IMG/VR virus record: IMGVR_UViG_3300020420_000671
Strand: one strand, 5' to 3'
DNA: 64,000 nucleotides
Source of the DNA: a virus
Taxonomy: Duplodnaviria; Caudoviricetes
The position numbers were made by a program, and so were the translations under genes. Under the pieces are notes generated by a model. The model worked only from the letters and a program-made list of their open reading frames with translations. It did no database searches and was not told the DNA's origin. The number at the start of each line of letters is the position of its first letter. The stretch's first letter is position 1. Below, in pieces: positions 1 through 64,000 of the stretch.

Positions 1-55
1 TCATCAATGCGGCCAACCAACCAGCAGTTCCGCCTCCTACAATAACTATTTTCAT
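1..55 (-). CDS. Second tryptophan/flavin-dependent halogenase-family gene, N-terminus only (runs off the left edge)
   Basis: The reverse strand from ATG at 55 reads MKIVIVGGGTAGWLAALM, the canonical FAD-binding start of PrnA-like halogenases. Its ATG overlaps the TAA of the upstream halogenase. Confidence 0.75.
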   Translation of the reverse strand, partial: MKIVIVGGGTAGWLAALM

Positions 56-1557
56 TAAAAGTCTCCAGTACTATGACATCTTACATACCAATCATAACCC
101 ATATTGGTTGTTTCTATAGCATCTTTATGTGAGATGCTTAATTTATTTCTTATTTCTTCTGATCCCATAAATTCTTGCATAGCAAAATCTATCTGCATTG
201 GACTTAACCTGTTTAGGTCAACGTTTGTTGGATAGCCCATTTGTATTAACCATAATTGCCAATTCTGTGGATGAAAGAGTGTTTTACTTGACACATCAGA
301 ATAAAAAGTTCTTTGCGGATCTTTTAACCAATCTTCATAAAATAAATGTCTTTGAGATTTTACGTGTTTTTGTTTAACGTAATTCCAAAACTTTGTGTCC
401 CATTTACTATCAGCATAATGGCTACCAACGAAATCAACAGCATCACCATACCATGACATCATTGTTTTGTTATACATGTCTATTGAATTTTCTGTATAGG
501 CGTATTGCGGAATATGTAAAGCAAGTTCTTGTACACCATATGTCATACTGGCTAATCCTGTTGACTCTAGTGGTTCAATAAATCCTCCACTTAACCCAAT
601 TGATACAACATTCTTTTCCCAAAAGTTTTCACTATAGTACGGTGTCCAATCGATTAATTTCAAATCTTCAGGCTTTATTCTATTGTTCCAATGTTCACAA
701 AAATATTTTTTAGCTTCTTCTGGGTCAGTAATATTACTATTGAATACCATACCAGAACCAATTCTTGATTGTGTTGGTATTTTCCAAATCCATCCATGGT
801 CCACAGCAGGGCAACTTACGTATGGCACACACTCTTTTTCAAAATCTTCATATGGCACATGTCCTGCTACTGCGGCGTTGGTGAATAGTCTACCTGTATC
901 CAGTAACTCCACCTTTTTCTGGTCTTTTAACAGCGATAAGAAGCCCGTACAGTCCAGGTAAAAGTCTGACTGGTGTGTTGTACCATTCTTTAGTTCAAGG
1001 CTGGTTATATAGCCATCTAGGTCTTTATTTACTTTGACTACATCGCTCTTGATGATGTTAACTGTGTTAGTGCAAATGTTTTGTAACTCAGTTACAAGTT
1101 TGCCAGCATCTATATGATATGCTAACGTTTCAAAAGCATTGAACATGTCGACCTTGTTCATCATAGTATTTTGATAACTAGGAACACTATATTCTCTAAA
1201 ATCTAAATCTTGTTTTTGTGCCCAGATATCATATTGTGTACATTTCAAATCAAAATATGATCTATTTAAAAAGAATGGGTGATAAATTTTTTTACCTGGC
1301 TCTACCCAGTTTGGAAAATCAATACCGGCCTTGTATGTAGCATCAACGTTTTGGAACCATTGAGGCAAATTAATTCCACATTGTCGTAGGAATGAAGGAA
1401 AAGTTAACACGGTTGCTTCACCAACTCCTATTGGATTACCTACTTCTTTATCAATCACCGTTAAGGGCATGTCCCAAAAATTATTTTGTATATAAGTTGC
1501 GGCTAGCCATGCCGCTGATCCACCGCCAACGATAGTGATGCTTTTAATTTTTCTCAT
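55..1557 (-). CDS. Tryptophan halogenase-family (PrnA-like) flavin-dependent enzyme
   Basis: GGGSAAW FAD motif, GVGEAT, ATYKAGI (catalytic Lys), GWIWKIP (WxWxIP), GLSGGFIEPLESTG. Confidence 0.9.
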   Translation of the reverse strand: MRKIKSITIVGGGSAAWLAATYIQNNFWDMPLTVIDKEVGNPIGVGEATVLTFPSFLRQCGINLPQWFQNVDATYKAGIDFPNWVEPGKKIYHPFFLNRSYFDLKCTQYDIWAQKQDLDFREYSVPSYQNTMMNKVDMFNAFETLAYHIDAGKLVTELQNICTNTVNIIKSDVVKVNKDLDGYITSLELKNGTTHQSDFYLDCTGFLSLLKDQKKVELLDTGRLFTNAAVAGHVPYEDFEKECVPYVSCPAVDHGWIWKIPTQSRIGSGMVFNSNITDPEEAKKYFCEHWNNRIKPEDLKLIDWTPYYSENFWEKNVVSIGLSGGFIEPLESTGLASMTYGVQELALHIPQYAYTENSIDMYNKTMMSWYGDAVDFVGSHYADSKWDTKFWNYVKQKHVKSQRHLFYEDWLKDPQRTFYSDVSSKTLFHPQNWQLWLIQMGYPTNVDLNRLSPMQIDFAMQEFMGSEEIRNKLSISHKDAIETTNMGYDWYVRCHSTGDF

Positions 1558-1993
1558 TCTCTAAATATCCTATAAGGTCAAAAACAGTTTTTAGTTTAGT
1601 TTGGTTAGTTTTGTTTTGTAGTGTATTACGTAAACCCATGTGTAACGGTTTTGGCCATTTGCCAAAACTTACCCAACTATATCCATCATGTTCTTCGTTT
1701 AGATTAGGAATAAATTCATTTTTTGTTACACACAAATATGTATGGAAACTAAATTTTTCATCGCTACTTACAAATGTTTCTAGTGGTATGGTTTTCAAAA
1801 TTTCTGGTATCTGTCCAATTTCTTCAGTTATTTCTCTTTGTAAAGCGGGCCACGGATACTCATTTTTTCCATTGGTTCCGCCTACTAAACCCCAGACGTT
1901 TTTTTGTTTACTTTGTGTTCTATGTAGTAGTAGAAACCTTTTGGTCTTTAAAGCATAGAATAAGGCTCCACTACATGTGATTTCACTATTCAT
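1544..1993 (-). CDS. NUDIX hydrolase
   Basis: Nudix-box-like WGLVGGTNGKNEYPWPALQREITEEIG, plus LNEEHDGYSW. Start moved to ATG 1993 (MNSEITCSG) to remove the overlap with the upstream gene. Confidence 0.85.
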   Translation of the reverse strand: MNSEITCSGALFYALKTKRFLLLHRTQSKQKNVWGLVGGTNGKNEYPWPALQREITEEIGQIPEILKTIPLETFVSSDEKFSFHTYLCVTKNEFIPNLNEEHDGYSWVSFGKWPKPLHMGLRNTLQNKTNQTKLKTVFDLIGYLENEKN

Positions 1994-2006
1994 GTAAATA
2001 ATTATC

Positions 2007-3509
2007 TTAAAGTGCGAGGCGCCAAGTACCTTTTTGATACTCACCCTCCCAGCTGAGTATCCATTCTGTACCAGTCCACCTATATTGTACGCCTGTATTT
2101 AGGTTTGTGATATATTTGGTTGTAGTACCATCATCCGTACTAGCGTCAAATACTATGTGCCACTTAGATCCGTCCCACTCTACAACATCATTTTGTCCTG
2201 CCACAAAATCACTTCCGTCTACGTTTTTCCAAGCATCTGGACCATCATATGGATCTCTACTGCTACCATCACTTGGATCCTGGCCAAATGTCATTAATCC
2301 GCCTACGTTAGCACTATCATTTATTTTTCCAAGAAGTAACAATCTTAGACCTGCCACTTTTGTTGTCGAATTTGGATTATATTTTTGTGGGTCAATAATA
2401 TAGTCTACACTACCTGTATTGTTTCTACCACTTGGACTATTTAAACTAGAATTCGTAGGAATTGTATCTTCGTCCCATACTATTTGTAATTTTGTTCTGT
2501 CTAGTTCATTAATTGTTATACCACCATTGATACTTATTGTACCAGTTTCGCCAGTTAAAAGTTTTCTTTTAATCTGTAATTGTGATAGTCCTGCTCTGTA
2601 TACACCAGGATGTGGATCTATTACTTGATCCCATGCTATACTTCCTACCCTACCCCTATCAACTATTTGTGCTGTATTGCCCATTACGAGTATATCATAA
2701 TCTTTATAGTTATTACTTCCTACTGTGATACCATCTTTGATTGTTCTGCCAGTTTGTAAATCTGTTTTTGCTTGACTATTTTCAGTATCAGAGTAAGCTG
2801 AAAGGGTAGGCATAGACATACCTAAGTTTATTGTACCTTTGGATTCATCAAAAATACTCATTATTACATTTGTGATGACTCCTAGTTTCTTAACTTTAGC
2901 AGGCAAGTTGATATAGATCGGAGTGGTAAATGATAAACTAGCAATATCTATTTCTGTTTCCGTACCTTGCGGTATACTTCTACTTGAAAAGTTCAAACCC
3001 GTAAGTTCTACAACAGTCAAACTTGACCAATCTACATAGTTATCTGTAGTTTGTATTTCTAAACTTGGATTAAACAACATAAGAAGTTGTTCCATTATTT
3101 GTAATTTCATTTCTGTGTTCGTAGACCAAATATCAACATTCACAGCTAACGTGTAGGGCGACGGCATTATTCTTTCTACAGTATAATTTTTTCCTTGTGT
3201 GTTTAGATATTCTTTATTATTATCATCATAAGCTCTTTCTCTGATATGTACTTTGCTTGTATAACTTGAATCTGCTGTTCTAGTTCTATCTTGTTCCAAG
3301 GAAGTAATGTATACAGCCATTCTAGGAGCAGAAGGTATTTTATTTTCACTATTATCTCTGATAATGTTAGCAACCTGCCTTGTCATATCTCCATACATCA
3401 CAGGTACTTGTACTTCCTTACCTTCACCATCTTTGTATTTGAAGTTACTGAACAGTCTTATTAGCTGAGTAATATATCTTCTAATTTGTCCATCATAAAA
3501 ATGTTGCAT
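2007..3509 (-). CDS. Tail terminator/sheath stabiliser (T4 gp15-like) with C-terminal extension
   Basis: N-terminus MQHFYDGQIRRYITQLIRLFSNF and VPVMYG resemble gp15. It also has PSPYTLAVNVDIW and EQLLMLFNPSLEI, and lies beside the neck genes. Confidence 0.75.
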   Translation of the reverse strand: MQHFYDGQIRRYITQLIRLFSNFKYKDGEGKEVQVPVMYGDMTRQVANIIRDNSENKIPSAPRMAVYITSLEQDRTRTADSSYTSKVHIRERAYDDNNKEYLNTQGKNYTVERIMPSPYTLAVNVDIWSTNTEMKLQIMEQLLMLFNPSLEIQTTDNYVDWSSLTVVELTGLNFSSRSIPQGTETEIDIASLSFTTPIYINLPAKVKKLGVITNVIMSIFDESKGTINLGMSMPTLSAYSDTENSQAKTDLQTGRTIKDGITVGSNNYKDYDILVMGNTAQIVDRGRVGSIAWDQVIDPHPGVYRAGLSQLQIKRKLLTGETGTISINGGITINELDRTKLQIVWDEDTIPTNSSLNSPSGRNNTGSVDYIIDPQKYNPNSTTKVAGLRLLLLGKINDSANVGGLMTFGQDPSDGSSRDPYDGPDAWKNVDGSDFVAGQNDVVEWDGSKWHIVFDASTDDGTTTKYITNLNTGVQYRWTGTEWILSWEGEYQKGTWRLAL

Positions 3510-4669
3510 TATTCGTTGTCCGGTTTAGCTTTTAAAGCATCTGCTAGGCTCTGTCTTTCTTTTACAGTTTCGCCGCCTATACTTGAAGTTGCTGTATTGT
3601 TAACAAATGAACTTCTTTGTGTTTGTTTAGTATCAGTATTGCTTAGGTTAACTCTAATATTATCTTCCATTTTTACCCACCTTTGGCCATCATATCTAAA
3701 TAATCTATTCGGAAATAAATCTGTTCTTAAAAAATAATCTCCAGTTACGCTCCCAGTAGGAAATCCAATTCCGCTACCAAATGCTTCTCCGTTTGGTGCT
3801 ATTCCATCTCCTATCAAATAACCTTCGTACCCTTCTCTTTCTGGTGTTTGATGTATTCTATCTGCTAATTCATTCTGTGTACTGGCATCTAATGTACTTG
3901 TATCTGTTGTTACAAGTTCTGTAACACCTCGATCGTCAACTTGAAGTGTATATAAATGACTAGTATCATATCCAGATTTCCCTGAGTCTGCTTCTGCTTG
4001 TTTTACAACAGCATCATTTATTTCTTTTTCTTTGTTATAAGTTGACAGTAAATCTCTAAGTGTCTTGTCACTGCCTTCTTCAGCTTTAGCATCAAGTATG
4101 TCTTTGTATTCTTGTGAATCAACTATTTGTTTTAATTTTAATCTATATAAATGTGGATACCAAGTTTGTGTAAATCCTTCACTTGCTCTGTTAACATCTT
4201 CTACTACATAGAATCTTTTAAGTGCTAGATCAAAGTCATTTAGAGCATGTGGATCTTTTAAATGCGGTAATTCTATAACATCACCTGACATAATTTTTCG
4301 ACCTAGAGCATTTACAGTATAGTTTATAGGAACTGTCATAAAGACAATATCTTGTGATAAAAATAAACCAAACTGTGATAAATCAAAATCTATATCAGCA
4401 ACATTATAAATGCCTCTAATTGTGTATACATTTGGATCATATTTTCTGTCTCTATTTTCTAGAAAAATCATGTCCTGTATGTTGGTTTCTTTTACAGCAT
4501 CATATGTTGGAGTGCCTGCTGTAGCTTCTCCTGTAGCAGGATTTTTAGGGCCTAGATACTTGTGTACAAAAACGTCTGTACCACCAATAGTAAACATCTC
4601 TTCAATGTTTTTGTCTAAAAACTGATAATCTTTTCCCTTTTCGGGTTTATATAAACTGAGTCTTGGCAT
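3509..4669 (-). CDS. Neck/head-closure protein (T4 gp14-like)
   Basis: Likely start ATG 4669 (MPRLSLYKPE). Has IQDMIFLENRDRKYD, DLSQFGLFL, SGDVIELPHL and WYPHLYRLKL, and is divergent from the gp13-like gene. Confidence 0.65.
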   Translation of the reverse strand: MPRLSLYKPEKGKDYQFLDKNIEEMFTIGGTDVFVHKYLGPKNPATGEATAGTPTYDAVKETNIQDMIFLENRDRKYDPNVYTIRGIYNVADIDFDLSQFGLFLSQDIVFMTVPINYTVNALGRKIMSGDVIELPHLKDPHALNDFDLALKRFYVVEDVNRASEGFTQTWYPHLYRLKLKQIVDSQEYKDILDAKAEEGSDKTLRDLLSTYNKEKEINDAVVKQAEADSGKSGYDTSHLYTLQVDDRGVTELVTTDTSTLDASTQNELADRIHQTPEREGYEGYLIGDGIAPNGEAFGSGIGFPTGSVTGDYFLRTDLFPNRLFRYDGQRWVKMEDNIRVNLSNTDTKQTQRSSFVNNTATSSIGGETVKERQSLADALKAKPDNE

Positions 4670-4677
4670 AACATAAC

Positions 4678-4697
4678 TATTTATCAGAGCATAAATA
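4678..4697. promoter_or_regulatory. Back-to-back TAAATA late-promoter-like boxes (T4 gp55-type); the same motif recurs upstream of most structural genes
   Basis: TATTTA at 4678-4683 (minus-strand TAAATA) and TAAATA at 4692-4697. Further copies: plus strand at 6500, 9832, 10550, 11059, 13115, 13629, 15668, 17265, 46880, 52927; minus strand at 6435, 46901, 60110, 60651. Resembles the T4 late consensus TATAAATA. Confidence 0.7.
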
Positions 4698-4715
4698 CTG
4701 TAGCAAGGAACGAAT

Positions 4716-5477
4716 ATGGCAACTAATTTAAAAACTAAAAAACAAGAAGTATTCAAGTATGTTGAGCTTAATTTAGGCGGAGGCATGATAGATGTTGAAT
4801 TAGATCCAGATCATTACGAAACTGCCCTTACAGCGGCCCTATCTAAATTTAGACAAAGATCAGATAATTCAGTTGAAGAATCCTACATGTTTTTACCACT
4901 TGTTATAGATCAAAATGATTACACATTACCGCAAGAAGTAATGGAAGTTAGACAGGTTTTTAGAAGAAGCATAGGTAGTAGATCAGGTGGAGGAGATGGA
5001 GGTACTCTGTTTGAACCATTTAATTTAGCATACACTAATACTTACTTGTTAGCAAGTTCTAACATGGGCGGATTAGCAACATATAATGCGTTTGCCGGAT
5101 TTCAAGAATTGGTTGGAAGAATGTTTGGATCATTCATAGAATTTAAATGGAATACTGTAAACAAAAAATTAACACTTCTACAGCGTCCGAGAGCAGACGA
5201 AGAAATACTTCTTTACGCATATAATTACAGACCAGACTTTGAGTTGTTGGAAGATTACCTAGCTCAACAGTGGTTAAAAGATTATACACTCGCAAAGTGT
5301 AAGTATATGCTAGGTGAAGCACGTAGTAAGTTTGCCACTATTGCTGGTCCACAGGGTGGATCTTCCATGAACGGAGATGCTTTAAAAACAGAAGCACAAT
5401 CAGAAATTGAAAAGCTAGAAGCAGAAGTAGCCACGCAAGTAGGTGGCGGCGCAGGATATAGCTTTACAATTGGTTAA
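4716..5477 (+). CDS. Neck/head-tail adaptor protein (T4 gp13-like)
   Basis: LGGGMIDVELDPDHYETALTAALSKF, WLKDYTLAKCKYMLGEARSKF, GPQGGSSMNGDALKTEAQSEIEKLE. Confidence 0.85.
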   Translation: MATNLKTKKQEVFKYVELNLGGGMIDVELDPDHYETALTAALSKFRQRSDNSVEESYMFLPLVIDQNDYTLPQEVMEVRQVFRRSIGSRSGGGDGGTLFEPFNLAYTNTYLLASSNMGGLATYNAFAGFQELVGRMFGSFIEFKWNTVNKKLTLLQRPRADEEILLYAYNYRPDFELLEDYLAQQWLKDYTLAKCKYMLGEARSKFATIAGPQGGSSMNGDALKTEAQSEIEKLEAEVATQVGGGAGYSFTIG

Positions 5478-5484
5478 ATTCCAC

Positions 5485-5513
5485 TTGACAATCTAAAACT
5501 TTTACGTTACAAT
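5485..5513 (+). promoter_or_regulatory. Sigma70-type promoter
   Basis: TTGACA (5485-5490), 17 bp, TACAAT (5508-5513), upstream of the dNMP kinase. Confidence 0.75.
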
Positions 5514-5538
5514 AACTACTATTACGTAAGGACTCACT

Positions 5539-6165
5539 ATGATAATTGGTTTATGTGGACTCATTGGAAGTGGTAAAGGTACTGTCGCTGATATCCTTGT
5601 AGATGATCACAAATTTGTAAAAATAAGTTTTGCTGACAAGCTGAAAGACGCCGTGTCTACAATGTTTGACTGGGATAGACAAATGCTAGAAGGTGAAACA
5701 CCCGAAAGTAGATCCTGGCGTGAACAAGAGGACGATTTTTGGACCAAAGAAACAGGCCGTAGAATCACTCCAAGATTAGTGTTACAAGAGTTTGGAACTG
5801 ATTGTATGCGTAATGGTTTTTTTGACGGTGTATGGGTAAGTTTTGTAAGGAAGAAAATATTAGAAAATCCTGATAAAAATTTTGTAATTCCTGATGTAAG
5901 ATTTAACAATGAAGCAGAAATTATACAAGCTATGGGCGGAAAAGTATGGTGTGTTAAACGTGGGCCTGATCCGTTATGGTTTAGGCAATACGTTGATTTA
6001 GACATAGAGCCAACAGATGTACATCCAAGTGAATGGCGTTGGGCAAAAGTAGCCTTTGAACATAACATTTATAATGAAGGTACTATTGATGATCTTAAAA
6101 ATCAGGTACGAGGTCGCCTTGCTTCCACTTTACGCCTTTCTTCTGCAAAAGCCGTTGGCAATTAG
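5539..6165 (+). CDS. Deoxynucleoside monophosphate kinase (T4 gp1-like)
   Basis: IIGLCGLIGSGKGTVA P-loop, SFADKLKDAVS, TPRLVLQEFGTDCMR, VIPDVRFNNEA. Confidence 0.92.
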   Translation: MIIGLCGLIGSGKGTVADILVDDHKFVKISFADKLKDAVSTMFDWDRQMLEGETPESRSWREQEDDFWTKETGRRITPRLVLQEFGTDCMRNGFFDGVWVSFVRKKILENPDKNFVIPDVRFNNEAEIIQAMGGKVWCVKRGPDPLWFRQYVDLDIEPTDVHPSEWRWAKVAFEHNIYNEGTIDDLKNQVRGRLASTLRLSSAKAVGN

Positions 6166-6430
6166 CACATATTGTTTTTAAATTATTAAAGTGTGTGTTA
6201 GTTAAATTACCATCAATATGGTAAACATTAAACTGTTCAGCATGTCCTTTGAAACCACACTTGTCGCATTCACTCTTCATTCTATATCCTGCTTTGTACC
6301 AGGTAGGTATACCATGTCCTTTACCATTATGTAGACAGGACTCACATTGTTTTCTATAATATGTTTTACCAGCCTTCTTGTAGTTAACCGCGGCTGGTCT
6401 TTGATTACAATATAGACATAAAGGACGCAT
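6095..6430 (-). CDS. HNH endonuclease-like Zn-binding protein
   Basis: Three CxxC pairs plus a CDKC pair, and YHIDGNLTNTHFNNLKTICANCQR (HNH-type core). Preceded by a TAAATA box, and overlaps the 3' end of the kinase gene. Confidence 0.7.
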   Translation of the reverse strand: MRPLCLYCNQRPAAVNYKKAGKTYYRKQCESCLHNGKGHGIPTWYKAGYRMKSECDKCGFKGHAEQFNVYHIDGNLTNTHFNNLKTICANCQRLLQKKGVKWKQGDLVPDF

Positions 6431-6535
6431 ACTGTATTTACCATCCCTTTTTGCCCCCTTTTATTATGTTATTTCTTGGTATATTTTTATTAAGATGACT
6501 AAATACATACAACAGTTGATATACAGGAGAACAAA

Positions 6536-9500
6536 ATGGCATCATTAATATCACCAGGTGTAAATGTTAGTGTTATAGACGAAAGTTTTTACACCCCAGC
6601 TGAACCGGGAATGACTCCTATGGTGTTTGTTGCATCTAGACAAGATAAAACAAACGCGGCAGGGACAGGCACAGCCAGTGGAACTACAAAAGCTAACGCT
6701 GGTGTACCACAACTAATTACATCACAAAGAGACTTATCTGATAAGTTCGGAGATCCAGTCTTTGAAACAGATAACAATAATAACCCTATAAACGGCGGCG
6801 AATTAAACGAATATGGTTTACAAGCGGCTTATTCTTTCTTAGGTGTAGCAAACAGAGCTTTTGTTACAAGAGCAGACATAGACCTAAATGAGATTACGCC
6901 AAGTGCTTCTGCTCCGGCGGCGGCTCCAGCAAACGGAACATTCTGGTTCGATACTGCTTTAACAAAATATGGAATTTTTGAATGGAACGGAAATGCTGTT
7001 ACTGTAACAGGCGGACAGTCATTCACTAACAAAGTTCCAACAGTAATTACATCAAAAACAAATTTAGTAGGTGAATCCAATACAGGAATACCAAAAGGTT
7101 CAGTAGGACAGGTAGGAGACTATGCTGTTGTTACAACCACTACAAGTAATAAAGTATACTACAAAAATACTGACGGTGCTTGGGTAAAAGTTGGTTCATC
7201 TGATTGGGTAAAGAGTTGGCCAACAATACAAGGATCAACTGCTAACCCAACTTTAACGAACGGACAAACAATTATTATAAACGGAAGTACTGTGTCACTT
7301 TCAGGAACATCTGTTGCTAACATGGTAACTGCTATTACTAATGCGGCAATCACAGGTGTATCTGCGAAAAGTGTAGACGGCAAACTTTATATCTACAGTG
7401 ACGGAAGTTCAACAACTGACGGTTCAACAGACGACGATGGCGCCATTTCCATTGCGGCTGGACAAACTGGTACATTGTTAGCTGACTTAGGTATCACAGC
7501 AGGAACTTACTTTGCTCCTGCGTTAGAAATTGCTCCACATACGGCTGTTCCAGCGTTCAAGACTGCAGACACAAAAACAAGACCTTCAGGTTCTGTTTGG
7601 TTTAAAACTACAGATGCTAACTTGGGTGCTAATTACAAAGTTAAAGTATACAATACTACAACAAAACTTTGGGTAGATCAATCTGCTCCAGTTTACAAAA
7701 CACACGAAGCGGCTTTATTTAATTTAGACAAATCCGGCGGTGGTATTAATCTTGCGGTAGGTGCTACATACATTCAAGCACATACAACACTAGCAGAGAA
7801 TGAAGAATTTGATTTTACAATTTTTGCTAGAAACGTATCAGGATCAACTACCATTACTTCAAATGCTATTACAGCAAGTACATTTGCGGCAGGCACATTC
7901 AATTTTACAATTGGAGAAAGTAAAGTAGGACAAGCGGCTTTAGACGCAGGTGTGGCTTTATCATTCGTAGCAACTGGTGCTACAGCAGATGCTGACTTGT
8001 TTGCTAACGCAATCAACGCACATGGATTTACTAACATACAAGCAAGTGTAGACGCAAGTAACAGACTTGTTATTTCACACAATGATGGTGGTGAAATGCG
8101 TATTAAAGATACAGACAATGCTTTCCAAAACGCAGGATTTAGTGCTTATAACTACAGCACAAAATTAGGAACAGCTAATCTTTATACAGCACCAACAGGT
8201 GATAGTGCTTTTGATTTCCATGCTTCAAATTGGAAAATCTTAACTTACAATGCTGGACCAAATGCTCCAACATCATTAACAACAGACGGCAGATTATGGT
8301 ACAGTTCAATTGTTGATGAAGTTGATATGTTGGTACACGACGGAACAACATGGAAAGGTTACGGAAACGTATACTCAAGTGCTGATCCAGAAGGACCAAT
8401 TGTAAGTGCCACAGAGCCAACACAACAATCAGATACTACACCATTAGTAACAGGAGACTTATGGATTTCAACAGCTGACTTAGAAAGCTATCCAGAAGTT
8501 TACAAATACAATGCTGATCTTCAAAAATGGTTAGCTGTAGATGAAGGTGACCAAACTACAGAAGATGGTATTTTATTTGCTGATGCTAGATTTGGTACAA
8601 CCGGTGGTACTAACGGAACAAACGGGGAAGCACCAAAAGGAACTATCAAAGAACTATTAGTAAGTGACTTCTTAGACTTTGATGCTCCAGATCCAGCACT
8701 TTATCCAAAAGGTATGTTGTTATGGAACTTACGTAGAAGCGGATTTAATGTTAAAAAATTCGTTAGAAACTATATAGACTTAACAGCTAAAAACATTAGA
8801 AAAAATGATGAGAGCATGGCTACTTATTATCCACACAGATGGGTAACTGAGTCTGCTAATCAGCCAAACGGTAAAGGTAGCTTTGGAAGAAAAGCACAGC
8901 GTAAAGTTGTAATTCAAGCGTTACAATCATTGGTAAACAGTAACCAAGAGATTAGGGACGATGAATCAAGACTATTCAACGTTATGGCTACACCAGGTTA
9001 TCCAGAACTTATAGGTGAAATGATAGCACTTAATAATGATAGAGGCTTAACAGCGTTTATTATTGGTGACTCACCATTTAGATTAAAATCAGATGGAACT
9101 ACTTTAAACAACTGGGGTAATAATACTGCTCTTGCTGTTGAAGATAACGATGACGGACTTGTTTCAAGAGATGAATACTTAGGTGTGTTTTATCCTAGCT
9201 TATTCACAAGTGACAATGCCGGAAATAACGTTGTTGTTCCACCAAGTCATGGTATAATGAGAACTTTTGCTTTAAGTGATCAAGTATCGTTTCCATGGTT
9301 TGCTCCAGCAGGTACAAGACGTGGTGGCATAACAAATGCTAGTGCGGCAGGATTTGTAGACGCTGAGGGTGAATTTAAATCAATAGCATTGAACGAAGGT
9401 CAAAGAGATACATTATATTCTTTAAATATTAATCCGATTACATTCCTTACAGGAGCAGGATTAGTTAACTTCGGTCAAAAAACTAGAGCAAGAAACGCAA

Positions 9501-9826
9501 GTGCTTTAGATAGAATCAACGTAGCACGTTTAGTAATTTACTTAAGATCACAACTTAAGAAACTAGCTAAACCATACATCTTTGAACCAAATGATAAGAT
9601 TACACGTGATGAAATCAAGGCACAAGTTGATAGTTTAATGTTAGAGCTTGTTTCACAAAGAGCATTATATGACTTCTTAGTTGTGTGTGATGAATCAAAT
9701 AACACACCATCTAGAATTGATAGAAATGAACTTTATGTAGATATTGCGATAGAACCAGTAAAAGCTGTGGAGTTTATATACATTCCATTGAGACTTAAAA
9801 ATACTGGAGAAATAGCAGGACTATAA
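6536..9826 (+). CDS. Contractile tail sheath protein (gp18-like) with large inserted domains
   Basis: SPGVNVSVIDES start, ELNEYGLQAAYSFLG, WFAPAGTRRG, LYSLNINPI, ALDRINVARL, FEPNDKITR, VVCDESNNTPSRIDRNELYVDIAIEPVKAVEFIYI. Has an AGGAG RBS. Confidence 0.95.
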   Translation: MASLISPGVNVSVIDESFYTPAEPGMTPMVFVASRQDKTNAAGTGTASGTTKANAGVPQLITSQRDLSDKFGDPVFETDNNNNPINGGELNEYGLQAAYSFLGVANRAFVTRADIDLNEITPSASAPAAAPANGTFWFDTALTKYGIFEWNGNAVTVTGGQSFTNKVPTVITSKTNLVGESNTGIPKGSVGQVGDYAVVTTTTSNKVYYKNTDGAWVKVGSSDWVKSWPTIQGSTANPTLTNGQTIIINGSTVSLSGTSVANMVTAITNAAITGVSAKSVDGKLYIYSDGSSTTDGSTDDDGAISIAAGQTGTLLADLGITAGTYFAPALEIAPHTAVPAFKTADTKTRPSGSVWFKTTDANLGANYKVKVYNTTTKLWVDQSAPVYKTHEAALFNLDKSGGGINLAVGATYIQAHTTLAENEEFDFTIFARNVSGSTTITSNAITASTFAAGTFNFTIGESKVGQAALDAGVALSFVATGATADADLFANAINAHGFTNIQASVDASNRLVISHNDGGEMRIKDTDNAFQNAGFSAYNYSTKLGTANLYTAPTGDSAFDFHASNWKILTYNAGPNAPTSLTTDGRLWYSSIVDEVDMLVHDGTTWKGYGNVYSSADPEGPIVSATEPTQQSDTTPLVTGDLWISTADLESYPEVYKYNADLQKWLAVDEGDQTTEDGILFADARFGTTGGTNGTNGEAPKGTIKELLVSDFLDFDAPDPALYPKGMLLWNLRRSGFNVKKFVRNYIDLTAKNIRKNDESMATYYPHRWVTESANQPNGKGSFGRKAQRKVVIQALQSLVNSNQEIRDDESRLFNVMATPGYPELIGEMIALNNDRGLTAFIIGDSPFRLKSDGTTLNNWGNNTALAVEDNDDGLVSRDEYLGVFYPSLFTSDNAGNNVVVPPSHGIMRTFALSDQVSFPWFAPAGTRRGGITNASAAGFVDAEGEFKSIALNEGQRDTLYSLNINPITFLTGAGLVNFGQKTRARNASALDRINVARLVIYLRSQLKKLAKPYIFEPNDKITRDEIKAQVDSLMLELVSQRALYDFLVVCDESNNTPSRIDRNELYVDIAIEPVKAVEFIYIPLRLKNTGEIAGL

Positions 9827-9858
9827 ACGGATAAATAAAAGTAATAGGAGCATATAGA

Positions 9859-10488
9859 ATGGCAATTTCAACACTTTCAAAGTTAACAGTACCCTTAGAT
9901 AGTAACGCAAGTGCATCTAACCAAGGGTTATTGATGCCAAAATTAGCATACCGTTTTAGGGTATCGCTAGAAAATTTTGGTGTATCAAGTCCAACAACTG
10001 AACTAACAAAACAGGTAATGGACATAACTAGACCAAACGTAAGTTTCGATCAAATGACTGTTGATATTTACAACTCAAGAGTATACCTAGCAGGTAAACA
10101 TACTTGGGAACCTATTACAATTACTTTACGTGAAGATGTAAGCAACAACGTACAAAAATTTGTTGGTGAACAATTACAGAAACAGTTAGACTTCTTTGAA
10201 ATGTCAAGTGCGGCGTCAGGAAGCGATTACAAATTCGTTACTAGAATGGAAATACTCGATGGTGGTAACGGTGCTAATGCTCCAACAGTACTTGAAACAT
10301 TTGAGTTATACGGATGTTATGTTGAGAGTGCTAACTATAATACTTTAAACTATGCTGAATCAGCACCAGTAACTGTAACGTTATCAGTAAGATACGACAA
10401 TGCTATACAAACACCACAAGGTACAGGTATAGGTACAGCAATTGGTAGAACAATTAACACAGCTATTACAGGCGGTGGTAACGGTTAA
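9859..10488 (+). CDS. Tail tube protein (gp19-like)
   Basis: Follows the sheath gene. Has LMPKLAYRFRV, YLAGKHTWEPITITLREDV, ETFELYGCYV and TLSVRYDNA. Confidence 0.88.
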   Translation: MAISTLSKLTVPLDSNASASNQGLLMPKLAYRFRVSLENFGVSSPTTELTKQVMDITRPNVSFDQMTVDIYNSRVYLAGKHTWEPITITLREDVSNNVQKFVGEQLQKQLDFFEMSSAASGSDYKFVTRMEILDGGNGANAPTVLETFELYGCYVESANYNTLNYAESAPVTVTLSVRYDNAIQTPQGTGIGTAIGRTINTAITGGGNG

Positions 10489-10510
10489 TAGTTAATAAAC
10501 TAATTACATA

Positions 10511-10537
10511 AAAAGGGCCTTCCGGGGCCCTTTTTTT
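10511..10537 (+). terminator. Intrinsic terminator
   Basis: AAAAGGGCCT-TCCG-GGGCCCTTTTTTT after the tail tube gene. Confidence 0.85.
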
Positions 10538-10583
10538 ATGACCAAAAACTAAATACCTGTAAGTAGCAAAAAAGGAGATTCCA

Positions 10584-11027
10584 TTGAGTAATAGATTTCA
10601 TTTGGCCGTCGAAGGTGGCGACCTTTCAACAACCGTTCCCTGGTATCAAAAGGTTTTAGGTTGTACTTTAGATATGGCAGAAGAAGGAAAATGGCAGGAC
10701 ATAGATTTTTGGGGTAATGAATTAACATTACATGAAACAACACCAAGGCAAGGTAAAGGTCCTGAAAGAGAAAGACACAGCGTAGACATGGGCGAAGTTT
10801 GTGTCCCACACTTTGGTATACATTTACCATATGATGACTTCAAGATAGTCAAAGAAAGCGTCGAAGCGAATGGTGGTTTTTTAGACACACCTTATGTAAG
10901 ATTTGAAGGCACAGATTATCAGCAAGAAACATTTTTTGTAGAAGATCCTAACTTTAATGTACTTGAAATAAAGTCTATGGCAAAAGATAATCCGCTAGAT
11001 TTCGAAGTTCATGGAGTAGGTTGCTAA
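10584..11027 (+). CDS. VOC/glyoxalase-family protein (extradiol dioxygenase-like)
   Basis: FHLAV, WQDIDFWGNELTLH, VPHFGIHL, QETFFVEDPNFNVLEIKS. TTG start with GGAG RBS and its own TAAATA box. Confidence 0.85.
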   Translation: MSNRFHLAVEGGDLSTTVPWYQKVLGCTLDMAEEGKWQDIDFWGNELTLHETTPRQGKGPERERHSVDMGEVCVPHFGIHLPYDDFKIVKESVEANGGFLDTPYVRFEGTDYQQETFFVEDPNFNVLEIKSMAKDNPLDFEVHGVGC

Positions 11028-11069
11028 TCTTATTATATACGTACTTAATTACTATGGATAAATATTAGT

Positions 11070-12290
11070 ATGGCAAACTTTTTAAATGGATTTTTAGACA
11101 ACGTAGTATCAGGGGCTTTGAACCCAAAAGGAACTCTTGCTGATTATCAACATGGTGCTAGACTTTATGTAGATGATAGTCATAGGTTATCTCCTAAAGT
11201 AAAATTTCTTTATCATGTGTCAATCGATATCAATAGAGAAGCATCAGCTATAATTCCGCAATTAGGAGCAAAACATATTAACGAACTTAATATGCTTGTC
11301 AAGTCAGTTGATCTTCCAAGATTCAATGTACAAACAGATGTGAAACATCAGTATAATAGAAAACGTGTTGTTCAAAAACGTATTGACTACCAACCTATAA
11401 CTTTAACATTTCATGACGATGCTTTTGGAGTTACTACTGCTTTGTGGGAGGCATACTACAGATATTATTATAGAGACGGACAATATTCAAGAACAATGCC
11501 AGCAGGAGCACCAGATCCTTCAGTGCCAGAATTTCATAATCATGGTGCTTACAATAAAGGAGCGATATATGGAAAAACAATGTATCGATATGGCTTAGAT
11601 AATGATAGTTTTGCTCCTTTCTTTAATAATATTACAATTTACCAACTGTCTAGAAAAAGATATACAGCTCTTACTTTAATAAATCCTATTATAGCATCTT
11701 GGTCACATGACACAATGGATAACAGTGATGGCCAAACTCCTGTGGCTAACCAAATGGTTTTAGAATATGAAACAGTACATTACAGTAGAGGACCGATTGG
11801 TAAAGCAGGTCCAAAAGGTTTTGCTGAAGAACATTACGACAAGAGTCCAAGTCCTATTTCACTATCAGGTGGTGGAGCAGGCAGTTTGTTAGGTGCCGGT
11901 GGTGTATTAGCGGGAGCAGGTTCCGTACTAGCCGACATACAAGGCGGCAATGTTAGTTTTGGAACAGTTCTAAGAGCGGCAAACTCTGTACAAAATTTAG
12001 GTAGTCTTTCAAAGGCCGGTATAGGCCAAGAACTTATAGGTGAAGGATTAGATGCCATCGGACAAACAACAGGTATTGATGTTAGCGGTGTTGCGGGTGT
12101 AGCGTTTCCAAAAGGCGGCAGTGGTGGTCTTGGCGGAGGAAAAACTTTAGCACTTGCTGGCTTGGCAGTAGCAGGAGCAAAAGCATTTAATAATATGTCA
12201 TCAAGTGGAGCTTCATTATCCAAAGCAATGCCAGACACTAGTGGTACAAACGGTCCTGGATATGATGATCCTGATTATATAGGACCATAG
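11070..12290 (+). CDS. Tail tube-like/baseplate tube initiator (gp54/gp48-like) with Gly-rich C-terminal tail
   Basis: LVKSVDLPRFNVQT, QYNRKRVVQKRIDYQPITLTFHDD and NPIIASWSHDTMD are tube-fold motifs. Located in the tail module. Confidence 0.7.
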   Translation: MANFLNGFLDNVVSGALNPKGTLADYQHGARLYVDDSHRLSPKVKFLYHVSIDINREASAIIPQLGAKHINELNMLVKSVDLPRFNVQTDVKHQYNRKRVVQKRIDYQPITLTFHDDAFGVTTALWEAYYRYYYRDGQYSRTMPAGAPDPSVPEFHNHGAYNKGAIYGKTMYRYGLDNDSFAPFFNNITIYQLSRKRYTALTLINPIIASWSHDTMDNSDGQTPVANQMVLEYETVHYSRGPIGKAGPKGFAEEHYDKSPSPISLSGGGAGSLLGAGGVLAGAGSVLADIQGGNVSFGTVLRAANSVQNLGSLSKAGIGQELIGEGLDAIGQTTGIDVSGVAGVAFPKGGSGGLGGGKTLALAGLAVAGAKAFNNMSSSGASLSKAMPDTSGTNGPGYDDPDYIGP

Positions 12291-12298
12291 GAAATACT

Positions 12299-12673
12299 AT
12301 GACTGAAACAAATTTACCAAGAAAACCAGATTCAAGAGATTCTTCAACAGTTGTAAAAAGATATTTTAATACCTACTACGGAAAAGAACTTGCTTTTCCA
12401 AGTAATGATGTTGATGCTGTAATCGGCTTTTTAGAAAATAAAGGATTTGATAAATCTGCCGCACTCAGTACAGGAACAATATTATTAAAACAAGCAAAAC
12501 TTGATGGTATCAAAGTATTTGAATTATTAGATACTTTGAAAGGTTTGGACAAACTACAATTAAGTTATACCGTTACACAGGTTTTAAATTTTAACAGACA
12601 AAAAATAAGCACTCTAGGATATAGAGTGACTGACACACGCAAGCCTACAGAATCCAGAAACATCATGGGGTAA
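12299..12673 (+). CDS. Hypothetical virion-module protein
   Basis: Full ORF with GGA RBS, tightly packed between tail genes. Confidence 0.6.
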   Translation: MTETNLPRKPDSRDSSTVVKRYFNTYYGKELAFPSNDVDAVIGFLENKGFDKSAALSTGTILLKQAKLDGIKVFELLDTLKGLDKLQLSYTVTQVLNFNRQKISTLGYRVTDTRKPTESRNIMG

Positions 12674-12676
12674 CCA

Positions 12677-13114
12677 ATGAAGCGTTGGGCTCAGGGTAAG
12701 TACACACTTAAAAATCCAGACAAGTATGTAGGAAACAAAAGTCCAACTTATAGATCAAGTTGGGAATTTCATTTTATGAAATTCTGTGACGAAAATCCAG
12801 CGATAGCATCGTGGGCAAGTGAAGCTATTAAGATTCCATTTAGAAGTCCGTTAACAGGAAAGCCAACTGTATATGTACCAGACTTTTTTATCCAGTATAA
12901 AGATAAAAAAGGCAGAGCAAGAGTTGAGCTTATAGAAATTAAACCAAGCTCACAAGCAATGCGTGAAAATATAGGAAATAACAAACAGAATCAAGCGTCA
13001 TATGTACTTAATATGGCAAAATGGGAGGCCGCAAGTAAATACTGTAAGTCAAAAGGCATTAGATTCCGTGTAATTACAGAAATGGAATTGTTTCACCAGG
13101 GCAAACGTAAGTGA
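12677..13114 (+). CDS. Head completion nuclease (T4 gp4-like, TnsA-like fold)
   Basis: GKYTLKNPDKYVG, YRSSWEFHFMKFCDENP, WASEAIKIP, YVPDF, IEIKP, NMAKWEAA. Confidence 0.9.
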   Translation: MKRWAQGKYTLKNPDKYVGNKSPTYRSSWEFHFMKFCDENPAIASWASEAIKIPFRSPLTGKPTVYVPDFFIQYKDKKGRARVELIEIKPSSQAMRENIGNNKQNQASYVLNMAKWEAASKYCKSKGIRFRVITEMELFHQGKRK

Positions 13115-13146
13115 TAAATAATAGTAGCATATAATGGATTCAAGCT

Positions 13147-13635
13147 ATGAGTAAAAAATTAGAAGAACTGCTAGATTTACCAGACTCAAAGGAAATAATC
13201 AAGCAGGAAAAAGACAAAGAAAAACACGAAGTCATTCAGCAACAGAACGATACTTTACGTGACATAGCGGAAATGGACAAAATTTCTGCCGCTTTACCAC
13301 AAGTAAAAGGCCTTGGAGAGATGGCTGATAAAGAACTAAATGAAGTAGCTGAAAAATCTATGGAAGCATATGAAGATTTAATGGATTTGGGCATGAATGT
13401 TGAATCAAGATATTCAGGTAGAGTATTCGAAGTAGCTGGTCAAATGCTTAAAACCAATTTAGATTCCAAAGTAGCTAAATTAGATAAAAAACTAAAAATG
13501 GTAGAATTACAACTTAGAAAAGAAAAACTAGATAAAGATGGCAAACCTGATGGTGACTCTATAGTACAAGGAGAAGGCTATATAGTTACAGACCGTAATA
13601 GTTTGCTGGAAAAACTAAAGAATATGGATAAATAA
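13147..13635 (+). CDS. Probable terminase small subunit (gp16-like)
   Basis: The helical core AYEDLMDLGMNVESRYSGRVFEVAGQML resembles the gp16 'A..SE.PR.YEV.GQL' segment. Lies upstream of the large terminase. Confidence 0.6.
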   Translation: MSKKLEELLDLPDSKEIIKQEKDKEKHEVIQQQNDTLRDIAEMDKISAALPQVKGLGEMADKELNEVAEKSMEAYEDLMDLGMNVESRYSGRVFEVAGQMLKTNLDSKVAKLDKKLKMVELQLRKEKLDKDGKPDGDSIVQGEGYIVTDRNSLLEKLKNMDK

Positions 13636-13652
13636 TTTATAAGGACGGGAAT

Positions 13653-14216
13653 ATGTTTGAAAAATACCTAACAGAAGCAAAAAAAGAGTACAAATTTTCA
13701 ATTGGTGTGGCAGGAGAGCTACCAGAAGGTTTTGCTGATTCTATGGAAACAGCATTACAACGTTTTAACGTTGTGTCAATGAGCCCAGGTAAGAAAACTC
13801 CTATACAGGAAAAACCACTGGATTTTCCACAACTTTCAAACAGCGAAGTCACATACTATGAAGCAACATTAACATATCCGACAACACCACAAGTATTGTC
13901 AGAATACATTCCACAGTGCACTGATATCGAAAGAGCTAGTATTATTGTGCGTACCGAGAATGATCCTGCTTTAGAGTACCAATCACAAAAAGAAGAAGAC
14001 CCATATCAACCAAAACTTGATACAGAAGATATGGGACAAGCTGTACCAAACGCACAGGAAACTGTTGGTGGTGAAAGAGTTATGAGTCTTTTGAAAGAAT
14101 TAGAAACAGCTAGAAAAGAAACAGAAAACAGTCCAATAGCCGATGTCAAACCAGCACCAGAGAGCAAAGACATAAGCGACAATATTGGAACTAAATCACC
14201 GATAGGGAGTAAGTAA
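13653..14216 (+). CDS. Hypothetical head-associated protein
   Basis: Full ORF after a TAAATA box. The N-terminal YLTE resembles a prohead-protease site. Confidence 0.55.
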   Translation: MFEKYLTEAKKEYKFSIGVAGELPEGFADSMETALQRFNVVSMSPGKKTPIQEKPLDFPQLSNSEVTYYEATLTYPTTPQVLSEYIPQCTDIERASIIVRTENDPALEYQSQKEEDPYQPKLDTEDMGQAVPNAQETVGGERVMSLLKELETARKETENSPIADVKPAPESKDISDNIGTKSPIGSK

Positions 14217-14217
14217 T

Positions 14218-15246
14218 ATGAATATGAAAGATATGATTCAGCAGATGACAGACATCGAAACTGAAGCAAAATCAAAAAAACAACAAATTAATGAAGCGGC
14301 ATCAATGAACATTTCTATGACTGCTGATGATGCTGGACAAGTTGGACAGCTAATGTCAATGATGAAAAACGCAGGAATGAATCCTAAACCAGTAGGCGGA
14401 GATATGCCTATGCCAATGAGACATGACATTGATAAATTTAGACAAGCTGTAGACGCAAAATATGATGATCCAAAAATTCCAGGCAAAGACGATGTGCCAG
14501 GAGATATGGATCTTAAAGCAGGTTTACTTGGAAAAGGTTTAGCGGCAACAGGCGGAGCAGTAGGACTAGATGCTTTAGACAAAGCAACTGGTGGAGTAGG
14601 ATCAGACATGGCGGCAACAGGAGCAGGAGCAGTTGCTGATTTAGTAGTACCTGGATCAAGTGCTATTGTTAAACCAATCGCAAAAGCCATTGCGCCAAAA
14701 GTAGCAGGAGCAATAGGTGGAGCGGCTTTGGCTGACGATGAGACAAAAGAAGGCGATTATGCTAACGCACCAGACGAGGATTATGCTCCATACACAGACG
14801 TTATTAAAACAGGAAACGATCTTAACAAATCTAAAAAATCTTATCCAAAGGTAGCAGGCGGAGATAATCCTATGAATCTAGCAGATAAGATTAAAGAAGA
14901 GCTATCTGCTTTGTACAAAGAATACCAAGTACCTGAAGAAGGTTACGCTAACAGACAACATCAAGAAATTGGTGATCAAATGTTTGTGTTTGCTCAGGAA
15001 ATCAAAGACGGAAAACATAGTTACGATTACATACTTGACGAGTTAAACAGCATGTTTGATATGGTTAAAAAATCCGGTGATAAAGTTTATATCAACGCAT
15101 TCAAGGCTCTAAGGGGAATTCAACCTGAGGACGTTGGTGATGATAAAGACGGTGGTATGAATCAAAGTATGTCTAAGGCACAAGATGCTATTGATATTTT
15201 AGACGGTGCCGACGATAGCGACTATCCACACATGGGCAAAATGTAA
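14218..15246 (+). CDS. Putative internal head protein with Gly/Ala-rich segment
   Basis: Contains INEAASMNISMTADD and DDPKIPGKDD modules shared with the next ORF, and a Gly/Ala-rich hydrophobic stretch. Confidence 0.55.
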   Translation: MNMKDMIQQMTDIETEAKSKKQQINEAASMNISMTADDAGQVGQLMSMMKNAGMNPKPVGGDMPMPMRHDIDKFRQAVDAKYDDPKIPGKDDVPGDMDLKAGLLGKGLAATGGAVGLDALDKATGGVGSDMAATGAGAVADLVVPGSSAIVKPIAKAIAPKVAGAIGGAALADDETKEGDYANAPDEDYAPYTDVIKTGNDLNKSKKSYPKVAGGDNPMNLADKIKEELSALYKEYQVPEEGYANRQHQEIGDQMFVFAQEIKDGKHSYDYILDELNSMFDMVKKSGDKVYINAFKALRGIQPEDVGDDKDGGMNQSMSKAQDAIDILDGADDSDYPHMGKM

Positions 15247-15248
15247 AA

Positions 15249-15614
15249 ATGAAGATGCGTGAACTTTTAAATAAGATGGACGCAATTGACACACCAGTCA
15301 ATGAAGCCGCTTCAATGAACATCAACATGACAGCAGATGATTGTAACGAAGTCGGCGAACTAATGAAATTAATGTCCAACGCTGGACTTACTCCAAAACC
15401 TTTATCAGCTACCAAAAAAGATGATCCAAAAATTCCAGGAAAAGATGACGTTGAAGGTGATAAAGATCTTCAAGCAGGAATGCTTGGAGGTATAGCAGGA
15501 GGATTAGGCGGTAGTGCATTAGGAACAGCTTTAGGCGGTCCAATAGGCGGTATAGTTGGTAGTATAGCCGGCGGAGCACTAGGCGATAAAATTACCGGCG
15601 ACGGCATAGTATAA
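15249..15614 (+). CDS. Short paralog of the preceding protein ending in a glycine zipper
   Basis: VNEAASMNINMTADD, DDPKIPGKDD, then GMLGGIAGGLGGSALGTALGGPIGGIVGSIAGGALG. Confidence 0.6.
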   Translation: MKMRELLNKMDAIDTPVNEAASMNINMTADDCNEVGELMKLMSNAGLTPKPLSATKKDDPKIPGKDDVEGDKDLQAGMLGGIAGGLGGSALGTALGGPIGGIVGSIAGGALGDKITGDGIV

Positions 15615-15636
15615 TTCCCCCAAAACTTTGCGAATC

Positions 15637-15664
15637 AAATAGGCTCTCCGGAGCCTATTTTTTT
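15637..15664 (+). terminator. Intrinsic terminator
   Basis: AAATAGGCTC-TCCG-GAGCCTATTTTTTT. Confidence 0.85.
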
Positions 15665-15680
15665 GAGTAAATAGTTTACT

Positions 15681-17267
15681 ATGGTTAAAAGTTTAGATGG
15701 CGTATTAACAAAAAAAGCCAACACAAGAGAAACATTTACAGAAGAGCAGATAGCTGATCTACAGGCTTGTGCTGATCCAAAAAATGGATATCTGTATTTT
15801 TGTCAAAAATTTTTTAACATTCAACATCCTGTAGCAGGTAAGATGTTGTTCGAACCATTCACATATCAACAAAAACTTTTAAACAGTTATCACGAACATA
15901 GATTTAACATTAACATGTTACCAAGGCAAAGTGGTAAGACTACAACTGCCGCCGGATATCTATTGTGGTTTGCTATGTTTCATCCTGATCAAACTATACT
16001 TATAGCGGCACACAAATACACAGGTGCCCAAGAGATCATGCAGAGGATTAGGTACGGTTATGAACTATGTCCTGACTTTATAAGAGCAGGAGTTGTCAAT
16101 TACAACAAAGGATCAATGGAGTTTGAAAATGGTAGTAGAATTGTTAGTGCTACAACTACTGGAAATACTGGTAGGGGTATGTCTATTAGTTTACTTTATT
16201 GTGACGAGTTCGCGTTCGTAAGTCCAACTATTGCTGATGAATTTTGGACTTCCATATCTCCAACACTAGCAACAGGTGGTCGTGCTATTATTACATCAAC
16301 ACCTAATTCTGATGAAGACACATTTGCTGTAATTTGGAAAGAAAGTCAAAATAAATTTGATGCTAATGGTAATGAACAAGAAGTAGGTATGAATGGTTTC
16401 CATGGATTTACCGCTAAATGGGACGAACACCCTGATAGAGATGATGAATGGCGAGAAGCAGAAATAGGCAGAATAGGCGAAGAAAGATTTAGACGAGAAT
16501 ATGGCTGTGAATTTTTAGTTTATGATGAAACGCTTATCAACAGCATAAAACTTTCTACGCTCGAGTCCATTACTCCTAAAATGAATATGGGCCAAACACG
16601 TTGGTATGAAGATATCAAATCTTCCGAAAATTATGTAGTAGCATTGGATCCTAGCATGGGTACAGGAGGTGACTTTGCGGCCATACAGGTTTTTGAAGTT
16701 CCAAGCTATAAGCAAGTTGCTGAGTGGAGACATAACGAAACTCCAATTCCCGCACAAATTAGAATACTTAAAGACATCTGTCAACATCTAAAAGATAATT
16801 GTAAAAATACTGGAACAAATATCTACTGGAGCGTTGAAAATAATGCTATAGGAGAAGCGGCACTGATAGTAATTAACGACTACGGAGAAGAAAATATACC
16901 AGGACTTTTTATCAGTGAACCAATGCGTAAAGGTCATGTACGTAAGTTTAGAAAAGGATTCAACACAACACACGGCACCAAAATTACAGCTTGTAGTAGA
17001 CTAAAAACAATGGTTGAAAATGATAAAATACAATTGAATAGTGCGGCTCTTATAACTGAGCTTAAGAATTACGTGGCAACAGGCACCAGTTTCAAAGCAA
17101 AAGTAGGACATACAGATGATCTAGTGAGTGCGACATTGTTAGCATTACGCATGATGGCTGTTTTGAAGGATTGGGATCCTAGAATATACAATTCCTTCAG
17201 TCAAGCTGAAGGTGAAGAGCCATTTGAACCCCCTATGCCTATATACGTTACAGGCGGTTTAGGATAA
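15681..17267 (+). CDS. terL: Terminase large subunit (gp17-like)
   Basis: LPRQSGKTT Walker A, LLYCDEFAFV Walker B, IITSTPN, FRREYGCEF, ALDPSMGTGGD nuclease Asp, HTDDLVSA. Confidence 0.96.
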   Translation: MVKSLDGVLTKKANTRETFTEEQIADLQACADPKNGYLYFCQKFFNIQHPVAGKMLFEPFTYQQKLLNSYHEHRFNINMLPRQSGKTTTAAGYLLWFAMFHPDQTILIAAHKYTGAQEIMQRIRYGYELCPDFIRAGVVNYNKGSMEFENGSRIVSATTTGNTGRGMSISLLYCDEFAFVSPTIADEFWTSISPTLATGGRAIITSTPNSDEDTFAVIWKESQNKFDANGNEQEVGMNGFHGFTAKWDEHPDRDDEWREAEIGRIGEERFRREYGCEFLVYDETLINSIKLSTLESITPKMNMGQTRWYEDIKSSENYVVALDPSMGTGGDFAAIQVFEVPSYKQVAEWRHNETPIPAQIRILKDICQHLKDNCKNTGTNIYWSVENNAIGEAALIVINDYGEENIPGLFISEPMRKGHVRKFRKGFNTTHGTKITACSRLKTMVENDKIQLNSAALITELKNYVATGTSFKAKVGHTDDLVSATLLALRMMAVLKDWDPRIYNSFSQAEGEEPFEPPMPIYVTGGLG

Positions 17268-17275
17268 ATATTAAT

Positions 17276-19888
17276 ATGAAAAACCTTGAATACATAGCAG
17301 ACGAGCTTTTTAACAAAATTAGAGGAAGATATCCTTCTGTTACTGTTGGTGACAATGACGCAACAATAACAAATATGCCAAAACAAGGCAGATTCTTTGA
17401 ATTTGATTTCCAGCCAGGAAAAAAGGTAAGTATAAGTTTAGATGAGGATGGTATTGCTGTAATGTACAGCACTAAACTGTTTGATTCAAACGATGCCAGT
17501 TTAAAAAGTAACTGGTTCCGTTTTTTAAAAGAACTTAGACTGTTTGCTAAAAAGAGAATGTTAAACTTTGATACAAGAGATATTACAAAAAACAGTTTAG
17601 ACAAAAGAGATTATGAATATCTAAGCACGGAGAAACAAATGAGCGAATCGAAACTATACGGAACGAGCAGAACCAGTTTTCAAGACATTGGTTCAGCTAA
17701 AATGATTGTGAAGCATTCACAGCCGATCAATAGAGAACAACCAGCAGGTAGAACAAGAGACATTGCTGGAATATACATTGAAAGTGAATCGGGAGAAAGA
17801 TTTAAATATCCTATGAAACACTTGAACGGAGCAAGGGCTATGTCCATGCACGTTGCCGAAGGTGGAACACCATATGATGACTTTGGTAAACACATCATCG
17901 GTCTTTCAGAAGAACTATCCAAGCTAAGAAAATTCAAAACTTACATGAATCGCTCAAGTGTAATGGCTGAAGGACTTGCTGGCTATATGGATATTGTAAA
18001 CGAAAGAATTGAAGCTGTAAAGAAAACGACACATGCGTTACAGTCAAAAGCAAAATACCAAGAAGCATTTAAGAACTTTGATAATACCGTGCTTGAAGAA
18101 GTTCCAGAAGATGTTTCAAACAGCTGGATTGACGAACTAACAATCAAACAGTTTAATGAAGAGCTCAAAGGTGTCTTTCCGTACATTTACAAACTTGTTA
18201 GTGAAGCAAACAAGGTTAAAGATCTTGGTCCAGAAGATTTGATAGGCGAAGGATTTGATCCTCAAGAGTTTAAAGGTGTGATTAAAGGATTTGAAGTATC
18301 CGGAGATGATGGTGAAGAAGAAGGAGCTGACATCCATTATACTGCTAAAATTGTAGATGGTAAGCCAGTAGTGGATCCAAAGTCAATTAAAGTACACGCA
18401 TACGGTAATAATCCAAGTAGTAAATTAGGATATGACGTGGACAATGATACAGATATGATTATGAATTATGGTGGTGTAGACGCAGAAGAAATACTACGTT
18501 CAGCTCAAGAAGATGCTGAAGAAGAATGGAATAATAGAGACAACAAATATGCCCATGGTGAAGATGTTGAAACCGAAGGTGCGGTAAAAGGTATGGTCAT
18601 GGACATGGAAGACGATGCGGCTGACATGTCAAGAGACGAATTCATTGAAAAATATGGAAGAGGTTATGCTGATATTTGGGATAAGGTAAATGACGAAGAT
18701 TACATGGATCCGGATTACATGTCACCAGAAAGCTATGATTTTGAACCAATCGCAGACGATATTATAAGTGGAGCAAAGTTCAATCAAGAAACACCAATGA
18801 CAGAATATGAAAGAGCTTTTGAAGATTTTAAAATGGCGGCGGCCAATGCGGCGGCTAAAGGCGAAAAAGACTTTGAATATCCAAAAGGATCAGGAAAGAA
18901 ACATCCAACCAAAATGGATAAAGCAACAGCGGCAAAACTATTAGCTGACAGCCAAACCAACGAAGATGACGCAATCGCATTAGGTACTGTAGGTAAAAAG
19001 TATCTCGGTATGTATAAAACCCATGGAGCAGATTACCTAGCCCAAGTGTTAAAAATGGACAAAGCAACATTTGGAAAAGAAATGGTAAAGGCTGATGGTG
19101 ATCCAGCAAAATTAATTCAAAACTTCCTTTCTAAAAGAGGATTCAACGAAGCACAACAGCTTGACGAATTGGCATTTCTTCCTTTCTTAATTCCGGCGGC
19201 GTCGGTAGCTATGAGGGGTCTTATGAATCCAGCGGTTAGACAAGGAGCAATGAAGGGCGGTAAAGCTGTAGTTGGTTGGGCACTGAAAAATCCAGTCAAA
19301 GCAACAGTCGGCACAGCGGCCGCGACAAATCCTATAGATACCAAAAATGCAGTCGTAGGAGCAGTAGATGGTGCTAAAAAATTAAAAAAAGGAATCGACG
19401 ATGCCGGCGAACTAGTTCAAAACGCAAAAAAAGCGGTTAGTGATATTGGTAACAAGATTCCAACCAAAGATGATTTAATCAAGCTACTTCCTGGTGTACC
19501 TAACTTAGGTGGACTAGCATCAATAGCAAGACAATATGCATTGCCTGCGGCAGTAGTAGCGGCTTTGGCACTTGGCGGAGTAGCGGCATATAAAAAACTT
19601 TTTGGTGGAAAAAAAGAAGGTGATGATCAGGATACAGTAGATCTAAGTCCAAAAGGACAAGGTGACGAACTGAAAGGTCCACAAGAAACACCTTTAGATG
19701 AATTTGTGAAAAGCATGTATGATTATACTCAAAATGCTTTTCCAAAAGGTGAAACAGCAGTATTAACTTCTGTACAGAAGAAGTATGGAGATAAAGCTGT
19801 TCCCGAAGCTGGTAAGATGATTGACGAGCTTTTAGCTGGTCAAGATAGTGAAATGGCAAGAATTCAAGCACTTGCTGGACTAAGATAA
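17276..19888 (+). CDS. Large putative internal virion protein (870 aa), modular
   Basis: Long ORF after a TAAATA box. It has acidic modules separated by xxE sites, a cationic/hydrophobic segment after LDE, and ends MARIQALAGLR. Confidence 0.6.
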   Translation: MKNLEYIADELFNKIRGRYPSVTVGDNDATITNMPKQGRFFEFDFQPGKKVSISLDEDGIAVMYSTKLFDSNDASLKSNWFRFLKELRLFAKKRMLNFDTRDITKNSLDKRDYEYLSTEKQMSESKLYGTSRTSFQDIGSAKMIVKHSQPINREQPAGRTRDIAGIYIESESGERFKYPMKHLNGARAMSMHVAEGGTPYDDFGKHIIGLSEELSKLRKFKTYMNRSSVMAEGLAGYMDIVNERIEAVKKTTHALQSKAKYQEAFKNFDNTVLEEVPEDVSNSWIDELTIKQFNEELKGVFPYIYKLVSEANKVKDLGPEDLIGEGFDPQEFKGVIKGFEVSGDDGEEEGADIHYTAKIVDGKPVVDPKSIKVHAYGNNPSSKLGYDVDNDTDMIMNYGGVDAEEILRSAQEDAEEEWNNRDNKYAHGEDVETEGAVKGMVMDMEDDAADMSRDEFIEKYGRGYADIWDKVNDEDYMDPDYMSPESYDFEPIADDIISGAKFNQETPMTEYERAFEDFKMAAANAAAKGEKDFEYPKGSGKKHPTKMDKATAAKLLADSQTNEDDAIALGTVGKKYLGMYKTHGADYLAQVLKMDKATFGKEMVKADGDPAKLIQNFLSKRGFNEAQQLDELAFLPFLIPAASVAMRGLMNPAVRQGAMKGGKAVVGWALKNPVKATVGTAAATNPIDTKNAVVGAVDGAKKLKKGIDDAGELVQNAKKAVSDIGNKIPTKDDLIKLLPGVPNLGGLASIARQYALPAAVVAALALGGVAAYKKLFGGKKEGDDQDTVDLSPKGQGDELKGPQETPLDEFVKSMYDYTQNAFPKGETAVLTSVQKKYGDKAVPEAGKMIDELLAGQDSEMARIQALAGLR

Positions 19889-19919
19889 CCAAAATACCAG
19901 AAAAAGTCAAAAAAAACAC

Positions 19920-19948
19920 TTGACTTTATAAATATTATCGTGTAGTAT
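19920..19948 (+). promoter_or_regulatory. Sigma70-type promoter with embedded TATAAATA late box
   Basis: TTGACT (19920-19925), 17 bp, TAGTAT (19943-19948). TATAAATA lies at 19927-19934. Confidence 0.7.
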
Positions 19949-20007
19949 GTAACTTATGTGCTACGCGATTAGGCACAATACAAAGGCTAATTTAAAGGAG
20001 GCTTATT

Positions 20008-20982
20008 ATGGCAACATTAGCAGAAATCAGAGCTAAACTGAAAGAACAAGAATCACGCACAGGTGGTTCACAAAGCTCCGGCGGGGACAACGCAATTTTT
20101 CCATTCTGGAATATGAAAGAAGGCGAAAGTTCAACACTTCGTTTCCTTCCTGATGGTGATGAATCAAATACATTTTTCTGGAAAGAACGTTTGATGATCA
20201 AACTGCCTTTCGCAGGTGTAAAGGGTGAGACTGACTCTCGTCCAGTACAAGTACAAGTTCCTTGTATGGAAATGTATGGTGATAGCTGTGAAATTCTTAA
20301 CGAAGTTCGTGGCTGGTTTAAAGATCCAAGTCTTGAAGACATGGGTCGTAAATATTGGAAGAAGAGATCATATATCTTCCAAGGATTTGTAACTGAAAAC
20401 GCATTAAGCGATGATACAACTCCTGAAAATCCAATTAGACGTTTTATTATTGGTCCACAGATTTTCCAAATCATCAAGCAGGCTCTTATGGATCCTGATA
20501 TGGAAGAACTGCCAACAGATTATACTGCTGGTTGTGATTTCCGTCTTAACAAAACTACAAAAGGCGGATATGCGGATTACTCAACTTCAAGTTGGGCAAG
20601 ACGTGAGCGTCCATTAAGTGATGCTGAAATGAAAGCCATAGAATCAAATGGTTTATTCAACTTGCCAGACTTCCTTCCGAAGAAACCTTCCGAAGTAGAA
20701 GTCAAAGTGATGAAAGAAATGTTTGAAGCGAGTGTCGATGGTGAAGCATACGACATGGATCGCTTTGGACAATACTTCCGTCCAGCTGGTATGTCTGCTA
20801 GAACAGGTGACCCTGTTGCTCAAAAGGCGGATACTAGCCCAAAGCAGGCAACGGCTCCAGTAGCAGAGACTCCCGTAGCAGAGGCTCCAAAAGCTGAAGC
20901 GCCGAAAGTTGAAGCAACAGCTCAACCAAGTGGAAAGGCAGAAGACATTCTTTCCATGATCAGAGCAAGACAACAAAACTAA
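20008..20982 (+). CDS. Single-stranded DNA-binding protein (T4 gp32-like)
   Basis: STLRFLPDGD, CMEMYGDSCEIL, KYWKKRSYIFQGFV, GPQIFQII, GCDFRLNKTTKGGYADYSTSSW. Has an AAAGGAGG RBS. Confidence 0.9.
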   Translation: MATLAEIRAKLKEQESRTGGSQSSGGDNAIFPFWNMKEGESSTLRFLPDGDESNTFFWKERLMIKLPFAGVKGETDSRPVQVQVPCMEMYGDSCEILNEVRGWFKDPSLEDMGRKYWKKRSYIFQGFVTENALSDDTTPENPIRRFIIGPQIFQIIKQALMDPDMEELPTDYTAGCDFRLNKTTKGGYADYSTSSWARRERPLSDAEMKAIESNGLFNLPDFLPKKPSEVEVKVMKEMFEASVDGEAYDMDRFGQYFRPAGMSARTGDPVAQKADTSPKQATAPVAETPVAEAPKAEAPKVEATAQPSGKAEDILSMIRARQQN

Positions 20983-20991
20983 AAATATATA

Positions 20992-21015
20992 CTTGTGGGG
21001 TTAATCCCCCACAAG
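20992..21015 (+). terminator. Intergenic hairpin between the ssb and uvsX genes
   Basis: CTTGTGGGG-TTAATC-CCCCACAAG, a 9-bp stem. There is no clean U tract, so it could be a weak terminator or a processing/stability element. Confidence 0.5.
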
Positions 21016-21033
21016 GCTATTTAAGGAGGTATT

Positions 21034-22092
21034 ATGGCAAAGGCATTTGATCCAAGTAAATTCAGAACGGCACTTACAAAAAGCATAACAGGCATGAGTG
21101 CTGGTTTTAATGATCCAACAGATTGGATCTCAACAGGAAATTACGCATTAAACTATTTGGTTAGCGGAGATTTCCACAAAGGCGTTCCACTAGGCAAGGT
21201 AACTGTATTCGCAGGTGAATCCGGTTCAGGTAAATCTTATTTTTGTGCTGGTAACATTATTAAGGCGGCACAAGAACAAGGAATCTTCGTTGTATTGGTA
21301 GATTCAGAGAACGCACTAGATCAAGACTGGTTAGAAAGACTTGATGTACAAACTAGCGAAGATAAACTATTGAAACTTAATATGTCAATGATTGATGACG
21401 TAGCAAAGACAGTTTCAACATTCATGACAGACTACAAAGCTATGAATGAAGAAGAACGTCCTAAAGTATTATTTGTAATTGATTCTTTAGGTATGTTGTT
21501 AACTCCAACAGATGTTGATCAGTTCCAAAAAGGTGATATGAAGGGTGATATGGGTAGAAAGCCTAAGGCACTTACATCGCTTGTTAGAAACTGCGTTAAC
21601 ATGTTCGGTAGTCATAATGTAGGATTGGTAGCAACAAATCATACGTATGCTTCGCAAGATATGTTTGATCCAGATGATAAGATATCAGGTGGACAAGGAT
21701 TTATCTATGCTAGTTCTATAGTTGTAGCTATGAAAAAACTAAAACTAAAAGAAGATGAAGACGGTAATAAAGTCAGTGACGTCCGTGGTATTAGAGCGGC
21801 TTGTAAAGTAATGAAAACAAGATATGCTAAACCTTTTGAAGGCGTACAGGTTAAGATTCCATATGAAAGAGGTATGGATCCTTACAGTGGACTTGTTGAC
21901 TTGTTTGAAAAACAAGGATTACTTGTCAAAGATGGAAATAGGCTAAAATATATTGATGGAAAAGGCGAAGAGCATAAAGAATATCGCAAGAACTGGACAG
22001 GTGAAATGTTAGATATGATTATGTCTAATTTAAACGCCAAAGATGATTCTGTGGTAAATACCAAGGTCGAAGAACCAGCTGAAACAGAATAG
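21034..22092 (+). CDS. uvsX: RecA/UvsX recombinase
   Basis: FAGESGSGKS P-loop, VDSENAL, FVIDSLG, NHTY, SGGQGFIYASS, KTRYAKPF. Confidence 0.95.
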   Translation: MAKAFDPSKFRTALTKSITGMSAGFNDPTDWISTGNYALNYLVSGDFHKGVPLGKVTVFAGESGSGKSYFCAGNIIKAAQEQGIFVVLVDSENALDQDWLERLDVQTSEDKLLKLNMSMIDDVAKTVSTFMTDYKAMNEEERPKVLFVIDSLGMLLTPTDVDQFQKGDMKGDMGRKPKALTSLVRNCVNMFGSHNVGLVATNHTYASQDMFDPDDKISGGQGFIYASSIVVAMKKLKLKEDEDGNKVSDVRGIRAACKVMKTRYAKPFEGVQVKIPYERGMDPYSGLVDLFEKQGLLVKDGNRLKYIDGKGEEHKEYRKNWTGEMLDMIMSNLNAKDDSVVNTKVEEPAETE

Positions 22093-22100
22093 GAGCAACA

Positions 22101-22340
22101 ATGGAATCAAGTATGATAGTCGATATTTGGAACACGTTCAAAGAAAGTATCGAGAAAAAACATATTGAAACAGTAGCAGAAAGATATGTAGATGTTTGTG
22201 CTGACTTTGGTACAGATGATACTGCCTTTAGAGATGCTATGGGAAATTGTGATAATTTAGATGCGGCAATTTCATATTACTTGGATATGGAAGACCCTGA
22301 AGATTATGACGAAAATGACCCAGAAAATTGGGACGACTAA
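22101..22340 (+). CDS. Small acidic hypothetical protein
   Basis: AGGAG RBS. The ORF fills the gap between uvsX and uvsY. Confidence 0.7.
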   Translation: MESSMIVDIWNTFKESIEKKHIETVAERYVDVCADFGTDDTAFRDAMGNCDNLDAAISYYLDMEDPEDYDENDPENWDD

Positions 22341-22796
22341 ATGGGTTACTACTCCACTGTAGCAAGAGACATTAGTAAGATTCCTGATGCTATACAACAC
22401 TTTGAAACAGAGTTAAGCGCCGCAAGAGTTGAAACAAAGCTCAAAGGCAACGTAGAACGTGCGGCGGCTGAACTTCCAGGTATTGTAGAACATCGATTCC
22501 AACAACTTCAAGAAATAGAAGCAATTTTAAACTACTTAAATATTGAATTGCGTAGATTACGTAGCTCATATTTTAAAAAATATTTAGAAAACTATCAAAG
22601 AGCCTTATCCAGTAGAGACGTTGAAAAATATGTTGATGGAGAAGCTGACGTAGTAGACTACGAAAAAATCATAAACGAATTTGCTCTTCTAAGAAATAAA
22701 TGGCTCGGCTTGCTTAAAGGACTTGACCAAAAACAATGGCAGATCACCAATGTAGTTAAGTTAAGAGTAGCAGGCATGGAAGATGCGTCATTATAA
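22341..22796 (+). CDS. uvsY: Recombination mediator UvsY-like
   Basis: FKKYLENYQRALSSRDVEKYVDGE, LKGLDQKQWQITNVVKLRVAG. Adjacent to uvsX. Confidence 0.8.
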   Translation: MGYYSTVARDISKIPDAIQHFETELSAARVETKLKGNVERAAAELPGIVEHRFQQLQEIEAILNYLNIELRRLRSSYFKKYLENYQRALSSRDVEKYVDGEADVVDYEKIINEFALLRNKWLGLLKGLDQKQWQITNVVKLRVAGMEDASL

Positions 22797-23556
22797 GTTC
22801 CAAGTTCCAGAAAATAGCAGAAAATTAAGAGGACAACTTTTCACATACCTATACAGTCTTTGTGATGTAAAAACTATCAGTGGTCCTGAAGATATAGAAA
22901 AAGACAGATATCTAGCATTTAGTCATCCTTTTGATGATTGGATATTTGACTATATTGTTAAAAACAAAGATCTAAATTTTTTCCATATAGATAACGGATA
23001 TATAGGTAACCATAGGCATAAAACACCTTGGCACTATAGAATAAGTTATAACTCTTTACAAAACACTAAAGTAAAAAAAGTATCTAGTAGCAGAACACAT
23101 CTTCTTGAAATTGATGACAGACTTTGGTCTGATGATTGGAATTTAGAAGGAGATTACAACCTGATTGTGCTACCCAACCAGTCCAATATATTTAAATACT
23201 TAGGAGAAGATTATGATACTTGGAAACGTCAAACATTGGATCATTATCAATCATTAAAAGTGCCTTGTAAGGTAAGAGAAAAACAAGGTAAGCGTAGAAA
23301 GAGATATGAAGAAATTTTACCTATGATGAGAAACGCAAAAAAGGTTATAACGTATCATAGCATGGCGGCTGTTGAAGCATTGTGTTTAGGAAAACCAATT
23401 GAGATACTAGGACAAAGTGCTGTTCAACACTGGCAAAACAAAACAAATTTTAATAGAAAGGAAATGTTAGAACACATAGCATGGAGCCAATTCAATAGAG
23501 ATGAATATACCAATGGCATAGCATGGGATCTAACATTTGAGTATCAGGTTAATTAA
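22783..23556 (+). CDS. KpsS/KpsC-like (Capsule_synth, GT-B) glycosyltransferase paralog 1
   Basis: FFHIDNGYI, VITYHSMAAVEALCLGKPIEILG, and C-terminal EHIAWSQFNRDE. Lacks the HP motif. Confidence 0.6.
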   Translation: MRHYKFQVPENSRKLRGQLFTYLYSLCDVKTISGPEDIEKDRYLAFSHPFDDWIFDYIVKNKDLNFFHIDNGYIGNHRHKTPWHYRISYNSLQNTKVKKVSSSRTHLLEIDDRLWSDDWNLEGDYNLIVLPNQSNIFKYLGEDYDTWKRQTLDHYQSLKVPCKVREKQGKRRKRYEEILPMMRNAKKVITYHSMAAVEALCLGKPIEILGQSAVQHWQNKTNFNRKEMLEHIAWSQFNRDEYTNGIAWDLTFEYQVN

Positions 23557-24236
23557 TGAGTTACGTTGAACTAGATGGTTGGAGAACTATACCTCAAGAC
23601 ATTTGTCTTAAAAGTGCTAAGAAACAAGGCAATGGAAAAATTGAGGAATATCAAAATTGGGAATTACAAACAGCAATTTCTCATTGTGCTAAACTTAGAA
23701 TAGCAGTAGATATAGGAGCTCACGTTGGAATAACTTCTTTTAGGTTGAGCCAATCATTTGAACATGTCCACGCTTATGAAGTAAACACAAAACTGTTACC
23801 CAGTCTATTATACAATTTAGACATGAAAAAAGTTATCAATGTAACTACTCATCCTGTTGGTCTTGGCGATACAGAAAAAGATGTAGACATTATTGAAACA
23901 CATAAAAGTTTTAGTACGCATATAGATCCTAATGCCACTAAAGGAAAATATAAAGTTAAAACGTTGGATTCTTTTAATTTACAAAATGTAGACTTTATTA
24001 AAATAGACGCAGAAGGATATGAGCCATTAATTGCTAAAGGAGCAATAGAGACTTTGAAGAGATGTAAACCAATAATTTTATACGAAAGAAAAGATCACCC
24101 TGCTAGATATGGTTTTGAAAGGGAAAGCATAAGAAGCGTACTTATGGATATAGGATATAGAATGGTTAGAAAATTAGGTAAAGGCGAAAAGAATGCCGTG
24201 CTGGCATATCGACCAGAAATGAGTCGTGATGTTTGA
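23556..24236 (+). CDS. FkbM-family SAM methyltransferase
   Basis: AVDIGAHVG, VHAYEVN, PVGLGD, VDFIKIDAEGYE. Confidence 0.9.
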   Translation: MSYVELDGWRTIPQDICLKSAKKQGNGKIEEYQNWELQTAISHCAKLRIAVDIGAHVGITSFRLSQSFEHVHAYEVNTKLLPSLLYNLDMKKVINVTTHPVGLGDTEKDVDIIETHKSFSTHIDPNATKGKYKVKTLDSFNLQNVDFIKIDAEGYEPLIAKGAIETLKRCKPIILYERKDHPARYGFERESIRSVLMDIGYRMVRKLGKGEKNAVLAYRPEMSRDV

Positions 24237-25077
24237 GCTTCCACAATTACACGGACATAATGTTCCTGATAAAGCAAAAGACATAATTTTTTTTAGTTGT
24301 GATTATGACTATTTTGATAGACACGGATACGCATTAGCCCAAAGTATAAACAGAACTATAGGTTGGATACATGTTCATTGCCATATAATAAATGAAGGTA
24401 ATATGAATCAAACAGTATTGGATCAATTATCTCTACATTATCCTTTCACGTATTCATATGAACATGTAAGTAAAGAATTATACAGTAATCTAAAGAAAAA
24501 TCATAAAAGAATGAAAGAAGGTCAAGATATATTTAAGACAGGTGATCATGACTACATTGCTAGGCGAACTTATCTAGCAAGTGCTAGATTCATGCGATTA
24601 TATGAAATTTTTCAAAAAGAAGACCAACATATATTTCAACTTGACTGCGATACAGTTTTAAGAAACGGTTTTCATCAAAAGGACTTTAGACAGATAGCAG
24701 AAAATGTTGCTGTGATGCCAAAGCCAAAAGATCCTGGAATCTTCATAGCCAGTGCCTTGTGTTTGGGTTTAGGAGATAAAGGTATAAGATTTAGAAAACT
24801 GTTTAGTAACAACATGATAGAAGCATTTACAAAAGAAATTTATTGGTTCGTTGATCAAGATGTTTTAAGAGATACAATGGCCGAATGGGCTAACATGGGA
24901 GAAACATTTGAATACATTCCTTATCAATGGAATGCTTGGGGACAAAAGAGATACGATATATTTTCCACAGGAAAAGGTAATAAAAAGAATGACAGAAGAT
25001 TCAAGGCGGCTCAAATGAATTGGCTTCCTGAACATTGGAAAGAGATAATTAAAAAAGAAGTTTTAAATTTACCGTAG
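24226..25077 (+). CDS. Putative GT-A glycosyltransferase
   Basis: QLDCDTVL (DxD), ASARFMRL, WFVDQDVL. Located in the glycan cluster. Confidence 0.55.
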   Translation: MMFELPQLHGHNVPDKAKDIIFFSCDYDYFDRHGYALAQSINRTIGWIHVHCHIINEGNMNQTVLDQLSLHYPFTYSYEHVSKELYSNLKKNHKRMKEGQDIFKTGDHDYIARRTYLASARFMRLYEIFQKEDQHIFQLDCDTVLRNGFHQKDFRQIAENVAVMPKPKDPGIFIASALCLGLGDKGIRFRKLFSNNMIEAFTKEIYWFVDQDVLRDTMAEWANMGETFEYIPYQWNAWGQKRYDIFSTGKGNKKNDRRFKAAQMNWLPEHWKEIIKKEVLNLP

Positions 25078-25080
25078 TAT

Positions 25081-25248
25081 ATGATTGAAGAAATAGAAAG
25101 TCCTTGTATTAATATTTGTACTATGGATCCTGATAGTGGACTATGTTTAGGTTGTAGTAGAACAGCAGATGAAATAGAAAAATGGGGAGACCCTAAAACA
25201 ACAAATGAATGGAAAATTAAAAACTTAGAAGAATTGGAAACAAGATGA
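25081..25248 (+). CDS. DUF1289-like small Cys-rich protein (not in the ORF track)
   Basis: MIEEIESPCINICTMDPDSGLCLGCSRTADEIEKW... (55 aa). Its TGA overlaps the next ATG. Confidence 0.8.
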   Translation: MIEEIESPCINICTMDPDSGLCLGCSRTADEIEKWGDPKTTNEWKIKNLEELETR

Positions 25249-25814
25249 CACAGGGTTACATTATATATCTGCCAGACTATCCTGATAGTGTTTCTATGGC
25301 AACACGGGCAATGGAGAGTGCTAAAAAGACTGGTTGGAATGTACAATTATACGAAGGTGTCAATGGTACGAATGTTAGATTAGAAGATTATAATTTAAGA
25401 CCATCGTTGGTTAATAAGAAGTGTCAAAGGTTATTAGAACGTCCTGGCACACAAGGTTGTTTTCTCAGTCAATACCTTTTATGGGAAAAATGTTTTGTAT
25501 CGCAAACACCATTATGTATATTCGAACATGATGTTATATTTAAAAGACCTATGGGAGAGATACAAGACTGTGATGTATATAAGTTTGAAGGTTTTAATAA
25601 AGCAAAACCTATAGCACCAGGCAATTGGTATGAAGGTGCTAGGGCATATCATTTGACTCCTATTGGTGCTAGAAAACTGCTAGACTGGGTATTTGCTAAT
25701 GGAGCCATGCCAGCAGATTGGATGTTGTGTGATGGTATTGTTGATATGAAATTTGATAAACATAACAAAGTTACATTTAAATCAGGAATGAGCTTTACAA
25801 AGGATCTACAATGA
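25245..25814 (+). CDS. GT25-like glycosyltransferase
   Basis: YIIYL, YEGVNG, GCFLSQYLLWEKC, IFEHDVIF, GARAYHLTPIGARKL, PADWML. Confidence 0.8.
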   Translation: MTQGYIIYLPDYPDSVSMATRAMESAKKTGWNVQLYEGVNGTNVRLEDYNLRPSLVNKKCQRLLERPGTQGCFLSQYLLWEKCFVSQTPLCIFEHDVIFKRPMGEIQDCDVYKFEGFNKAKPIAPGNWYEGARAYHLTPIGARKLLDWVFANGAMPADWMLCDGIVDMKFDKHNKVTFKSGMSFTKDLQ

Positions 25815-26596
25815 ATAGAATGATATATCAAGTAGCAGTTGGATCACAAAGCAAGTTATATCTACATTGTATAGAAAGTGTAAAAAAATATTGCGACAAA
25901 TATAATATTACGCATATAGTACAAAATGAACCTATTCTAAAAATACGTCCAGATGAAACTAGAACAGGTAGAAGTAAAGAAGCAGTAAACAGATTAGGAT
26001 ATCTTCCTATATACGAAAAAGAAAATGCTTTTACTCATTTAAATAATTACGATCAAATTGCTATTATAGATAGTGATATCTATATTAAGATAGATGCTCC
26101 TAATATATTTGATACACTTACGGAAGAGTATGCTTTTGGAGCAGTAGCAGAAAGAGAATTACCTTGTGCTAAAAAATATAAATCTAAGATAAGAAAGTAT
26201 TCAAAAGCGGCATTCGAACATTTAGATGATGTAAATTGGAAATGGAATCATTTAGGAGCAGAATTTTACAATATGGGGTTAATGGTAATCAATAGTAAAA
26301 AATTTTTGCCATACTTGAAAAACCAAACTCCAAAAGAATTTTTATCAAGATCAGAATTCAAAGACTTTGTAGACGGCGTTGGTTATAAAAAATGGTCAAC
26401 AGATCAAATGCTATTAAATTGGTGGGTCAAGAAAGAAAATATACCTACTAAAAATTTAGATTGGAGATACAACGGCCTGTACAAAGGAATAGAAGACAAC
26501 AGACTATCAGAAGCATTTTTTGTACATTTTTTCCTAAAAGATCTGCTTCCTGAAAGAGGAGAAAACGTTTCAACACTAATGGAGGCAATCAAATGA
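25811..26596 (+). CDS. GT8-like glycosyltransferase
   Basis: IAIIDSDIYI (DxD), FYNMGLMVIN, TDQMLLNW, LDWRYN, FVHF. Confidence 0.75.
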   Translation: MNRMIYQVAVGSQSKLYLHCIESVKKYCDKYNITHIVQNEPILKIRPDETRTGRSKEAVNRLGYLPIYEKENAFTHLNNYDQIAIIDSDIYIKIDAPNIFDTLTEEYAFGAVAERELPCAKKYKSKIRKYSKAAFEHLDDVNWKWNHLGAEFYNMGLMVINSKKFLPYLKNQTPKEFLSRSEFKDFVDGVGYKKWSTDQMLLNWWVKKENIPTKNLDWRYNGLYKGIEDNRLSEAFFVHFFLKDLLPERGENVSTLMEAIK

Positions 26597-27129
26597 ACGT
26601 AAACGAGTTTGGTCACTGTAAGGACCTAAAACAGTTTTATAATGAAATAAGAGAATTTTATCGTAGTCATTATAAAGATGATTTTTTAAGATACTACGAT
26701 ACTTTACAAAAACTCGCAGGTGAATGTAGTAGCTATAGAGAGCTAGGAGTAATGCAGGGTGGATCGGCCGCGGCTGTGCTGTCAGGTAATGCTAACATAA
26801 AAGCAGAGTTAATAGACAGGAGTTTCCAACATCTTAATAACCATAAACATGTGTTCAACGGATACAATGTTTCGTTTGTTGAAAGTGATTCACTTGTATG
26901 TCCGGTAAATGAATGCGAGATGACACTTATTGATAGTATGCATCATTACAAACACGTTAATAAAGAAATACGTAGATATGAAAATAGTGTTTCAAAATAT
27001 TTGGTATTCCATGATAGCAATTATCATGAAATAAAGAGAGCCATTGACGAATGTGTTGCTAGAGGAAAATTCAAGATCAATATTCTAGATGATAAAAGCT
27101 ATGGATATTGTGTGTTAGAGAGAAGATAA
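26593..27129 (+). CDS. Class I SAM methyltransferase (Methyltransf_24-like)
   Basis: ELGVMQGGSA, TLIDSMHHY, YLVFHDS. Confidence 0.7.
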   Translation: MNVNEFGHCKDLKQFYNEIREFYRSHYKDDFLRYYDTLQKLAGECSSYRELGVMQGGSAAAVLSGNANIKAELIDRSFQHLNNHKHVFNGYNVSFVESDSLVCPVNECEMTLIDSMHHYKHVNKEIRRYENSVSKYLVFHDSNYHEIKRAIDECVARGKFKINILDDKSYGYCVLERR

Positions 27130-27914
27130 TGAAACACGTTGTAATGAGATATATGAGCACAAGGATCAAGGATCTTCCTTATGGGTGTCCTGGATTTGGA
27201 GATATTGTACACTCAACGTTGTTAACATATAATTACGGACAAGCCTTTAACGAACAAGCAACATTACACATAGCAGGGCATCAGTACAATAGGGATAAGC
27301 CTACAACATGGACGGAAGTAATAAATTTATTTCCCAAAGATAGTGTACACCTAAAATGGTATAGATATAAGTCTGATACTAATCAGGATCAAGGATTTTT
27401 TGATTTAGTAAAACAAGAACATCCAGACGCAGTTTTACATTATTACGAAAAGTATCCTGGTAAGATACAAAAAGTTATTCAGCCAAGTTTTTATGTTGAC
27501 GAATACATGAAATCGTATCCATGTTTAAAACCAGAATGTCCTTATCCAGAAGCAGAAAAAAGTTTGTTACCAGAAAAATTTGTTACAGTTCAAGTAGATG
27601 CCGGTAGTAAAAAACGTATGCTGAAACCGCATCAAATGAATAACATTTTAAATTTTTGGATTACAAAAGGATACAAGCCTATATATCTAGGAGGGCAGGC
27701 TTCACATCCATTATTACAAAGAGCACCAATGGCAGGGTATGCTATGAGTAAAGCTAGGGCACATATTGGTGTAGACAGTGGTTATATGCACTTGGCTCAA
27801 TGTTTCTTTAAGCCGGAGGACATATACATATATACTAACAGACCATGGGATAAATGGGAACATCATTTAAAGATGTTTAAAGATAACGGGGTTAATATAA
27901 ATGAATACTATTAA
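27129..27914 (+). CDS. GT9 (heptosyltransferase-like) glycosyltransferase
   Basis: GFGDIVHS and AHIGVDSGYMHLAQ (the GT9 DSGxMH motif). Start at 27129 gives TAATG coupling. Confidence 0.7.
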   Translation: MKHVVMRYMSTRIKDLPYGCPGFGDIVHSTLLTYNYGQAFNEQATLHIAGHQYNRDKPTTWTEVINLFPKDSVHLKWYRYKSDTNQDQGFFDLVKQEHPDAVLHYYEKYPGKIQKVIQPSFYVDEYMKSYPCLKPECPYPEAEKSLLPEKFVTVQVDAGSKKRMLKPHQMNNILNFWITKGYKPIYLGGQASHPLLQRAPMAGYAMSKARAHIGVDSGYMHLAQCFFKPEDIYIYTNRPWDKWEHHLKMFKDNGVNINEYY

Positions 27915-28392
27915 GTATGACGGAAAAGAATATTTAGAATTACAATCAAAAGGTTATGCGGCACAATATGCGTTTCCGTTTGCTAAACAAATACTAACAG
28001 GAAAAGGATTAGACATAGGACCTAACAGAGAAGAATGGTCGTTTCCTGGATCAAGAATGATTGATCTCGTAATACCTGATGAGTATGATGCTTTTAATTT
28101 ACCTAATGAAAAGTTTGATTATATATTTTCTTCACATTGTTTAGAACATTTAAATGATTGGGTTGGAGCACTCAACCACTGGTCCACTAGATTACACAAA
28201 GGCGGAATAATCTTTTTATATCTTCCACACCCAGATCAAAGATATTGGAAGCCTTGGAATAATAGAAAACATGTTCATATACTTGAGCCAAAACACATTG
28301 AAGACTATTTTAACTCAAAGAAATTTTCAAAAGTTTTTGTTACGCACGGATATGATCTAAATCATTCTTACTACGCTGTTGCTGAACTTTAA
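27901..28392 (+). CDS. Class I SAM methyltransferase (type 11-like)
   Basis: GLDIGP, FDYIFSSHCLEHL, LHKGGIIFLYLPH. Confidence 0.85.
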   Translation: MNTIKYDGKEYLELQSKGYAAQYAFPFAKQILTGKGLDIGPNREEWSFPGSRMIDLVIPDEYDAFNLPNEKFDYIFSSHCLEHLNDWVGALNHWSTRLHKGGIIFLYLPHPDQRYWKPWNNRKHVHILEPKHIEDYFNSKKFSKVFVTHGYDLNHSYYAVAEL

Positions 28393-28410
28393 TGAGAGAC
28401 AGATTAAAAA

Positions 28411-29103
28411 ATGAGATTAGCAGTTTGTATATCCGGTGTTAATAACAAGAACAGTCGTATTGTAAAGTTCTTAAAAGAAAAAATTCCAGAAGCAACATAT
28501 TTTTATCATACTTTTTCAAACAAAACAAATTTGATCGATAAAGAATTACATGATAACCTATTTACGATGCACTATCCTAAGTGGCATTATCATCCTATGG
28601 AAGTGCCAAATATATGTAAACACGGAAAGTTTAAAAAATATGTAGAACAAAAGTTAAGTTGGGACAAGTTATATTTTGGCACAGTTCCAATTTTACAACA
28701 TTGTGATTTATTACGTAAGATTCCAAAAGAATACAATTTAATAATTAGATGTGACTGGAACACACAGATAGATAGACAGGTTGATTTACATCATTGGTAT
28801 AGAAAAGCATTTGAACAAGGGCCTATTGGCTTTATGGTTAGAGATAATAGAGGACCAAATTTTGGCTCAGGTAAACTACAAGAACTACCAAAAGACGAAA
28901 ATGATATTAATAACGATTGGTTTCATTTTTTACCTAGTAGCTTGATAATACATCATAGAAAACATTTTGATGTAAAACAAGTAACACAATTAGACAAGAA
29001 CTGTGAGCTACTGCCTAATGAGTGGGGTTGGTATCAAGTGTTAAGTGCTCCTTATGGTGGGATTCACACCAGTGTACATGGTTTTGCTAAAGAGCTTAAA
29101 TAA
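28411..29103 (+). CDS. Hypothetical protein, possibly glycosyltransferase-like
   Basis: MRLAVCISG start and YNLIIRCDW resemble viral GT-like proteins. Support is mainly contextual. Confidence 0.4.
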   Translation: MRLAVCISGVNNKNSRIVKFLKEKIPEATYFYHTFSNKTNLIDKELHDNLFTMHYPKWHYHPMEVPNICKHGKFKKYVEQKLSWDKLYFGTVPILQHCDLLRKIPKEYNLIIRCDWNTQIDRQVDLHHWYRKAFEQGPIGFMVRDNRGPNFGSGKLQELPKDENDINNDWFHFLPSSLIIHHRKHFDVKQVTQLDKNCELLPNEWGWYQVLSAPYGGIHTSVHGFAKELK

Positions 29104-29118
29104 CATGGAGAAAAGATT

Positions 29119-29727
29119 ATGAATCTACAAGAAGTTTTTGTAAAACATAAATGTGATAAAGGAATCAAACATAGATATTGGGAACTTTATCAAGAAGATT
29201 TTACAAAACACAAAGACGATCCAATTAATATATTAGAAATAGGTACTTTCAAAGGTGAAAGCACAAATGCGTGGTTAGAATATTTTTCACAGGCAAAAAT
29301 TTACACTATAGATACATTTGAAAGAGTACAAGCTAAAGATTTGCCTTGTTTGGAAGATCACAGAGTACAATGGGCACAACTAGATAGCACATCAGAAAAT
29401 TGTAACAATCATTTTAAAAATCAAGGAATAAAGTTTGATATTATTATAGACGACGGTTTACATACGCCTGAAGGGCAAAGACTAACATTTGAAAGACTGT
29501 TTGAATTCTTAAAACCAACAGGTAGTTATTATATAGAAGATGTATGGATGCTAGACAAGGTTGATCGAAATCATCATTGGATCACCAGTCATCCAAACGA
29601 CTTCACAATGGACAAATACAACAAACTTATAAGTGTCATTTCTGAACACGCAGTTACACATCACAACTTCAGCAGTAAGACAGTACCAGATAGTTATATA
29701 TTAAAAGTGAAATGGAAGCATTCGTAA
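29119..29727 (+). CDS. Class I SAM O-methyltransferase (MycE/sugar O-MT-like)
   Basis: ILEIGTFKGES, IYTID, FDIIIDDGLH, YYIEDV. Confidence 0.85.
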   Translation: MNLQEVFVKHKCDKGIKHRYWELYQEDFTKHKDDPINILEIGTFKGESTNAWLEYFSQAKIYTIDTFERVQAKDLPCLEDHRVQWAQLDSTSENCNNHFKNQGIKFDIIIDDGLHTPEGQRLTFERLFEFLKPTGSYYIEDVWMLDKVDRNHHWITSHPNDFTMDKYNKLISVISEHAVTHHNFSSKTVPDSYILKVKWKHS

Positions 29728-30383
29728 TATACATTCAAGGCCATGAGGATAGTGAAAAGTTTTCTGACCGATGTGTACAAAGTATAATCGATACTGAATC
29801 AGAACTTGATATAATAAAATTTCCTGCTATCACTCCGGAAAACATGTGGAAAGTGAATTACACTTGGCCACTACGTAAAAAACGTTTATGTGAAAAAACA
29901 AACTTATTGCTTTCTGCCTATAAAACATACGACAACAACAAACGAATTGCCGCCGCTCAAAGCCATTACATGCTTTGGCGTAAATGTGTTACGCTTGATA
30001 AACCAATATTAATATTAGAACATGATGCTATCTTTATAAAGAAATTTGACATGAAGATATTGGACTGGTGGCCTGGTGAAGGTGCCGTCAGTATTAACAA
30101 TCCTATAGGGGCAACCTTTGGATCAAAAGAGTATGATGCTAAATTAGATAACGGTATTAACGAAGTTCCTTGGTTGGTTGACAAAAACATACCACAAGGT
30201 CTACCTGGTAATAGTGCCTATGTACTTTATCCAGATGCGGCAAAGGAACTAATTAGATTACAGGAAGAAATAGGTTGGTGGCCTAATGACGCTATTATGT
30301 GTAAGCAACTTTGTCCGTGGATTAGATGTTATAAGCCTTACATAACTAAATGCCAAGGTATCAAATCAACAACCAGTAAGTAA
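29712..30383 (+). CDS. GT25-like glycosyltransferase
   Basis: AAAQSHYMLWRKC, ILILEHDAIF, GNSAYVLYPDAAKEL, PNDAIM. Confidence 0.8.
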   Translation: MEAFVIYIQGHEDSEKFSDRCVQSIIDTESELDIIKFPAITPENMWKVNYTWPLRKKRLCEKTNLLLSAYKTYDNNKRIAAAQSHYMLWRKCVTLDKPILILEHDAIFIKKFDMKILDWWPGEGAVSINNPIGATFGSKEYDAKLDNGINEVPWLVDKNIPQGLPGNSAYVLYPDAAKELIRLQEEIGWWPNDAIMCKQLCPWIRCYKPYITKCQGIKSTTSK

Positions 30384-30403
30384 AAGCAAATATAAGTATA
30401 GTT

Positions 30404-31168
30404 ATGAAGATAGTCTTAGTAACTGGAGGTTTCGATCCTCTACATTCGGGCCATATTGAATACTTTACTGAGGCAAAGAAGCTTGGAGATGTTTTGGTTG
30501 TAGGTATTAATTCAGATGAATGGTTGACACGTAAAAAAGGAAGACCATTTATGCCTTTCAAAGAAAGATTAAAAATTATTGATTCACTATCAATGGTGGA
30601 TGATGTATTGTCATTTGAAGATGCTGACGATACTGCCAATCAAGCTATTTTTAAATTAATGTGTACAACCGGTAGTGGACATGATATTGTATTTGCTAAT
30701 GGCGGTGATAGGAAAGAAGGATCTGTGCCTGAGGAAAACATATATGATGACAAAATAGAATTTGTTTATGGAGTAGGAGGTGAAAACAAGATCAATTCAA
30801 GTAGTTGGATACTAGATGAATGGAAAACGCAAAAAACTGAAAGAGATTGGGGTTATTGGAGAGTGTTGGATGATAAACCATCCAAAGGATATAAAGTAAA
30901 AGAACTTGTAATATACCCAGGAAAGTCTTTAAGCGATCAGAAACATTTTAAAAGATCTGAATTATGGACTGTGCTAGAAGGTACGGTAAATATGACAACT
31001 GAATGGCAAGAAAGAAGGTCTGATGTTAAATTACAGCCAGGCGGTTTACAATATGAAATAGGCAAAGAAGTATGGCATAAAGCAACAAACAGCGGAGATG
31101 TCAATGCCCATGTGCTTGAAGTTCAACGTGGTACATGCGTTGAAGAAGACATAGAAAGAAGGGACTAA
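30404..31168 (+). CDS. Cytidylyltransferase-like (RfaE-II/TagD-type) domain fused to a type II mannose-6-P isomerase-like cupin
   Basis: TGGFDPLHSGH (HxGH), VVGINSD, FANGGDR; then RDWGYWRVL, VKELVIYPGKSLSDQKHFKRSELW, VWHKATN, LEVQRG. Confidence 0.85.
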   Translation: MKIVLVTGGFDPLHSGHIEYFTEAKKLGDVLVVGINSDEWLTRKKGRPFMPFKERLKIIDSLSMVDDVLSFEDADDTANQAIFKLMCTTGSGHDIVFANGGDRKEGSVPEENIYDDKIEFVYGVGGENKINSSSWILDEWKTQKTERDWGYWRVLDDKPSKGYKVKELVIYPGKSLSDQKHFKRSELWTVLEGTVNMTTEWQERRSDVKLQPGGLQYEIGKEVWHKATNSGDVNAHVLEVQRGTCVEEDIERRD

Positions 31169-31854
31169 TGAAAGTATTTGTAGGTTACGATACAAGAGAA
31201 GACATAGCTTACCAAGTTTGTAAGCACAGCATTATTGCTAGGAATAAGGACATTGATGTACGTCCACTTAAACAACAAGAGCTAAGAGACACAGGGTGGT
31301 ATACACGCCCTATTGATAAACTAGCATCAACAGAATTTACTTTTACAAGATTTTTAATACCAGAGCTTACTAATTATGAAGGTTGGGCTGTGTTTATGGA
31401 CAGTGATATGATCCTTACAACTGATATCAAAGAATTGTTTGATCAGGCAGATGATCAATACGCAGTAATGTGTGTTCAGCACGATTACAAGGTAACAGAA
31501 AGCACAAAGATGGATGGACAAAAACAAACTATCTATCCAAGAAAGAATTGGTCAAGCATGGTTCTATGGAACTGTGGACATCCTAGTAACAAGACAGTCA
31601 CAAAAGATTTTGTAAACAATCCTGAAATTACAGGAGCCTACCTACACAGGTTTAGTTGGTTGAAAGATGAAGAAATTGGCAGTTTGGATCATACTTGGAA
31701 CTACTTGATGGGAGTGTATAACGATATAGAAAAACCAAAATTAATACACTACACGGAAGGTGGCCCTTGGTTTGAAAATTACAGATATTGTGATTATCAC
31801 CAGTTATGGAAAAATGAATTACACAATATGATGCATGGAGCAAAAGATGAGTGA
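31168..31854 (+). CDS. GT8-like glycosyltransferase
   Basis: VFVGYDTRE, ASTEFTFTRFLIP, FMDSDM, YPRKNWSSMVLWNC, WNYL, IHYTEGGPWF. Confidence 0.8.
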   Translation: MKVFVGYDTREDIAYQVCKHSIIARNKDIDVRPLKQQELRDTGWYTRPIDKLASTEFTFTRFLIPELTNYEGWAVFMDSDMILTTDIKELFDQADDQYAVMCVQHDYKVTESTKMDGQKQTIYPRKNWSSMVLWNCGHPSNKTVTKDFVNNPEITGAYLHRFSWLKDEEIGSLDHTWNYLMGVYNDIEKPKLIHYTEGGPWFENYRYCDYHQLWKNELHNMMHGAKDE

Positions 31855-32713
31855 TACTGTTCCTCCTAAAATGTTAATGATAGACGGGGAGGATGAAATA
31901 CTAAAACATTGGAGACAAGGAACCGATGCGTTAGTAATTGACCGAAAACAAATATCAAGTAAAATTAAAGACAGTCCTTGGCCTATAGACATTCCTGTTT
32001 CTTTTAGAAGCATGACTAAACGTAAAGAAATATGGAAATGTTGGGAAACTGGCAGGCCTTTTTATTATATAGATAACGGTTACATGGGTAACCTAGATAA
32101 GAAGAAACGTTGGTATAGAGTAGTAAAAAATAATATTCAGCATACAAAAGTTCCGTTGTTCATGGGTACAGAAACTAAATGGCCAATTGATAGATATCAA
32201 GAAATTTGTAGGATAGCACCATATATGCACTACATGGGGCAAAAATCTAACAAACAACAAAACGGTTCTATATTGTTAGTTACTCCATCTGAAAAACCTT
32301 GTGCGTTTTATAATATTACGAGAGACGATTGGGTTAGAGATACAATAGCAGAACTTAAAAAACACACCGATAGACCAATTGTAATTAGAGACAAAGGTTT
32401 GCGTCCAGACAGAATTAAAAATGGAAGTGTAGCTTCACAATGCCACAGAGAAAGAATACATAGTGTTGTTACATATCAAAGCATGGCGGCATTAGAAGCA
32501 ATCCATTACGGCATACCAGCTTTTACAATGGCTCCATGTTGTGTACAAAGCGTTGCCAATACGGATCTGTCAAAAATAGAAAACCCAGTTTATCCAGATC
32601 CAAATAAATTTTTAAACTTATTGGCTTATCTTTCCTATTGTCAATTTACGCTAGAAGAATTTTCGTCCGGTTTAGCTATTAGAATGATAGAGGAGTTTAA
32701 GCTGTATGACTGA
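31847..32713 (+). CDS. KpsS/KpsC-like glycosyltransferase paralog 2
   Basis: FYYIDNGYM, VVTYQSMAALEAIHYGIPAF, LSYCQFTLEE. Lacks the HP motif. Confidence 0.6.
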   Translation: MSDTVPPKMLMIDGEDEILKHWRQGTDALVIDRKQISSKIKDSPWPIDIPVSFRSMTKRKEIWKCWETGRPFYYIDNGYMGNLDKKKRWYRVVKNNIQHTKVPLFMGTETKWPIDRYQEICRIAPYMHYMGQKSNKQQNGSILLVTPSEKPCAFYNITRDDWVRDTIAELKKHTDRPIVIRDKGLRPDRIKNGSVASQCHRERIHSVVTYQSMAALEAIHYGIPAFTMAPCCVQSVANTDLSKIENPVYPDPNKFLNLLAYLSYCQFTLEEFSSGLAIRMIEEFKLYD

Positions 32714-33647
32714 TATAATGAGAGTTTGTGCTTACTTGAAAGCTATTCCTCCAGGAAATAAAAATCCAGAAAAACCAAAACTGCTTGAATATTTTGTAGA
32801 AGGAGTAAACAAGTCAGGTGACAAGTCAATGTTAATAAATTCATATCAACATGAACCAGCGGATGTTGCTGTATTACAAGGTTATGTACATCCAGGAAGC
32901 AAACATGTTCCTCATCTAAACTTAAGACGTGATGTGCTAGACAAACAAAAATCCATAGGTGGTAGAACAATCATAGCTGATGCTAATTTATTCTTAGCTT
33001 ACGATCCTGGAAACAAAAACACTTACTTGAGATATAGTTATGATGGTATATTTCCAAATACAGGAGAATACTGTGACTCTAAAGTTGACCCACAACGTTG
33101 GGCTAGAATGAGAGACATATTAGGCTTATCTCTTAAACCTTGGAAGAAACACGGAGATTATATTTTAATCACATGTCAGAGAGACGGTGGCTGGAGCATG
33201 AATGGCCAATCAGTCATAGAATGGTTACACTTATTATTAATGAAACTTAAAAATTTAACTGATAGAGTAATAATGGTGAGGTTTCATCCAGGAGACAAAA
33301 AGATTTCAAAACACATGATGCAACTACAAGCTATAGGACACAAGGTACGTTTTAGTTCTCCTAGTGTAAGTTTGCTTAAAGAACTAAATGATGCTTACTG
33401 TGTTATAAGTCATAACAGTAGTCCTGGAGTTGTATCTGCTATAGAAGGTGTTCCTATATTTTTATTGGATCCTGAAAGAAGCCAAGCGAAAGAAGTAGCA
33501 AATGTTAATCTATCAAGCATAGAAAATCCTAATTATGATTTTGATAGAGAATCATGGCTTAGAAGAGTAGCAATGAGTCATTGGAGACTAGATGAAATTA
33601 GATCAGGTGAATGTTGGAGGCATATGAAGCAATGGGCGAAACAGTAG
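32706..33647 (+). CDS. KpsS/KpsC-like glycosyltransferase paralog 3
   Basis: ILITCQRDG, IMVRFHPGD (HP motif), VISHNSSPGVVSAIEGVPIF, SHWRLDEI. Confidence 0.65.
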   Translation: MTDIMRVCAYLKAIPPGNKNPEKPKLLEYFVEGVNKSGDKSMLINSYQHEPADVAVLQGYVHPGSKHVPHLNLRRDVLDKQKSIGGRTIIADANLFLAYDPGNKNTYLRYSYDGIFPNTGEYCDSKVDPQRWARMRDILGLSLKPWKKHGDYILITCQRDGGWSMNGQSVIEWLHLLLMKLKNLTDRVIMVRFHPGDKKISKHMMQLQAIGHKVRFSSPSVSLLKELNDAYCVISHNSSPGVVSAIEGVPIFLLDPERSQAKEVANVNLSSIENPNYDFDRESWLRRVAMSHWRLDEIRSGECWRHMKQWAKQ

Positions 33648-34489
33648 ATATCAAAGTAGTAACAACATTTCATAAAGAAGGTTACGAGTTATATGGTAAA
33701 AGATTTTTAGAATCGTTTGCTAAAAATGTTGACAAAAGGATAAAGATGTTTTGTTTTACAGAAAATTGTAATCCTGAAAATCCTGATCCTAATCAAATTA
33801 CTATTGAAAGCCAAGAGTTTGTGCTTCCTAAACTAATGTCATTCAAAAGAAGGTGGAGGAACGAGCCAAAGGCAAACGGCATACCACCTGATGATATAAA
33901 AGCAAGACGTCCAAGAGATCATCACAAAAAGTTCAAGTGGGACGCAATTAGATTTGCCAATAAAGTGTATTCAGTATTTGCGGCTTGTGAAAGAAGCACT
34001 GATTGGTGTGTATGGATGGACGCAGATAGTTACATACATACTCCGTGGAGTTATGAACAGTTTAAATCATTACTGCCAGATGATAAATGGATCACATACG
34101 TAGGAAGAGGTAAGGGATCACAAACCTGGCCTGAGTGTGGATTCTATGGATTGAATCTTAAGGATGTTATATGTCAGGACTTCTTAAAAGAATTTGAAAG
34201 AGTGTATGAAGAAGCAGAAGATGGAATTTTCAAATTAGAAGAATGGCATGATAGTTTTGTGTTTGGAAATATTTTAAATTCAATGAAGGATTACTATCCT
34301 GAAGTTTTAGACTACAGTAAAGACATTTACGTCAACACAGCAAAGACAGGAGGTGGAGGTCATCCACTTATTAATTCAGTGCTTGGCAATTGGATCGATC
34401 ACATGAAAGGTGATAGAAAGAATGTTGGACATAGTTTACAAAAAGACTTAATGAAATCCAGGGATGAAAAATATTGGAATGAAATTTAG
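33632..34489 (+). CDS. Putative GT-A glycosyltransferase
   Basis: VWMDADS (DxD), ECGFYGLN, EWHDSFVF, DHMKG. GGAGG lies upstream of ATG 33632. Confidence 0.6.
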   Translation: MGETVDIKVVTTFHKEGYELYGKRFLESFAKNVDKRIKMFCFTENCNPENPDPNQITIESQEFVLPKLMSFKRRWRNEPKANGIPPDDIKARRPRDHHKKFKWDAIRFANKVYSVFAACERSTDWCVWMDADSYIHTPWSYEQFKSLLPDDKWITYVGRGKGSQTWPECGFYGLNLKDVICQDFLKEFERVYEEAEDGIFKLEEWHDSFVFGNILNSMKDYYPEVLDYSKDIYVNTAKTGGGGHPLINSVLGNWIDHMKGDRKNVGHSLQKDLMKSRDEKYWNEI

Positions 34490-35330
34490 TTTATGGACAG
34501 ATAACGGTGCACTTAATTCTAAACCTATTTTTACTGCCTTTGCTACTAGCCTTCACAATAACGGCCACTCTGTTCTGTATAATGATATGGCTGGGGATAT
34601 CCATGTTATTTGGAGTGTATTATGGTATGGTCGTATGGCTCCAAACAAAACTGTATGGGACGAAGCACAACGACAAGGAAAGCCAGTAATAGTATTAGAA
34701 GTAGGTGGTATCAAAAGAGGTACTACTTGGAAAGTTGGACTCAATGGTATTAATAGAGAAGCAAACTTTGGTCCAATGGGCAATGATGACTCTCGCGTTC
34801 GTAAGTTAGGACTTACGTTAAAACCTTGGAAATTTAATAATGAGTATGGTGATATAATCATAGCATGTCAACACGCACACAGCCATCAATGGAGAAATCA
34901 AAAATCCGTACAAACATGGGTGTTTGATTCTATTGACTTACTTCGACAACATACCAATAGAAAAATTATAGTAAGACCACATCCAAGAAGTCCTATTCCT
35001 GGCATTCAAAACGAATTTAAAAATGTTATATTACAAGTTCCCTCTCAGATTCCACAAACGTATGATGACTTTGACTTTGATCCTAGTAACGCTTATGCGG
35101 TAGTAAACTGGTCAAGTAATCCTGCTACGCAGGCCGTGATTCAAGGAATACCTGTTTTTGTAGGTCCAGATAGTTTAGCATTTGATGTAGGTTGTACAAA
35201 TCTTGCTAGTATCAATGGTCCTGTAATGCCAGACAGAACACAATGGTTGAATGATATTGCTTATACTGAATGGACTTTGGAAGAAATTGAGCAAGGAATT
35301 CCTTTAAAACGCTTGACATCTAGCTTATAA
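34479..35330 (+). CDS. KpsS/KpsC-like glycosyltransferase paralog 4
   Basis: IVLEVGGI, IIIACQH, IIVRPHP (HP motif), VVNWSSNPATQAVIQGIPVF, AYTEWTLEEI. Confidence 0.65.
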   Translation: MKFSLWTDNGALNSKPIFTAFATSLHNNGHSVLYNDMAGDIHVIWSVLWYGRMAPNKTVWDEAQRQGKPVIVLEVGGIKRGTTWKVGLNGINREANFGPMGNDDSRVRKLGLTLKPWKFNNEYGDIIIACQHAHSHQWRNQKSVQTWVFDSIDLLRQHTNRKIIVRPHPRSPIPGIQNEFKNVILQVPSQIPQTYDDFDFDPSNAYAVVNWSSNPATQAVIQGIPVFVGPDSLAFDVGCTNLASINGPVMPDRTQWLNDIAYTEWTLEEIEQGIPLKRLTSSL

Positions 35331-35341
35331 TCAAGTATAAT
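35313..35341 (+). promoter_or_regulatory. Sigma70-type promoter (perfect consensus)
   Basis: TTGACA, 17 bp, TATAAT. The ATG follows 6 nt later. Confidence 0.85.
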
Positions 35342-35347
35342 ACAGAC

Positions 35348-36589
35348 ATGAAACAAGAAAATTGTGAAGGTCTATTATCTCTTCTAACAGGTATCACTAT
35401 ACCAAGGCCTGTCATGCTGAAGGTATTGGACAACGGATATACGTTATTAGATGCGGATGCTAAAATACTTAAAAGCATAGCAAAGCAACTTTCAAAAGGA
35501 ATTCCTTTAACTAACAGACAGCATAGTTTAGTATTAGATAAACTAGAAAACTATAGAGATCAATTTATTAAAAAAGGAATTGACATTGATTTATATAAAG
35601 ATAAATTGATGTATCCATATAGGCAAATAGACAGATCACATACTTTAAAATTAGATAATGATAAATTAAAAATTAGATTTCCATTTAATAAAAAAATTAT
35701 TGATAGGATAGAAGAAGTAAGACGTGTAGATAATCGTAGTCATGAATATAGTGAAAATACACATACTTTTAAATATACACCACAAACTTTAATGAAGTTA
35801 GTTGAGATAGCAAAAAAGTTTGATCACAAATTTGAGATAGATGAAAATGTTGAAGACATATATCAACAATGTTTAAAGTTTGAGGCAACTAAAGAGGAAT
35901 ATGTACCTGGTGTATACAATTACAAAGTAAAAAATGTACCTGCCATAGTGAAAGACATGTTATTAGATGAAATAGGAGAGTGTAACAGAGATACTCTTCC
36001 GCTGTATTATGACCGTAGAGAACTTTTTGGATTGAAACATTTTGATATGGCAAAAATATCACAAAGCTATGCTAGATTATCTGTATTGACAAATAAAATA
36101 ATACAACGTAAAGATCCAACTATAGTATTACAAACAAAAACGCATACAATCGATCAGTTGGTACAATCACTTATGGAACTGAATAGGTTACCTATATTAA
36201 TTGTGTTAGATGATAAAAAAGCATTAGATCAATTGACTGTTTGTCATAATCATTTTAAAAACGTTATACATAGTTCTGAAATATCAGTTTGTTTTAGAAA
36301 ACCAAATAATGAAGATAGAGATCCTTTCAACGAAATGGTAAGTGAAAAAGGCATCAATAATCCGGTTGACAAAAATTCAAAAATAGTGTATATTAATAAT
36401 AGTAAACTGCCTAAGCCGTTGTTACAGAAAGATTTTTCTCCTAGAGCTATTGTTAGTTTAGGAGGCCACATAATTGGCTTTAACAATGTAACAAACTTTA
36501 TACAACAGTTTGATCTTCAAATAGTATATGAAGATAACAGCTCATCAGTTTACTGGAACAAAAGATTAAGGAAGATAGTAAATGCCTAG
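35348..36589 (+). CDS. Hypothetical protein upstream of the UvsW helicase
   Basis: 413-aa ORF with its own promoter, overlapping the uvsW start. Confidence 0.65.
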   Translation: MKQENCEGLLSLLTGITIPRPVMLKVLDNGYTLLDADAKILKSIAKQLSKGIPLTNRQHSLVLDKLENYRDQFIKKGIDIDLYKDKLMYPYRQIDRSHTLKLDNDKLKIRFPFNKKIIDRIEEVRRVDNRSHEYSENTHTFKYTPQTLMKLVEIAKKFDHKFEIDENVEDIYQQCLKFEATKEEYVPGVYNYKVKNVPAIVKDMLLDEIGECNRDTLPLYYDRRELFGLKHFDMAKISQSYARLSVLTNKIIQRKDPTIVLQTKTHTIDQLVQSLMELNRLPILIVLDDKKALDQLTVCHNHFKNVIHSSEISVCFRKPNNEDRDPFNEMVSEKGINNPVDKNSKIVYINNSKLPKPLLQKDFSPRAIVSLGGHIIGFNNVTNFIQQFDLQIVYEDNSSSVYWNKRLRKIVNA

Positions 36590-38039
36590 TTGTAGGTTAA
36601 TTATACAAGATGAAGTTAACATCAAAATAGATGGACTGCCTGTTGATGTAAGAAGAAAGATATCAAACGCACTAAAGTTTGAAGTGCCATATGCTAGATA
36701 TATGCCACAATATAAACTAGGACGTTGGGACGGAAAAGTTGGCTTCTTTGGTCTTGGTGGTTCTGGTTACGTTAATCATCTTGATACAATCAATAGTGTT
36801 CTCCATAAATGTGGAGTACAAATAGATGAGATAGAAGATCAAAGACAAAAAATAAAATTAGATTTTCAAGCTATAAATGAAAACTTTTGGGCACATAAAA
36901 CTTGGCCGAAAGGACATCCTGCTGAAGGAGAAAAAATTATATTAAGAGATTATCAATTAGAAGTTGTTAATAACTTCTTAGCAAATCCGCAGTCGTTACA
37001 AGAAGTTGCCACAGGAGCAGGGAAAACAATTATTACTGCTACGTTAAGTAAACTCACAGAAGATTATGGACGCAGTCTTGTGATTGTTCCTAATAAATCC
37101 TTAGTAACACAAACAGAAGAAGATTATGTAAACTGTGGATTAGATGTTGGTGTATACTTTGGGGATAGAAAAGAGCTTGGTAAAACACACACAATCTGTA
37201 CTTGGCAAAGTCTAAACATATTAGATAAGAAAACTAAAGATGGTGAAGCAGTATTAACATTAGCAGAGTTTTTGGAAGGTGTATCAACAGTTATAGTAGA
37301 TGAAGTACATCAAGCAAAGGCAGAAGTTTTAAAAAACTTATTGACACGCAACTTAAGAAATGCTCCAATACGTTGGGGACTTACTGGTACAATACCAAAA
37401 GAGAAATTTGAGTTTGAAGCTATACACGCAGGCCTTGGTCCCGTCATAGGACAGATAAGTGCTAAAGAATTACAAGACAAAGGTGTGCTGAGTGAATGTC
37501 ACGTGAACATTGTACAATTGATTGACACTCCGGTACATTCTAACTATCAAGAAGAATTAAAATATCTTGTGACAAATGATCCAAGAATAGATTACTTAGG
37601 CAAATTACTTAATAAAATCAAAGCATCAGGCAATACATTAATACTTGTTGACAGAATATCAGCAGGAGAAAAATTACAAAAATCCATACCCGGTTCACAG
37701 TTTGTGAAAGGCGATGTAAAATTAAAAGACAGAAAGGAAGCATATGATGAAATCAATGAAGGTACTAATCATGTTGTTATTGCGACATATGGTGTGGCCG
37801 CCGTTGGTATTAACATTCCTCGTATTTTTAATCTTGTTCTCATTGAACCTGGAAAGAGCTTTGTGAGAGTAATACAATCAATAGGCAGAGGCGTAAGAAA
37901 GGCGAAAGATAAAGACTTCGTACAGATATGGGATCTTACATCAACTTGTAAGTTCGCGAAGCGGCACCTTACTCAAAGAAAAAAGTTTTATAAGGAGGCG
38001 CAGTACCCATTTACAATAGAAAAAGTAGAATGGAACTAG
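36582..38039 (+). CDS. uvsW: SF2 helicase UvsW-like
   Basis: LRDYQ, ATGAGKT, VDEVH, GLTGT, GINIP, QSIGRGVR. Confidence 0.92.
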   Translation: MPSCRLIIQDEVNIKIDGLPVDVRRKISNALKFEVPYARYMPQYKLGRWDGKVGFFGLGGSGYVNHLDTINSVLHKCGVQIDEIEDQRQKIKLDFQAINENFWAHKTWPKGHPAEGEKIILRDYQLEVVNNFLANPQSLQEVATGAGKTIITATLSKLTEDYGRSLVIVPNKSLVTQTEEDYVNCGLDVGVYFGDRKELGKTHTICTWQSLNILDKKTKDGEAVLTLAEFLEGVSTVIVDEVHQAKAEVLKNLLTRNLRNAPIRWGLTGTIPKEKFEFEAIHAGLGPVIGQISAKELQDKGVLSECHVNIVQLIDTPVHSNYQEELKYLVTNDPRIDYLGKLLNKIKASGNTLILVDRISAGEKLQKSIPGSQFVKGDVKLKDRKEAYDEINEGTNHVVIATYGVAAVGINIPRIFNLVLIEPGKSFVRVIQSIGRGVRKAKDKDFVQIWDLTSTCKFAKRHLTQRKKFYKEAQYPFTIEKVEWN

Positions 38040-38040
38040 A

Positions 38041-38547
38041 ATGAAAATACTTACGTTAGAAAATAAACCTCTAGATCTAAACACGCTACCGGATCAAATA
38101 GAAGAGGATATAAGATTTAGTATATTAGATAATTCAGATTCAAACAATCCTGATTTCTTTTATGTGCCTTTAATCTTTTTGGAATCTTTTAGTTCACCTA
38201 GTTGTGTTTTAGATATAGGAGGTTTTGAAGTCCAAATGCCTATAGATTGGCATATAGCAGTTGGATGTCCGGATAGCGGAAATGATATAGAAATATTGCC
38301 ATTGACCAGCATAGGAGATAGAGGATTTGAAGCGTTCATTTTCAATCCACTGACCAGCTTCAAACCAGACTTTACTCCTGTAAAGGTAATTAATTATTAT
38401 AATGATGTTAAATGGTACTTTCCAAAAGTAAGAAACGCACAACTTTTAAGTATACCAGTTGAAGAAAAAAATGAACCAATGTGTGCTTTCTTTATTAAGG
38501 ACATTACTAGACAAACAGAAGTTATCAAATACGGAGAATTGTTTTAA
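38041..38547 (+). CDS. Hypothetical protein
   Basis: Full ORF packed between uvsW and the cupin gene. Confidence 0.6.
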   Translation: MKILTLENKPLDLNTLPDQIEEDIRFSILDNSDSNNPDFFYVPLIFLESFSSPSCVLDIGGFEVQMPIDWHIAVGCPDSGNDIEILPLTSIGDRGFEAFIFNPLTSFKPDFTPVKVINYYNDVKWYFPKVRNAQLLSIPVEEKNEPMCAFFIKDITRQTEVIKYGELF

Positions 38548-38903
38548 TGAAAGCAGGAAAAATTTGGGGACAGACAGAGCTGATACACGCTAATGGTGTT
38601 TTAGAATTCCATAGAATAGAATTTAAGAAAGGTTTCAAGTGTTCTGAGCACGAACACAAATTCAAATGGAACGGTTTCTTTGTTGAGTCTGGCAAGATGA
38701 TTGTCAGAGTTTGGCAAGATGATCAAGAAGGTTTGGTTGATGAAACTATTTTAAACGCAGGAGATTTTACACAAGTCAAACCCGGAAAGATACATCAGTT
38801 TGAAGGCATTGAAGATGGTGTAGCTTTTGAACTATACTGGGCCGAATTCAATCATGATGATATCGTAAGACGCACAGTTGGAACCAAGGTCAAAAATGGA
38901 TGA
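38547..38903 (+). CDS. Cupin-domain protein
   Basis: CSEHEHKFKWNGFFVESG and VKPGKIHQFEG (cupin motifs 1 and 2). Confidence 0.8.
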   Translation: MKAGKIWGQTELIHANGVLEFHRIEFKKGFKCSEHEHKFKWNGFFVESGKMIVRVWQDDQEGLVDETILNAGDFTQVKPGKIHQFEGIEDGVAFELYWAEFNHDDIVRRTVGTKVKNG

Positions 38904-39160
38904 CCAAACTTATACCAGGACAAGCTCTAATATACGAAAGAGCCAATGGTGTAACGTATGCTCGATATAGAGATCCTCCTCACAACATGATTGAACGATG
39001 GATCGTCGGCGGCGAACCTAAAGCAGTAGCAGAAGCAATGGGTATCATTGATTATGATGAATGGAAAGATATAATGATGACATCTGAAAAAAATGCTACC
39101 CTTAGAAAACTTATTGACAAAGTAAGAACCACATACTACATTTTAAAAGAACCAAAATAA
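38900..39160 (+). CDS. Hypothetical protein
   Basis: ATGA-coupled ORF. Confidence 0.6.
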   Translation: MTKLIPGQALIYERANGVTYARYRDPPHNMIERWIVGGEPKAVAEAMGIIDYDEWKDIMMTSEKNATLRKLIDKVRTTYYILKEPK

Positions 39161-39175
39161 AACAGAAGGAAGAGT

Positions 39176-40462
39176 ATGGCTGATAAAGATTACAAACCAG
39201 TTAAGACAAATAAAGTAGGCGGATCTCCATTTACAGGAGTGCTAGGTTGGGTAGACGATCGACTGCCAATATTTCGTATGTTCAAATATGAATATTTAGA
39301 TTTCCAAGTGCCTAGAAGTTTAAATTACTTTTGGAGTTTTGGAGGCATCCTAATGTTCTGTTTACTAGGACTTATAATCACAGGACTTACATTAGGAATG
39401 CATTACAAGCCTGATGCTGAAAAAGCCTTTTTAAGTGTAGAACATATAATGAGAGATGTAAATTTTGGATGGTTACTGAGATATCTACATATGAATCTTG
39501 CTTCATTCTTTTTCATCGCAGTTTATCTACACATATTTAGAGCAATGTATTTTGGTTCATATAAAGATCCACGGCAAGTGATGTGGCTTATAGGGATCAC
39601 CATATTCTTCTTAATGATGGCCACTGCTTTCTTAGGATATACATTACCTTGGGGGCAAATGAGCTTATGGGGAGCAACAGTAATCACAAGTTTATTCGGA
39701 GCAATACCTCTTGTAGGAGAAACTATTGTCACTTGGTTATGGGGAGGATATGCGGTTGACGATCCAACTATTAATCGATTCTACGTATTACATTGGTTAA
39801 TTGCTTTTATAATTTTAGGTGTTGTAGTATTACATGTTATAGCATTACACATTGTTGGATCTAATAATCCATCAGGTATAGAGCCAAAAGATACTAGAGA
39901 CACAGTATCATTCCATCCATACACAACTGCTAAAGATATGTTTGGCATGGCAGTATTTTTTACAATCTTTGCTATGTTTGTTTTCTTTGTTCCTAACATA
40001 CTAGGACATCCAGACAATTATATTCCTGCCAATCCAATGCAGACACCTGCTCATATTGTTCCTGAATGGTACTTCTTACCTTTCTATGCTATATTAAGAG
40101 CTATCCCTGACAAACTAGGCGGCGTGATTGCTATGGTTAGTGCTATTGGAATACTTGCTTTGTTGCCTTGGTTAGATAGAAGTAAAGTAAGAAGTTGTAT
40201 ATTTAGACCTTTACATCGACAATGGTTTATCTTATTTGTTTTAAATTTTATGATGTTAACTTGGGTTGGTGCTATGCCAGCCGAAGGATATTACATAACT
40301 CTTGGAAGAATCGGAACAGCATATTGGTTCCTATATTTCCTTGTAATAGTGCCGTTGAATAGTGTCCTTGAAAAACCTAAACCTATGCCTAATTCGATCC
40401 ATGAATATTTAGATTGGAAAAAACAAGGCAAAATTAAATCAGTATTTTCATGGATGAAATAA
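39176..40462 (+). CDS. petB: Cytochrome b of the bc1 complex (full length)
   Basis: All four heme His are present (LHMN...LHIF; LHWL...LHVI), with [14 protein letters not shown], the Qo motif [15 protein letters not shown], and DKLGGV. Confidence 0.97.
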
Positions 40463-40638
40463 TGGAGGAAGATTATCCTGACACAATAATATATGTAGAT
40501 TCAGAAAGAGTTTGGTGTATGGGAGAAGACATGGATCACCCTAAAGTTTATTATACTGTACCTGAAGAAGGTTTTGTAGTTTGTGGCTATTGTGATATAA
40601 AATTTATGCGAAAGAAAAAGGAAGATGATAATGAATAA
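40462..40638 (+). CDS. zf-CHCC zinc-finger protein (NDUFS6-like)
   Basis: VWCMGEDMDHPKVYY...VVCGYCDIKF (C-H-C-C). TAATG-coupled to petB. Confidence 0.8.
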   Translation: MEEDYPDTIIYVDSERVWCMGEDMDHPKVYYTVPEEGFVVCGYCDIKFMRKKKEDDNE

Positions 40639-40861
40639 GCCTAACACAACTTTTAAATTATCAATAAGAGATGTAGAAGTAATAGAACAAGCTCTTAGAA
40701 ACAAAGCAGGAAGAAGAGGCATGGCTATAGCACAGGGAGATACATCACCAGAACTGAAAGCTGAGATGTATGAGATCCAAGATGTGCTTGGTAGAATACA
40801 TGAACAGAAAAATTTTTATGCCAAATTCAAAGACGGCAAAACTCCTTATGTGAGCGGATAA
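40625..40861 (+). CDS. Hypothetical protein
   Basis: Coupled ORF ending at the kdsA start. Confidence 0.6.
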   Translation: MIMNKPNTTFKLSIRDVEVIEQALRNKAGRRGMAIAQGDTSPELKAEMYEIQDVLGRIHEQKNFYAKFKDGKTPYVSG

Positions 40862-41640
40862 TGAGAATTATAGCAGGACCTTGTCAACACGAAAGTATTT
40901 TAGAATCATTTGAGATAGCATCTCATTGTAGAAGGATTTGTAAAGATTTAGGATTTGATTACTATTTTAAAGCAAGTTTTGACAAAGCAAATAGAAGCAG
41001 TAAGGACGGTATACGCGGAATAGGTTTTGATAAGACAATGAAGGACTTTTACCTTATCAAAGAAAAACACGGTAACACTCTTAAAATACTTACGGATGTT
41101 CATACAGTAGAACAAGTAGAATCTATTAACAAAAACCACAGTGATGTAATAGACGTTTTACAGATACCTGCCTTCTTATGTAGGCAAACAGATTTAGTAC
41201 AGGCGGCTTGTGCTACTGGTAAAATAGTAAATATTAAGAAAGGACAATTTCTTGCTCCTTGGGACATCAAAGGCATCTTGTCTAAAACAGACGGTGCTAA
41301 AGAAGTTTGGATAACTGAAAGGGGAACTAGCTTTGGATACAATACACTTGTTGTTGACTTTACCGGTCTTGACTATATGCTTAACAATTACGATAATGAT
41401 ATTATTTTTGATGTTACACACTCGGTTCAAAAACCAGGTGGTTTGGGTGGATCATCTGGCGGAAACAGAGAATACGTTCCCGGACTTGCTAGAGCAGGAT
41501 CGGCACTAGGAATCAAAAACTTCTTCTTAGAAGTACATCGTGATCCAGACAATGCTCCTAGTGATGGACCAAACATGTTACACTTAAAAGATTTCGAAAG
41601 GACGATAAATGAAATCAAAAGCTATTCTTATACCGGCTAG
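40861..41640 (+). CDS. kdsA: KDO8P synthase
   Basis: IAGPC, KASFDKANRSS, QIPAFLCRQTDL, KKGQFLAPWD, ERGTSFGYNTLVVD, DVTHSVQKPGG, EVHRDPDNAPSDG. Confidence 0.97.
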   Translation: MRIIAGPCQHESILESFEIASHCRRICKDLGFDYYFKASFDKANRSSKDGIRGIGFDKTMKDFYLIKEKHGNTLKILTDVHTVEQVESINKNHSDVIDVLQIPAFLCRQTDLVQAACATGKIVNIKKGQFLAPWDIKGILSKTDGAKEVWITERGTSFGYNTLVVDFTGLDYMLNNYDNDIIFDVTHSVQKPGGLGGSSGGNREYVPGLARAGSALGIKNFFLEVHRDPDNAPSDGPNMLHLKDFERTINEIKSYSYTG

Positions 41641-42301
41641 GTTACACAGCACAAGGTATACTAATAAAATGCTTGTTGAATTAGATGGCAAGCCAATGAT
41701 TAAACGTGTGTATGATGCTTGTATGTCAACAGGTTATGATACATTTGTAATCACGGATAGCATGGAAATATTTTCTTTGTTTAATTCTGAAAATTGTTGG
41801 ATAGAAGAAAAGCCATATGAGAATGGAACGGCAAGATGTGCCGGAGCTATTTCAAATAGGTTTTTCAAAGCATATAATACTTTTATAAATGTACAAGGTG
41901 ACATGCCAGATGTTACACCTGAAATGATTAATCAATGTGTAGAATGGTTAAAATATTATTCAGTAAGTACAGTCTACACAACAATGCGGAAAGAAGAACA
42001 AGACAGACCAGAAAGCGTCAAAATGGTACGTGCTGGTGACAAGGCTCTTTGGTTTGGTAGAGGCATGACTGGTTATGGTGATTGGCATCTGGGTGTGTAT
42101 GGATATAGACGAGATGCTTTAGAAATGTATCCAAACTTAGAGATCCCAATTGAAGAAGATGTTGAGAAACTAGAACAACTACGTTGGTTAAAGAATGGCT
42201 GGGATATTGGTTGTTCACATGTTGAATTCAACGGAACCGAAATCAATACAAAAGAAGATATACACGAATGGAATTACAAGAATGGATTACTAAATGGTTG
42301 A
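41609..42301 (+). CDS. kdsB: CMP-Kdo synthetase
   Basis: IPARLHSTR, K...GKPMI, INVQGDMP, HLGVYGYR, EKLEQLRWL. Confidence 0.93.
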   Translation: MKSKAILIPARLHSTRYTNKMLVELDGKPMIKRVYDACMSTGYDTFVITDSMEIFSLFNSENCWIEEKPYENGTARCAGAISNRFFKAYNTFINVQGDMPDVTPEMINQCVEWLKYYSVSTVYTTMRKEEQDRPESVKMVRAGDKALWFGRGMTGYGDWHLGVYGYRRDALEMYPNLEIPIEEDVEKLEQLRWLKNGWDIGCSHVEFNGTEINTKEDIHEWNYKNGLLNG

Positions 42302-42326
42302 CATTGAGCCGTATATGTATTATAAT
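42298..42326 (+). promoter_or_regulatory. Sigma70-type promoter (perfect consensus)
   Basis: TTGACA, 17 bp, TATAAT. The ATG follows 5 nt later. Confidence 0.85.
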
Positions 42327-42331
42327 AAGCT

Positions 42332-42787
42332 ATGAGTAAATTACCATTAAAAGACATACTTGCGGCAATTGATATGGGAGCCAAAGAAGTTTGGGACGAA
42401 CTATCTGATGATGAACGCAAACAAGTAAGTTTTTATCTTTTGAACAGATATGTAAGTTCACAAAAAGGTAATAGAGATAAACAAGAATTAGCAGTATTCA
42501 AAACAAATGAATACTACAACAAAAACTTTTTTAATTTACAAAAACATAAAAAATTATTATGGCAACTTATTTGTATGTCTGGTAACACAAAAAACATACA
42601 GTATCATGAGTGGATAGGATACAAAAAGAAAAACGGATCCAACAGTAAAAATGTAAAGTTTTTAGAAAAGTTATTTCCTAATATGAAAAAAGATGAGGTT
42701 GAGTTACTTGCTAGAATATCTACAAAAAAAGAACTGTTTGCCCTTGGAGAAGCATACGGAATGGATAAGAAAAGTGTCGGTATCTAA
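42332..42787 (+). CDS. Clamp-loader small subunit-like (T4 gp62-like)
   Basis: LKDILAAID, FYLLNRYVS, size and replication context. Confidence 0.55.
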   Translation: MSKLPLKDILAAIDMGAKEVWDELSDDERKQVSFYLLNRYVSSQKGNRDKQELAVFKTNEYYNKNFFNLQKHKKLLWQLICMSGNTKNIQYHEWIGYKKKNGSNSKNVKFLEKLFPNMKKDEVELLARISTKKELFALGEAYGMDKKSVGI

Positions 42788-43460
42788 ACCATACAAGTGT
42801 GAATACTGTGGTGCTAGTTTTACTAGAGAAAAAACACTATCAGTTCATATGTGTGAAAAGAAACGTAGACACTTACAAAAAAATGAAAAGCATGTACAGT
42901 TAGGCTATTATGGATTTACAAGATTCTATAGATTAAGTGCTGGTACAAAAAATGAAAAAACATATGAACAATTTTGTGACAGTCCATATTACAATGCTTT
43001 CGTAAAATTTGGTAGTTGGCTAAACAATGTAAAGCCCTTGTACATGGAAAAGTATATTGACTGGGTAGTGACATCAGGAGTAAAACTAGATCATTGGTGT
43101 AGAGACGAACTATATGAAAAATACGTTAATGAATTTGTATTGAAAGAAAGTATGGAAACAGCAGTAGAAAGAACTATAGACACAATGATGAATTGGGGAG
43201 AAGAAAAGGAAGCTCCATGGAATGATTATTTCCGACATGCTACATTAAACAGAGTGACCAGAGATATCAAGGATGGAAAGATAAGTCCATGGCTTATGCT
43301 TAACTGTTCATCCGGCAAACAGATGCTATCTCAATTCAATGATGAACAACTTGAATTTGTGTATACTGTTGTTGACCCAAAACATTGGGCTATGAAATTT
43401 AGAAAGAAACAAGCAGACGTAGAGATTGTAAAAGAAGTTGCCAAGGAATCAAAATTATGA
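42774..43460 (+). CDS. Hypothetical protein with N-terminal C2H2-like Zn finger
   Basis: YKCEYCGASFTREKTLSVHMC. Probable GTG start at 42774. Confidence 0.6.
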   Translation: MSVSKPYKCEYCGASFTREKTLSVHMCEKKRRHLQKNEKHVQLGYYGFTRFYRLSAGTKNEKTYEQFCDSPYYNAFVKFGSWLNNVKPLYMEKYIDWVVTSGVKLDHWCRDELYEKYVNEFVLKESMETAVERTIDTMMNWGEEKEAPWNDYFRHATLNRVTRDIKDGKISPWLMLNCSSGKQMLSQFNDEQLEFVYTVVDPKHWAMKFRKKQADVEIVKEVAKESKL

Positions 43461-44023
43461 AGACTCACTTATTAGGAAACACACATCAATGGATTATTGA
43501 AAGCCACTATGAAGATAAAGAAGAATTTGACTTTCATTGGGATAAGAAAGTATTTCCTAGCGACACTAGAGAAGATGTGAGTGATCAAACTAGCACATAT
43601 CGTGGTAAGCAATTTAACATACATCCTGATGCGTATGTTAACGAATGGAAATTCAAACCGCATTTACAGGAACAGATTGATAAGGTAGGGTTGCCTATTA
43701 AAATTACAGACTTGTGTGCGTTATGGATTATTGAATACAAAAAAGGTGGCTGGCAGAAAGCACACAGACATAGTGACCCAAATGTAAAAAAGTTAAGTGC
43801 TGTTGTATATCTGTCAGATGCTGATCCAGACCCAACAACATTCCACGGAGGTACATTTGCTTATCTTTATGATGGAGAAGGTAATACACATGACTTGTGT
43901 TATAAGCCTAACAGAGGAGATTTATTGATATTTAAAAGCACGGTATTACACGGATCATATCCTGTAAGGGATAACAAAAAGGTATTTGTGGTGGACTATT
44001 TCTATGAGGATAAGTATGTATAA
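43457..44023 (+). CDS. 2OG-Fe(II) oxygenase
   Basis: YKKGGWQKAHRHSD, LSAVVYL, GGTF, GDLLIF...LHG. Confidence 0.8.
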   Translation: MKTHLLGNTHQWIIESHYEDKEEFDFHWDKKVFPSDTREDVSDQTSTYRGKQFNIHPDAYVNEWKFKPHLQEQIDKVGLPIKITDLCALWIIEYKKGGWQKAHRHSDPNVKKLSAVVYLSDADPDPTTFHGGTFAYLYDGEGNTHDLCYKPNRGDLLIFKSTVLHGSYPVRDNKKVFVVDYFYEDKYV

Positions 44024-44294
44024 AGTAGTTAAAAATTTTGTAAAGGAAAGCTACAACAACAGTAAAGTTGCTTTCTTCTGTGAAATGGCAGAAGCTACAT
44101 TCTTAATAAGTGCCAGTGCTATACTCACGTATACGGTTTTGGCTCCTGCTACAAAAATCTTTATCCCTTTATACTTCGTTGGAAGCATACTTGGGATAAT
44201 TAGTGCTATAATAAGAAGAGCGGCATTTGTGATAGTTCTTTGTTCTTGGTTTACTATTATGAATGCTATTGCGTTATGGAGGTTGTTTATATGA
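44016..44294 (+). CDS. Small membrane protein
   Basis: Three hydrophobic segments. GAGGA lies upstream of ATG 44016. Confidence 0.65.
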   Translation: MYKVVKNFVKESYNNSKVAFFCEMAEATFLISASAILTYTVLAPATKIFIPLYFVGSILGIISAIIRRAAFVIVLCSWFTIMNAIALWRLFI

Positions 44295-44797
44295 AACTAG
44301 ATCTAATAAAGTCGCCAAATGAATGGCTACAAAAGAAAATAGAACCAATGGATCTTAACAATATACCCGAAAACATTGTTGAGATAAAAAATGAAATGGA
44401 TCGGGTAATGAAAGAAAATAAGGGCATAGGGCTCAGTGCTAATCAGGTTGGGCTAGATTATAGACTGTTTATTTTCCATGCTGAAGCATTACAAAATATC
44501 AGTGCTGAAAGAGTAAACATGTGTATTAATCCAGAAGTAATTGAATTTATTGAACCTGAAGTAGAAATGTGGGAAGGTTGCCTTAGTTTTCCAAAAGTAA
44601 ATCTTTTCGTTAAAAGACATTCAAAGATTAGAGCAACGTGGACTAATGAAAACGGAAAGAAGATGGACGAAAAACTTTATGGTTACGATGCTAGATGTTT
44701 TTTACATGAACTAGATCATTTGAACGGCATTACATTCGATAATTATGTATCACCAATTGAATTTAAAAAGGCACAGGAGAAAGCACAGGCTGAATGA
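44291..44797 (+). CDS. def: Peptide deformylase
   Basis: GIGLSANQVG, EGCLSF, HELDHLNG. Confidence 0.95.
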   Translation: MKLDLIKSPNEWLQKKIEPMDLNNIPENIVEIKNEMDRVMKENKGIGLSANQVGLDYRLFIFHAEALQNISAERVNMCINPEVIEFIEPEVEMWEGCLSFPKVNLFVKRHSKIRATWTNENGKKMDEKLYGYDARCFLHELDHLNGITFDNYVSPIEFKKAQEKAQAE

Positions 44798-44958
44798 GTC
44801 AACTAACTGAAAAACAAGTAAGAGCAGAATACAAGGAGCATAGAAAAGATCCAGTATTCGCTGAGTGTTGGCCTGATACTAATCGTGCGTTTTATGAATG
44901 GTGTGAAGGATATTTAGATTACAAGCATATAAAGGCAAAAGAAAATGATGAAGACTGA
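44794..44958 (+). CDS. Small hypothetical protein (54 aa, not in the ORF track)
   Basis: MSQLTEKQVRAEYKEHRKDPVFAECWPD...; ATGA-coupled to def with an AGGAG RBS, and fills the gap before nth. Confidence 0.65.
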   Translation: MSQLTEKQVRAEYKEHRKDPVFAECWPDTNRAFYEWCEGYLDYKHIKAKENDED

Positions 44959-45628
44959 ACAACAAATTAAAACAATATACGAACGACTAGGTGATTATTG
45001 GCCAAAGTATTCTAATAAAAAGCCGGCGGCAAAGATACACAAGGAATCCTATACAAGTCTAATTGGAGTTATGTTGTCAGCTCAAAGCCAAGATAAAAGA
45101 ACAGCAATAGCTTGTAAACAACTTTTCTCGTTAGCTGATAATCCATATGACATGCTAAAACTTACACAAGAAGAAATAATAGAAGCTATCAAACCGGCGG
45201 GACTTTACAACGCAAAATCAAAAAACATTTTAGCCACTTCAAAGGTATTGATAGAGAAGTATGATGGTAAAGTTCCACAAACACAAAAAGAATTAATGTC
45301 CTTACCAGGAGTTGGAAGAAAGAGCAGTGACATAATGATGAGATTTGTTTGGGGTGCTCCTAACATAGCAGTAGATACTCATGTGTTTAGATTGCTGTGG
45401 AGATTGGGTTGGACCAACACACTGGACGAAGGGAAGAGTGCTGTGATAGTGAATGATACAACCCCTGACAAATACAAGTATGCGGCTCACATGCAATTAA
45501 TTACTCATGCTAAAAGGATATGTAAAAGTAAAAAGCCTAAATGTAATATTTGTGTAATAGATGATATGTGTGATAAAAGACATATTGATGTTCCAAAATC
45601 TAAATTAAGAGAAGTAGTGTATGCCTGA
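44945..45628 (+). CDS. nth: Endonuclease III DNA glycosylase/AP lyase
   Basis: LIGVMLSAQSQD, HhH LPGVGRKS (catalytic K), AVDTHV (catalytic D), C-x6-C-x2-C-x5-C 4Fe-4S motif. Confidence 0.95.
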   Translation: MMKTEQQIKTIYERLGDYWPKYSNKKPAAKIHKESYTSLIGVMLSAQSQDKRTAIACKQLFSLADNPYDMLKLTQEEIIEAIKPAGLYNAKSKNILATSKVLIEKYDGKVPQTQKELMSLPGVGRKSSDIMMRFVWGAPNIAVDTHVFRLLWRLGWTNTLDEGKSAVIVNDTTPDKYKYAAHMQLITHAKRICKSKKPKCNICVIDDMCDKRHIDVPKSKLREVVYA

Positions 45629-46211
45629 TATTGATATAGACTTTGCTGATAGAACTGAAGTGCTAGGAAAACTAAAGCATAGGATTGCTAGACTTGATGA
45701 AAAGAAAAAACACAATACTGGTGTATATGTGACAGAGATTCCGCATAATCCAATTGATATGTTATCTACTATTGATTATGAATCAGCAGAAGACAGAGGA
45801 TATTTTAAATTAGATTTTCTAAATGTCAGCATCTATGAAAAGGTAAAAGATGAAGATCATCTTAAAGAACTAATGAATAAGGAACCGATATGGGAACTGT
45901 TAGAGACAAAAGACTTTTGCGATCTGGTATTTCATGTATCAGGACATCACACACTAATCAAAAAATTAAAACCAAAGAACAAAGAACAACTGGCCGCTGT
46001 ATTGGCTATCATAAGACCAGCAAAGAGACATCTTCAAGATAGTAACTGGGAAGATATCTTCAAGGAGGTTTGGGTAAAACCTAAAGAAGGATATTATTTT
46101 AAAAAAGCTCACGCAGTAGCATACGCCCATGCTATTGTTGTACACATGAATTTAATCTGCGAGGAACTTAATGGATTGGGAAGTAAAAGACTACAGAAAG
46201 AAACCGCCTAA
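45621..46211 (+). CDS. Miniature family C (DnaE-like) polymerase core, 196 aa
   Basis: MPDIDIDF (two catalytic Asp), HNTGVYV, GYFKLDFLN (third Asp), FKKAHAVAYA. Confidence 0.75.
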   Translation: MPDIDIDFADRTEVLGKLKHRIARLDEKKKHNTGVYVTEIPHNPIDMLSTIDYESAEDRGYFKLDFLNVSIYEKVKDEDHLKELMNKEPIWELLETKDFCDLVFHVSGHHTLIKKLKPKNKEQLAAVLAIIRPAKRHLQDSNWEDIFKEVWVKPKEGYYFKKAHAVAYAHAIVVHMNLICEELNGLGSKRLQKETA

Positions 46212-46413
46212 AAAAGAAGTGGACTGGATAGACTGGCAAGTACCGAGAGAAATGGCAAGTCAGTATATATGGAGAATGATTTTCTGGGTTTTGCTGATGC
46301 CGTTAATTTTCTTCGGACAATTCTATGTTAACGCTTCTTACTTATTGATGCTAGTTTTTCTTGTAGACTATACTTCTTACCTACGTTGGAAGCAGGGCGA
46401 TGATCAGCTTTAA
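46171..46413 (+). CDS. Small membrane protein
   Basis: Two hydrophobic segments. Overlaps both neighbours. Confidence 0.5.
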   Translation: MDWEVKDYRKKPPKKEVDWIDWQVPREMASQYIWRMIFWVLLMPLIFFGQFYVNASYLLMLVFLVDYTSYLRWKQGDDQL

Positions 46414-46507
46414 ATCCTTTTTTACTACCGTCAGGATTGTATCCTAACCTCGTATATAGCTCGGCTATTTTACTTTTTATATTATGGACTCTTTCTTCTA
46501 GATTCAT
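46328..46507 (-). CDS. Small basic hypothetical protein (59 aa, not in the ORF track)
   Basis: MNLEERVHNIKSKIAELYTRLGYNPDGSKK...; ATGA-coupled to the 46504-46872 ORF. Its 3' end overlaps the plus-strand ORF. Confidence 0.45.
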   Translation of the reverse strand: MNLEERVHNIKSKIAELYTRLGYNPDGSKKGFKADHRPASNVGKKYSLQEKLASISKKR

Positions 46508-46872
46508 CTTGGCTTTTTCAGTAGTTGTACTGACTTTCTTTTTACACGTTTGACTGTAAGTTTATTTAAATTAACAGTAGGCCCGTGTGTTACTTTAACG
46601 TCTTTACTATTCATTGTTCTTTGAATGTGTTTGAAGAATGCCATTTCTTTACGCAAGAATATATTAATGGGCAACATTCTGTTTGATTCCCACCACCATA
46701 TTTCACCTAGCTCTATCAACTTTGCTTTTTCGTCCGGCGTAAGCACATCGCTGTAAACATACATAGTAGTGGTTAAATTATCCTGGTTATTAACAATACC
46801 AATGAATTCCTGCCCACCGTATGTGACTACGGACAAAAACGGAAACTTTTCTTCTATCTCTTTTCTCAACAT
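46504..46872 (-). CDS. Hypothetical protein
   Basis: 122-aa ORF transcribed divergently from the next gene, with a minus-strand TAAATA at 46901-46906. Confidence 0.7.
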   Translation of the reverse strand: MLRKEIEEKFPFLSVVTYGGQEFIGIVNNQDNLTTTMYVYSDVLTPDEKAKLIELGEIWWWESNRMLPINIFLRKEMAFFKHIQRTMNSKDVKVTHGPTVNLNKLTVKRVKRKSVQLLKKPR

Positions 46873-46905
46873 ATCTCAATAAATACACTAGTAAGGAAGT
46901 TATTT

Positions 46906-47670
46906 ATGCAACAAGTGTCAAGGTATTTATTATCAAACCATACCGTGGTCGTCTTAGATGACACGGGTAACCTAACGGAGTATAGCAAAGTGTATCAGAG
47001 AAACTTAAAAATAGCAAAAGGAATAGACAATGTCATTACTTTTGAAGTGAAAAATCACGATCAGAAACCAGTATCAATACTTAATACGTATACACCATAC
47101 GTAGAAATATTCACAGAAGATAACGTATTATTAAAGAAATACATAGGAACAATCAAGGAAACTACAACGCCTTCATATAAAGGACAGTTTACAGTAACCA
47201 TAACTGACTCAGATACTCTTAATTTAGACGCACAATACCTATCATATACCGTATACCTTACAAATACTAGTAGTGTGAACACACTAACTTATGCTGATAC
47301 ACAGTACGGAATCACAGGCACTATTGAGCTTACAACCGAAGCATTTCCAGGAGCAATAGACAGTAAAATAATAGACACATTTGTAGATGGTATTAGCTCT
47401 GTAGTGGACGGTGAGCCTCACACAAATGGTAATAGTGCATTACACACAGCCGCATTTTACACAACAGGTTTTGATGGCACAGTTGTAGTACAAGGTACAC
47501 TTGACACCAATAATACCACAAGCTGGTTTGATATTTCGTCCGAAACACTGGCATCTCCTACACAACCACACTATGTAAACTTCAATGGAGTGTTCAGTAA
47601 TCTCAGATTCAAAGTTACCAATTCAAGTGGTAATTCTGGTTCAGTTGATAAGATTTTGATAAGAAATTAG
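46906..47670 (+). CDS. Putative virion structural protein (beta-rich, possibly BppU-N-like)
   Basis: Thr/Asn-rich beta-strand pattern, preceded by TAAATA at 46880 and an AAGGAAG RBS. Confidence 0.45.
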   Translation: MQQVSRYLLSNHTVVVLDDTGNLTEYSKVYQRNLKIAKGIDNVITFEVKNHDQKPVSILNTYTPYVEIFTEDNVLLKKYIGTIKETTTPSYKGQFTVTITDSDTLNLDAQYLSYTVYLTNTSSVNTLTYADTQYGITGTIELTTEAFPGAIDSKIIDTFVDGISSVVDGEPHTNGNSALHTAAFYTTGFDGTVVVQGTLDTNNTTSWFDISSETLASPTQPHYVNFNGVFSNLRFKVTNSSGNSGSVDKILIRN

Positions 47671-47699
47671 TTGACAATCTGACACTTATATACTATAAT
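47671..47699 (+). promoter_or_regulatory. Sigma70-type promoter (perfect consensus)
   Basis: TTGACA, 17 bp, TATAAT. The ATG follows 6 nt later. Confidence 0.85.
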
Positions 47700-47705
47700 A
47701 CAAGT

Positions 47706-48704
47706 ATGAGTATTGTATACGAAACCTTGAGCCTTCATCTTCCGCATAAGCGTAAAACTACACCATCTGGTTGGTTAAGTTTTAATGCGCCGTGTTGTGT
47801 TCATAACGGAACGAGTGCTGATACAAGACAACGTGGAGGAATAAAAACAGGTGAAGGAGGCGGCGTAAGTTATCATTGTTTCAACTGTGGCTTTACTGCT
47901 TCTTGGATGCCTGGAAGAAGAATCACCTACAAAATGAAAAGATTGATGCAATGGTTGAACGTTCCAGATGATACAATTACAAAAATAAGTTTACAAGTTT
48001 TAGAAACAGAACAATTAGATAACGAACAGAAAATAATATTGCCTAAGTTTGTTACAAAAGAATTACCCGAAGGAGCAAAGCCATTACAACAATGGGCAGA
48101 CTACTGTGCTATGGAATCAACAGGTGTTGATAAAAACTTAATGAAGGTATTTGAATATCTACAATCAAGACAGTTGTATTTTGATGATTATGATTTTCAT
48201 TGGTCACCGTTGAATGGTTATTCAGATAGATTGATAGTGCCATTCTATTCAGACAAACGTGTCGTAGGATATACTGCGAGAAAAATAAAAGATGGAAATC
48301 CAAAGTACATAAGTGATCAACAACCAGGATATGTTTTTAATTTAGATAATCAAAGATATGGCAGGGTATATACTGTGGTAGTAGAAGGACCATTTGATGC
48401 TATTGCTGTTGAAGGAGTAGCATTGCTTGGAAGTGAAATCAAAGATCAACAGGCCATGTTAATTAATAGTTTAAATACTAAAGTAATTATTGTTCCTGAC
48501 AGAGACGACTCAGGAAAAAAAATAGTTGAGCAGGCTTTAGAACTAGGTTGGGGTGTCAGTATGCCTCAATGGGATAAAGAAGTAAAAGACGTAAATGAAG
48601 CTGTTCAAAAATACGGAAAAATTTATACACTACATACTATAGTTGGTAGTGCTGAATTTAATGAACTAAAAATAAAGCTAGGAGCAAAAAAATGGTTTGG
48701 TTAA
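47706..48704 (+). CDS. DNA primase (gp61-like)
   Basis: Zn ribbon NAPCCVH...YHCFNCG; TOPRIM VVEGPFDA and IVPDRDDSG. Confidence 0.9.
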   Translation: MSIVYETLSLHLPHKRKTTPSGWLSFNAPCCVHNGTSADTRQRGGIKTGEGGGVSYHCFNCGFTASWMPGRRITYKMKRLMQWLNVPDDTITKISLQVLETEQLDNEQKIILPKFVTKELPEGAKPLQQWADYCAMESTGVDKNLMKVFEYLQSRQLYFDDYDFHWSPLNGYSDRLIVPFYSDKRVVGYTARKIKDGNPKYISDQQPGYVFNLDNQRYGRVYTVVVEGPFDAIAVEGVALLGSEIKDQQAMLINSLNTKVIIVPDRDDSGKKIVEQALELGWGVSMPQWDKEVKDVNEAVQKYGKIYTLHTIVGSAEFNELKIKLGAKKWFG

Positions 48705-48835
48705 AAGCGTTTTGGGAATGGATAACATTTCCTGTAAAGTTCTATGTTGAACTTTTTAAAGAAAAGAAAAAACAAAGGGATCTACAGAAGAAGATAAAAG
48801 AGCTTCAAAAAAGAGATCCGTTTATATACAAGTAG
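48692..48835 (+). CDS. Small hypothetical protein (47 aa, not in the ORF track)
   Basis: MVWLKAFWEWITFPVKFY...KELQKRDPFIYK. GGAG RBS; fills the gap after the primase gene. Confidence 0.65.
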   Translation: MVWLKAFWEWITFPVKFYVELFKEKKKQRDLQKKIKELQKRDPFIYK

Positions 48836-48849
48836 GAGGTGATAAATTG

Positions 48850-49086
48850 ATGAGTGAATTTACACAAGGAATGCTAAACACCCTGAAGAGCTTAATAGGG
48901 TCATCCAGTCTTGGTCTTTCAATAATATTTTTTATTGGACATGTGATCATTGCTATGGCAGTAGTAAGTTTAATTACAGGTGCTAGTATTTGGGAAGCAG
49001 GAGCAGTTGCTCTAGTTGAACCAGCAATTAATTCGGTTTGGTTCTATGTGTTACACAAAGTATATACATTGGTCAAAGATTCATAG
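48850..49086 (+). CDS. DUF2061-like membrane protein
   Basis: GHVIIAMAVVSLITGASIWEAGAVALVEPAINSVWFYVLHK. AGGAGG RBS. Confidence 0.7.
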   Translation: MSEFTQGMLNTLKSLIGSSSLGLSIIFFIGHVIIAMAVVSLITGASIWEAGAVALVEPAINSVWFYVLHKVYTLVKDS

Positions 49087-49094
49087 GAGAACTT

Positions 49095-50111
49095 ATGGCA
49101 TTTAATTTTTGGCAATCGCATCCTCTCGGAGGTAAGAGAGATAAGGTAACCTGGGGTATGGTTGGTAACAGCCATGATGCTAGTATGGCATGTTTTATTG
49201 GCGACAAGCCTGTATGGGCATGTATGGCAAAAGATTTTGACATAGCTAACATGAAAGACAGTCATCCTGACTTCCATTGGACGATGATACAGGTTGCGTT
49301 ACAAAGTTACGGTCAGCCTGATAAAATAGTTTGGTATGAAAATCCATTCCTAAAAACAACAAGGCAATGGTGGGCAGGACAGGGTTGGTTATCCAAGGAA
49401 AACAATATTAGAGATTATCTATCACAATGGGACATAAATGCTCCAATAGAATATGCTTGGCATCATCATGCTCATGCTTCATACGGATACTACACAAGTG
49501 GATTCAAGGATGCTACAATTTTATGTATGGACAGTATTGGAGAATGGGAAAGTTTAACTATATGGTCTGGAAAAGGTGACAAACTTAAAAAAGTATATTC
49601 TCAAAAATATCCACATAGTGTTGGATTGTTTTATAGTGCTATGACACAGCGTTGTGGTTTAGAACCAAACAAAGAAGAATATGCTATTGTAAATCTTGCT
49701 AAAGGAGCCAAAGGTGCTTATGTAAATGCTTTGGAAAAGACTTTGGTAAATGAAGAACTAGATGGTAGTATGCCAGGTGTTCATTTTAATATTAATTTAC
49801 ATAGAGGAGGTAAACATATACTTCCTGAACTAGATGACAATATTGAAATGGCTTTTGCTACACAGGCTGTTTATGAAAAGATATTGAAATCTAACAGTGA
49901 TTGGTGTAAGAAAAAGTTACCAAGTAAAAATTTGATCATTACCGGAGGTTGTGCTTTGAATCAAAAGGCCAACAAGGTGATTGAAAAGGATTGGAAAAAA
50001 ATGTACGTTCCAAAAAATCCTGGAGACCCAGGAAGTTGTATTGGAGCAGTAGCAAGTAAAATCAAAAAACAACTTGACTACAACGAAAAGATATGGTATA
50101 ATAGAAAGTAA
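49095..50111 (+). CDS. Carbamoyltransferase (NodU/CmcH/TobZ family), N-terminal Kae1-like domain only
   Basis: SHDAS, HHHAHA, MDSIGEWES, SVGLFYSAMT, TGGCALN, PGDPGSCIGA. The ORF ends before any C-terminal domain. Confidence 0.85.
   Translation: MAFNFWQSHPLGGKRDKVTWGMVGNSHDASMACFIGDKPVWACMAKDFDIANMKDSHPDFHWTMIQVALQSYGQPDKIVWYENPFLKTTRQWWAGQGWLSKENNIRDYLSQWDINAPIEYAWHHHAHASYGYYTSGFKDATILCMDSIGEWESLTIWSGKGDKLKKVYSQKYPHSVGLFYSAMTQRCGLEPNKEEYAIVNLAKGAKGAYVNALEKTLVNEELDGSMPGVHFNINLHRGGKHILPELDDNIEMAFATQAVYEKILKSNSDWCKKKLPSKNLIITGGCALNQKANKVIEKDWKKMYVPKNPGDPGSCIGAVASKIKKQLDYNEKIWYNRK
50074..50102 (+). promoter_or_regulatory. Sigma70-type promoter inside the carbamoyltransferase 3' end
   Basis: TTGACT, 17 bp, TATAAT. 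Confidence 0.65.
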
Positions 50112-50203
50112 TGATAGGATTATTTTTTTTAGGCATGGTTGTTTCTGTAGCATTTATGTGGTTAATATTGTGGGTAATGAGTAAAGAAGGAGACGGGCTA
50201 TAA
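50111..50203 (+). CDS. 30-aa single-TM peptide (not in the ORF track)
   Basis: MIGLFFLGMVVSVAFMWLILWVMSKEGDGL. TAATG-coupled, 8 nt after a -10 box. Confidence 0.5.
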   Translation: MIGLFFLGMVVSVAFMWLILWVMSKEGDGL

Positions 50204-50205
50204 AA

Positions 50206-50517
50206 ATGAACGAAGTATATAAGAAGCTTGATGAAAAGATTAAGGAATTAAATTCAACAAGGGTCTTTAAAAAAGTTACTCCAAAAGGAGATCTAAGCTG
50301 GTACATAAAATGGACAGCTAGTTTTATAATACTAATAGGTATGGTACTAACAAGTATCACAGGAATGGAGCCATATAATCTGTTCTTTCATTTTGTAGGT
50401 GTATTAGGTTGGGGTATTGTTGGTATGCTATGGCATGATAGAGCATTAATTTTCATTAACGGTATTGCTCTTTTTATCTTTGCTGTTGGAATTGGTAAAT
50501 GGTATGTCGGTATCTGA
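50206..50517 (+). CDS. Small membrane protein
   Basis: Three hydrophobic helices after KKVTPKGDLSWYIKW. Confidence 0.65.
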   Translation: MNEVYKKLDEKIKELNSTRVFKKVTPKGDLSWYIKWTASFIILIGMVLTSITGMEPYNLFFHFVGVLGWGIVGMLWHDRALIFINGIALFIFAVGIGKWYVGI

Positions 50518-50671
50518 GGTTAATAAAAAATTGAATAATGAATATCCAAAACTATTACATGCTGTAAGGTTTGGTTCAGATCTACCAGAAGAAACCAAGA
50601 AGGCAGTGGTATATAAATTTGTTGAAACATTAGAAGAATTAGTAAAGGCATTAGATGAAGCAAAACGTTGA
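50504..50671 (+). CDS. Small hypothetical protein
   Basis: Start MSVSEV at 50504; bridges to the helicase gene. Confidence 0.5.
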   Translation: MSVSEVNKKLNNEYPKLLHAVRFGSDLPEETKKAVVYKFVETLEELVKALDEAKR

Positions 50672-52094
50672 TTATGGATATGATATACAAAAAGTATATC
50701 TGGAAATGATGCTCAGTGATGCTGAGAGTTTCGTAAGGTGCCAAGGTGTATTTGATCACAGCTTGTTTGATAGAAGATTACAAAAAGCGGCACAGTTCAT
50801 TTATGAATACGTAGGAGAACATAATGTTTTGCCTACACAAGAAATGGTAAATGCGGCAGGTCAAACAAACTTAGAAGTGCCAACAGGATTACAAGAAAAT
50901 CATTATGATTGGTTATTACAAGACTTTGAAACATTTACTAGACATAAAGCATTAGAAAAAGCAATACTTGAAAGTGCTGACTTGTTGGAAAAAGGACAGT
51001 ATGGTCCTGTTGAACAGAAGATCAAAAGTGCTGTACAAATAGGTTTACAGAAAGACTTAGGAACAGACTATTGGTTGAATCCTAAAGAAAGACTTTTAGC
51101 AATTAAGAGTAACAACGGACAAGTGAGTACAGGTTGGGACAGTTTAGATAAGAAACTGTTTGGTGGCTTTAATAGAGGTGAACTTAATATTTTCGCAGGT
51201 GGTAGTGGTGCTGGTAAGAGTTTGTTCCTAGCAAACTTAGGAGTGAACTGGGCATTGGCAGGAATGAATGTGTTGTACTTAACACTTGAACTTTCTGAGA
51301 ACTTGGTTAGTATGCGTGTTGATAGTATGGTGACAGACATTCCAACTAGAGATATATTTAAAGATGTTGATGAAGTTGAAATGAAAGTCAAAATGATTGG
51401 TAAGAAAGCAGGAGCATTACAAGTCAAGTACATGCCAAGTGGCAAGACTCCAAATGATATTAGAGCTTACTTAAAAGAATACGAAATCAAGATGAATAGA
51501 AAAGTCGATGTGTTATTGATTGACTATCTTGATTTGCTTATGCCGAACGGTGCTAGAGTCAGTGCTGAAAACCTGTTTATCAAAGATAAGTTTGTATCTG
51601 AAGAACTACGTAACTTGGCTATGGAACTTAACTGTGTGTTTGTTACAGCATCGCAGTTGAACAGAGCCAGTGTTGAAGAGATTGAATTTGATCATTCGCA
51701 CATCAGTGGTGGTTTGAGTAAGATACAAACTGCTGACAATGTTATTGGTATATTCACAAGTAGAGCTATGCGTGAACGTGGTAGATATCAAATACAACTT
51801 ATGAAAACTAGAAGTTCTAGTGGTGTAGGTAGCAAGGTTGATTTAGAATTTGATGTTGACAGTTTACGTATTAGAGATTTAGCAGAAGATGATGACTATC
51901 AAGAATTTGATAAACGTAAGTCTACTATCTATGAAGGACTTAAACGTAACACAATGTCTAGTACAGAAGGTGAAACAGCCGAAGCTGATCCAAATCCCAA
52001 GACAGGTGATAGTGTAGGCAAAATCAAAGCAGAAGCAGATTCAACAAAACTAAGATCGTTCCTAGCAAATCTAGGAGGCGATGATGAAGATTAA
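50655..52094 (+). CDS. Replicative DNA helicase (DnaB/gp41-like)
   Basis: GFNRGELNIFAGGSGAGKS, YLTLELSE, LIDYLDL, TASQLNR, QLMKTRSS. Confidence 0.93.
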   Translation: MKQNVDYGYDIQKVYLEMMLSDAESFVRCQGVFDHSLFDRRLQKAAQFIYEYVGEHNVLPTQEMVNAAGQTNLEVPTGLQENHYDWLLQDFETFTRHKALEKAILESADLLEKGQYGPVEQKIKSAVQIGLQKDLGTDYWLNPKERLLAIKSNNGQVSTGWDSLDKKLFGGFNRGELNIFAGGSGAGKSLFLANLGVNWALAGMNVLYLTLELSENLVSMRVDSMVTDIPTRDIFKDVDEVEMKVKMIGKKAGALQVKYMPSGKTPNDIRAYLKEYEIKMNRKVDVLLIDYLDLLMPNGARVSAENLFIKDKFVSEELRNLAMELNCVFVTASQLNRASVEEIEFDHSHISGGLSKIQTADNVIGIFTSRAMRERGRYQIQLMKTRSSSGVGSKVDLEFDVDSLRIRDLAEDDDYQEFDKRKSTIYEGLKRNTMSSTEGETAEADPNPKTGDSVGKIKAEADSTKLRSFLANLGGDDED

Positions 52095-52929
52095 ACTAAC
52101 AGCATTTCAACAACCGGTATTTAGAGAGCCATTAGAAAACCTAGAATGTACTCTAGATATGCTTAAAGAAAATAGCAACACCGATTGGATACTTACTCCT
52201 GAATGTGCTGTTAGTGGTTACTGCCAGGCTCCTGTGCTTTATCAACCTTTTACTGTACAAGTGAAACACGTTGAAATGGCTATAACAAAGATATCAGAAA
52301 AGGCAAAAGAACTTGGTGTAGGAATAGGAATAGGATCAAGCATTAGAGGCAAAGATACTTTTCCATATAACGGAATTTTATTTTACAACAAGGCAGGAGA
52401 AGAAATTTCTGTTTACAAAAAAAGACTGCTTACACAAGGATGGGAAGGTGGTGGAGAATTACACAGTTATTTGGCTGGGCATGTTCCTAGTTATTTTTAT
52501 CTAGATGAACACGAACAAGTAAAAGCATCTGCTCTTATCTGTAATGATATATGGTGTATGCCAAGAAGTGCTCCTAACGGCAATCCTTACTTAACAATTG
52601 AACTAGCAAAGAATAACGTAGATGTATTATTTGTTGCTTCTAACTGTAACGGAGTTGAACCAGATCCGTTAGCAAAAGTTTGGAACGAAAATCATTTACA
52701 AGTGTTTGCCAAGGAGTTTGGATTTTACATAGTTCATTCAAATAGTGCTACATCTGTAAAACATGAAGATACTGATTACCTTCAATGTTCTTCTGGTATT
52801 ATAGGTCCTGATGGAAATTGGATTGCTAAATGTAAAGATACCGGAATGGATAGTGTGACAGCAGAAGTAGAAATCAAGCCAAGAGTTACAATCCAAAAAG
52901 CCACTGACGCCATCTTTAGCCGATCATAA
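52081..52929 (+). CDS. Carbon-nitrogen hydrolase (nitrilase superfamily) paralog 1
   Basis: Catalytic triad motifs LTPECAVSGY (E), YKKRLL (K), ICNDIW (C). Confidence 0.85.
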   Translation: MMKIKLTAFQQPVFREPLENLECTLDMLKENSNTDWILTPECAVSGYCQAPVLYQPFTVQVKHVEMAITKISEKAKELGVGIGIGSSIRGKDTFPYNGILFYNKAGEEISVYKKRLLTQGWEGGGELHSYLAGHVPSYFYLDEHEQVKASALICNDIWCMPRSAPNGNPYLTIELAKNNVDVLFVASNCNGVEPDPLAKVWNENHLQVFAKEFGFYIVHSNSATSVKHEDTDYLQCSSGIIGPDGNWIAKCKDTGMDSVTAEVEIKPRVTIQKATDAIFSRS

Positions 52930-52966
52930 ATACTTTGCTTAGGCACATAGGCAATTGGAGGCTATA

Positions 52967-54595
52967 ATGAAAACAGACTTAGAAAACATACAATCACTCT
53001 TGGACAGATTTAAAAGGCCAATACCAGACAGAGACAACTATAGGACAAGGCTGGCAGAAGAATTTGAACTTATCCTTAATCAGAGATTCACTGATTACTT
53101 CTTACAAATATGCGATATCATTGATATAACACAAGACCTTACTCACATGACCAGAGGGTCAGCAGGTAGTAGTTTGGTTTGCTACCTACTAGGCATCACA
53201 GATGTTGACCCAATCAAATGGAATATACCTGTAGCACGTTTTATGAATCCATTGCGTGATGACTTACCTGATGTTGATATCGACTTTCAACATTGGCAAC
53301 AGGGTGAAGTAATGAATAGGATATTTAAAAGATGGCCTGGCAAGACAGCAAGACTTTCTAACTACGTAATGTTCAGAGAGAAGAGTGCTAAAAAGGAAGC
53401 GGCCAAACGCTTAGGAGCAAAAGGCAACCTACCAAGAAACTTTACATATGAATCTGTAGGTGTTGACCCAAAAGAAGCAAAACGTATTGAAAGAAAACTT
53501 ATTGGAAAGAAACGTGCCATATCAAAACATTGTGGTGGTATAGTCATGTTCACAAGACAGTTACCAAAGAGTTTGATATCACAGGATAATCAAATACTGT
53601 TAGACAAGTATGAAGTAGAAGACTTGGAACACTTAAAAGTAGATGTACTTGCCAACAGAGGATTATCACAACTATTAGAAATAGATGAAATTACAAAACT
53701 AGAATACTATCCTGAACAGGATGAAGCTACAAGTCGACTACTATGTAGAGGTGATGTGTTAGGTGTAACACAAGGAGAGTCTCCTGCTATGCGTAGATTG
53801 TTTAGAGCGTTACAACCTAAGTCAGTGTACGACTGTGTGTTTGCTACTGCTATGATACGACCAGTGGCAATGAGTGGTAGACAAAAGGCCGCTATGTTTC
53901 AGGATTGGTCACAAGAAGCAGTACAAGACAGTATCGTGTTTGAAGATGACGCTATAGATATTATATCAAACATCATAGGCGTAGACATGTACGAAGCTGA
54001 TATGTATCGTAGAGCGTTTGCTAAAAAAAATGACGAGAAGATACTTGAGTTTGTAGAGAAGATGGGTGGACATCCACGTAAGCAAGAAGCCATGGCCGCA
54101 CTACAAGAACTATCTGGATTTGGATTATGTAGAGCCCATGCTGTTAATCTTGGACGTCTCATATGGGCATTGGCATATCAAAAGGCTCATAACAAAAAAG
54201 AGTTTTGGAAGGCAAACCTAAAACATTGCCAAGGATCTTATCGATCATGGGTGTATCAATGCGAAGCACATAGATTGAACATACCAACTAAAAGCGGTTG
54301 GTGGTGGCACGGCTTTCCAAAAAGACTTGGAGTAAGACAACAGTGGATGGATCGTGTTGAGTTTTCAGGAGTAATAGCCAATGGTAGATGCTATCGTGGT
54401 AAGAAAGGACGCTGGGTAACCTTTCTTACGTTAGGAGTAGACTACGGAGAATACATTGATGTGGTAATCCAAAAACCATTTGCTTATAGAGATGGTGACA
54501 TAGTACATGGATCAGGAAGAGTCAAACACTCCAATAACTCAGACTATATAGATAGTAGTGATGTTAAAAGTTATACGTTTGCGGAGTGGCGATGA
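52967..54595 (+). CDS. dnaE: Compact PHP-less family C DNA polymerase (DnaE-like) with C-terminal OB-fold
   Basis: RGSAGSSLVCYLLGITDVDP, ARFMNPLR..LPDVDIDF, SKHCGG, LKVDVLANRGL, QGESPAMR, FGLCRAHA, and OB-like KKGRWVTFLTL. GGAGG lies before ATG 52967. Confidence 0.85.
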   Translation: MKTDLENIQSLLDRFKRPIPDRDNYRTRLAEEFELILNQRFTDYFLQICDIIDITQDLTHMTRGSAGSSLVCYLLGITDVDPIKWNIPVARFMNPLRDDLPDVDIDFQHWQQGEVMNRIFKRWPGKTARLSNYVMFREKSAKKEAAKRLGAKGNLPRNFTYESVGVDPKEAKRIERKLIGKKRAISKHCGGIVMFTRQLPKSLISQDNQILLDKYEVEDLEHLKVDVLANRGLSQLLEIDEITKLEYYPEQDEATSRLLCRGDVLGVTQGESPAMRRLFRALQPKSVYDCVFATAMIRPVAMSGRQKAAMFQDWSQEAVQDSIVFEDDAIDIISNIIGVDMYEADMYRRAFAKKNDEKILEFVEKMGGHPRKQEAMAALQELSGFGLCRAHAVNLGRLIWALAYQKAHNKKEFWKANLKHCQGSYRSWVYQCEAHRLNIPTKSGWWWHGFPKRLGVRQQWMDRVEFSGVIANGRCYRGKKGRWVTFLTLGVDYGEYIDVVIQKPFAYRDGDIVHGSGRVKHSNNSDYIDSSDVKSYTFAEWR

Positions 54596-55296
54596 AAATT
54601 AAATTTATATGTGGTGATAAACATGTTGCGAAACATTTTCCACCTAAGCCAGCAACCAAAGATAGACCAGACTGGTATAATAAGTTACCTGGATTTCTAG
54701 GTGAACCTTTATCTTCACCACCCACACTTAAAAAATGTATGCCCGTATATGATCATATGACATCAGGGTATATTGTACATAATCCTGTAGAACAAGAAAT
54801 CAGGTGTATGGAAAGAATGGACAATGATGAAATTGTAGCATTCCAGAGAAGATTTCCACAAGCATGGCAGAATCAAGATCCCCAAGAAGGCCACATGCAT
54901 GAACAATGTCCTGTACATGTTAATAATGACGAACGTAGAGATTGGATTACGTTTAGTGTTCCGTGGCGTATAGAAACTCCGCCCGGATATTCCTGTTTGA
55001 TTCAACCTCCATACTTTCATTTTGAAAAGCGATTTACACTATGGCCAGGAATAGTTGATACAGATACAATTGATGTACCTTGGTCCAATTGGCCAGGACA
55101 TATGAATATACCAAAGGGTGAAAGTGTGAAGATACAACCAGGAACTCCTTTGATGCAGGTATTTCCGTTTAAAAGAGAAGATTGGGAAATGGAAATAGAA
55201 GTTGACGAAGCAGGCAAGGCAAGAGATACTAGCCTTAAGTTTTTCTTAACAAACGCATACGCAAGGATATTTCATCGAAAGAAATCTTACAAATAA
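54592..55296 (+). CDS. Hypothetical protein of the dUTPase-like/DUF6065-type phage family
   Basis: KKCMPVYDHMTSGY, PWRIETPPGYSCL, PGIVDTD, PGTPLMQVFPFKRE. Confidence 0.55.
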   Translation: MKIKFICGDKHVAKHFPPKPATKDRPDWYNKLPGFLGEPLSSPPTLKKCMPVYDHMTSGYIVHNPVEQEIRCMERMDNDEIVAFQRRFPQAWQNQDPQEGHMHEQCPVHVNNDERRDWITFSVPWRIETPPGYSCLIQPPYFHFEKRFTLWPGIVDTDTIDVPWSNWPGHMNIPKGESVKIQPGTPLMQVFPFKREDWEMEIEVDEAGKARDTSLKFFLTNAYARIFHRKKSYK

Positions 55297-55373
55297 TGAA
55301 AATAGGTATAGGCGCTCTTGTCACAGCAATAATGGCACTCGTAGCTTGGATAATAAGAAAGTTTAAAAAATGA
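55296..55373 (+). CDS. 25-aa single-TM peptide (not in the ORF track)
   Basis: MKIGIGALVTAIMALVAWIIRKFKK. TAATG-coupled upstream and ATGA-coupled downstream. Confidence 0.55.
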   Translation: MKIGIGALVTAIMALVAWIIRKFKK

Positions 55374-56149
55374 TAATAACAACAAGCCAACAACCAGTAT
55401 TCGCAGAAGTGAAAGAAAATTTAGAATGTTTGATAGACGTACTAGATACCCACAAGGAATCAGATTGGATACTAACACCAGAGGGTAGTCTAAGTGGATA
55501 TTGTTTGAATCAGACCCATGAACAAAAGAACAAGGAATATAACGAGGCCCTAGCAAAACTAGAAAAATATTTGCTAGACAACAAAAGAAATTTACTACTG
55601 GGTACAGGACATATCGAGCCAGACGGCTTACCCTACAACCAAATACGTGTTTATAGACAGGGGGTATGTGTTGGGGTTTACAATAAACAACTATTAACCA
55701 ATGACGTTGGTGCTATGGGTGAGTATTATTTCTATACCCCTGGTAATGCGTGTGGATATTTTTATCTAGACTCTCTAGCCAAATTTAAAGCGTCGACATT
55801 GATCTGTAATGACGTATGGGCTTTTCCACAAGTAAGTCCTAACGGTAATCCATATTTTTATAGAGAGATTAGTCAACATGGAGCAAAGATAGTTTTTGTT
55901 TCTGTAAACTGTTGTACAGATAAACATGATGAACTTGTATACAACTATCACGAATCACATCTTAGACTCTTAAGCAGACAGTTTAACGTACACACAGTTG
56001 TAAGTTCGGCATGTACAGACATGAGAGGTGAATCTACTAACGAAAAAATACAATGTCCAAGTGGTATAATAGATCCAAACGGTAAATGGGTAAGGAAGTG
56101 TGAAGACGTAGGCATGGACAGCGTTACAGCGGAGATAAAACTTGCCTAG
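55370..56149 (+). CDS. Carbon-nitrogen hydrolase paralog 2
   Basis: LTPEGSLSGY, YNKQLL, ICNDVW. Shares PNGNPY and C(S/P)SGII(G/D)P(D/N)G with paralog 1. Confidence 0.85.
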   Translation: MIITTSQQPVFAEVKENLECLIDVLDTHKESDWILTPEGSLSGYCLNQTHEQKNKEYNEALAKLEKYLLDNKRNLLLGTGHIEPDGLPYNQIRVYRQGVCVGVYNKQLLTNDVGAMGEYYFYTPGNACGYFYLDSLAKFKASTLICNDVWAFPQVSPNGNPYFYREISQHGAKIVFVSVNCCTDKHDELVYNYHESHLRLLSRQFNVHTVVSSACTDMRGESTNEKIQCPSGIIDPNGKWVRKCEDVGMDSVTAEIKLA

Positions 56150-56933
56150 AACGTTATGGATATATGGTGACAGTTTTGCTGTTGATTGGAAAGTAGATTG
56201 GTGTTGGCAAAGGCAATTGGCAGGATCTTTGAAAATAGATAGAGTAGTGAATCAAGCCTGTGCTGGTTCATCAAATGAATGGAGTGCCATGCAGTTCCGA
56301 GATGACAAACAACAGCCAGGAGACATTGTAGTATTCTTTACTACCGAACATTCACGTCAATGGTTTTTTAAAGACAGACCTCATCTAAGCAATCTTGGTA
56401 GTATCACAGACACACATGACGCAAAGGCTCTTAAAAATTCTGAGCCTGAAAAGTATGATGCTGTGATGAACTATTGGTTACATCTACAACGTGATGATAT
56501 TGATCAATTGCGTATGGAACATATGATTGACAGTATACGTGTTAAGCAGATTGAAAATGAATTACATTTACTGTTGATTCCTAGCTTTGATTCAAATATG
56601 ATGTGGACTGATCTTATACCTGTGAAGGGTAACATGACGTTTAGTGTTTGTGATAAAGAGTTTGTAAACGAACAAGAAATGTTGCTGTGGTACAACCAAT
56701 CAATAGACACCAGAGCTAATCACATGACACTCGCTAACCATTCTATATTTGCTGAGAAGGTTGTACAAAGTTTAAGCGACAAGAAAATATTAGATTTAGA
56801 AACAGGATTTGAAACTGGCTTCTTAACACACAAACAAAAACTATCACATCCAGGTTTACTGCCTGAATTGATAGAAAAAGCAAAGGGACCTGGTAATTCG
56901 TTACCAAAAGAGTGCTTTACCGAAAGTGCTTGA
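56142..56933 (+). CDS. SGNH/GDSL-like hydrolase
   Basis: IYGDSF (block I), NQACAGSSN (block II), ANHM (catalytic His). TTG start with GGAG RBS. Confidence 0.6.
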   Translation: MPRTLWIYGDSFAVDWKVDWCWQRQLAGSLKIDRVVNQACAGSSNEWSAMQFRDDKQQPGDIVVFFTTEHSRQWFFKDRPHLSNLGSITDTHDAKALKNSEPEKYDAVMNYWLHLQRDDIDQLRMEHMIDSIRVKQIENELHLLLIPSFDSNMMWTDLIPVKGNMTFSVCDKEFVNEQEMLLWYNQSIDTRANHMTLANHSIFAEKVVQSLSDKKILDLETGFETGFLTHKQKLSHPGLLPELIEKAKGPGNSLPKECFTESA

Positions 56934-56958
56934 CAAAACAACCAAATCGTAGTATAGT
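56930..56958 (+). promoter_or_regulatory. Sigma70-type promoter driving the transporter pair
   Basis: TTGACA (56930-56935), 17 bp, TATAGT (56953-56958). Confidence 0.75.
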
Positions 56959-56967
56959 ATAGAAAAG

Positions 56968-57441
56968 ATGAGCAAAAATTTATTTTACTTGATAGTATTC
57001 GTGTCTACTATCGCCTTGAGTAGAATAATACCACACCCACCCAATTTTACACCAATACTAGCAGTGGCAGTAATGGCTCCAATGATTACTGGAGCAACAT
57101 TGTCAGGCATAGCAATAGCATTAGGTTCAATGATGTTAAGTGATTTATATTTTGGTTGGCATAGTACATTAGGGGTGGTATACATGTCCATAGCATTGTG
57201 TAGTTTCATACCAAGGTACATCAACAACGCATACCTAGCAGGATCAATTGCTAGTGTATTGTTTTTTGTGATTACCAACTTTGCTGTATGGCTTACAGGA
57301 TATTATGGATTAACTTGGCAAGGACTTATAGCATGTTACGTAGCGGCTATACCGTTCTTTGCTAACACACTAACAGGCACATTATTTTACACTTTGATTA
57401 TAAAATCAGTAGTTACGATACAAAGGAGGATTTATGCGTAA
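56968..57441 (+). CDS. DUF6580-like integral membrane protein (proposed ECF-type vitamin transporter S-component)
   Basis: SRIIPHPPNFTPI, MMLSDLYFG, LFFVITNFAVW, CYVAAIPFFANTLTG; 157 aa and strongly hydrophobic. Confidence 0.7.
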   Translation: MSKNLFYLIVFVSTIALSRIIPHPPNFTPILAVAVMAPMITGATLSGIAIALGSMMLSDLYFGWHSTLGVVYMSIALCSFIPRYINNAYLAGSIASVLFFVITNFAVWLTGYYGLTWQGLIACYVAAIPFFANTLTGTLFYTLIIKSVVTIQRRIYA

Positions 57442-59227
57442 ACTATTTTTTATATTCCTATTTTTAGGAATGGCATATTCAAACGTGGCTTCAGCAATGA
57501 TGGAGATTACTATCTACCTAACACGTAGTAACACGGATCAAGCATCAGCTACAACCACATATGACTATGTAGACAAGTACACATTGGAAGTTCAAAATAC
57601 CCAAGACTTTATACAAGCAGTCAATGGTGTTACAGGACTAAACATGGTACAAAGCGGACCCACAGGACAAAACGTTAGTTTGTTTATGCGAGGTGGTGAC
57701 AGTAACCACACGTTGGTAACAATGAACGGATTACCTATCAAGGACGCTTCGACTACAAACGGACTACACGACTTTGGTCAAGACTTCATGTCCAGCATCA
57801 GTGCTATTGAAATTATTAAAAATCCAAGTGGTGCTATGGTAGGACCAAATTCAATAGGCGGAGTTGTTAACTTTATCACAGGTGAGTTTTATGAAAACTC
57901 AATAACATTCAAAGCAGGATCAAACAACACAAAAGGTATGGAACTGCGGGTACACAACCAAACCAAGAACGGCACACAGTTGTTCATTACAGCAAGTGGT
58001 ACAGACAGTGATGGTATCAGTGTTAAGGAAGGAACTGAAGACGATGGATATTCTGTACGTAACTTCAGCATAGGTTCCTACACTAGATTGGAAGACGGTT
58101 ATATCAAAACCAATATACTACACAAGGACAATGACAGTGACCTTGACGGAACTTCCGATGACCCAGACTATACTGCCAACAACAAGAACAACGTGTATCA
58201 AATCATTGCCAAGAAGAACAACGAATTGGGACATGCGGATCTAGCAATTGGTTACACAACATACGATAGAACATACACCAATGGTAGTGAGATAGATGAG
58301 TATGACAGTAACAGTACCAACGTGATGTTAAGCCAGACCATTGTAAAGGACAACATAGACTTTGTTCCAGGTATAGAATACGAAAGCCAAGAAGCCAAGT
58401 TCAACAACAGAGGATCATACACAAGTTCGGTTGATGCCAATCATTGGAACACGGCTTATTTCTTAAACTCTAATTGGCGAACATCAGACAAGTCAATGAT
58501 CAGTTCAGGTGTTAGATTGGATCACTTGGAAGACTATGATGATTACTACACATACAAGTTAGGAGCATACTACTACTTGACAGAAGATCTCAAACTGAGA
58601 ACAAACTGGTCAAACTCTGTGCGTACTCCTACACTATATGAAAAGTATGGTGCTGATAACTTTGGTTACTCGGGTAACCCGACACTGGGAGTTGAAAAGG
58701 GTGAAACACTGGATCTAGGATTTACCTATGGTGCTTTTGATGTGGTTTACTATACAACGGATATCAATGATGCTATTACCTATGGCAACTCAACATACTC
58801 AAACGTTTCAGGTACAAGTGAACGCAAAGGAGTTGAAGCAAACTATAATTATGTGTTCAATGAAGAATGGCAACACAACATTGGTGGTCATTGGAACATA
58901 GCAGAAGACTCATCAGGTACACAGTTGTTGCGTAGACCTAAGTGGACATTTAACCAGAGCTTTGTGAAACAGGAACTTACAGGCAAGTTTACAACCACAG
59001 TGACTCACAGCTACACTGGTGAACATGTTGATCTAGATGCCAGTACCTATGCTCGTAAGGACATGCCCGGAGTACATCTGTTTGATCTACATCATTCAAT
59101 AAACTTCAGTGCGGACACATCAATAACTGCTAGTTTAATGAACGTTACTGATGAGAATTACGAAAGACCAGACGGCTATAACCAAAACGGTAGAACTTGG
59201 TTAATCAGCTACAAAAAGAAATTCTAA
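57434..59227 (+). CDS. TonB-dependent outer-membrane receptor, BtuB-like
   Basis: Signal peptide, TonB-box-like EITIY, plug motif QSGPTGQNVSLFMRGGDSNHTLVTMNG, IEIIKNP, RTPTLYEKY, LLRRPK, NVTDENYE, and C-terminal Phe; 597 aa. Confidence 0.88.
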   Translation: MRKLFFIFLFLGMAYSNVASAMMEITIYLTRSNTDQASATTTYDYVDKYTLEVQNTQDFIQAVNGVTGLNMVQSGPTGQNVSLFMRGGDSNHTLVTMNGLPIKDASTTNGLHDFGQDFMSSISAIEIIKNPSGAMVGPNSIGGVVNFITGEFYENSITFKAGSNNTKGMELRVHNQTKNGTQLFITASGTDSDGISVKEGTEDDGYSVRNFSIGSYTRLEDGYIKTNILHKDNDSDLDGTSDDPDYTANNKNNVYQIIAKKNNELGHADLAIGYTTYDRTYTNGSEIDEYDSNSTNVMLSQTIVKDNIDFVPGIEYESQEAKFNNRGSYTSSVDANHWNTAYFLNSNWRTSDKSMISSGVRLDHLEDYDDYYTYKLGAYYYLTEDLKLRTNWSNSVRTPTLYEKYGADNFGYSGNPTLGVEKGETLDLGFTYGAFDVVYYTTDINDAITYGNSTYSNVSGTSERKGVEANYNYVFNEEWQHNIGGHWNIAEDSSGTQLLRRPKWTFNQSFVKQELTGKFTTTVTHSYTGEHVDLDASTYARKDMPGVHLFDLHHSINFSADTSITASLMNVTDENYERPDGYNQNGRTWLISYKKKF

Positions 59228-59251
59228 AAAGATAGGCCGAAAATACACCAT

Positions 59252-59280
59252 GGCGACAGACCCCTGTCGCCTATGGTTTT
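59252..59280 (+). terminator. Hairpin after the TonB-dependent receptor
   Basis: GGCGACAG-ACCC-CTGTCGCC followed by TATGGTTTT. Confidence 0.55.
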
Positions 59281-59388
59281 CCCACCTAAATGGCTCTTAA
59301 ATGCCGGTTTATGCGATTCTGAGTATAGTTGTAGTGTTTGTGATTTGACCGTGCTAAAAAGGCGTTTAAATGCGTATAAACACCAAGT

Positions 59389-59574
59389 TTATGGAGACTG
59401 TTCAGTGCCTTCTGCTATACAGGTAAAGCTCTCGCCCAGCACTCTGTTTTCCCATTCGTATACCACTGCTTCCCAGCAGTTCTGTTGATCGTAGAAATAG
59501 TCTATTGCTTCGCCTTGTACTTCGCCAGCGGCTGTGATCCAAACGGCTACAAGTATGTAACCGAACTCTATCAA
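59389..59574 (-). CDS. Small hypothetical protein
   Basis: ATGA-coupled to the heme oxygenase; hydrophobic N-terminus with two Cys. Confidence 0.5.
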   Translation of the reverse strand: MIEFGYILVAVWITAAGEVQGEAIDYFYDQQNCWEAVVYEWENRVLGESFTCIAEGTEQSP

Positions 59575-60104
59575 CTGTCCAATTCCTCGAACAGTTTCAT
59601 TGCGTATTCAAAACACACGTTGGCTTCTGGTGCCATGCCATCATGTAGCTTGGCTCTCACGTCTTCAATGATCTGCTTGGCATTGTCAAAGTCATACATC
59701 TTGCCTGACCCTGGTGCTCGTTTCTTGATCATCTGACCACCGTGTAGCTCACCAAAGTGCCTCACGTATAGATGTGCCAATATGCCGTCATCGTCCAAGC
59801 CTTCAACGTAGTCCGTGTACTCATGTACCACTGGACACAGTTCTGTCGTGCCTCTGTCAAAGCCATGCTCCTGTTCAAGCTCTGTGAGATCCTCCACCAT
59901 GCCTGGCACACGGCAGATGCCTTCTATGCCTTTCAGCAGTCCTCGTTCACGTGCTTGGTCTTCAAGTGCGCCATACTGTACGCATTGGTTGTATATGAAT
60001 CTGTGATATTCTTCTGGTTCCATGCCCTTGAGTAGCTTACGAGCATGTGTCATGCGTTCAGCCTTCTTGTGGTTTTCCCAGGTAAGTTCTTTAAGTTTGC
60101 TCAT
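59571..60104 (-). CDS. Heme oxygenase (biliverdin-producing, HO1-like)
   Basis: LKELTWENHKKAE (proximal His), AHLYVRHFGELHGGQMI (distal helix), EANVCF. Confidence 0.85.
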   Translation of the reverse strand: MSKLKELTWENHKKAERMTHARKLLKGMEPEEYHRFIYNQCVQYGALEDQARERGLLKGIEGICRVPGMVEDLTELEQEHGFDRGTTELCPVVHEYTDYVEGLDDDGILAHLYVRHFGELHGGQMIKKRAPGSGKMYDFDNAKQIIEDVRAKLHDGMAPEANVCFEYAMKLFEELDS

Positions 60105-60117
60105 GCGTATATTTACA

Positions 60118-60645
60118 CTAGTGAGTGTTCCCCATAATCAAATGTGGTTGGCACATGGTAACGAACACTACGAAAAGAGGATCGTTCTTCTGTTCAGGAT
60201 CTATGCCCTGTTCGTCTATCCATTGATCCTGCAGATCAAAAGCATCAATCTCCAGGGCCTGTTTACATTCAGCTCGTTCATACTCTCCATCATAGTACTG
60301 TACAAAGTGTACCAGTTCATGTACCAGTACCACTTCCGCAAAGTGATCCTCCACCATGTGTTGAGTGACCGTGTCAGATATAACGATGTGGTTACTGTCG
60401 TGGTCGTAGTAACCTGCTATGTTACAGTCCGCATGCGGTTCAGCATCTGGAAATATTTCCGAGCATACTTCTAGTGGTGACTGCCTTGAAACTGTGGGAT
60501 ATGGATCTCCATGATATTCAAAACGACTGTTGTCAACTATCCACTGTACCATGCTGTCCACTGTGTGATTGCTGTGATCAGCGTGGGCTGGAAAACAACC
60601 TGTTAACAGAGTCAGTAGTGTACATAATAAGATCGTTCTCAGCAT
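60118..60645 (-). CDS. Exported HExxH-motif protein (zincin-like)
   Basis: N-terminal signal peptide; VLVHELVHFVQ followed by a downstream LEIDA. Confidence 0.65.
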   Translation of the reverse strand: MLRTILLCTLLTLLTGCFPAHADHSNHTVDSMVQWIVDNSRFEYHGDPYPTVSRQSPLEVCSEIFPDAEPHADCNIAGYYDHDSNHIVISDTVTQHMVEDHFAEVVLVHELVHFVQYYDGEYERAECKQALEIDAFDLQDQWIDEQGIDPEQKNDPLFVVFVTMCQPHLIMGNTH

Positions 60646-60663
60646 GTCAGTATTTACACACGG

Positions 60664-60731
60664 GGCGAAGCCTCCAGCGGTAAAAACGGCCGCGAAGCGG
60701 TTAACGCAGATTTAGAGAAACGCGAAGCGTT
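60664..60731. repeat. Cluster of three GCGAAGC mini-hairpins
   Basis: GGCGAAGCC 60664-60672, CCGCGAAGCGG 60690-60700, AACGCGAAGCGTT 60719-60731. Confidence 0.8.
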
Positions 60732-60820
60732 AGCGGTCAGCGTAGTAACGGTACGAGAGATTTGGCCAGGAAGACATCAGTAGACTTCGTCACTGATAAG
60801 TACAGTAAGGAGGATCTTGT

Positions 60821-61102
60821 ATGACACCAAGCGAACTGGCTAAATTTGAGGATCCAGACTTGAAGTACGAAGACTACAAGCGTATAATAAACGCTAAATC
60901 AGGTCATTGGGTAAAGGCAGAAAAAGAGGCAATGAAACGACTACAGCCTTACTACGACAAAGGCTATATTGGTACCAACAAGGAAGGACACATATGGTTG
61001 ACAGAAAAGGGAGTAAGAATGCTTCAAGCGGTGGGTTGCGATCCAAAGGATCCAAAGCCATTCCTGGAGAACTACGGTCATCTACTGGATCAGATGCGTT
61101 AA
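60821..61102 (+). CDS. Hypothetical protein
   Basis: AAGGAGG RBS and a TAAGTA box at 60797. Confidence 0.7.
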   Translation: MTPSELAKFEDPDLKYEDYKRIINAKSGHWVKAEKEAMKRLQPYYDKGYIGTNKEGHIWLTEKGVRMLQAVGCDPKDPKPFLENYGHLLDQMR

Positions 61103-61128
61103 AGGAAACCTTTAGCGATGAGTACAGC

Positions 61129-61278
61129 ATGTACAAGCTGATGGGATGGTGTTGCTGTCCTGAATGCGACAAGATACTGTACAACTGGGATGATTTCCTT
61201 GTACATGCTCTAAAGTGCGTGTACGGAGAACAGGGAGTTAGAATGAGCAAACAGAAATTTAAATGGAGCATAAAATGA
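61129..61278 (+). CDS. Possible small Cys-rich protein (3' part of the 60907-61278 ORF)
   Basis: MYKLMGWCCCPECDKILY...HALKC. Its TGA overlaps ATG 61275 of the next gene. Confidence 0.4.
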   Translation: MYKLMGWCCCPECDKILYNWDDFLVHALKCVYGEQGVRMSKQKFKWSIK

Positions 61279-61592
61279 CGGCTTTTATCTTAGGATACAC
61301 TATAATGTTTTTCAACGAGGGTTTCGTTATACTGAGACACGTGTCACCTTGGTTTGCGAGTAAACGCAAACAGTTACACGAACGATTCGGAAGAGAAAGA
61401 ATCAAGCGTATACACGGTTTTACAGATTGGAGTTGGATACTGCTGATAGCACTGGGTTACTACATAGACTTTGACAATTGGAAACTGTACTCGTTGCTGT
61501 TAGCACTATACTGGGGAACTGTTGCTATAGGTATATACCTACCAATGCTGATACGTAAACTGCGTAGTCAGCCAACTGGATACGTTGACTAG
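61275..61592 (+). CDS. Small membrane protein
   Basis: Hydrophobic segments. The start could be 61263 or 61275. Confidence 0.65.
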   Translation: MTAFILGYTIMFFNEGFVILRHVSPWFASKRKQLHERFGRERIKRIHGFTDWSWILLIALGYYIDFDNWKLYSLLLALYWGTVAIGIYLPMLIRKLRSQPTGYVD

Positions 61593-61684
61593 TGCTTGTC
61601 AAAGAATCCTAACAGCACAAACATCACAATCAATAACAGTATGATGCCTGCGGTTAGCTGTAGCTGGGGATCGTCGTACAACAT
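61589..61684 (-). CDS. 31-aa single-TM peptide (not in the ORF track)
   Basis: MLYDDPQLQLTAGIILLLIVMFVLLGFFDKH. Its upstream TAACTACAGT-ATG mirrors the TAAATACAGT-ATG of the HNH gene. Confidence 0.45.
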   Translation of the reverse strand: MLYDDPQLQLTAGIILLLIVMFVLLGFFDKH

Positions 61685-61852
61685 ACTGTAGTTATCCGAA
61701 ATGGGTCCTACAGCCAAAAAATCTGCCGTGCAAAAAATTATGGTGAAGTACTTACAGAATCTGGTTGGTGATTTGACACCACCTAGCTCTTAGCTAGTAG
61801 CTCAAGTTGCACAGACTGCTATGCCCCATGCCTCTCGAAAGAAATTTTTCTC

Positions 61853-61890
61853 AAAAAAAATCCCGACGCCTCGTGCCGGGATAATTTTTC
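61853..61890. terminator. Hairpin flanked by A and T runs (possibly bidirectional terminator)
   Basis: AAAAAAAATCCCG...CGGGATAATTTTTC, just downstream of the minus-strand 61908-62237 gene. Confidence 0.6.
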
Positions 61891-61907
61891 TTCGTGCGAA
61901 TTATTTT

Positions 61908-62237
61908 TTATGTAGTGTATTTCTCGCCCGTAAATATGTTAACCATGTCCACGCCCGGACCCATAGCCGCCCTAGCTTCCGCACGTTGCTCAGCAATCTC
62001 CTCTGCTGTTCTGTTACGCTGTGCCTCAGCATACTCAGCAAGTGTTCGCTGTGTGTAACGGTCCCTAGCTATAGCAGTCGCCTCTACCGTAATACTGCTT
62101 ATGTATCCAGCGTCGTGTAGCTCAGCTACTGCGTCACTCATAAGCGGGCGGAACTCTCCGTCGCTCATAATCCAACCAACTGCCCCGTCCACAAAACGCA
62201 CTTCGCCTTCGTTCCACTTGTCTAACATGTATGTCAT
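61908..62237 (-). CDS. Hypothetical early protein
   Basis: GAGAGGG RBS and its own promoter. Confidence 0.8.
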   Translation of the reverse strand: MTYMLDKWNEGEVRFVDGAVGWIMSDGEFRPLMSDAVAELHDAGYISSITVEATAIARDRYTQRTLAEYAEAQRNRTAEEIAEQRAEARAAMGPGVDMVNIFTGEKYTT

Positions 62238-62267
62238 ATAGTACCCTCTCTATCTAATTATAATGCA

Positions 62268-62304
62268 ATTATAAGGTCTGACTGTGTGTTTTGTCAACCC
62301 CTAA
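62268..62304 (-). promoter_or_regulatory. Early promoter copy 1 (TTAGGGGTTGACA)
   Basis: TTAGGGGTTGACA, 18 bp, TATAAT on the minus strand. Confidence 0.8.
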
Positions 62305-62390
62305 TAAAAAGCCCGGGTCATATGGACGAGGGCATGTCCTGACCCGGGCTAGTGTGAAGCAGAACGTGAGGGCTAAGATAGTTCTGCTTC
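62305..62390 (-). terminator. Two tandem hairpins ending in a minus-strand U tract
   Basis: 11-bp stem AGCCCGGGTCA/TGACCCGGGCT (62310-62350) and 10-bp stem GAAGCAGAAC/GTTCTGCTTC (62356-62390). Confidence 0.7.
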
Positions 62391-62405
62391 GTACCGTGTG
62401 CGGAG

Positions 62406-63413
62406 TTAGCCTCGACGCATCACGGTGTTCTCCGCCATAGCTTCCCATCTATCTGGGAACGCCTTGGCCAAGTCTGCTACCTTGAGCACAGTTCTTAGGC
62501 TGAGCTCACGTAATCTCTTCTTGTTAACGTCGACGAAGTCTACTATGTCGTCCACGACACCCTCGCCCAACATGTATTCGTTGAGCATGCCATCACCCGT
62601 GATCTGCTTGATTCTCAGCATCTTCTCTCGCTCAGTATCAATAGTTAGATCTATGTAGTGACATCTGCTCTCAAGAGCTTCAAGGTGATCTCTCAGCTTC
62701 TTGCTCTTAACGTTATCGAACTTGATGTTCGTAATGAATATCGCTGAACCCTTGAACTCGAATGAATCCGGAACACCTTCGTTTCTCAACTTGAATGAGT
62801 CCGTGTTCCAATGTATACGTCTCGACTTCTTTGAGTCCAGTGCGGCCTTCAATATGTTCAGACTAAGGTCATCCAACAGTACTGAGTCACAGTCATCAAA
62901 CACCAACACATTGTCCTTGTCGGCATAGTTGAACAGTTTACAGTAGAGTCCTATAGCTGACATAGCACCCTTCACTACCTCGTACCTAGGAGCCTTCTCA
63001 CCCAGTGTAGCGATCAAGTCATGCTTACCCAGCACCTTCTCTACACCGAACGACTTACCAACTCCTGGAGGGCCACTTACGATCATGGCACGTACTGTAC
63101 CCTTCTTCGCGGCCTTGGTCATGTCCTCCAACATGTTGAATCGCTCACGTAGTCGATCAACGACCTCCTCGTCTGTCTCTTCTCTCTTGGTAACCTTCGT
63201 GGAAGCATCAACCTTTTCGAAGCTGTCCTCGTCCGGTACCATTATCTTGATGTTACGGTCTGGGAAGCCTGCTACAGCGGCTCCGTCCACAGTTACGTAT
63301 GATCCCTTGGTACCCCACTTGAATCCTTCTACTAGTGGAAACACCATGCCAGCAAGATCAACGTCCTTGCCTCTGATCTTGTAACTACCGTTTATGATTT
63401 TTATCTTATCCAT
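62406..63413 (-). CDS. AAA+-type P-loop ATPase (phage early gene)
   Basis: IVSGPPGVGKS Walker A, LVFDDCD Walker B, IFITN sensor, ALESRC arginine finger. Confidence 0.85.
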   Translation of the reverse strand: MDKIKIINGSYKIRGKDVDLAGMVFPLVEGFKWGTKGSYVTVDGAAVAGFPDRNIKIMVPDEDSFEKVDASTKVTKREETDEEVVDRLRERFNMLEDMTKAAKKGTVRAMIVSGPPGVGKSFGVEKVLGKHDLIATLGEKAPRYEVVKGAMSAIGLYCKLFNYADKDNVLVFDDCDSVLLDDLSLNILKAALDSKKSRRIHWNTDSFKLRNEGVPDSFEFKGSAIFITNIKFDNVKSKKLRDHLEALESRCHYIDLTIDTEREKMLRIKQITGDGMLNEYMLGEGVVDDIVDFVDVNKKRLRELSLRTVLKVADLAKAFPDRWEAMAENTVMRRG

Positions 63414-63443
63414 ATTGCCCTCGCTTTGTTAATTAATATATGC

Positions 63444-63479
63444 ATACTAGCATCACTAGCATAACCTGTCAACCCCTAA
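63444..63479 (-). promoter_or_regulatory. Early promoter copy 2 (TTAGGGGTTGACA)
   Basis: TTAGGGGTTGACA, 17 bp, TAGTAT. Confidence 0.8.
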
Positions 63480-63485
63480 GATGGC

Positions 63486-63845
63486 TTACGCCACCTCCGC
63501 CTCTGTTATTCCCCTCCTGGAGAAGTCTTTCGGATTATTAGGGCTAACCCTAATCACCCTGCTGAGGTAATAGTCCCTACAGCTCTGTACGTCACCCGCA
63601 TCGTCAGGCAGTTCCTTTGCCCACTCCGTTACAGTCTGGATGTGACATGGGTATTCCTTAAACCCAATGCCGTTGTCCATAGTCAGGGCGGCTACGAATG
63701 CCATAGCATCCTGCTCCCTGTCCAAGTCCTCGACTAGGTACTCAGACCCAATCTTGAACTTCCAGTAATGATTGCCGGAAGCAAACTTACCGTCTTCTGA
63801 GTGTGCTCCGTAATTTTCTAAAACCTGTGTTGAAACTATAAACAT
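63486..63845 (-). CDS. Hypothetical early protein
   Basis: AGAGGGC RBS and its own promoter; TQVLENYGAH...YWKFK. Confidence 0.8.
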   Translation of the reverse strand: MFIVSTQVLENYGAHSEDGKFASGNHYWKFKIGSEYLVEDLDREQDAMAFVAALTMDNGIGFKEYPCHIQTVTEWAKELPDDAGDVQSCRDYYLSRVIRVSPNNPKDFSRRGITEAEVA

Positions 63846-63876
63846 TTTGCCCTCTTTTTTGTTTAACTATACTTGC

Positions 63877-63912
63877 AGTATAACACCCCCTTGCGGGGGT
63901 GTCAACCCCTAA
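63877..63912 (-). promoter_or_regulatory. Early promoter copy 3 with an inverted repeat in the spacer
   Basis: TTAGGGGTTGACA, 17 bp, TATACT. ACACCCCC-TTGC-GGGGGTGT lies at 63883-63902. Confidence 0.8.
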
Positions 63913-64000
63913 ATTAGTCTGCCCTGCTACCCATGTAGGCCTTAAAGCCATATTTCCTAAGTACCTCGGCATAGGCCTGTGCTCCGACCTCTTTACAGTC

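Follow-up and report, generated by a model that had tools for sequence, protein, structure and literature searches.

A lone bc1-type cytochrome b gene carried by marine jumbo myoviruses

Introduction

Cyanophages are well known for auxiliary metabolic genes that serve energy conversion, namely those for photosystems and electron carriers. The examples known from phages of the dominant ocean heterotrophs mostly concern nutrients and nucleotides. A gene for a respiratory cytochrome b in the DNA of a marine phage raises the question of whether it truly belongs to the virus and, if so, what its product might do there. Such a gene lies in IMG/VR record IMGVR_UViG_3300020420_000671, of which a stretch of 64,000 nucleotides (hereafter the window) was analysed. 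A preliminary description, made from the letters alone, had seen in it a petB gene separated from its usual partners and coupled to a zinc-finger gene, and had proposed that the phage uses it to re-supply or retune the bc1 complex of its host.

The searchable literature, which covers few subscription journals, yielded no earlier report of a lone phage cytochrome b, and a prior description is possible. The only other mention of bc1 in a phage that we found there concerns "roc1", the genome of a temperate Nitrosospira phage that contains the whole operon (bioRxiv 10.64898/2026.05.02.722434); cytochromes are not mentioned in a paper on pelagimyophages (PMC7029224) or in one on marine jumbo phages (PMC9123017). 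Both roc1 and the present case have bc1 genes annotated in a phage genome. In roc1, however, the three subunits stand together in a temperate element with many other host-like genes, whereas here cytochrome b occurs alone, on virulent-type jumbo myovirus backbones and on dozens of contigs.

Results

A bc1-type cytochrome b in a jumbo myovirus genome

The Pfam models Cytochrome_B (9e-69) and Cytochrom_B_C (7e-44) both match the 428-aa ORF, PF00033 covering residues 42-226 and PF00032 residues 284-385 of a single fused polypeptide. Its top solved relatives are the bc1 cytochromes b of Paracoccus and Rhodobacter (phmmer, 1.5e-142; full-length alignment). Alignments place H105 and H119 (helix B) and H206 and H220 (helix D) on the heme-ligand histidines of all cellular sequences, and the Qo motif PEWY at 296-299 (P296-E297-W298-Y299); the cd-helix motif WGATVIT occupies W165-T171 and the Qi residues are H225, S229, K253 and D254. 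Every viral clade keeps all heme, Qo and Qi residues in these alignments, with PEWY and WGATVIT invariant throughout. Pfam and alignments thus bear out the initial identification of a full-length petB with four heme histidines, PEWY and Qi residues. Judged by sequence, the protein has every feature expected of a bc1 cytochrome b and is predicted to bind two hemes and oxidize quinol as part of a bc1 dimer. PetB (FbcB) of Paracoccus denitrificans (9fks, 2yiu) and of Rhodobacter capsulatus and R. sphaeroides (1zrt, 2qjy) belongs to the same family of fused eight-helix proteins and shares with it the four heme histidines, PEWY and the Qi H/S/K-D residues. With petB of Fonsibacter-type SAR11 the phage gene product has 73-77% identity.

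The window contig encodes a tail sheath, tail tube, TerL, UvsX, a UvsW-like helicase, primase, DnaB and polymerase, and phage hallmark genes flank cytochrome b on both sides. The TerL shares 54% identity with its counterpart in the 287-kb Pseudomonas phage PA5oct. The cytochrome b gene sits within a jumbo myovirus genome, and its GC content (0.354) and GC3 are in line with the phage. Copies of the window clade come from at least six metagenomes. Window-type DnaB and polymerase, at 58-66% identity, are found with the cytochrome b of contigs L025/L026 and L017/L018, and in contig L030, whose cytochrome b is of the SAR116 type, TerL shares 61% identity with the window TerL. Searches with the window DnaB and sheath found nothing closely similar in the contigs of L011, L016, L075, L059 and L067: one DnaB match of 25% identity appeared in L059, and the sheath was without a match in all five. 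Their flanks hold T4-like clamp loader, gp32, RNR and tail fibre genes, by which they are identified as myoviruses, though perhaps not of the window lineage.

Features of the cytochrome b locus (positions in the window)
Feature	Position	Strand	Remarks
Sigma-70-type promoter, perfect (TTGACA, 17 nt, TATAAT)	35313..35341	+	12/12 consensus matches; 7 nt upstream of ORF at 35348
orf86, conserved phage gene without assigned function	38900..39160	+	Left border of cytochrome b cassette; no Pfam match
1309-bp segment: RBS, cytochrome b and first zf codons	39162..40470	+	In window and L001; missing in otherwise collinear L215
Ribosome-binding region AGAAGGAAGAGT	39164..39175	+	Left end of block shared with L002/L003; identical before ATG in L003
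Cytochrome b (petB), bc1 type	39176..40462	+	428 aa, N- and C-terminal domains fused; Pfam, key residues, dN/dS, tree
TAATG stop/start overlap, cytochrome b / zf-CHCC	40460..40464	+	Junction kept in L001, L002, L003
zf-CHCC protein, NDUFS6 / Paracoccus PdNUMM homologue	40462..40638	+	58 aa from ATG 40462, 62 aa from ATG 40450; PF10276
Downstream genes of the unit: orf78, KdsA-like (40861-41640), KdsB-like (41609-42301)	40625..42301	+	Pfam; synteny

The gene lies in a precisely bordered cassette

The promoter at the head of the table probably starts the transcription unit that contains cytochrome b; the next perfect match found downstream by the promoter scan is at 42298-42326, and no terminator-like site was seen between the genes of the unit. 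The KdsA-like gene (DAHP_synth_1, 1.9e-50) and the KdsB-like gene (CTP_transf_3, 2.6e-22) are, together with orf78, syntenic in contigs L001, L215 and L217. Two contig pieces from two marine RNA libraries match exactly within cytochrome b; short, contig-derived and possibly carry-over DNA, they give a weak hint of transcription. Small shares of sequence were recovered from the RNA runs, with the flanks uncovered, and most pieces represent conserved parts of other organisms' cytochrome b. For these reasons the runs were rejected as a measure of expression level or habitat.

Comparison with related contigs delimits the insertion. Upstream, orf86 is 95-98% identical in L001, L215 and L217, its stop codon lying at the left edge of the indel. 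Window positions 36003-39161 correspond to L215 positions 841-3999 (94%), and positions 40471-41262 to L215 positions 4001-4786 (90%), with nothing between the two in L215. Although L215 shares its source metagenome with L001 and its flanks are 94% identical to the window, it is without cytochrome b. With so close a relative doing without it, the gene is dispensable, which weighs against re-supply. Nucleotide homology to L002/L003 begins at 39164; the borders of the cassette are exact to the nucleotide and it brings its own RBS. Both junctions are collinear in L001, an independent contig.

These observations bear on the possibility that the gene is a passenger or an artefact, that is, a piece of host DNA brought in by recent transduction, a chimeric assembly, or a contig of cellular origin wrongly classed as viral. 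Some IMG/VR records are indeed short, L067 is labelled a provirus, and the one match among deposited phages (see below) probably marks a prophage edge. On the other hand, hallmark phage genes stand on both sides, and the nucleotide-precise borders with their own RBS do not fit a passenger. A chimeric assembly at the gene borders, envisaged in the preliminary description as a way for its reading to fail, is excluded because both junctions recur in independent contigs.

Cytochrome b stands without Rieske and cytochrome c1

Searches of the window with SAR11 Rieske and SAR11 c1 queries (tblastn) gave no significant match, in agreement with the first reading of the locus. Homologues of either were found at none of the 75 IMG/VR cytochrome b loci, and neither gene is present in four long related contigs of 81-172 kb. 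Cells have cytochrome b within a petA-petB-petC operon, and b-to-c1 adjacency was found in all 135 Pelagibacter genomes examined in one study (bioRxiv 10.64898/2026.04.03.716430). The phage gene differs from cellular petB in being phage-encoded and in lacking the flanking petA (Rieske) and petC (c1), universal in cells; the absence of a petABC/fbcFBC operon concerns gene context only, not the protein. A new bc1 complex also requires Rieske and c1, neither of them phage-supplied, which speaks against re-supply.

The lone occurrence invites the proposal that the protein works outside bc1, by itself or with phage partners: it might be a quinol-reactive diheme membrane protein through which electrons are dissipated or redirected, a sink for heme, or a membrane factor in superinfection exclusion or lysis timing. 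The same phage has a heme oxygenase gene, and the patchy presence of cytochrome b among close relatives is like that of many exclusion genes. (Neither hemE, PF01208, nor heme oxygenase, PF01126, was matched in five related viral contigs, whose records are less than 50% complete.) However, PEWY, the cd helices and the Qi residues, which are relevant only to catalysis with a Rieske head and quinone, are invariant in the viral clades. Selection and host matching, described below, point the same way, and we regard a function outside bc1 as improbable.

The adjacent zf-CHCC gene

The TAA stop of cytochrome b (40460-40462) overlaps an ATG at 40462, giving the TAATG junction by which the two genes had been called coupled; the junction is there in the sequence. 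An earlier in-frame ATG at 40450 is preferred by ORF calling, but we favour the start at 40462 because it is homologous to the zf start in L215 (MNEYPET...). The ORF matches PF10276 at 1.5e-11 (44.6 bits; cut-off 27), and its zinc ligands C23, H30, C45 and C48 are invariant in the alignment. A profile of the phage and host copies together matches 8qby_R at 5.5e-13, as well as many mitochondrial NDUFS6 chains; 8qby_R, a chain of 62 aa, belongs to the structure of Paracoccus complex I and carries the label "Zinc finger CHCC-type domain-containing protein". The phage protein is like NDUFS6/NUMM/PdNUMM (8qby chain R) in its PF10276 match and four zinc ligands. It differs in spacing, C-x6-H in place of the C-x8-H of host copies, and phage copies form a group of their own apart from those of hosts. 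Its homology to 8qby_R makes it a candidate accessory subunit of complex I.

How tightly this gene is tied to cytochrome b depends on the lineage. The block common to the window and L002/L003 is exactly RBS, cytochrome b and zf, and identity to L215 falls across zf only, from which we conclude that the two genes move as one cassette in the window sub-lineage. Elsewhere the coupling given prominence in the preliminary description does not hold: zf-CHCC is a widespread phage gene, present at at least 120 IMG/VR loci and mostly without cytochrome b, which lies within 4 kb in only four of the 80 best. The closest relatives of the window retain zf without cytochrome b. Among deposited phages (INPHARED), tblastn gave no zf-CHCC match.

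Repeated acquisition from different hosts

Lone cytochrome b genes occur on at least 75 IMG/VR contigs, the carriers comprising dozens of contigs from uncultured phages of marine and freshwater habitats. A tblastn search of 50,697 deposited phage genomes (INPHARED) returned one match, at 38% identity; it lies at the border of a record for a Helicobacter prophage, and we therefore count no deposited phage as having the gene.

Trees were built with FastTree on the full set of 143 rows and, more carefully, with IQ-TREE on 64 rows. The latter shows the window clade as monophyletic (100/100) and sister (95/93) to Fonsibacter-type SAR11, a separate viral clade (99/98) as sister to SAR116 cells, and L025 inside HIMB59. 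Viral copies thus occupy at least three separate positions, beside SAR116, inside HIMB59 and beside Fonsibacter-type SAR11, so that the viral allele tracks the host; the tree indicates that cytochrome b has been captured repeatedly from different hosts. The SAR116-like and HIMB59-like viral copies lie very near their host alleles. The window clade, at most 73-77% identical to petB of any of 401 Pelagibacterales genomes, has its allele in none of them. With the nearest cellular petB only that similar, the expectation that a petB phylogeny would also reveal the host of this phage was disappointed: no clean prediction emerges.

Selection and the unusual motifs

Within the window clade dN/dS is 0.025-0.09 at dS 0.5-2. 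The median is 0.049 in the SAR116-like viral clade compared with 0.050 in Fonsibacter cells, and synonymous divergence from any cellular copy is saturated while dN/dS does not exceed 0.09. Phage cytochrome b is under host-level purifying selection. Relaxed selection, another outcome that could have undone the preliminary reading, is at odds with dN/dS values at the level of cellular copies. Saturated divergence under such constraint, and the absence of the window-clade allele from the 401 genomes, add to the evidence already contradicting a passenger or artefact, which we consider extremely improbable. Independent contigs, cell-like dN/dS and repeated acquisition from different hosts together establish a genuine, selected, phage-borne lone petB. 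As for a role outside bc1, it is further opposed by a dN/dS that matches essential cellular copies and by an allele that follows the host lineage, as expected if it fits host partner subunits.

The two motif deviations reported at the outset are both present: HMNLAS at 105-110, with L108 replacing the usual Gly, and LHWLIAF at 205-211, with A210 replacing the usual Pro. They had been taken as possible signs of retuning by the phage. Cellular Fonsibacter petB, however, has HMNFAS and LHWL[LI]AF, and cellular HIMB59 petB has HANLVS and LHWLLAF; being common to these cells, the deviations are not phage retuning. Retuning in the wider sense would mean that the phage allele displaces the host subunit and alters bc1, giving for example less release of superoxide, resistance to natural Qo/Qi inhibitors or different quinone handling. 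About 30 fixed differences do separate the window clade from its Fonsibacter-type cellular sisters, among them Y164L beside the cd1 helix and G123A/L124M/Y126F after the bH histidine, and two changes, L124M and G366A, are seen again in the HIMB59-like viral copy. But HMNLAS and LHWLIAF were inherited from the cellular type, catalytic residues are unchanged, and the SAR116-like and HIMB59-like viral copies stay close to host alleles. Phage-specific convergence was also sought in three viral/cell sister pairs: independent acquisitions share 2-3 substituted positions, an overlap not above chance given 17-30 changes in 420 sites. Retuning is in our judgement unlikely.

Discordance of petB in Fonsibacter

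Fonsibacter PetA and PetC are nested in Pelagibacter (99/97), whereas Fonsibacter PetB groups with HIMB59 and four viral clades (100/100). A PetB clade uniting Fonsibacter with Pelagibacter was rejected by an AU test (p = 3e-8). The nearest PetB relatives of Fonsibacter are phage copies, at 68-75% identity, compared with at most 67% for any cell. This divergent petB type has Leu, Phe or Met for Gly in H-x-N-G-A-S, and Trp and Ala for Tyr and Pro in LHYLLPF. We advance, tentatively and as a possibility short of probable, that the divergent petB was maintained and diversified in marine jumbo phages and replaced the native petB in place, inside petABC, in at least two cellular lineages, Fonsibacter-type SAR11 and HIMB59; phages would then be more than recipients of cytochrome b.

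Discussion

The gene described here has the marks of an auxiliary metabolic gene: host derivation, phage genes on both sides, occurrence in independent assemblies and purifying selection while resident in the phage. On balance we think it likely that it acts as one, its product joining the host bc1 complex with host Rieske and c1 and so sustaining respiration during infection. A marine jumbo myovirus lineage would have retained a host-derived respiratory cytochrome b, which the perfect host-type promoter found by the scan would place under early transcription alongside uvsW and the Kdo genes. The protein would enter the host inner membrane, bind two hemes and assemble with host Rieske and host c1 into a working bc1. 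Quinol oxidation and proton-motive force might thereby be held or raised through a long, costly infection after host expression falls. The divergent petB type pairs with Pelagibacter-type PetA and PetC in Fonsibacter cells, which we count in favour of compatibility with host subunits. The zf-CHCC gene beside cytochrome b hints at a broader role in keeping the respiratory chain running, though the proposed role does not need it. We know of no proof that jumbo phages infect very small SAR11-type cells.

A close parallel is cyanophage psbA/psbD. There, as here, one core subunit of an energy-converting membrane complex has been taken from the host and is carried while the rest of the complex is absent, and purifying selection, repeated acquisition and host tracking are features of psbA as well. 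The differences are that cytochrome b belongs to a respiratory complex of heterotroph hosts while psbA is photosynthetic, and that cytochrome b is present or absent among close relatives. The rationale for psbA is rapid damage turnover; that cytochrome b is likewise a limiting or damage-prone subunit of bacterial bc1 is, to our knowledge, not established. The phage protein fits a psbA-like re-supply model, in which its function is predicted. Because dozens of related ocean phages carry cytochrome b, each fitting a different host group, it looks like a respiratory counterpart of the cyanophage photosynthesis genes.

Exchange of psbA alleles between hosts and phages has been described; the conflict between the petB and the petA/petC trees in Fonsibacter suggests that phage alleles may likewise feed back into cellular respiratory chains. 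If the proposed role is true, it would suggest that in oligotrophic bacteria cytochrome b is the part of bc1 that is limiting or vulnerable, and jumbo phages of SAR11-like, HIMB59 and SAR116 bacteria would gain marker genes linked to their hosts. With a lone, selected, host-matched core subunit of complex III, the principle that the phage keeps the power plant running would then extend to respiration.

The Cytochrome b Gene and Its Genome Context

The gene under study codes for a bc1-type cytochrome b that, among solved structures, is most similar to those of Paracoccus and Rhodobacter (~1e-142). Alignments showed the heme ligands (H105, H119, H206 and H220) to be intact, the PEWY sequence (residues 296-299) and the cd-helix motif WGATVIT to be present on the Qo side, and the Qi residues H225, S229 and K253-D254 to be kept. 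Together with the reading frame and the Pfam matches, these features bear out the preliminary description of a full-length petB; its other observations, namely the overlap of the stop codon with the ATG of a zf-CHCC (NDUFS6-like) gene, the unusual motifs HMNLAS (L108) and LHWLIAF (A210) and the absence of Rieske and c1 genes from the window, were also confirmed.

Besides the products listed below, the window codes for a tail tube protein, UvsX, primase, a DnaB-type helicase and polymerase. Nearly all of the listed backbone genes lie on the plus strand, GC content is about 35%, and no tRNA genes were found in the window. The window thus belongs to a large myovirus. Since its large terminase (TerL) most resembles those of jumbo phages (54% identity to Pseudomonas PA5oct, 287 kb; 48% to Sinorhizobium Phosso, 469 kb; 44% to 355-kb Erwinia phages), and related IMG/VR contigs of 131-172 kb reach a CheckV completeness of only 38-47%, this virus is a jumbo phage.

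In the last 6 kb, GC content rises (0.43-0.48) and genes are on the minus strand. A heme oxygenase homologue (PF01126, 2e-13; 59571-60104, minus strand) lies just past a TonB-dependent receptor gene (57434-59227, plus strand); taken with the diheme cytochrome b, it suggests heme and iron handling as a theme of this phage. A 255-aa protein (42693-43460) with a weak C2H2 zinc-finger match (E ~2e-4, under the Pfam cut-off) is kept in related phage contigs at 60-97% identity.

Coordinates of features in the window and of the cellular petABC operon used for comparison
Feature	Position	Strand	Remarks
Tail sheath	6536-9826		window
Large terminase (TerL)	15681-17267		window
Sigma-70 promoter	35313-35341		perfect consensus (12/12; TTGACA, 17 nt, TATAAT); directly upstream of gene start
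UvsW-like helicase	36582-38039		window
Cytochrome b (bc1-type), 428 aa	39176-40462	+	Pfam Cytochrome_B 9e-69, Cytochrom_B_C 7e-44
zf-CHCC protein	starts at TAATG 40460-40464	+	PF10276, 1.5e-11
Sigma-70 promoter	42298-42326		perfect consensus (12/12; TTGACA, 17 nt, TATAAT); directly upstream of gene start
Fonsibacter-type petABC	L076:5468-8095		incongruent petB; also L164, L165, L080; HIMB59 loci for comparison L081-L083

Cytochrome b Is Carried as a Discrete Phage Cassette

A viral contig from another metagenome, L001, is collinear with the window through both junctions (37932-41632, 91% nucleotide identity), a synteny that speaks for viral origin. Two further contigs, L002 and L003, carry the same cytochrome b (92-93% amino-acid identity), and the GC and GC3 of the gene are those of the phage. 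L215, from the same metagenome as L001, is collinear with the window across 36003-39161 (94%) and 40471-41262 (90%) and lacks exactly 39162-40470. Given this synteny, the additional copies, the matching composition and the clean absence, the gene is genuine phage DNA. The precision of the L215 gap further shows that cytochrome b forms a discrete cassette, equipped with a ribosome-binding site of its own, whose presence varies among very close relatives.

A second indel distinguishes the window from L001: a kdsB-like gene (window 41633-42280) is absent at L001:3701, and L001 still has kdsA and the genes that follow (92% identity). From uvsW to primase extends a hot spot of cargo gain and loss.

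The profile of phage and host zf-CHCC proteins matches the 62-aa zf-CHCC chain of Paracoccus complex I (8qby_R, 5.5e-13) as well as mitochondrial NDUFS6. A single copy is present in each of four host-type genomes (Fonsibacter, Pelagibacteraceae, HIMB59, Pelagibacterales); that of Fonsibacter and petB are on separate contigs. The gene occurs at no fewer than 120 IMG/VR loci, and in just 4 of the best 80 is a cytochrome b found within 4 kb. In the window's closest relatives (L215, L217, L209, L214, L216) it directly follows orf86, the gene 5′ of cytochrome b in the window; for both reasons it is a backbone gene, usually unaccompanied by cytochrome b. Another locus, L207, has the L003-type context without cytochrome b. 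Nevertheless, the nucleotide block common to the window and L002/L003 spans exactly 39164-40615, that is, ribosome-binding site, cytochrome b and zf-CHCC, at 83% identity, set in backbones of 67-69% identity whose arrangement differs. Compared with L215, the window drops to 0.78-0.82 identity across the zf-CHCC gene only and returns to 0.96-0.98 past 40700, a dip that is the footprint of a recombination tract spanning both genes. A zf-CHCC gene is also found just 3′ of cytochrome b in L063 and L014, which represent two unrelated lineages. From these three observations we read the pair as a two-gene cassette; the suggested coupling holds within the window's sub-lineage and gives way to a looser, recurrent association elsewhere, where zf-CHCC mostly occurs without cytochrome b.

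Phylogeny of the Viral Copies and of Fonsibacter petB

Scanning IMG/VR yielded at least 75 loci coding for a relative. None of the 75 had Rieske or c1 homologues in flanks of up to 8 kb, and both were likewise absent from four contigs of 81-172 kb; in a SAR11-type cell, in contrast, petA, petB and petC are in tandem. Flanking genes at other loci include a T4-like clamp loader, gp32, RNR and tail-fibre genes. Two proteins from other assemblies, P0040 and P0099, are also products of lone genes with phage-like neighbours (T5-type dNMPase, Mtd_N, DnaK, GrpE). The P0040 locus (L194:1-11275, on a 69-kb ENA contig; 79% identity to the window) has GrpE, IMPDH/GMP-reductase-like, PsiE and T5-type dNMPase neighbours, a phage context unlike the window's.

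In an IQ-TREE phylogeny (64 rows, LG+C20+F+G4), viral cytochrome b occupies more than one place. Fonsibacter-type SAR11 is the sister group (95/93) of the window clade (100/100), SAR116 cells (100/98) have another viral clade (99/98) as their sister, and L025 falls inside the HIMB59 clade (100/100); the remaining copies form two all-viral clades (100/97, 100/95) plus the long-branched L063. Backbone genes are common across these types: DnaB and polymerase of L025/L026 and L017/L018 are 58-66% identical to the window's, and the TerL of the L030 contig 61%. Because differing types sit on common backbones, related phages carry host-matched alleles. Fonsibacter-type petB was present in 13 of 401 Pelagibacterales genomes (73-77% identity to the window), and no genome among the 401 held a closer match; in everything sampled, the window clade was seen solely on phage-sized contigs.

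L063 (31-1698), on a branch of length 1.0, is very divergent and 54% identical to the window. It has an insertion after PEWY/AILRA, in a column where a Caulobacterales sequence (L122) is longer as well, and its zf-CHCC gene, about 150 nt 3′, is 66% identical to the window's. A partial cytochrome b (L071:8004-8762, IMGVR_UViG_GVMAG-S-1091232-121_000001; 54% identity, residues 161-400), on a contig labelled giant-virus MAG, may stem from contamination, mitochondrial or bacterial, or may have been acquired separately by a virus.

The cellular genes proved incongruent. In the Rieske and c1 tree, Fonsibacter is nested in Pelagibacter (99/97) and HIMB59 stands apart; Fonsibacter and Pelagibacter share 64-69% (Rieske) and 59-66% (c1) identity. 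Their cytochromes b are only 56-62% identical, no closer than to other alphaproteobacteria, whereas that of Fonsibacter shares 66-67% identity with HIMB59 and 68-75% with the phage clades. Fonsibacter PetB groups with HIMB59 and phage copies (100/100), and with HIMB59 in a cells-only tree (100/100). The AU test rejected a Fonsibacter-Pelagibacter PetB group (delta lnL 65, p = 3e-8, for groups named post hoc and with long stems), and derived motifs common to Fonsibacter and HIMB59 argue against pure long-branch attraction. This conflict with the flanking PetA and PetC suggests that petB was replaced inside the Fonsibacter petABC operon, possibly via phages. Either petB passed between Fonsibacter and HIMB59 and also entered phages, or the cellular gene gave way to an allele maintained in phages.

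The same comparison bears on the proposal that the unusual motifs reflect retuning by the phage. Fonsibacter cells have HMNFAS and LHWL(L/I)AF, and HIMB59 has HANLVS and LHWLLAF; the usual H(A/M)NGAS and LH(Y/F)L(L/I)PF are found in marine Pelagibacter, SAR116 and other alphaproteobacteria. Since cells have them too, the motifs are traits of a divergent petB type common to cells and phages, and the retuning proposal falls. Convergent phage-specific substitutions were likewise rejected: in three clade pairs, 30, 17 and 26 sites are fixed differently between viral clade and cellular sister, and the 2-3 common per pair (L124M, G366A, S197A) are about the chance expectation.

Selection and Transcription

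Pairwise dN/dS within the window clade is 0.025-0.09 (window versus L001, 0.025 at dS 0.68; L002 versus L003, 0.038 at dS 0.54), indicating purifying selection. Because the median of the SAR116-like viral clade (0.049) and the value for Fonsibacter cells (0.050) are alike, the phage copies are constrained as strongly as the essential cellular gene. Between phage and cellular copies synonymous sites are saturated, so the gene is no recent pick-up.

The two sigma-70 promoters bracket an overlapping or tightly spaced run of genes (orf413, uvsW-like, orf168, cupin, orf86, cytochrome b, zf-CHCC, orf78, kdsA, kdsB), between which no terminator was found. This arrangement suggests that the host polymerase transcribes the run as an early unit. 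In each of two marine RNA libraries, from different studies, a single short exact-match contig piece falls inside the cytochrome b gene (39971-40216 and 39668-39825), a weak hint of transcription.

Proposed Function

On the simplest interpretation, the phage protein would enter the bc1 complex in place of or beside host cytochrome b, with the host's Rieske protein and c1 as partners. Three arguments favour this view. The heme, Qo and Qi residues, which have a role only if the complex functions, are conserved throughout; alleles follow the host lineage, as they should if the protein has to match host subunits; and Fonsibacter cells run this divergent type of petB with Pelagibacter-like PetA and PetC, a natural experiment that shows such combinations to be compatible. 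That cytochrome b alone might limit respiration because its heme-bearing core is turned over after damage by oxidation or light is speculation. No cytochrome b of this kind was found in deposited phage genomes, nor any description of a lone phage bc1-type cytochrome b in the literature searched, whose coverage was incomplete, and an earlier report may exist. We classify the gene as an auxiliary metabolic gene of a known sort, coding for a core subunit of a complex that converts energy, though in this case one of respiration and not of photosynthesis.

Follow-up and report, generated by a model that had tools for sequence, protein, structure and literature searches.

The window (the whole 64,000 nt stretch of IMG/VR record IMGVR_UViG_3300020420_000671 that was analysed) contains a two-gene cassette that is best explained as a phage-borne module for the uptake of corrinoids (vitamin B12) across both membranes, a reading to which we assign a probability of about 70%. 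From the profile and fold matches of the receptor, the fold of its DUF6580 partner and the riboswitch linkage seen in cells and in sister phages we infer that B12 is the best-supported substrate. Likewise inferred are the way in which transport runs, what energises it, its early timing and the downstream consumer.

Organization of the cassette

The source is an uncultured marine giant (jumbo) phage. The cassette is preceded by a sigma-70-type promoter on the plus strand (56930–56958), with TTGACA at 56930–56935, a 17 nt spacer and TATAGT at 56953–56958; with 11 of 12 consensus matches it was the top site in a scan of positions 54000–60500, and both hexamers are kept in L019, L001 and L010–L012, where receptor identity is 60–93%. 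The stop codon of the upstream ORF (56931–56933) lies inside the −35 box, so that merely 34 nt separate this ORF from the DUF6580 gene, whose ATG at 56968 starts 9 nt past the −10 box. The DUF6580 gene (56968–57441, plus strand) encodes 157 aa (Pfam PF20221, E-value 7e-34) and overlaps by 8 nt (ATGCGTAA, spanning the DUF6580 stop codon) an intact, BtuB-like TonB-dependent receptor gene (57434–59227, plus strand) that encodes 597 aa with Pfam Plug and barrel domains. Within its 3′ end the DUF6580 gene contains an AAGGAGG motif (57423–57429, plus strand), evident in the sequence itself, that would serve the receptor gene as ribosome-binding site and lies 4 nt upstream of the receptor ATG at 57434. 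The two-gene unit is closed by a likely terminator hairpin (59247–59281, plus strand; a 13 bp stem with one bulge, then UUUU), of which the hairpin proper, as matched by a scan, occupies 59247–59277 with the UUUU directly after it. Folding of the 68 nt hairpin region gave −24.8 kcal/mol (z −5.0), and the hairpin is nearly unchanged among relatives; L019 and L001 both have an identical stem, and L001 differs in the loop.

All of these elements, including the roughly 9 nt between the −10 box and the ATG, are present where an earlier, sequence-only reading of this DNA had placed them. That reading had remarked on the closeness of promoter and start codon; the window has five consensus promoters, four of which stop 5–9 nt ahead of a start codon, and a promoter set directly against the ATG is thus a general habit of the phage and no speciality of the B12 cassette.

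The receptor and its inner-membrane partner

Both Pfam domains of the receptor, Plug (E-value 1.4e-15) and barrel (3.4e-26), score above the gathering threshold, and plug and barrel are visible in its AlphaFold model (pLDDT 84.6). The protein thus has the plug-and-barrel build of the TonB-dependent receptor superfamily as well as its C-terminal aromatic residue, the last residues being KKF. The top NCBIfam profile is TIGR01779 (TonB-B12; 179.2 bits, E-value 1e-52). The equivalog cut-offs for B12 receptors are missed (179.2 versus 599.7 bits for TIGR01779, 130.6 versus 836 for NF007926), but TIGR01779 nevertheless leads by about 100 bits, the next unrelated family being the heme/transferrin family TIGR01786 with 76.1 bits against a cut-off of 323.75. 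The best sequence match in the PDB is BtuB (E-value 1e-20), and E. coli BtuB structures take all of Foldseek ranks 1–12 (E-values 2e-35 to 1e-31, TM 0.86–0.90, rmsd 2.6–3.2). The nearest other folds are Cir (1e-29, rmsd 4.1) and ChuA (4e-27, rmsd 4.3), and ChuA, ShuA and PhuR are placed below every BtuB structure, with rmsd values of 4.3–5.7 versus 2.6. With BtuB the best match in both profile and structure comparisons, a corrinoid is the most likely substrate, as the sequence-only reading had proposed.

The predicted signal peptide, read from the sequence as residues 1–21 and ending in ASA (57434–57496, plus strand), lines up with those of E. coli BtuB and of relatives. It is followed by a Ton-box-like segment, MEITIYLT (residues 23–30; 57500–57523, plus strand), which in the sequence alignment falls opposite the E. 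coli BtuB Ton box DTLVVTA at mature residues 6–12. The receptor retains 34 of 38 positions that are conserved in riboswitch-linked receptors and absent from CirA, FepA and FhuA. We note that of positions 179, 193, 195, 230 and 241, which we take to be calcium-ligand sites of E. coli BtuB, 193, 195 and 230 are acidic in the phage receptor (E, D and D) and 179 and 241 are not conserved, an observation to which we give no weight.

The DUF6580 protein is predicted to be a six-helix inner-membrane protein resembling ECF S-components, and is a putative corrinoid carrier. It matches PF20221 with 117.9 bits (cut-off 27) over profile positions 6–154 of 162, and holds every invariant residue of alignment A1, namely PHPxNFTP in loop 1, D59, G63, H65 and C123. 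When its AlphaFold model (pLDDT 87.8) was compared with 48,161 chains by VIA-align, the top 15 matches were all ECF S-components (RibU, BtuM, BioY, FolT, ThiT, PanT and CbiM; Z 9.2–12.2), with BtuM 8OVV joint top (Z 12.0, rmsd 3.1 over 149 residues); beyond these came MreD at Z 9.1 and other unrelated folds at about Z 6. The S-component fold is seen clearly by VIA-align and not by Foldseek, which finds the same families only weakly (E-value about 1). Profile and fold matches thus agree with the description of the pair as a two-gene unit of a BtuB-like receptor and an ECF-S-like protein. Neither EcfT nor EcfA genes occur among the Pfam hits at window positions 20–64 kb, and we found no paper that names the DUF6580 family.

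Relatives, riboswitches and candidate consumers

In the receptor tree the clade that includes the window (support 100) is sister to a clade of riboswitch-bearing phages (support 97); both fall within a clade of 98% support whose own sister is formed by riboswitch-linked Pelagibacteraceae receptors, and the phage receptors form deep clades of their own. The relation to E. coli BtuB is not resolved by this tree, in which the reference branches are long, and since the tree contains no heme receptor reference the comparison with that group is made by profile and fold ranks. Purifying selection acts on both genes, with dN/dS of 0.065–0.09 for DUF6580 and 0.07–0.09 for the receptor. The gene order CN-hydrolase, 263 aa ORF, DUF6580, receptor is shared by several independent assemblies from different projects, whose receptors are from 60% to 93% identical and which have phage genes flanking both sides. 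Helix 1 and the PHPP motif are missing from the DUF6580 protein of subclade A2 (L010–L013), which is only 32–34% identical to that of the window although the receptor is still 60% identical, so that these phages may be able to do without the inner-membrane partner. In Tara, BATS and other metagenomes the receptor falls into dozens of clusters at 90% identity. Among cultured phages neither gene was found in DNA and protein searches of INPHARED, where the receptor hit nothing but Salmonella btuB, in records of bacteria that had been mislabelled.

No riboswitch was detected by Rfam at an E-value of 10 or below in positions 56000–59600, no Rfam family of any kind reaches its gathering score in the whole window, and the 34 nt gap between genes leaves no room for one, as the sequence-only reading had claimed. 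Its description of the cassette as unregulated holds for the window but is not basic to the phage module, since an AdoCbl-II riboswitch (79–85 bits, E-values about 1e-18 to 1e-20) lies directly upstream of the DUF6580-then-receptor pair in the sister-phage loci L007/L009, L102, L105, L107 and L108, and between the two genes in L115. The presence of terminase, UvsX and UvsW clearly marks L102–L106 as phage. The order in sister phages is promoter, riboswitch and ATG, with a promoter of the same kind as in the window (TTGACA-17-TAtAAT) placed 7–8 nt ahead of the aptamer. Riboswitches of the RF01689 family bind hydroxo- and methylcobalamin and control translation (PMC5028336). In cells, a cobalamin-class riboswitch lies within 4 kb of 25 of 41 DUF6580 loci (19 of 34 from many phyla and six of seven further Pelagibacteraceae loci); in 17 of the 25 it is upstream and on the same strand, often in the order riboswitch, receptor, DUF6580. 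Because an AdoCbl-II riboswitch precedes this pair in the sister phages, the window lineage most likely lost a riboswitch leader of roughly 180 nt and kept the promoter. Comparable phage modules with the riboswitch upstream, between the genes or absent constitute a natural experiment in regulation.

The sequence-only reading suggested that the cassette feeds a class II ribonucleotide reductase or MetH, and no link to either was found; the recurring neighbours in relatives are instead cobalamin-type radical SAM methyltransferases. In L007 and L113 the pair is followed, four to five genes further downstream, by a gene for a 593 aa radical SAM protein that best matches the KedN5 methylcobalamin-dependent family (NCBIfam E-value 2e-46, below the cut-off); no B12-binding domain was found by Pfam in the L007 protein. 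L115 has a PhpK/B12-type radical SAM gene. In the window itself, Pfam searches of 49 further ORFs at 20–64 kb revealed no B12-dependent enzyme, TonB, ExbB/D, BtuCDF or ECF module, and a 66.7 kb IMG/VR relative contains no B12-binding domain. As for the host TonB invoked by the sequence-only reading, models of its C-terminal domain (PF03544, TIGR01352) had no hits in five partial Pelagibacteraceae genomes with the cellular module, although these candidate host genomes are incomplete and absence of TonB is not implied.

In the scheme that we favour, host RNA polymerase would act at the sigma-70-type promoter to give a nearly leaderless two-gene mRNA, with the DUF6580 protein translated from the 5′ end and the receptor from its own strong AAGGAGG site in the overlap. 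The receptor would be exported via Sec and placed in the outer membrane, where cobalamin would be taken up in a TonB-type energised step, and the S-component-like DUF6580 protein would move cobalamin across the inner membrane, as proposed for BtuM. In the sister phages the AdoCbl-II riboswitch would turn the module off once the B12 of the cell suffices, and in the window lineage, with the leader gone, uptake would be governed only by the phage expression programme. The imported cofactor would most likely go to cobalamin-dependent enzymes, both those of the infected cell and those of the phage, with class B radical SAM methyltransferases as the best candidate consumers. It is possible, although we advance it tentatively, that marine jumbo and T4-like phages carry complete two-membrane B12 import together with AdoCbl-II riboswitches, with feedback kept or lost by lineage; that here loss of the sensor would force constitutive B12 loading of SAR11-type cells for phage radical SAM chemistry; and that, in hosts without a recognisable TonB, some partner so far unrecognised energises the receptors of this clade.

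Alternative functions and comparison with known systems

The surroundings of the cassette raise the question of whether riboswitch loss was followed by a switch of receptor substrate to heme or another non-corrin tetrapyrrole, with heme oxygenase opening the heme (for iron or bilins) or with heme serving the phage cytochrome b. A heme oxygenase gene (59571–60104, minus strand; Pfam E-value 1.5e-13) converges on the cassette, a cytochrome b gene is encoded in the window, a ferrochelatase gene adjoins the cassette in L010, and coproporphyrinogen oxidase is present in L015 and L016, related phages that have DUF6580 alone; a substrate change would also predict loss of a B12 riboswitch, and the stem branch of clade A is fairly long (0.45). 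Retention of the 34 family-specific receptor positions nevertheless makes such a switch unlikely, and it is further opposed by the profile scores (76 bits for heme/transferrin versus 179 for B12) and by the rank of ChuA, ShuA and PhuR behind all BtuB structures. The heme oxygenase neighbour, moreover, is limited to the closest relatives (L019–L021) and is absent from L010–L013 and clade B, whereas the B12-linked DUF6580 partner is under purifying selection. Heme receptors have a conserved His between FRAP-like and NPNL-like boxes, and there is no His from RTPTLYE to the NPTL box in the phage receptor.

BtuB and other TonB-dependent receptors are well known as receptors of phages and colicins, and the cassette could accordingly be thought to act on the envelope and not in nutrition, the phage barrel blocking superinfection, masking or replacing a receptor or altering the envelope, with the small membrane protein as an accessory. 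The conservation of the receptor in subclade A2, where DUF6580 is truncated and fast-diverging, and the lack of metabolite control in the window lineage are in keeping with this. We regard such a role as quite improbable, however, since in sister phages the riboswitch couples expression of the same pair to cobalamin, which fits a nutritional role; the ligand-family-specific receptor positions are conserved, the pair is repeatedly close to B12-type radical SAM genes in relatives, and no data point to exclusion. The related proposal of the sequence-only reading, an altered phage-receptor landscape, found no support. That the cassette is host DNA, through contamination (a doubt raised in the same reading and not borne out), chimeric assembly or a recent functionless pickup, is highly improbable despite its absence from the cultured phages of INPHARED, given the synteny in independent assemblies with phage genes on both sides, a GC content (0.39–0.40) like that of the adjoining genes, a promoter of the phage's own type, dN/dS below 0.1 and the deep clades formed by the phage sequences.

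No published description of a phage B12-uptake pair was found; the literature on btuB as a phage auxiliary gene yielded only BtuB as a phage receptor, and a survey of pelagimyophages is silent on TonB and B12 and lists no riboswitches. Few microbes make vitamin B12, which is in short supply in the sea and structures plankton communities. Marine phages of a widespread group seem to have their own B12 uptake route, and viral infection would then redirect B12 traffic in a way that neither models of marine B12 cycling nor those of phage auxiliary metabolism now include. It is very unusual for phages to carry outer-membrane transporters. The phage data also offer independent comparative support for DUF6580, an uncharacterised and very common family, as an inner-membrane B12 carrier.

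The closest known counterpart of the receptor is E. coli BtuB (PDB 1NQE–1NQH, 2GSK), its top profile, sequence and fold match. Both consist of plug and barrel (597 aa in the phage, 614 aa in the E. coli precursor), the Ton-box-like strand is at the aligned place, the phage protein has a C-terminal Phe, and btuB is under a cobalamin riboswitch, as are the sister-phage and cellular relatives of the phage receptor. Unlike BtuB, to which it is only about 21% identical, the phage receptor is encoded by a lytic-type jumbo phage without any leader, and is translationally coupled to an inner-membrane partner and not to BtuCDF. The putative counterpart of that partner is the cobalamin transporter BtuM of Thiobacillus denitrificans, which resembles an S-component and is solitary (PDB 6FFV, 8OVV; PMC6072759). 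Both are small proteins with the six-helix S-component fold, are genomically linked to a BtuB-like receptor with no evident ECF module (for the phage, at window positions 20–64 kb), and have a proposed role in B12 passage across the inner membrane. DUF6580 is, however, a separate family (PF20221) with no detectable sequence similarity to BtuM, a phmmer search of all PDB chains at an E-value of 10 or below returning one unrelated chain; and whereas Cys80 in loop 3 of BtuM_Td is a cobalt ligand (PMC6072759), no conserved Cys lies in the putative loop 3 of DUF6580 (residues 63–67 of the model, G-W-H-S-T), the sole invariant Cys of the family being C123.

The cellular AdoCbl-II riboswitch/receptor/DUF6580 loci of Pelagibacteraceae and other marine bacteria contain the same two protein families; their receptors form the sister clade (27–32% identity), and they share their riboswitch class with the sister phages. 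They differ in that the receptor gene comes first, whereas DUF6580 is first in every paired phage locus, in the lack of an overlap of the phage type, and in having the riboswitch that is absent from the window. Cyanophage pstS and phoA are examples of the classical auxiliary metabolic genes with which phages acquire nutrients. Like these, the B12 cassette places part of a host pathway for uptake in a phage genome, where its expression in the infected cell would presumably ease a nutrient bottleneck; unlike them, it supplies an outer- as well as an inner-membrane component, its nutrient is a cofactor, and sister lineages also carry a metabolite-sensing riboswitch.

Cassette layout and gene starts

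The window derives from an uncultured marine T4-like jumbo phage and encodes a tail sheath, a tail tube and a large terminase, which shares 54 % identity with the Pseudomonas phage PA5oct enzyme; no DNA similarity to any cultured phage was found. The cassette opens with a promoter (TTGACA-17-TATAGT; 56930-56958, + strand) that matches 11 of 12 consensus positions, is the top site in 6.5 kb and carries the stop codon of the upstream ORF inside its −35 box. Its −10 box is separated by 9 nt from the first ATG, which belongs to a gene for a 157 aa DUF6580 protein (56968-57441, +; Pfam E-value, 7e-34), and this gene overlaps by 8 nt the gene for a 597 aa TonB-dependent receptor (57434-59227, +) with an AAGGAGG site and with plug and barrel domains recognized by Pfam. 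A stable hairpin with a U-run follows (59247-59281, +; z −5.0). All the elements described in the sequence-only reading (promoter, overlapping genes, AAGGAGG site, hairpin and 9 nt gap) are thus borne out, and the Rfam scan that it proposed gives no riboswitch match at the cassette at E ≤ 10; no Rfam family reaches its gathering score anywhere in the window.

The motif TTGACA-N15-18-TAWRRT has five matches in the window where 1.1 would be expected, and none of 100 shuffled sequences has as many; for four of these matches the promoter ends 5-9 nt 5′ of a start codon (at 35348, 42332, 47706 and 56968). Perfect TTGACA-N17/18-TATAAT promoters on the + strand at 35313-35341, 42298-42326 and 47671-47699 lie only 5-6 nt ahead of their ATGs (35348, 42332 and 47706, respectively), and another is present on the − strand (62268-62297). 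The closeness of four of the five promoters to start codons implies that this phage would generally make near-leaderless mRNAs from host-type promoters. The layout read earlier as leaving no room for a riboswitch is therefore present, but it is the phage's standard gene start and not a special device. The cassette may be called unregulated in the sense of having no B12 feedback, although the temporal programme of the phage is still in force; the type of promoter suggests early expression.

The approximately 160 nt 3′ of the receptor gene (59228-59390), hairpin stem included, are nearly invariant in the relatives L019 and L001, whereas the flanking genes have dS values of 0.6-1.0. This non-coding segment also contains, on the − strand, a hairpin (59361-59384) resembling a terminator for the heme oxygenase operon that runs towards the cassette, and the segment may encode a small RNA as well. 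L019, whose receptor is 93 % identical to that of the window, has an insertion of some 325 nt where the receptor gene meets the heme oxygenase operon, and in it a glutamine riboswitch (RF01739, 49.9 bits; 12683-12734, −); at the equivalent point, between 59300 and 59400, the window has neither the insertion nor RF01739.

The receptor and the DUF6580 protein

When BtuB is set against heme and siderophore receptors it comes out on top by profile, sequence and fold, in agreement with the earlier description of the receptor as BtuB-like. The B12 receptor family TIGR01779 gives the top profile match (E-value, 1e-52; 179 bits, well under the equivalog cut-off of 600) and the best non-B12 profile is that of a heme/transferrin family (76 bits). 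Among solved structures BtuB is the first match by sequence (E-value, 1e-20) and Cir the second, and a structure search with the AlphaFold model (pLDDT 84.6) places E. coli BtuB at all of ranks 1-12 (TM 0.86-0.90, rmsd 2.6-3.2), ahead of Cir (rmsd 4.1) and of ChuA, a heme receptor (rmsd 4.3). A predicted signal peptide stands at the N-terminus, a strand resembling a Ton box aligns with BtuB DTLVVTA, and the C-terminal residue is Phe.

No sequence relative of the DUF6580 protein was found among solved structures. The top 15 of 48,161 chains matched by its AlphaFold model (pLDDT 87.8) are ECF S-components (Z 9-12), with BtuM bound to hydroxocobalamin (8OVV) tied at the top (Z 12.0, rmsd 3.1, 149 residues); unrelated folds begin near Z 6, except for MreD at Z 9.1. 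Apart from C123, the invariant residues of the family cluster at loop 1 (PHPxNFTP) and near loop 3 (D59, G63 and H65), whereas the cobalt-binding residue of BtuM is Cys80 in loop 3 (PMC6072759), and for this reason we regard the protein as sharing a BtuM-like fold but standing outside the BtuM family.

The gene varies among relatives. The DUF6580 protein is only 128 aa long in L010 (9672-10058), L011 (4694-5080), L012 (217-603) and L013 (500-886), where it begins exactly at the NFTP motif and so lacks both helix 1 and the invariant PHPP loop. Identity to the window's protein is 32-34 %, compared with 60 % for the receptor, and in this subclade the inner-membrane protein seems to be undergoing decay or change. 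Other marine jumbo phages (L014-L018) have DUF6580 without the receptor, at 6001-6486 in each, directly 5′ of primase and DnaB genes and with no riboswitch found at the locus; the same genomes contain kdsA and kdsB and encode peptide deformylase and coproporphyrinogen oxidase.

Riboswitch linkage and its probable loss

From species-representative genomes of many phyla we collected 80 cellular loci with DUF6580, of which 41 were scanned with Rfam. Cobalamin-class riboswitches are present within 4 kb of DUF6580 in 19 of 34 loci and in six of seven further Pelagibacteraceae loci, and 17 of them are upstream on the same strand. The Pelagibacteraceae order is AdoCbl-II riboswitch, TonB-dependent receptor, DUF6580, with receptors 27-32 % identical to the phage receptor; relatives of the window's receptor at 43-49 % identity are in other T4-like or jumbo phage contigs. 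The pair sits between terminase and uvsX/uvsW in L102-L106, and DUF6580-then-receptor pairs are also found in a 324 kb contig that encodes ClpXP, ribosomal protein S21 and ThyX (L007) and in two further phage contigs (L107 and L108). An AdoCbl-II riboswitch (79-85 bits) lies directly 5′ of the overlapping pair in these phages (the L102-L106 group, L007, L107 and L108), and this control of the pair in sister phages is the decisive result for the link to B12. In a more distant phage-like contig, L115, the riboswitch (5934-6014) is between DUF6580 and the receptor gene, and would control the receptor alone; none was found at the pair of L113/L114.

The IMG/VR viral contigs L002-L005 encode a TonB-dependent receptor of about 28 % identity inside tRNA gene arrays (L002 5099-6634), with both DUF6580 and a riboswitch absent beside it, and these may represent a third way for phages to carry such receptors.

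In a maximum-likelihood tree the window belongs to clade A (11 rows, support 100), the sister of riboswitch-bearing clade B (support 97; joint node 81). Both are nested in a clade of 98 % support that contains further phage-like sequences and has as its sister, at support 99, a group of Pelagibacteraceae receptors linked to riboswitches; E. coli BtuB, CirA, FepA and FhuA fall outside on long branches without resolution. The simplest reading is that the ancestral module was riboswitch-controlled and that clade A and the L113 lineage have each lost the riboswitch. The clade B promoter (TTGACA-17-TAtAAT) lies 7-8 nt before the aptamer, followed by a leader of about 180 nt to the ATG, while a similar promoter directly abuts the ATG in the window, as if the leader had been cleanly deleted.

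With the sensor lost, one has to ask whether the substrate has changed too. At 38 receptor columns that are at least 90 % conserved in riboswitch-linked receptors and not in CirA, FepA and FhuA, the window retains 34 and clade A 32, which argues against a substrate switch. Uptake of heme, a rival reading, is suggested by a heme oxygenase gene (59571-60104, −) that converges on the cassette, by a full cytochrome b in the window (39176-40462, +), and by a ferrochelatase adjoining the cassette in L010 (6968-8080) and coproporphyrinogen oxidase in relatives; the phage group thus combines a heme gene set with the putative corrinoid uptake genes. However, the oxygenase is beside the cassette in the closest relatives only, heme receptor profiles and structures rank lower, and the family signature positions are kept. 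A non-nutritional role in the envelope is hard to reconcile with B12-riboswitch control of the pair in sister phages.

Synteny, selection and phylogeny together rule out contamination. The order CN-hydrolase, 263 aa ORF, DUF6580, receptor recurs in independent metagenome and IMG/VR assemblies, flanked on either side by phage genes and with receptor identities of 60-93 %, and the GC content of the cassette is like that of adjoining genes. In a comparison of the three closest genomes the receptor gene has a dN/dS of 0.07-0.09 and DUF6580 one of 0.065-0.09 (dS up to 1.0), and both promoter hexamers are kept in relatives even where the surrounding sequence has diverged.

Possible use of imported corrinoid and relation to known systems

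No B12-dependent enzyme, TonB, ExbB/D, BtuCDF or ECF module was found between 20 and 64 kb of the window. L007 and L113 have a gene for a 593 aa radical SAM protein four to five genes 3′ of the pair, the best match of which is the KedN5 methylcobalamin-dependent C-methyltransferase family (E-value, 2e-46, below cut-off), and L115 has a PhpK/B12-type radical SAM gene. These neighbours point to class B radical SAM chemistry as the probable consumer of any imported B12, in place of the class II ribonucleotide reductase or MetH proposed earlier. In L115, two B12-type radical SAM genes and clpP are located upstream.

Import was further proposed to depend on host TonB. Five partial Pelagibacteraceae single-cell genomes (G002-G006, the sources of L023, L095, L099, L070 and L042) encode riboswitch-controlled TonB-dependent receptors, and all five encode B12-binding-domain proteins, yet the TonB C-terminal domain (PF03544, TIGR01352) was found in none of these incomplete genomes. 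Either the missing sequence or an energizer of unrecognized kind could account for this and, since the genomes are incomplete, it is a caution and not a refutation of that proposal.

We found no mention of DUF6580 in the papers searched, and a search for phage-encoded btuB turned up only BtuB as a phage receptor; a pelagimyophage survey reports no riboswitches and says nothing of TonB or B12. We class the cassette as a putative phage-borne B12 uptake route, consisting of a BtuB-like receptor and an S-component-like carrier without its sensor. What is new here is the presence or absence of the riboswitch among phage lineages, the fusion of promoter to ATG in place of a leader in the window phage, and the evidence that positions characteristic of the substrate family have been retained.
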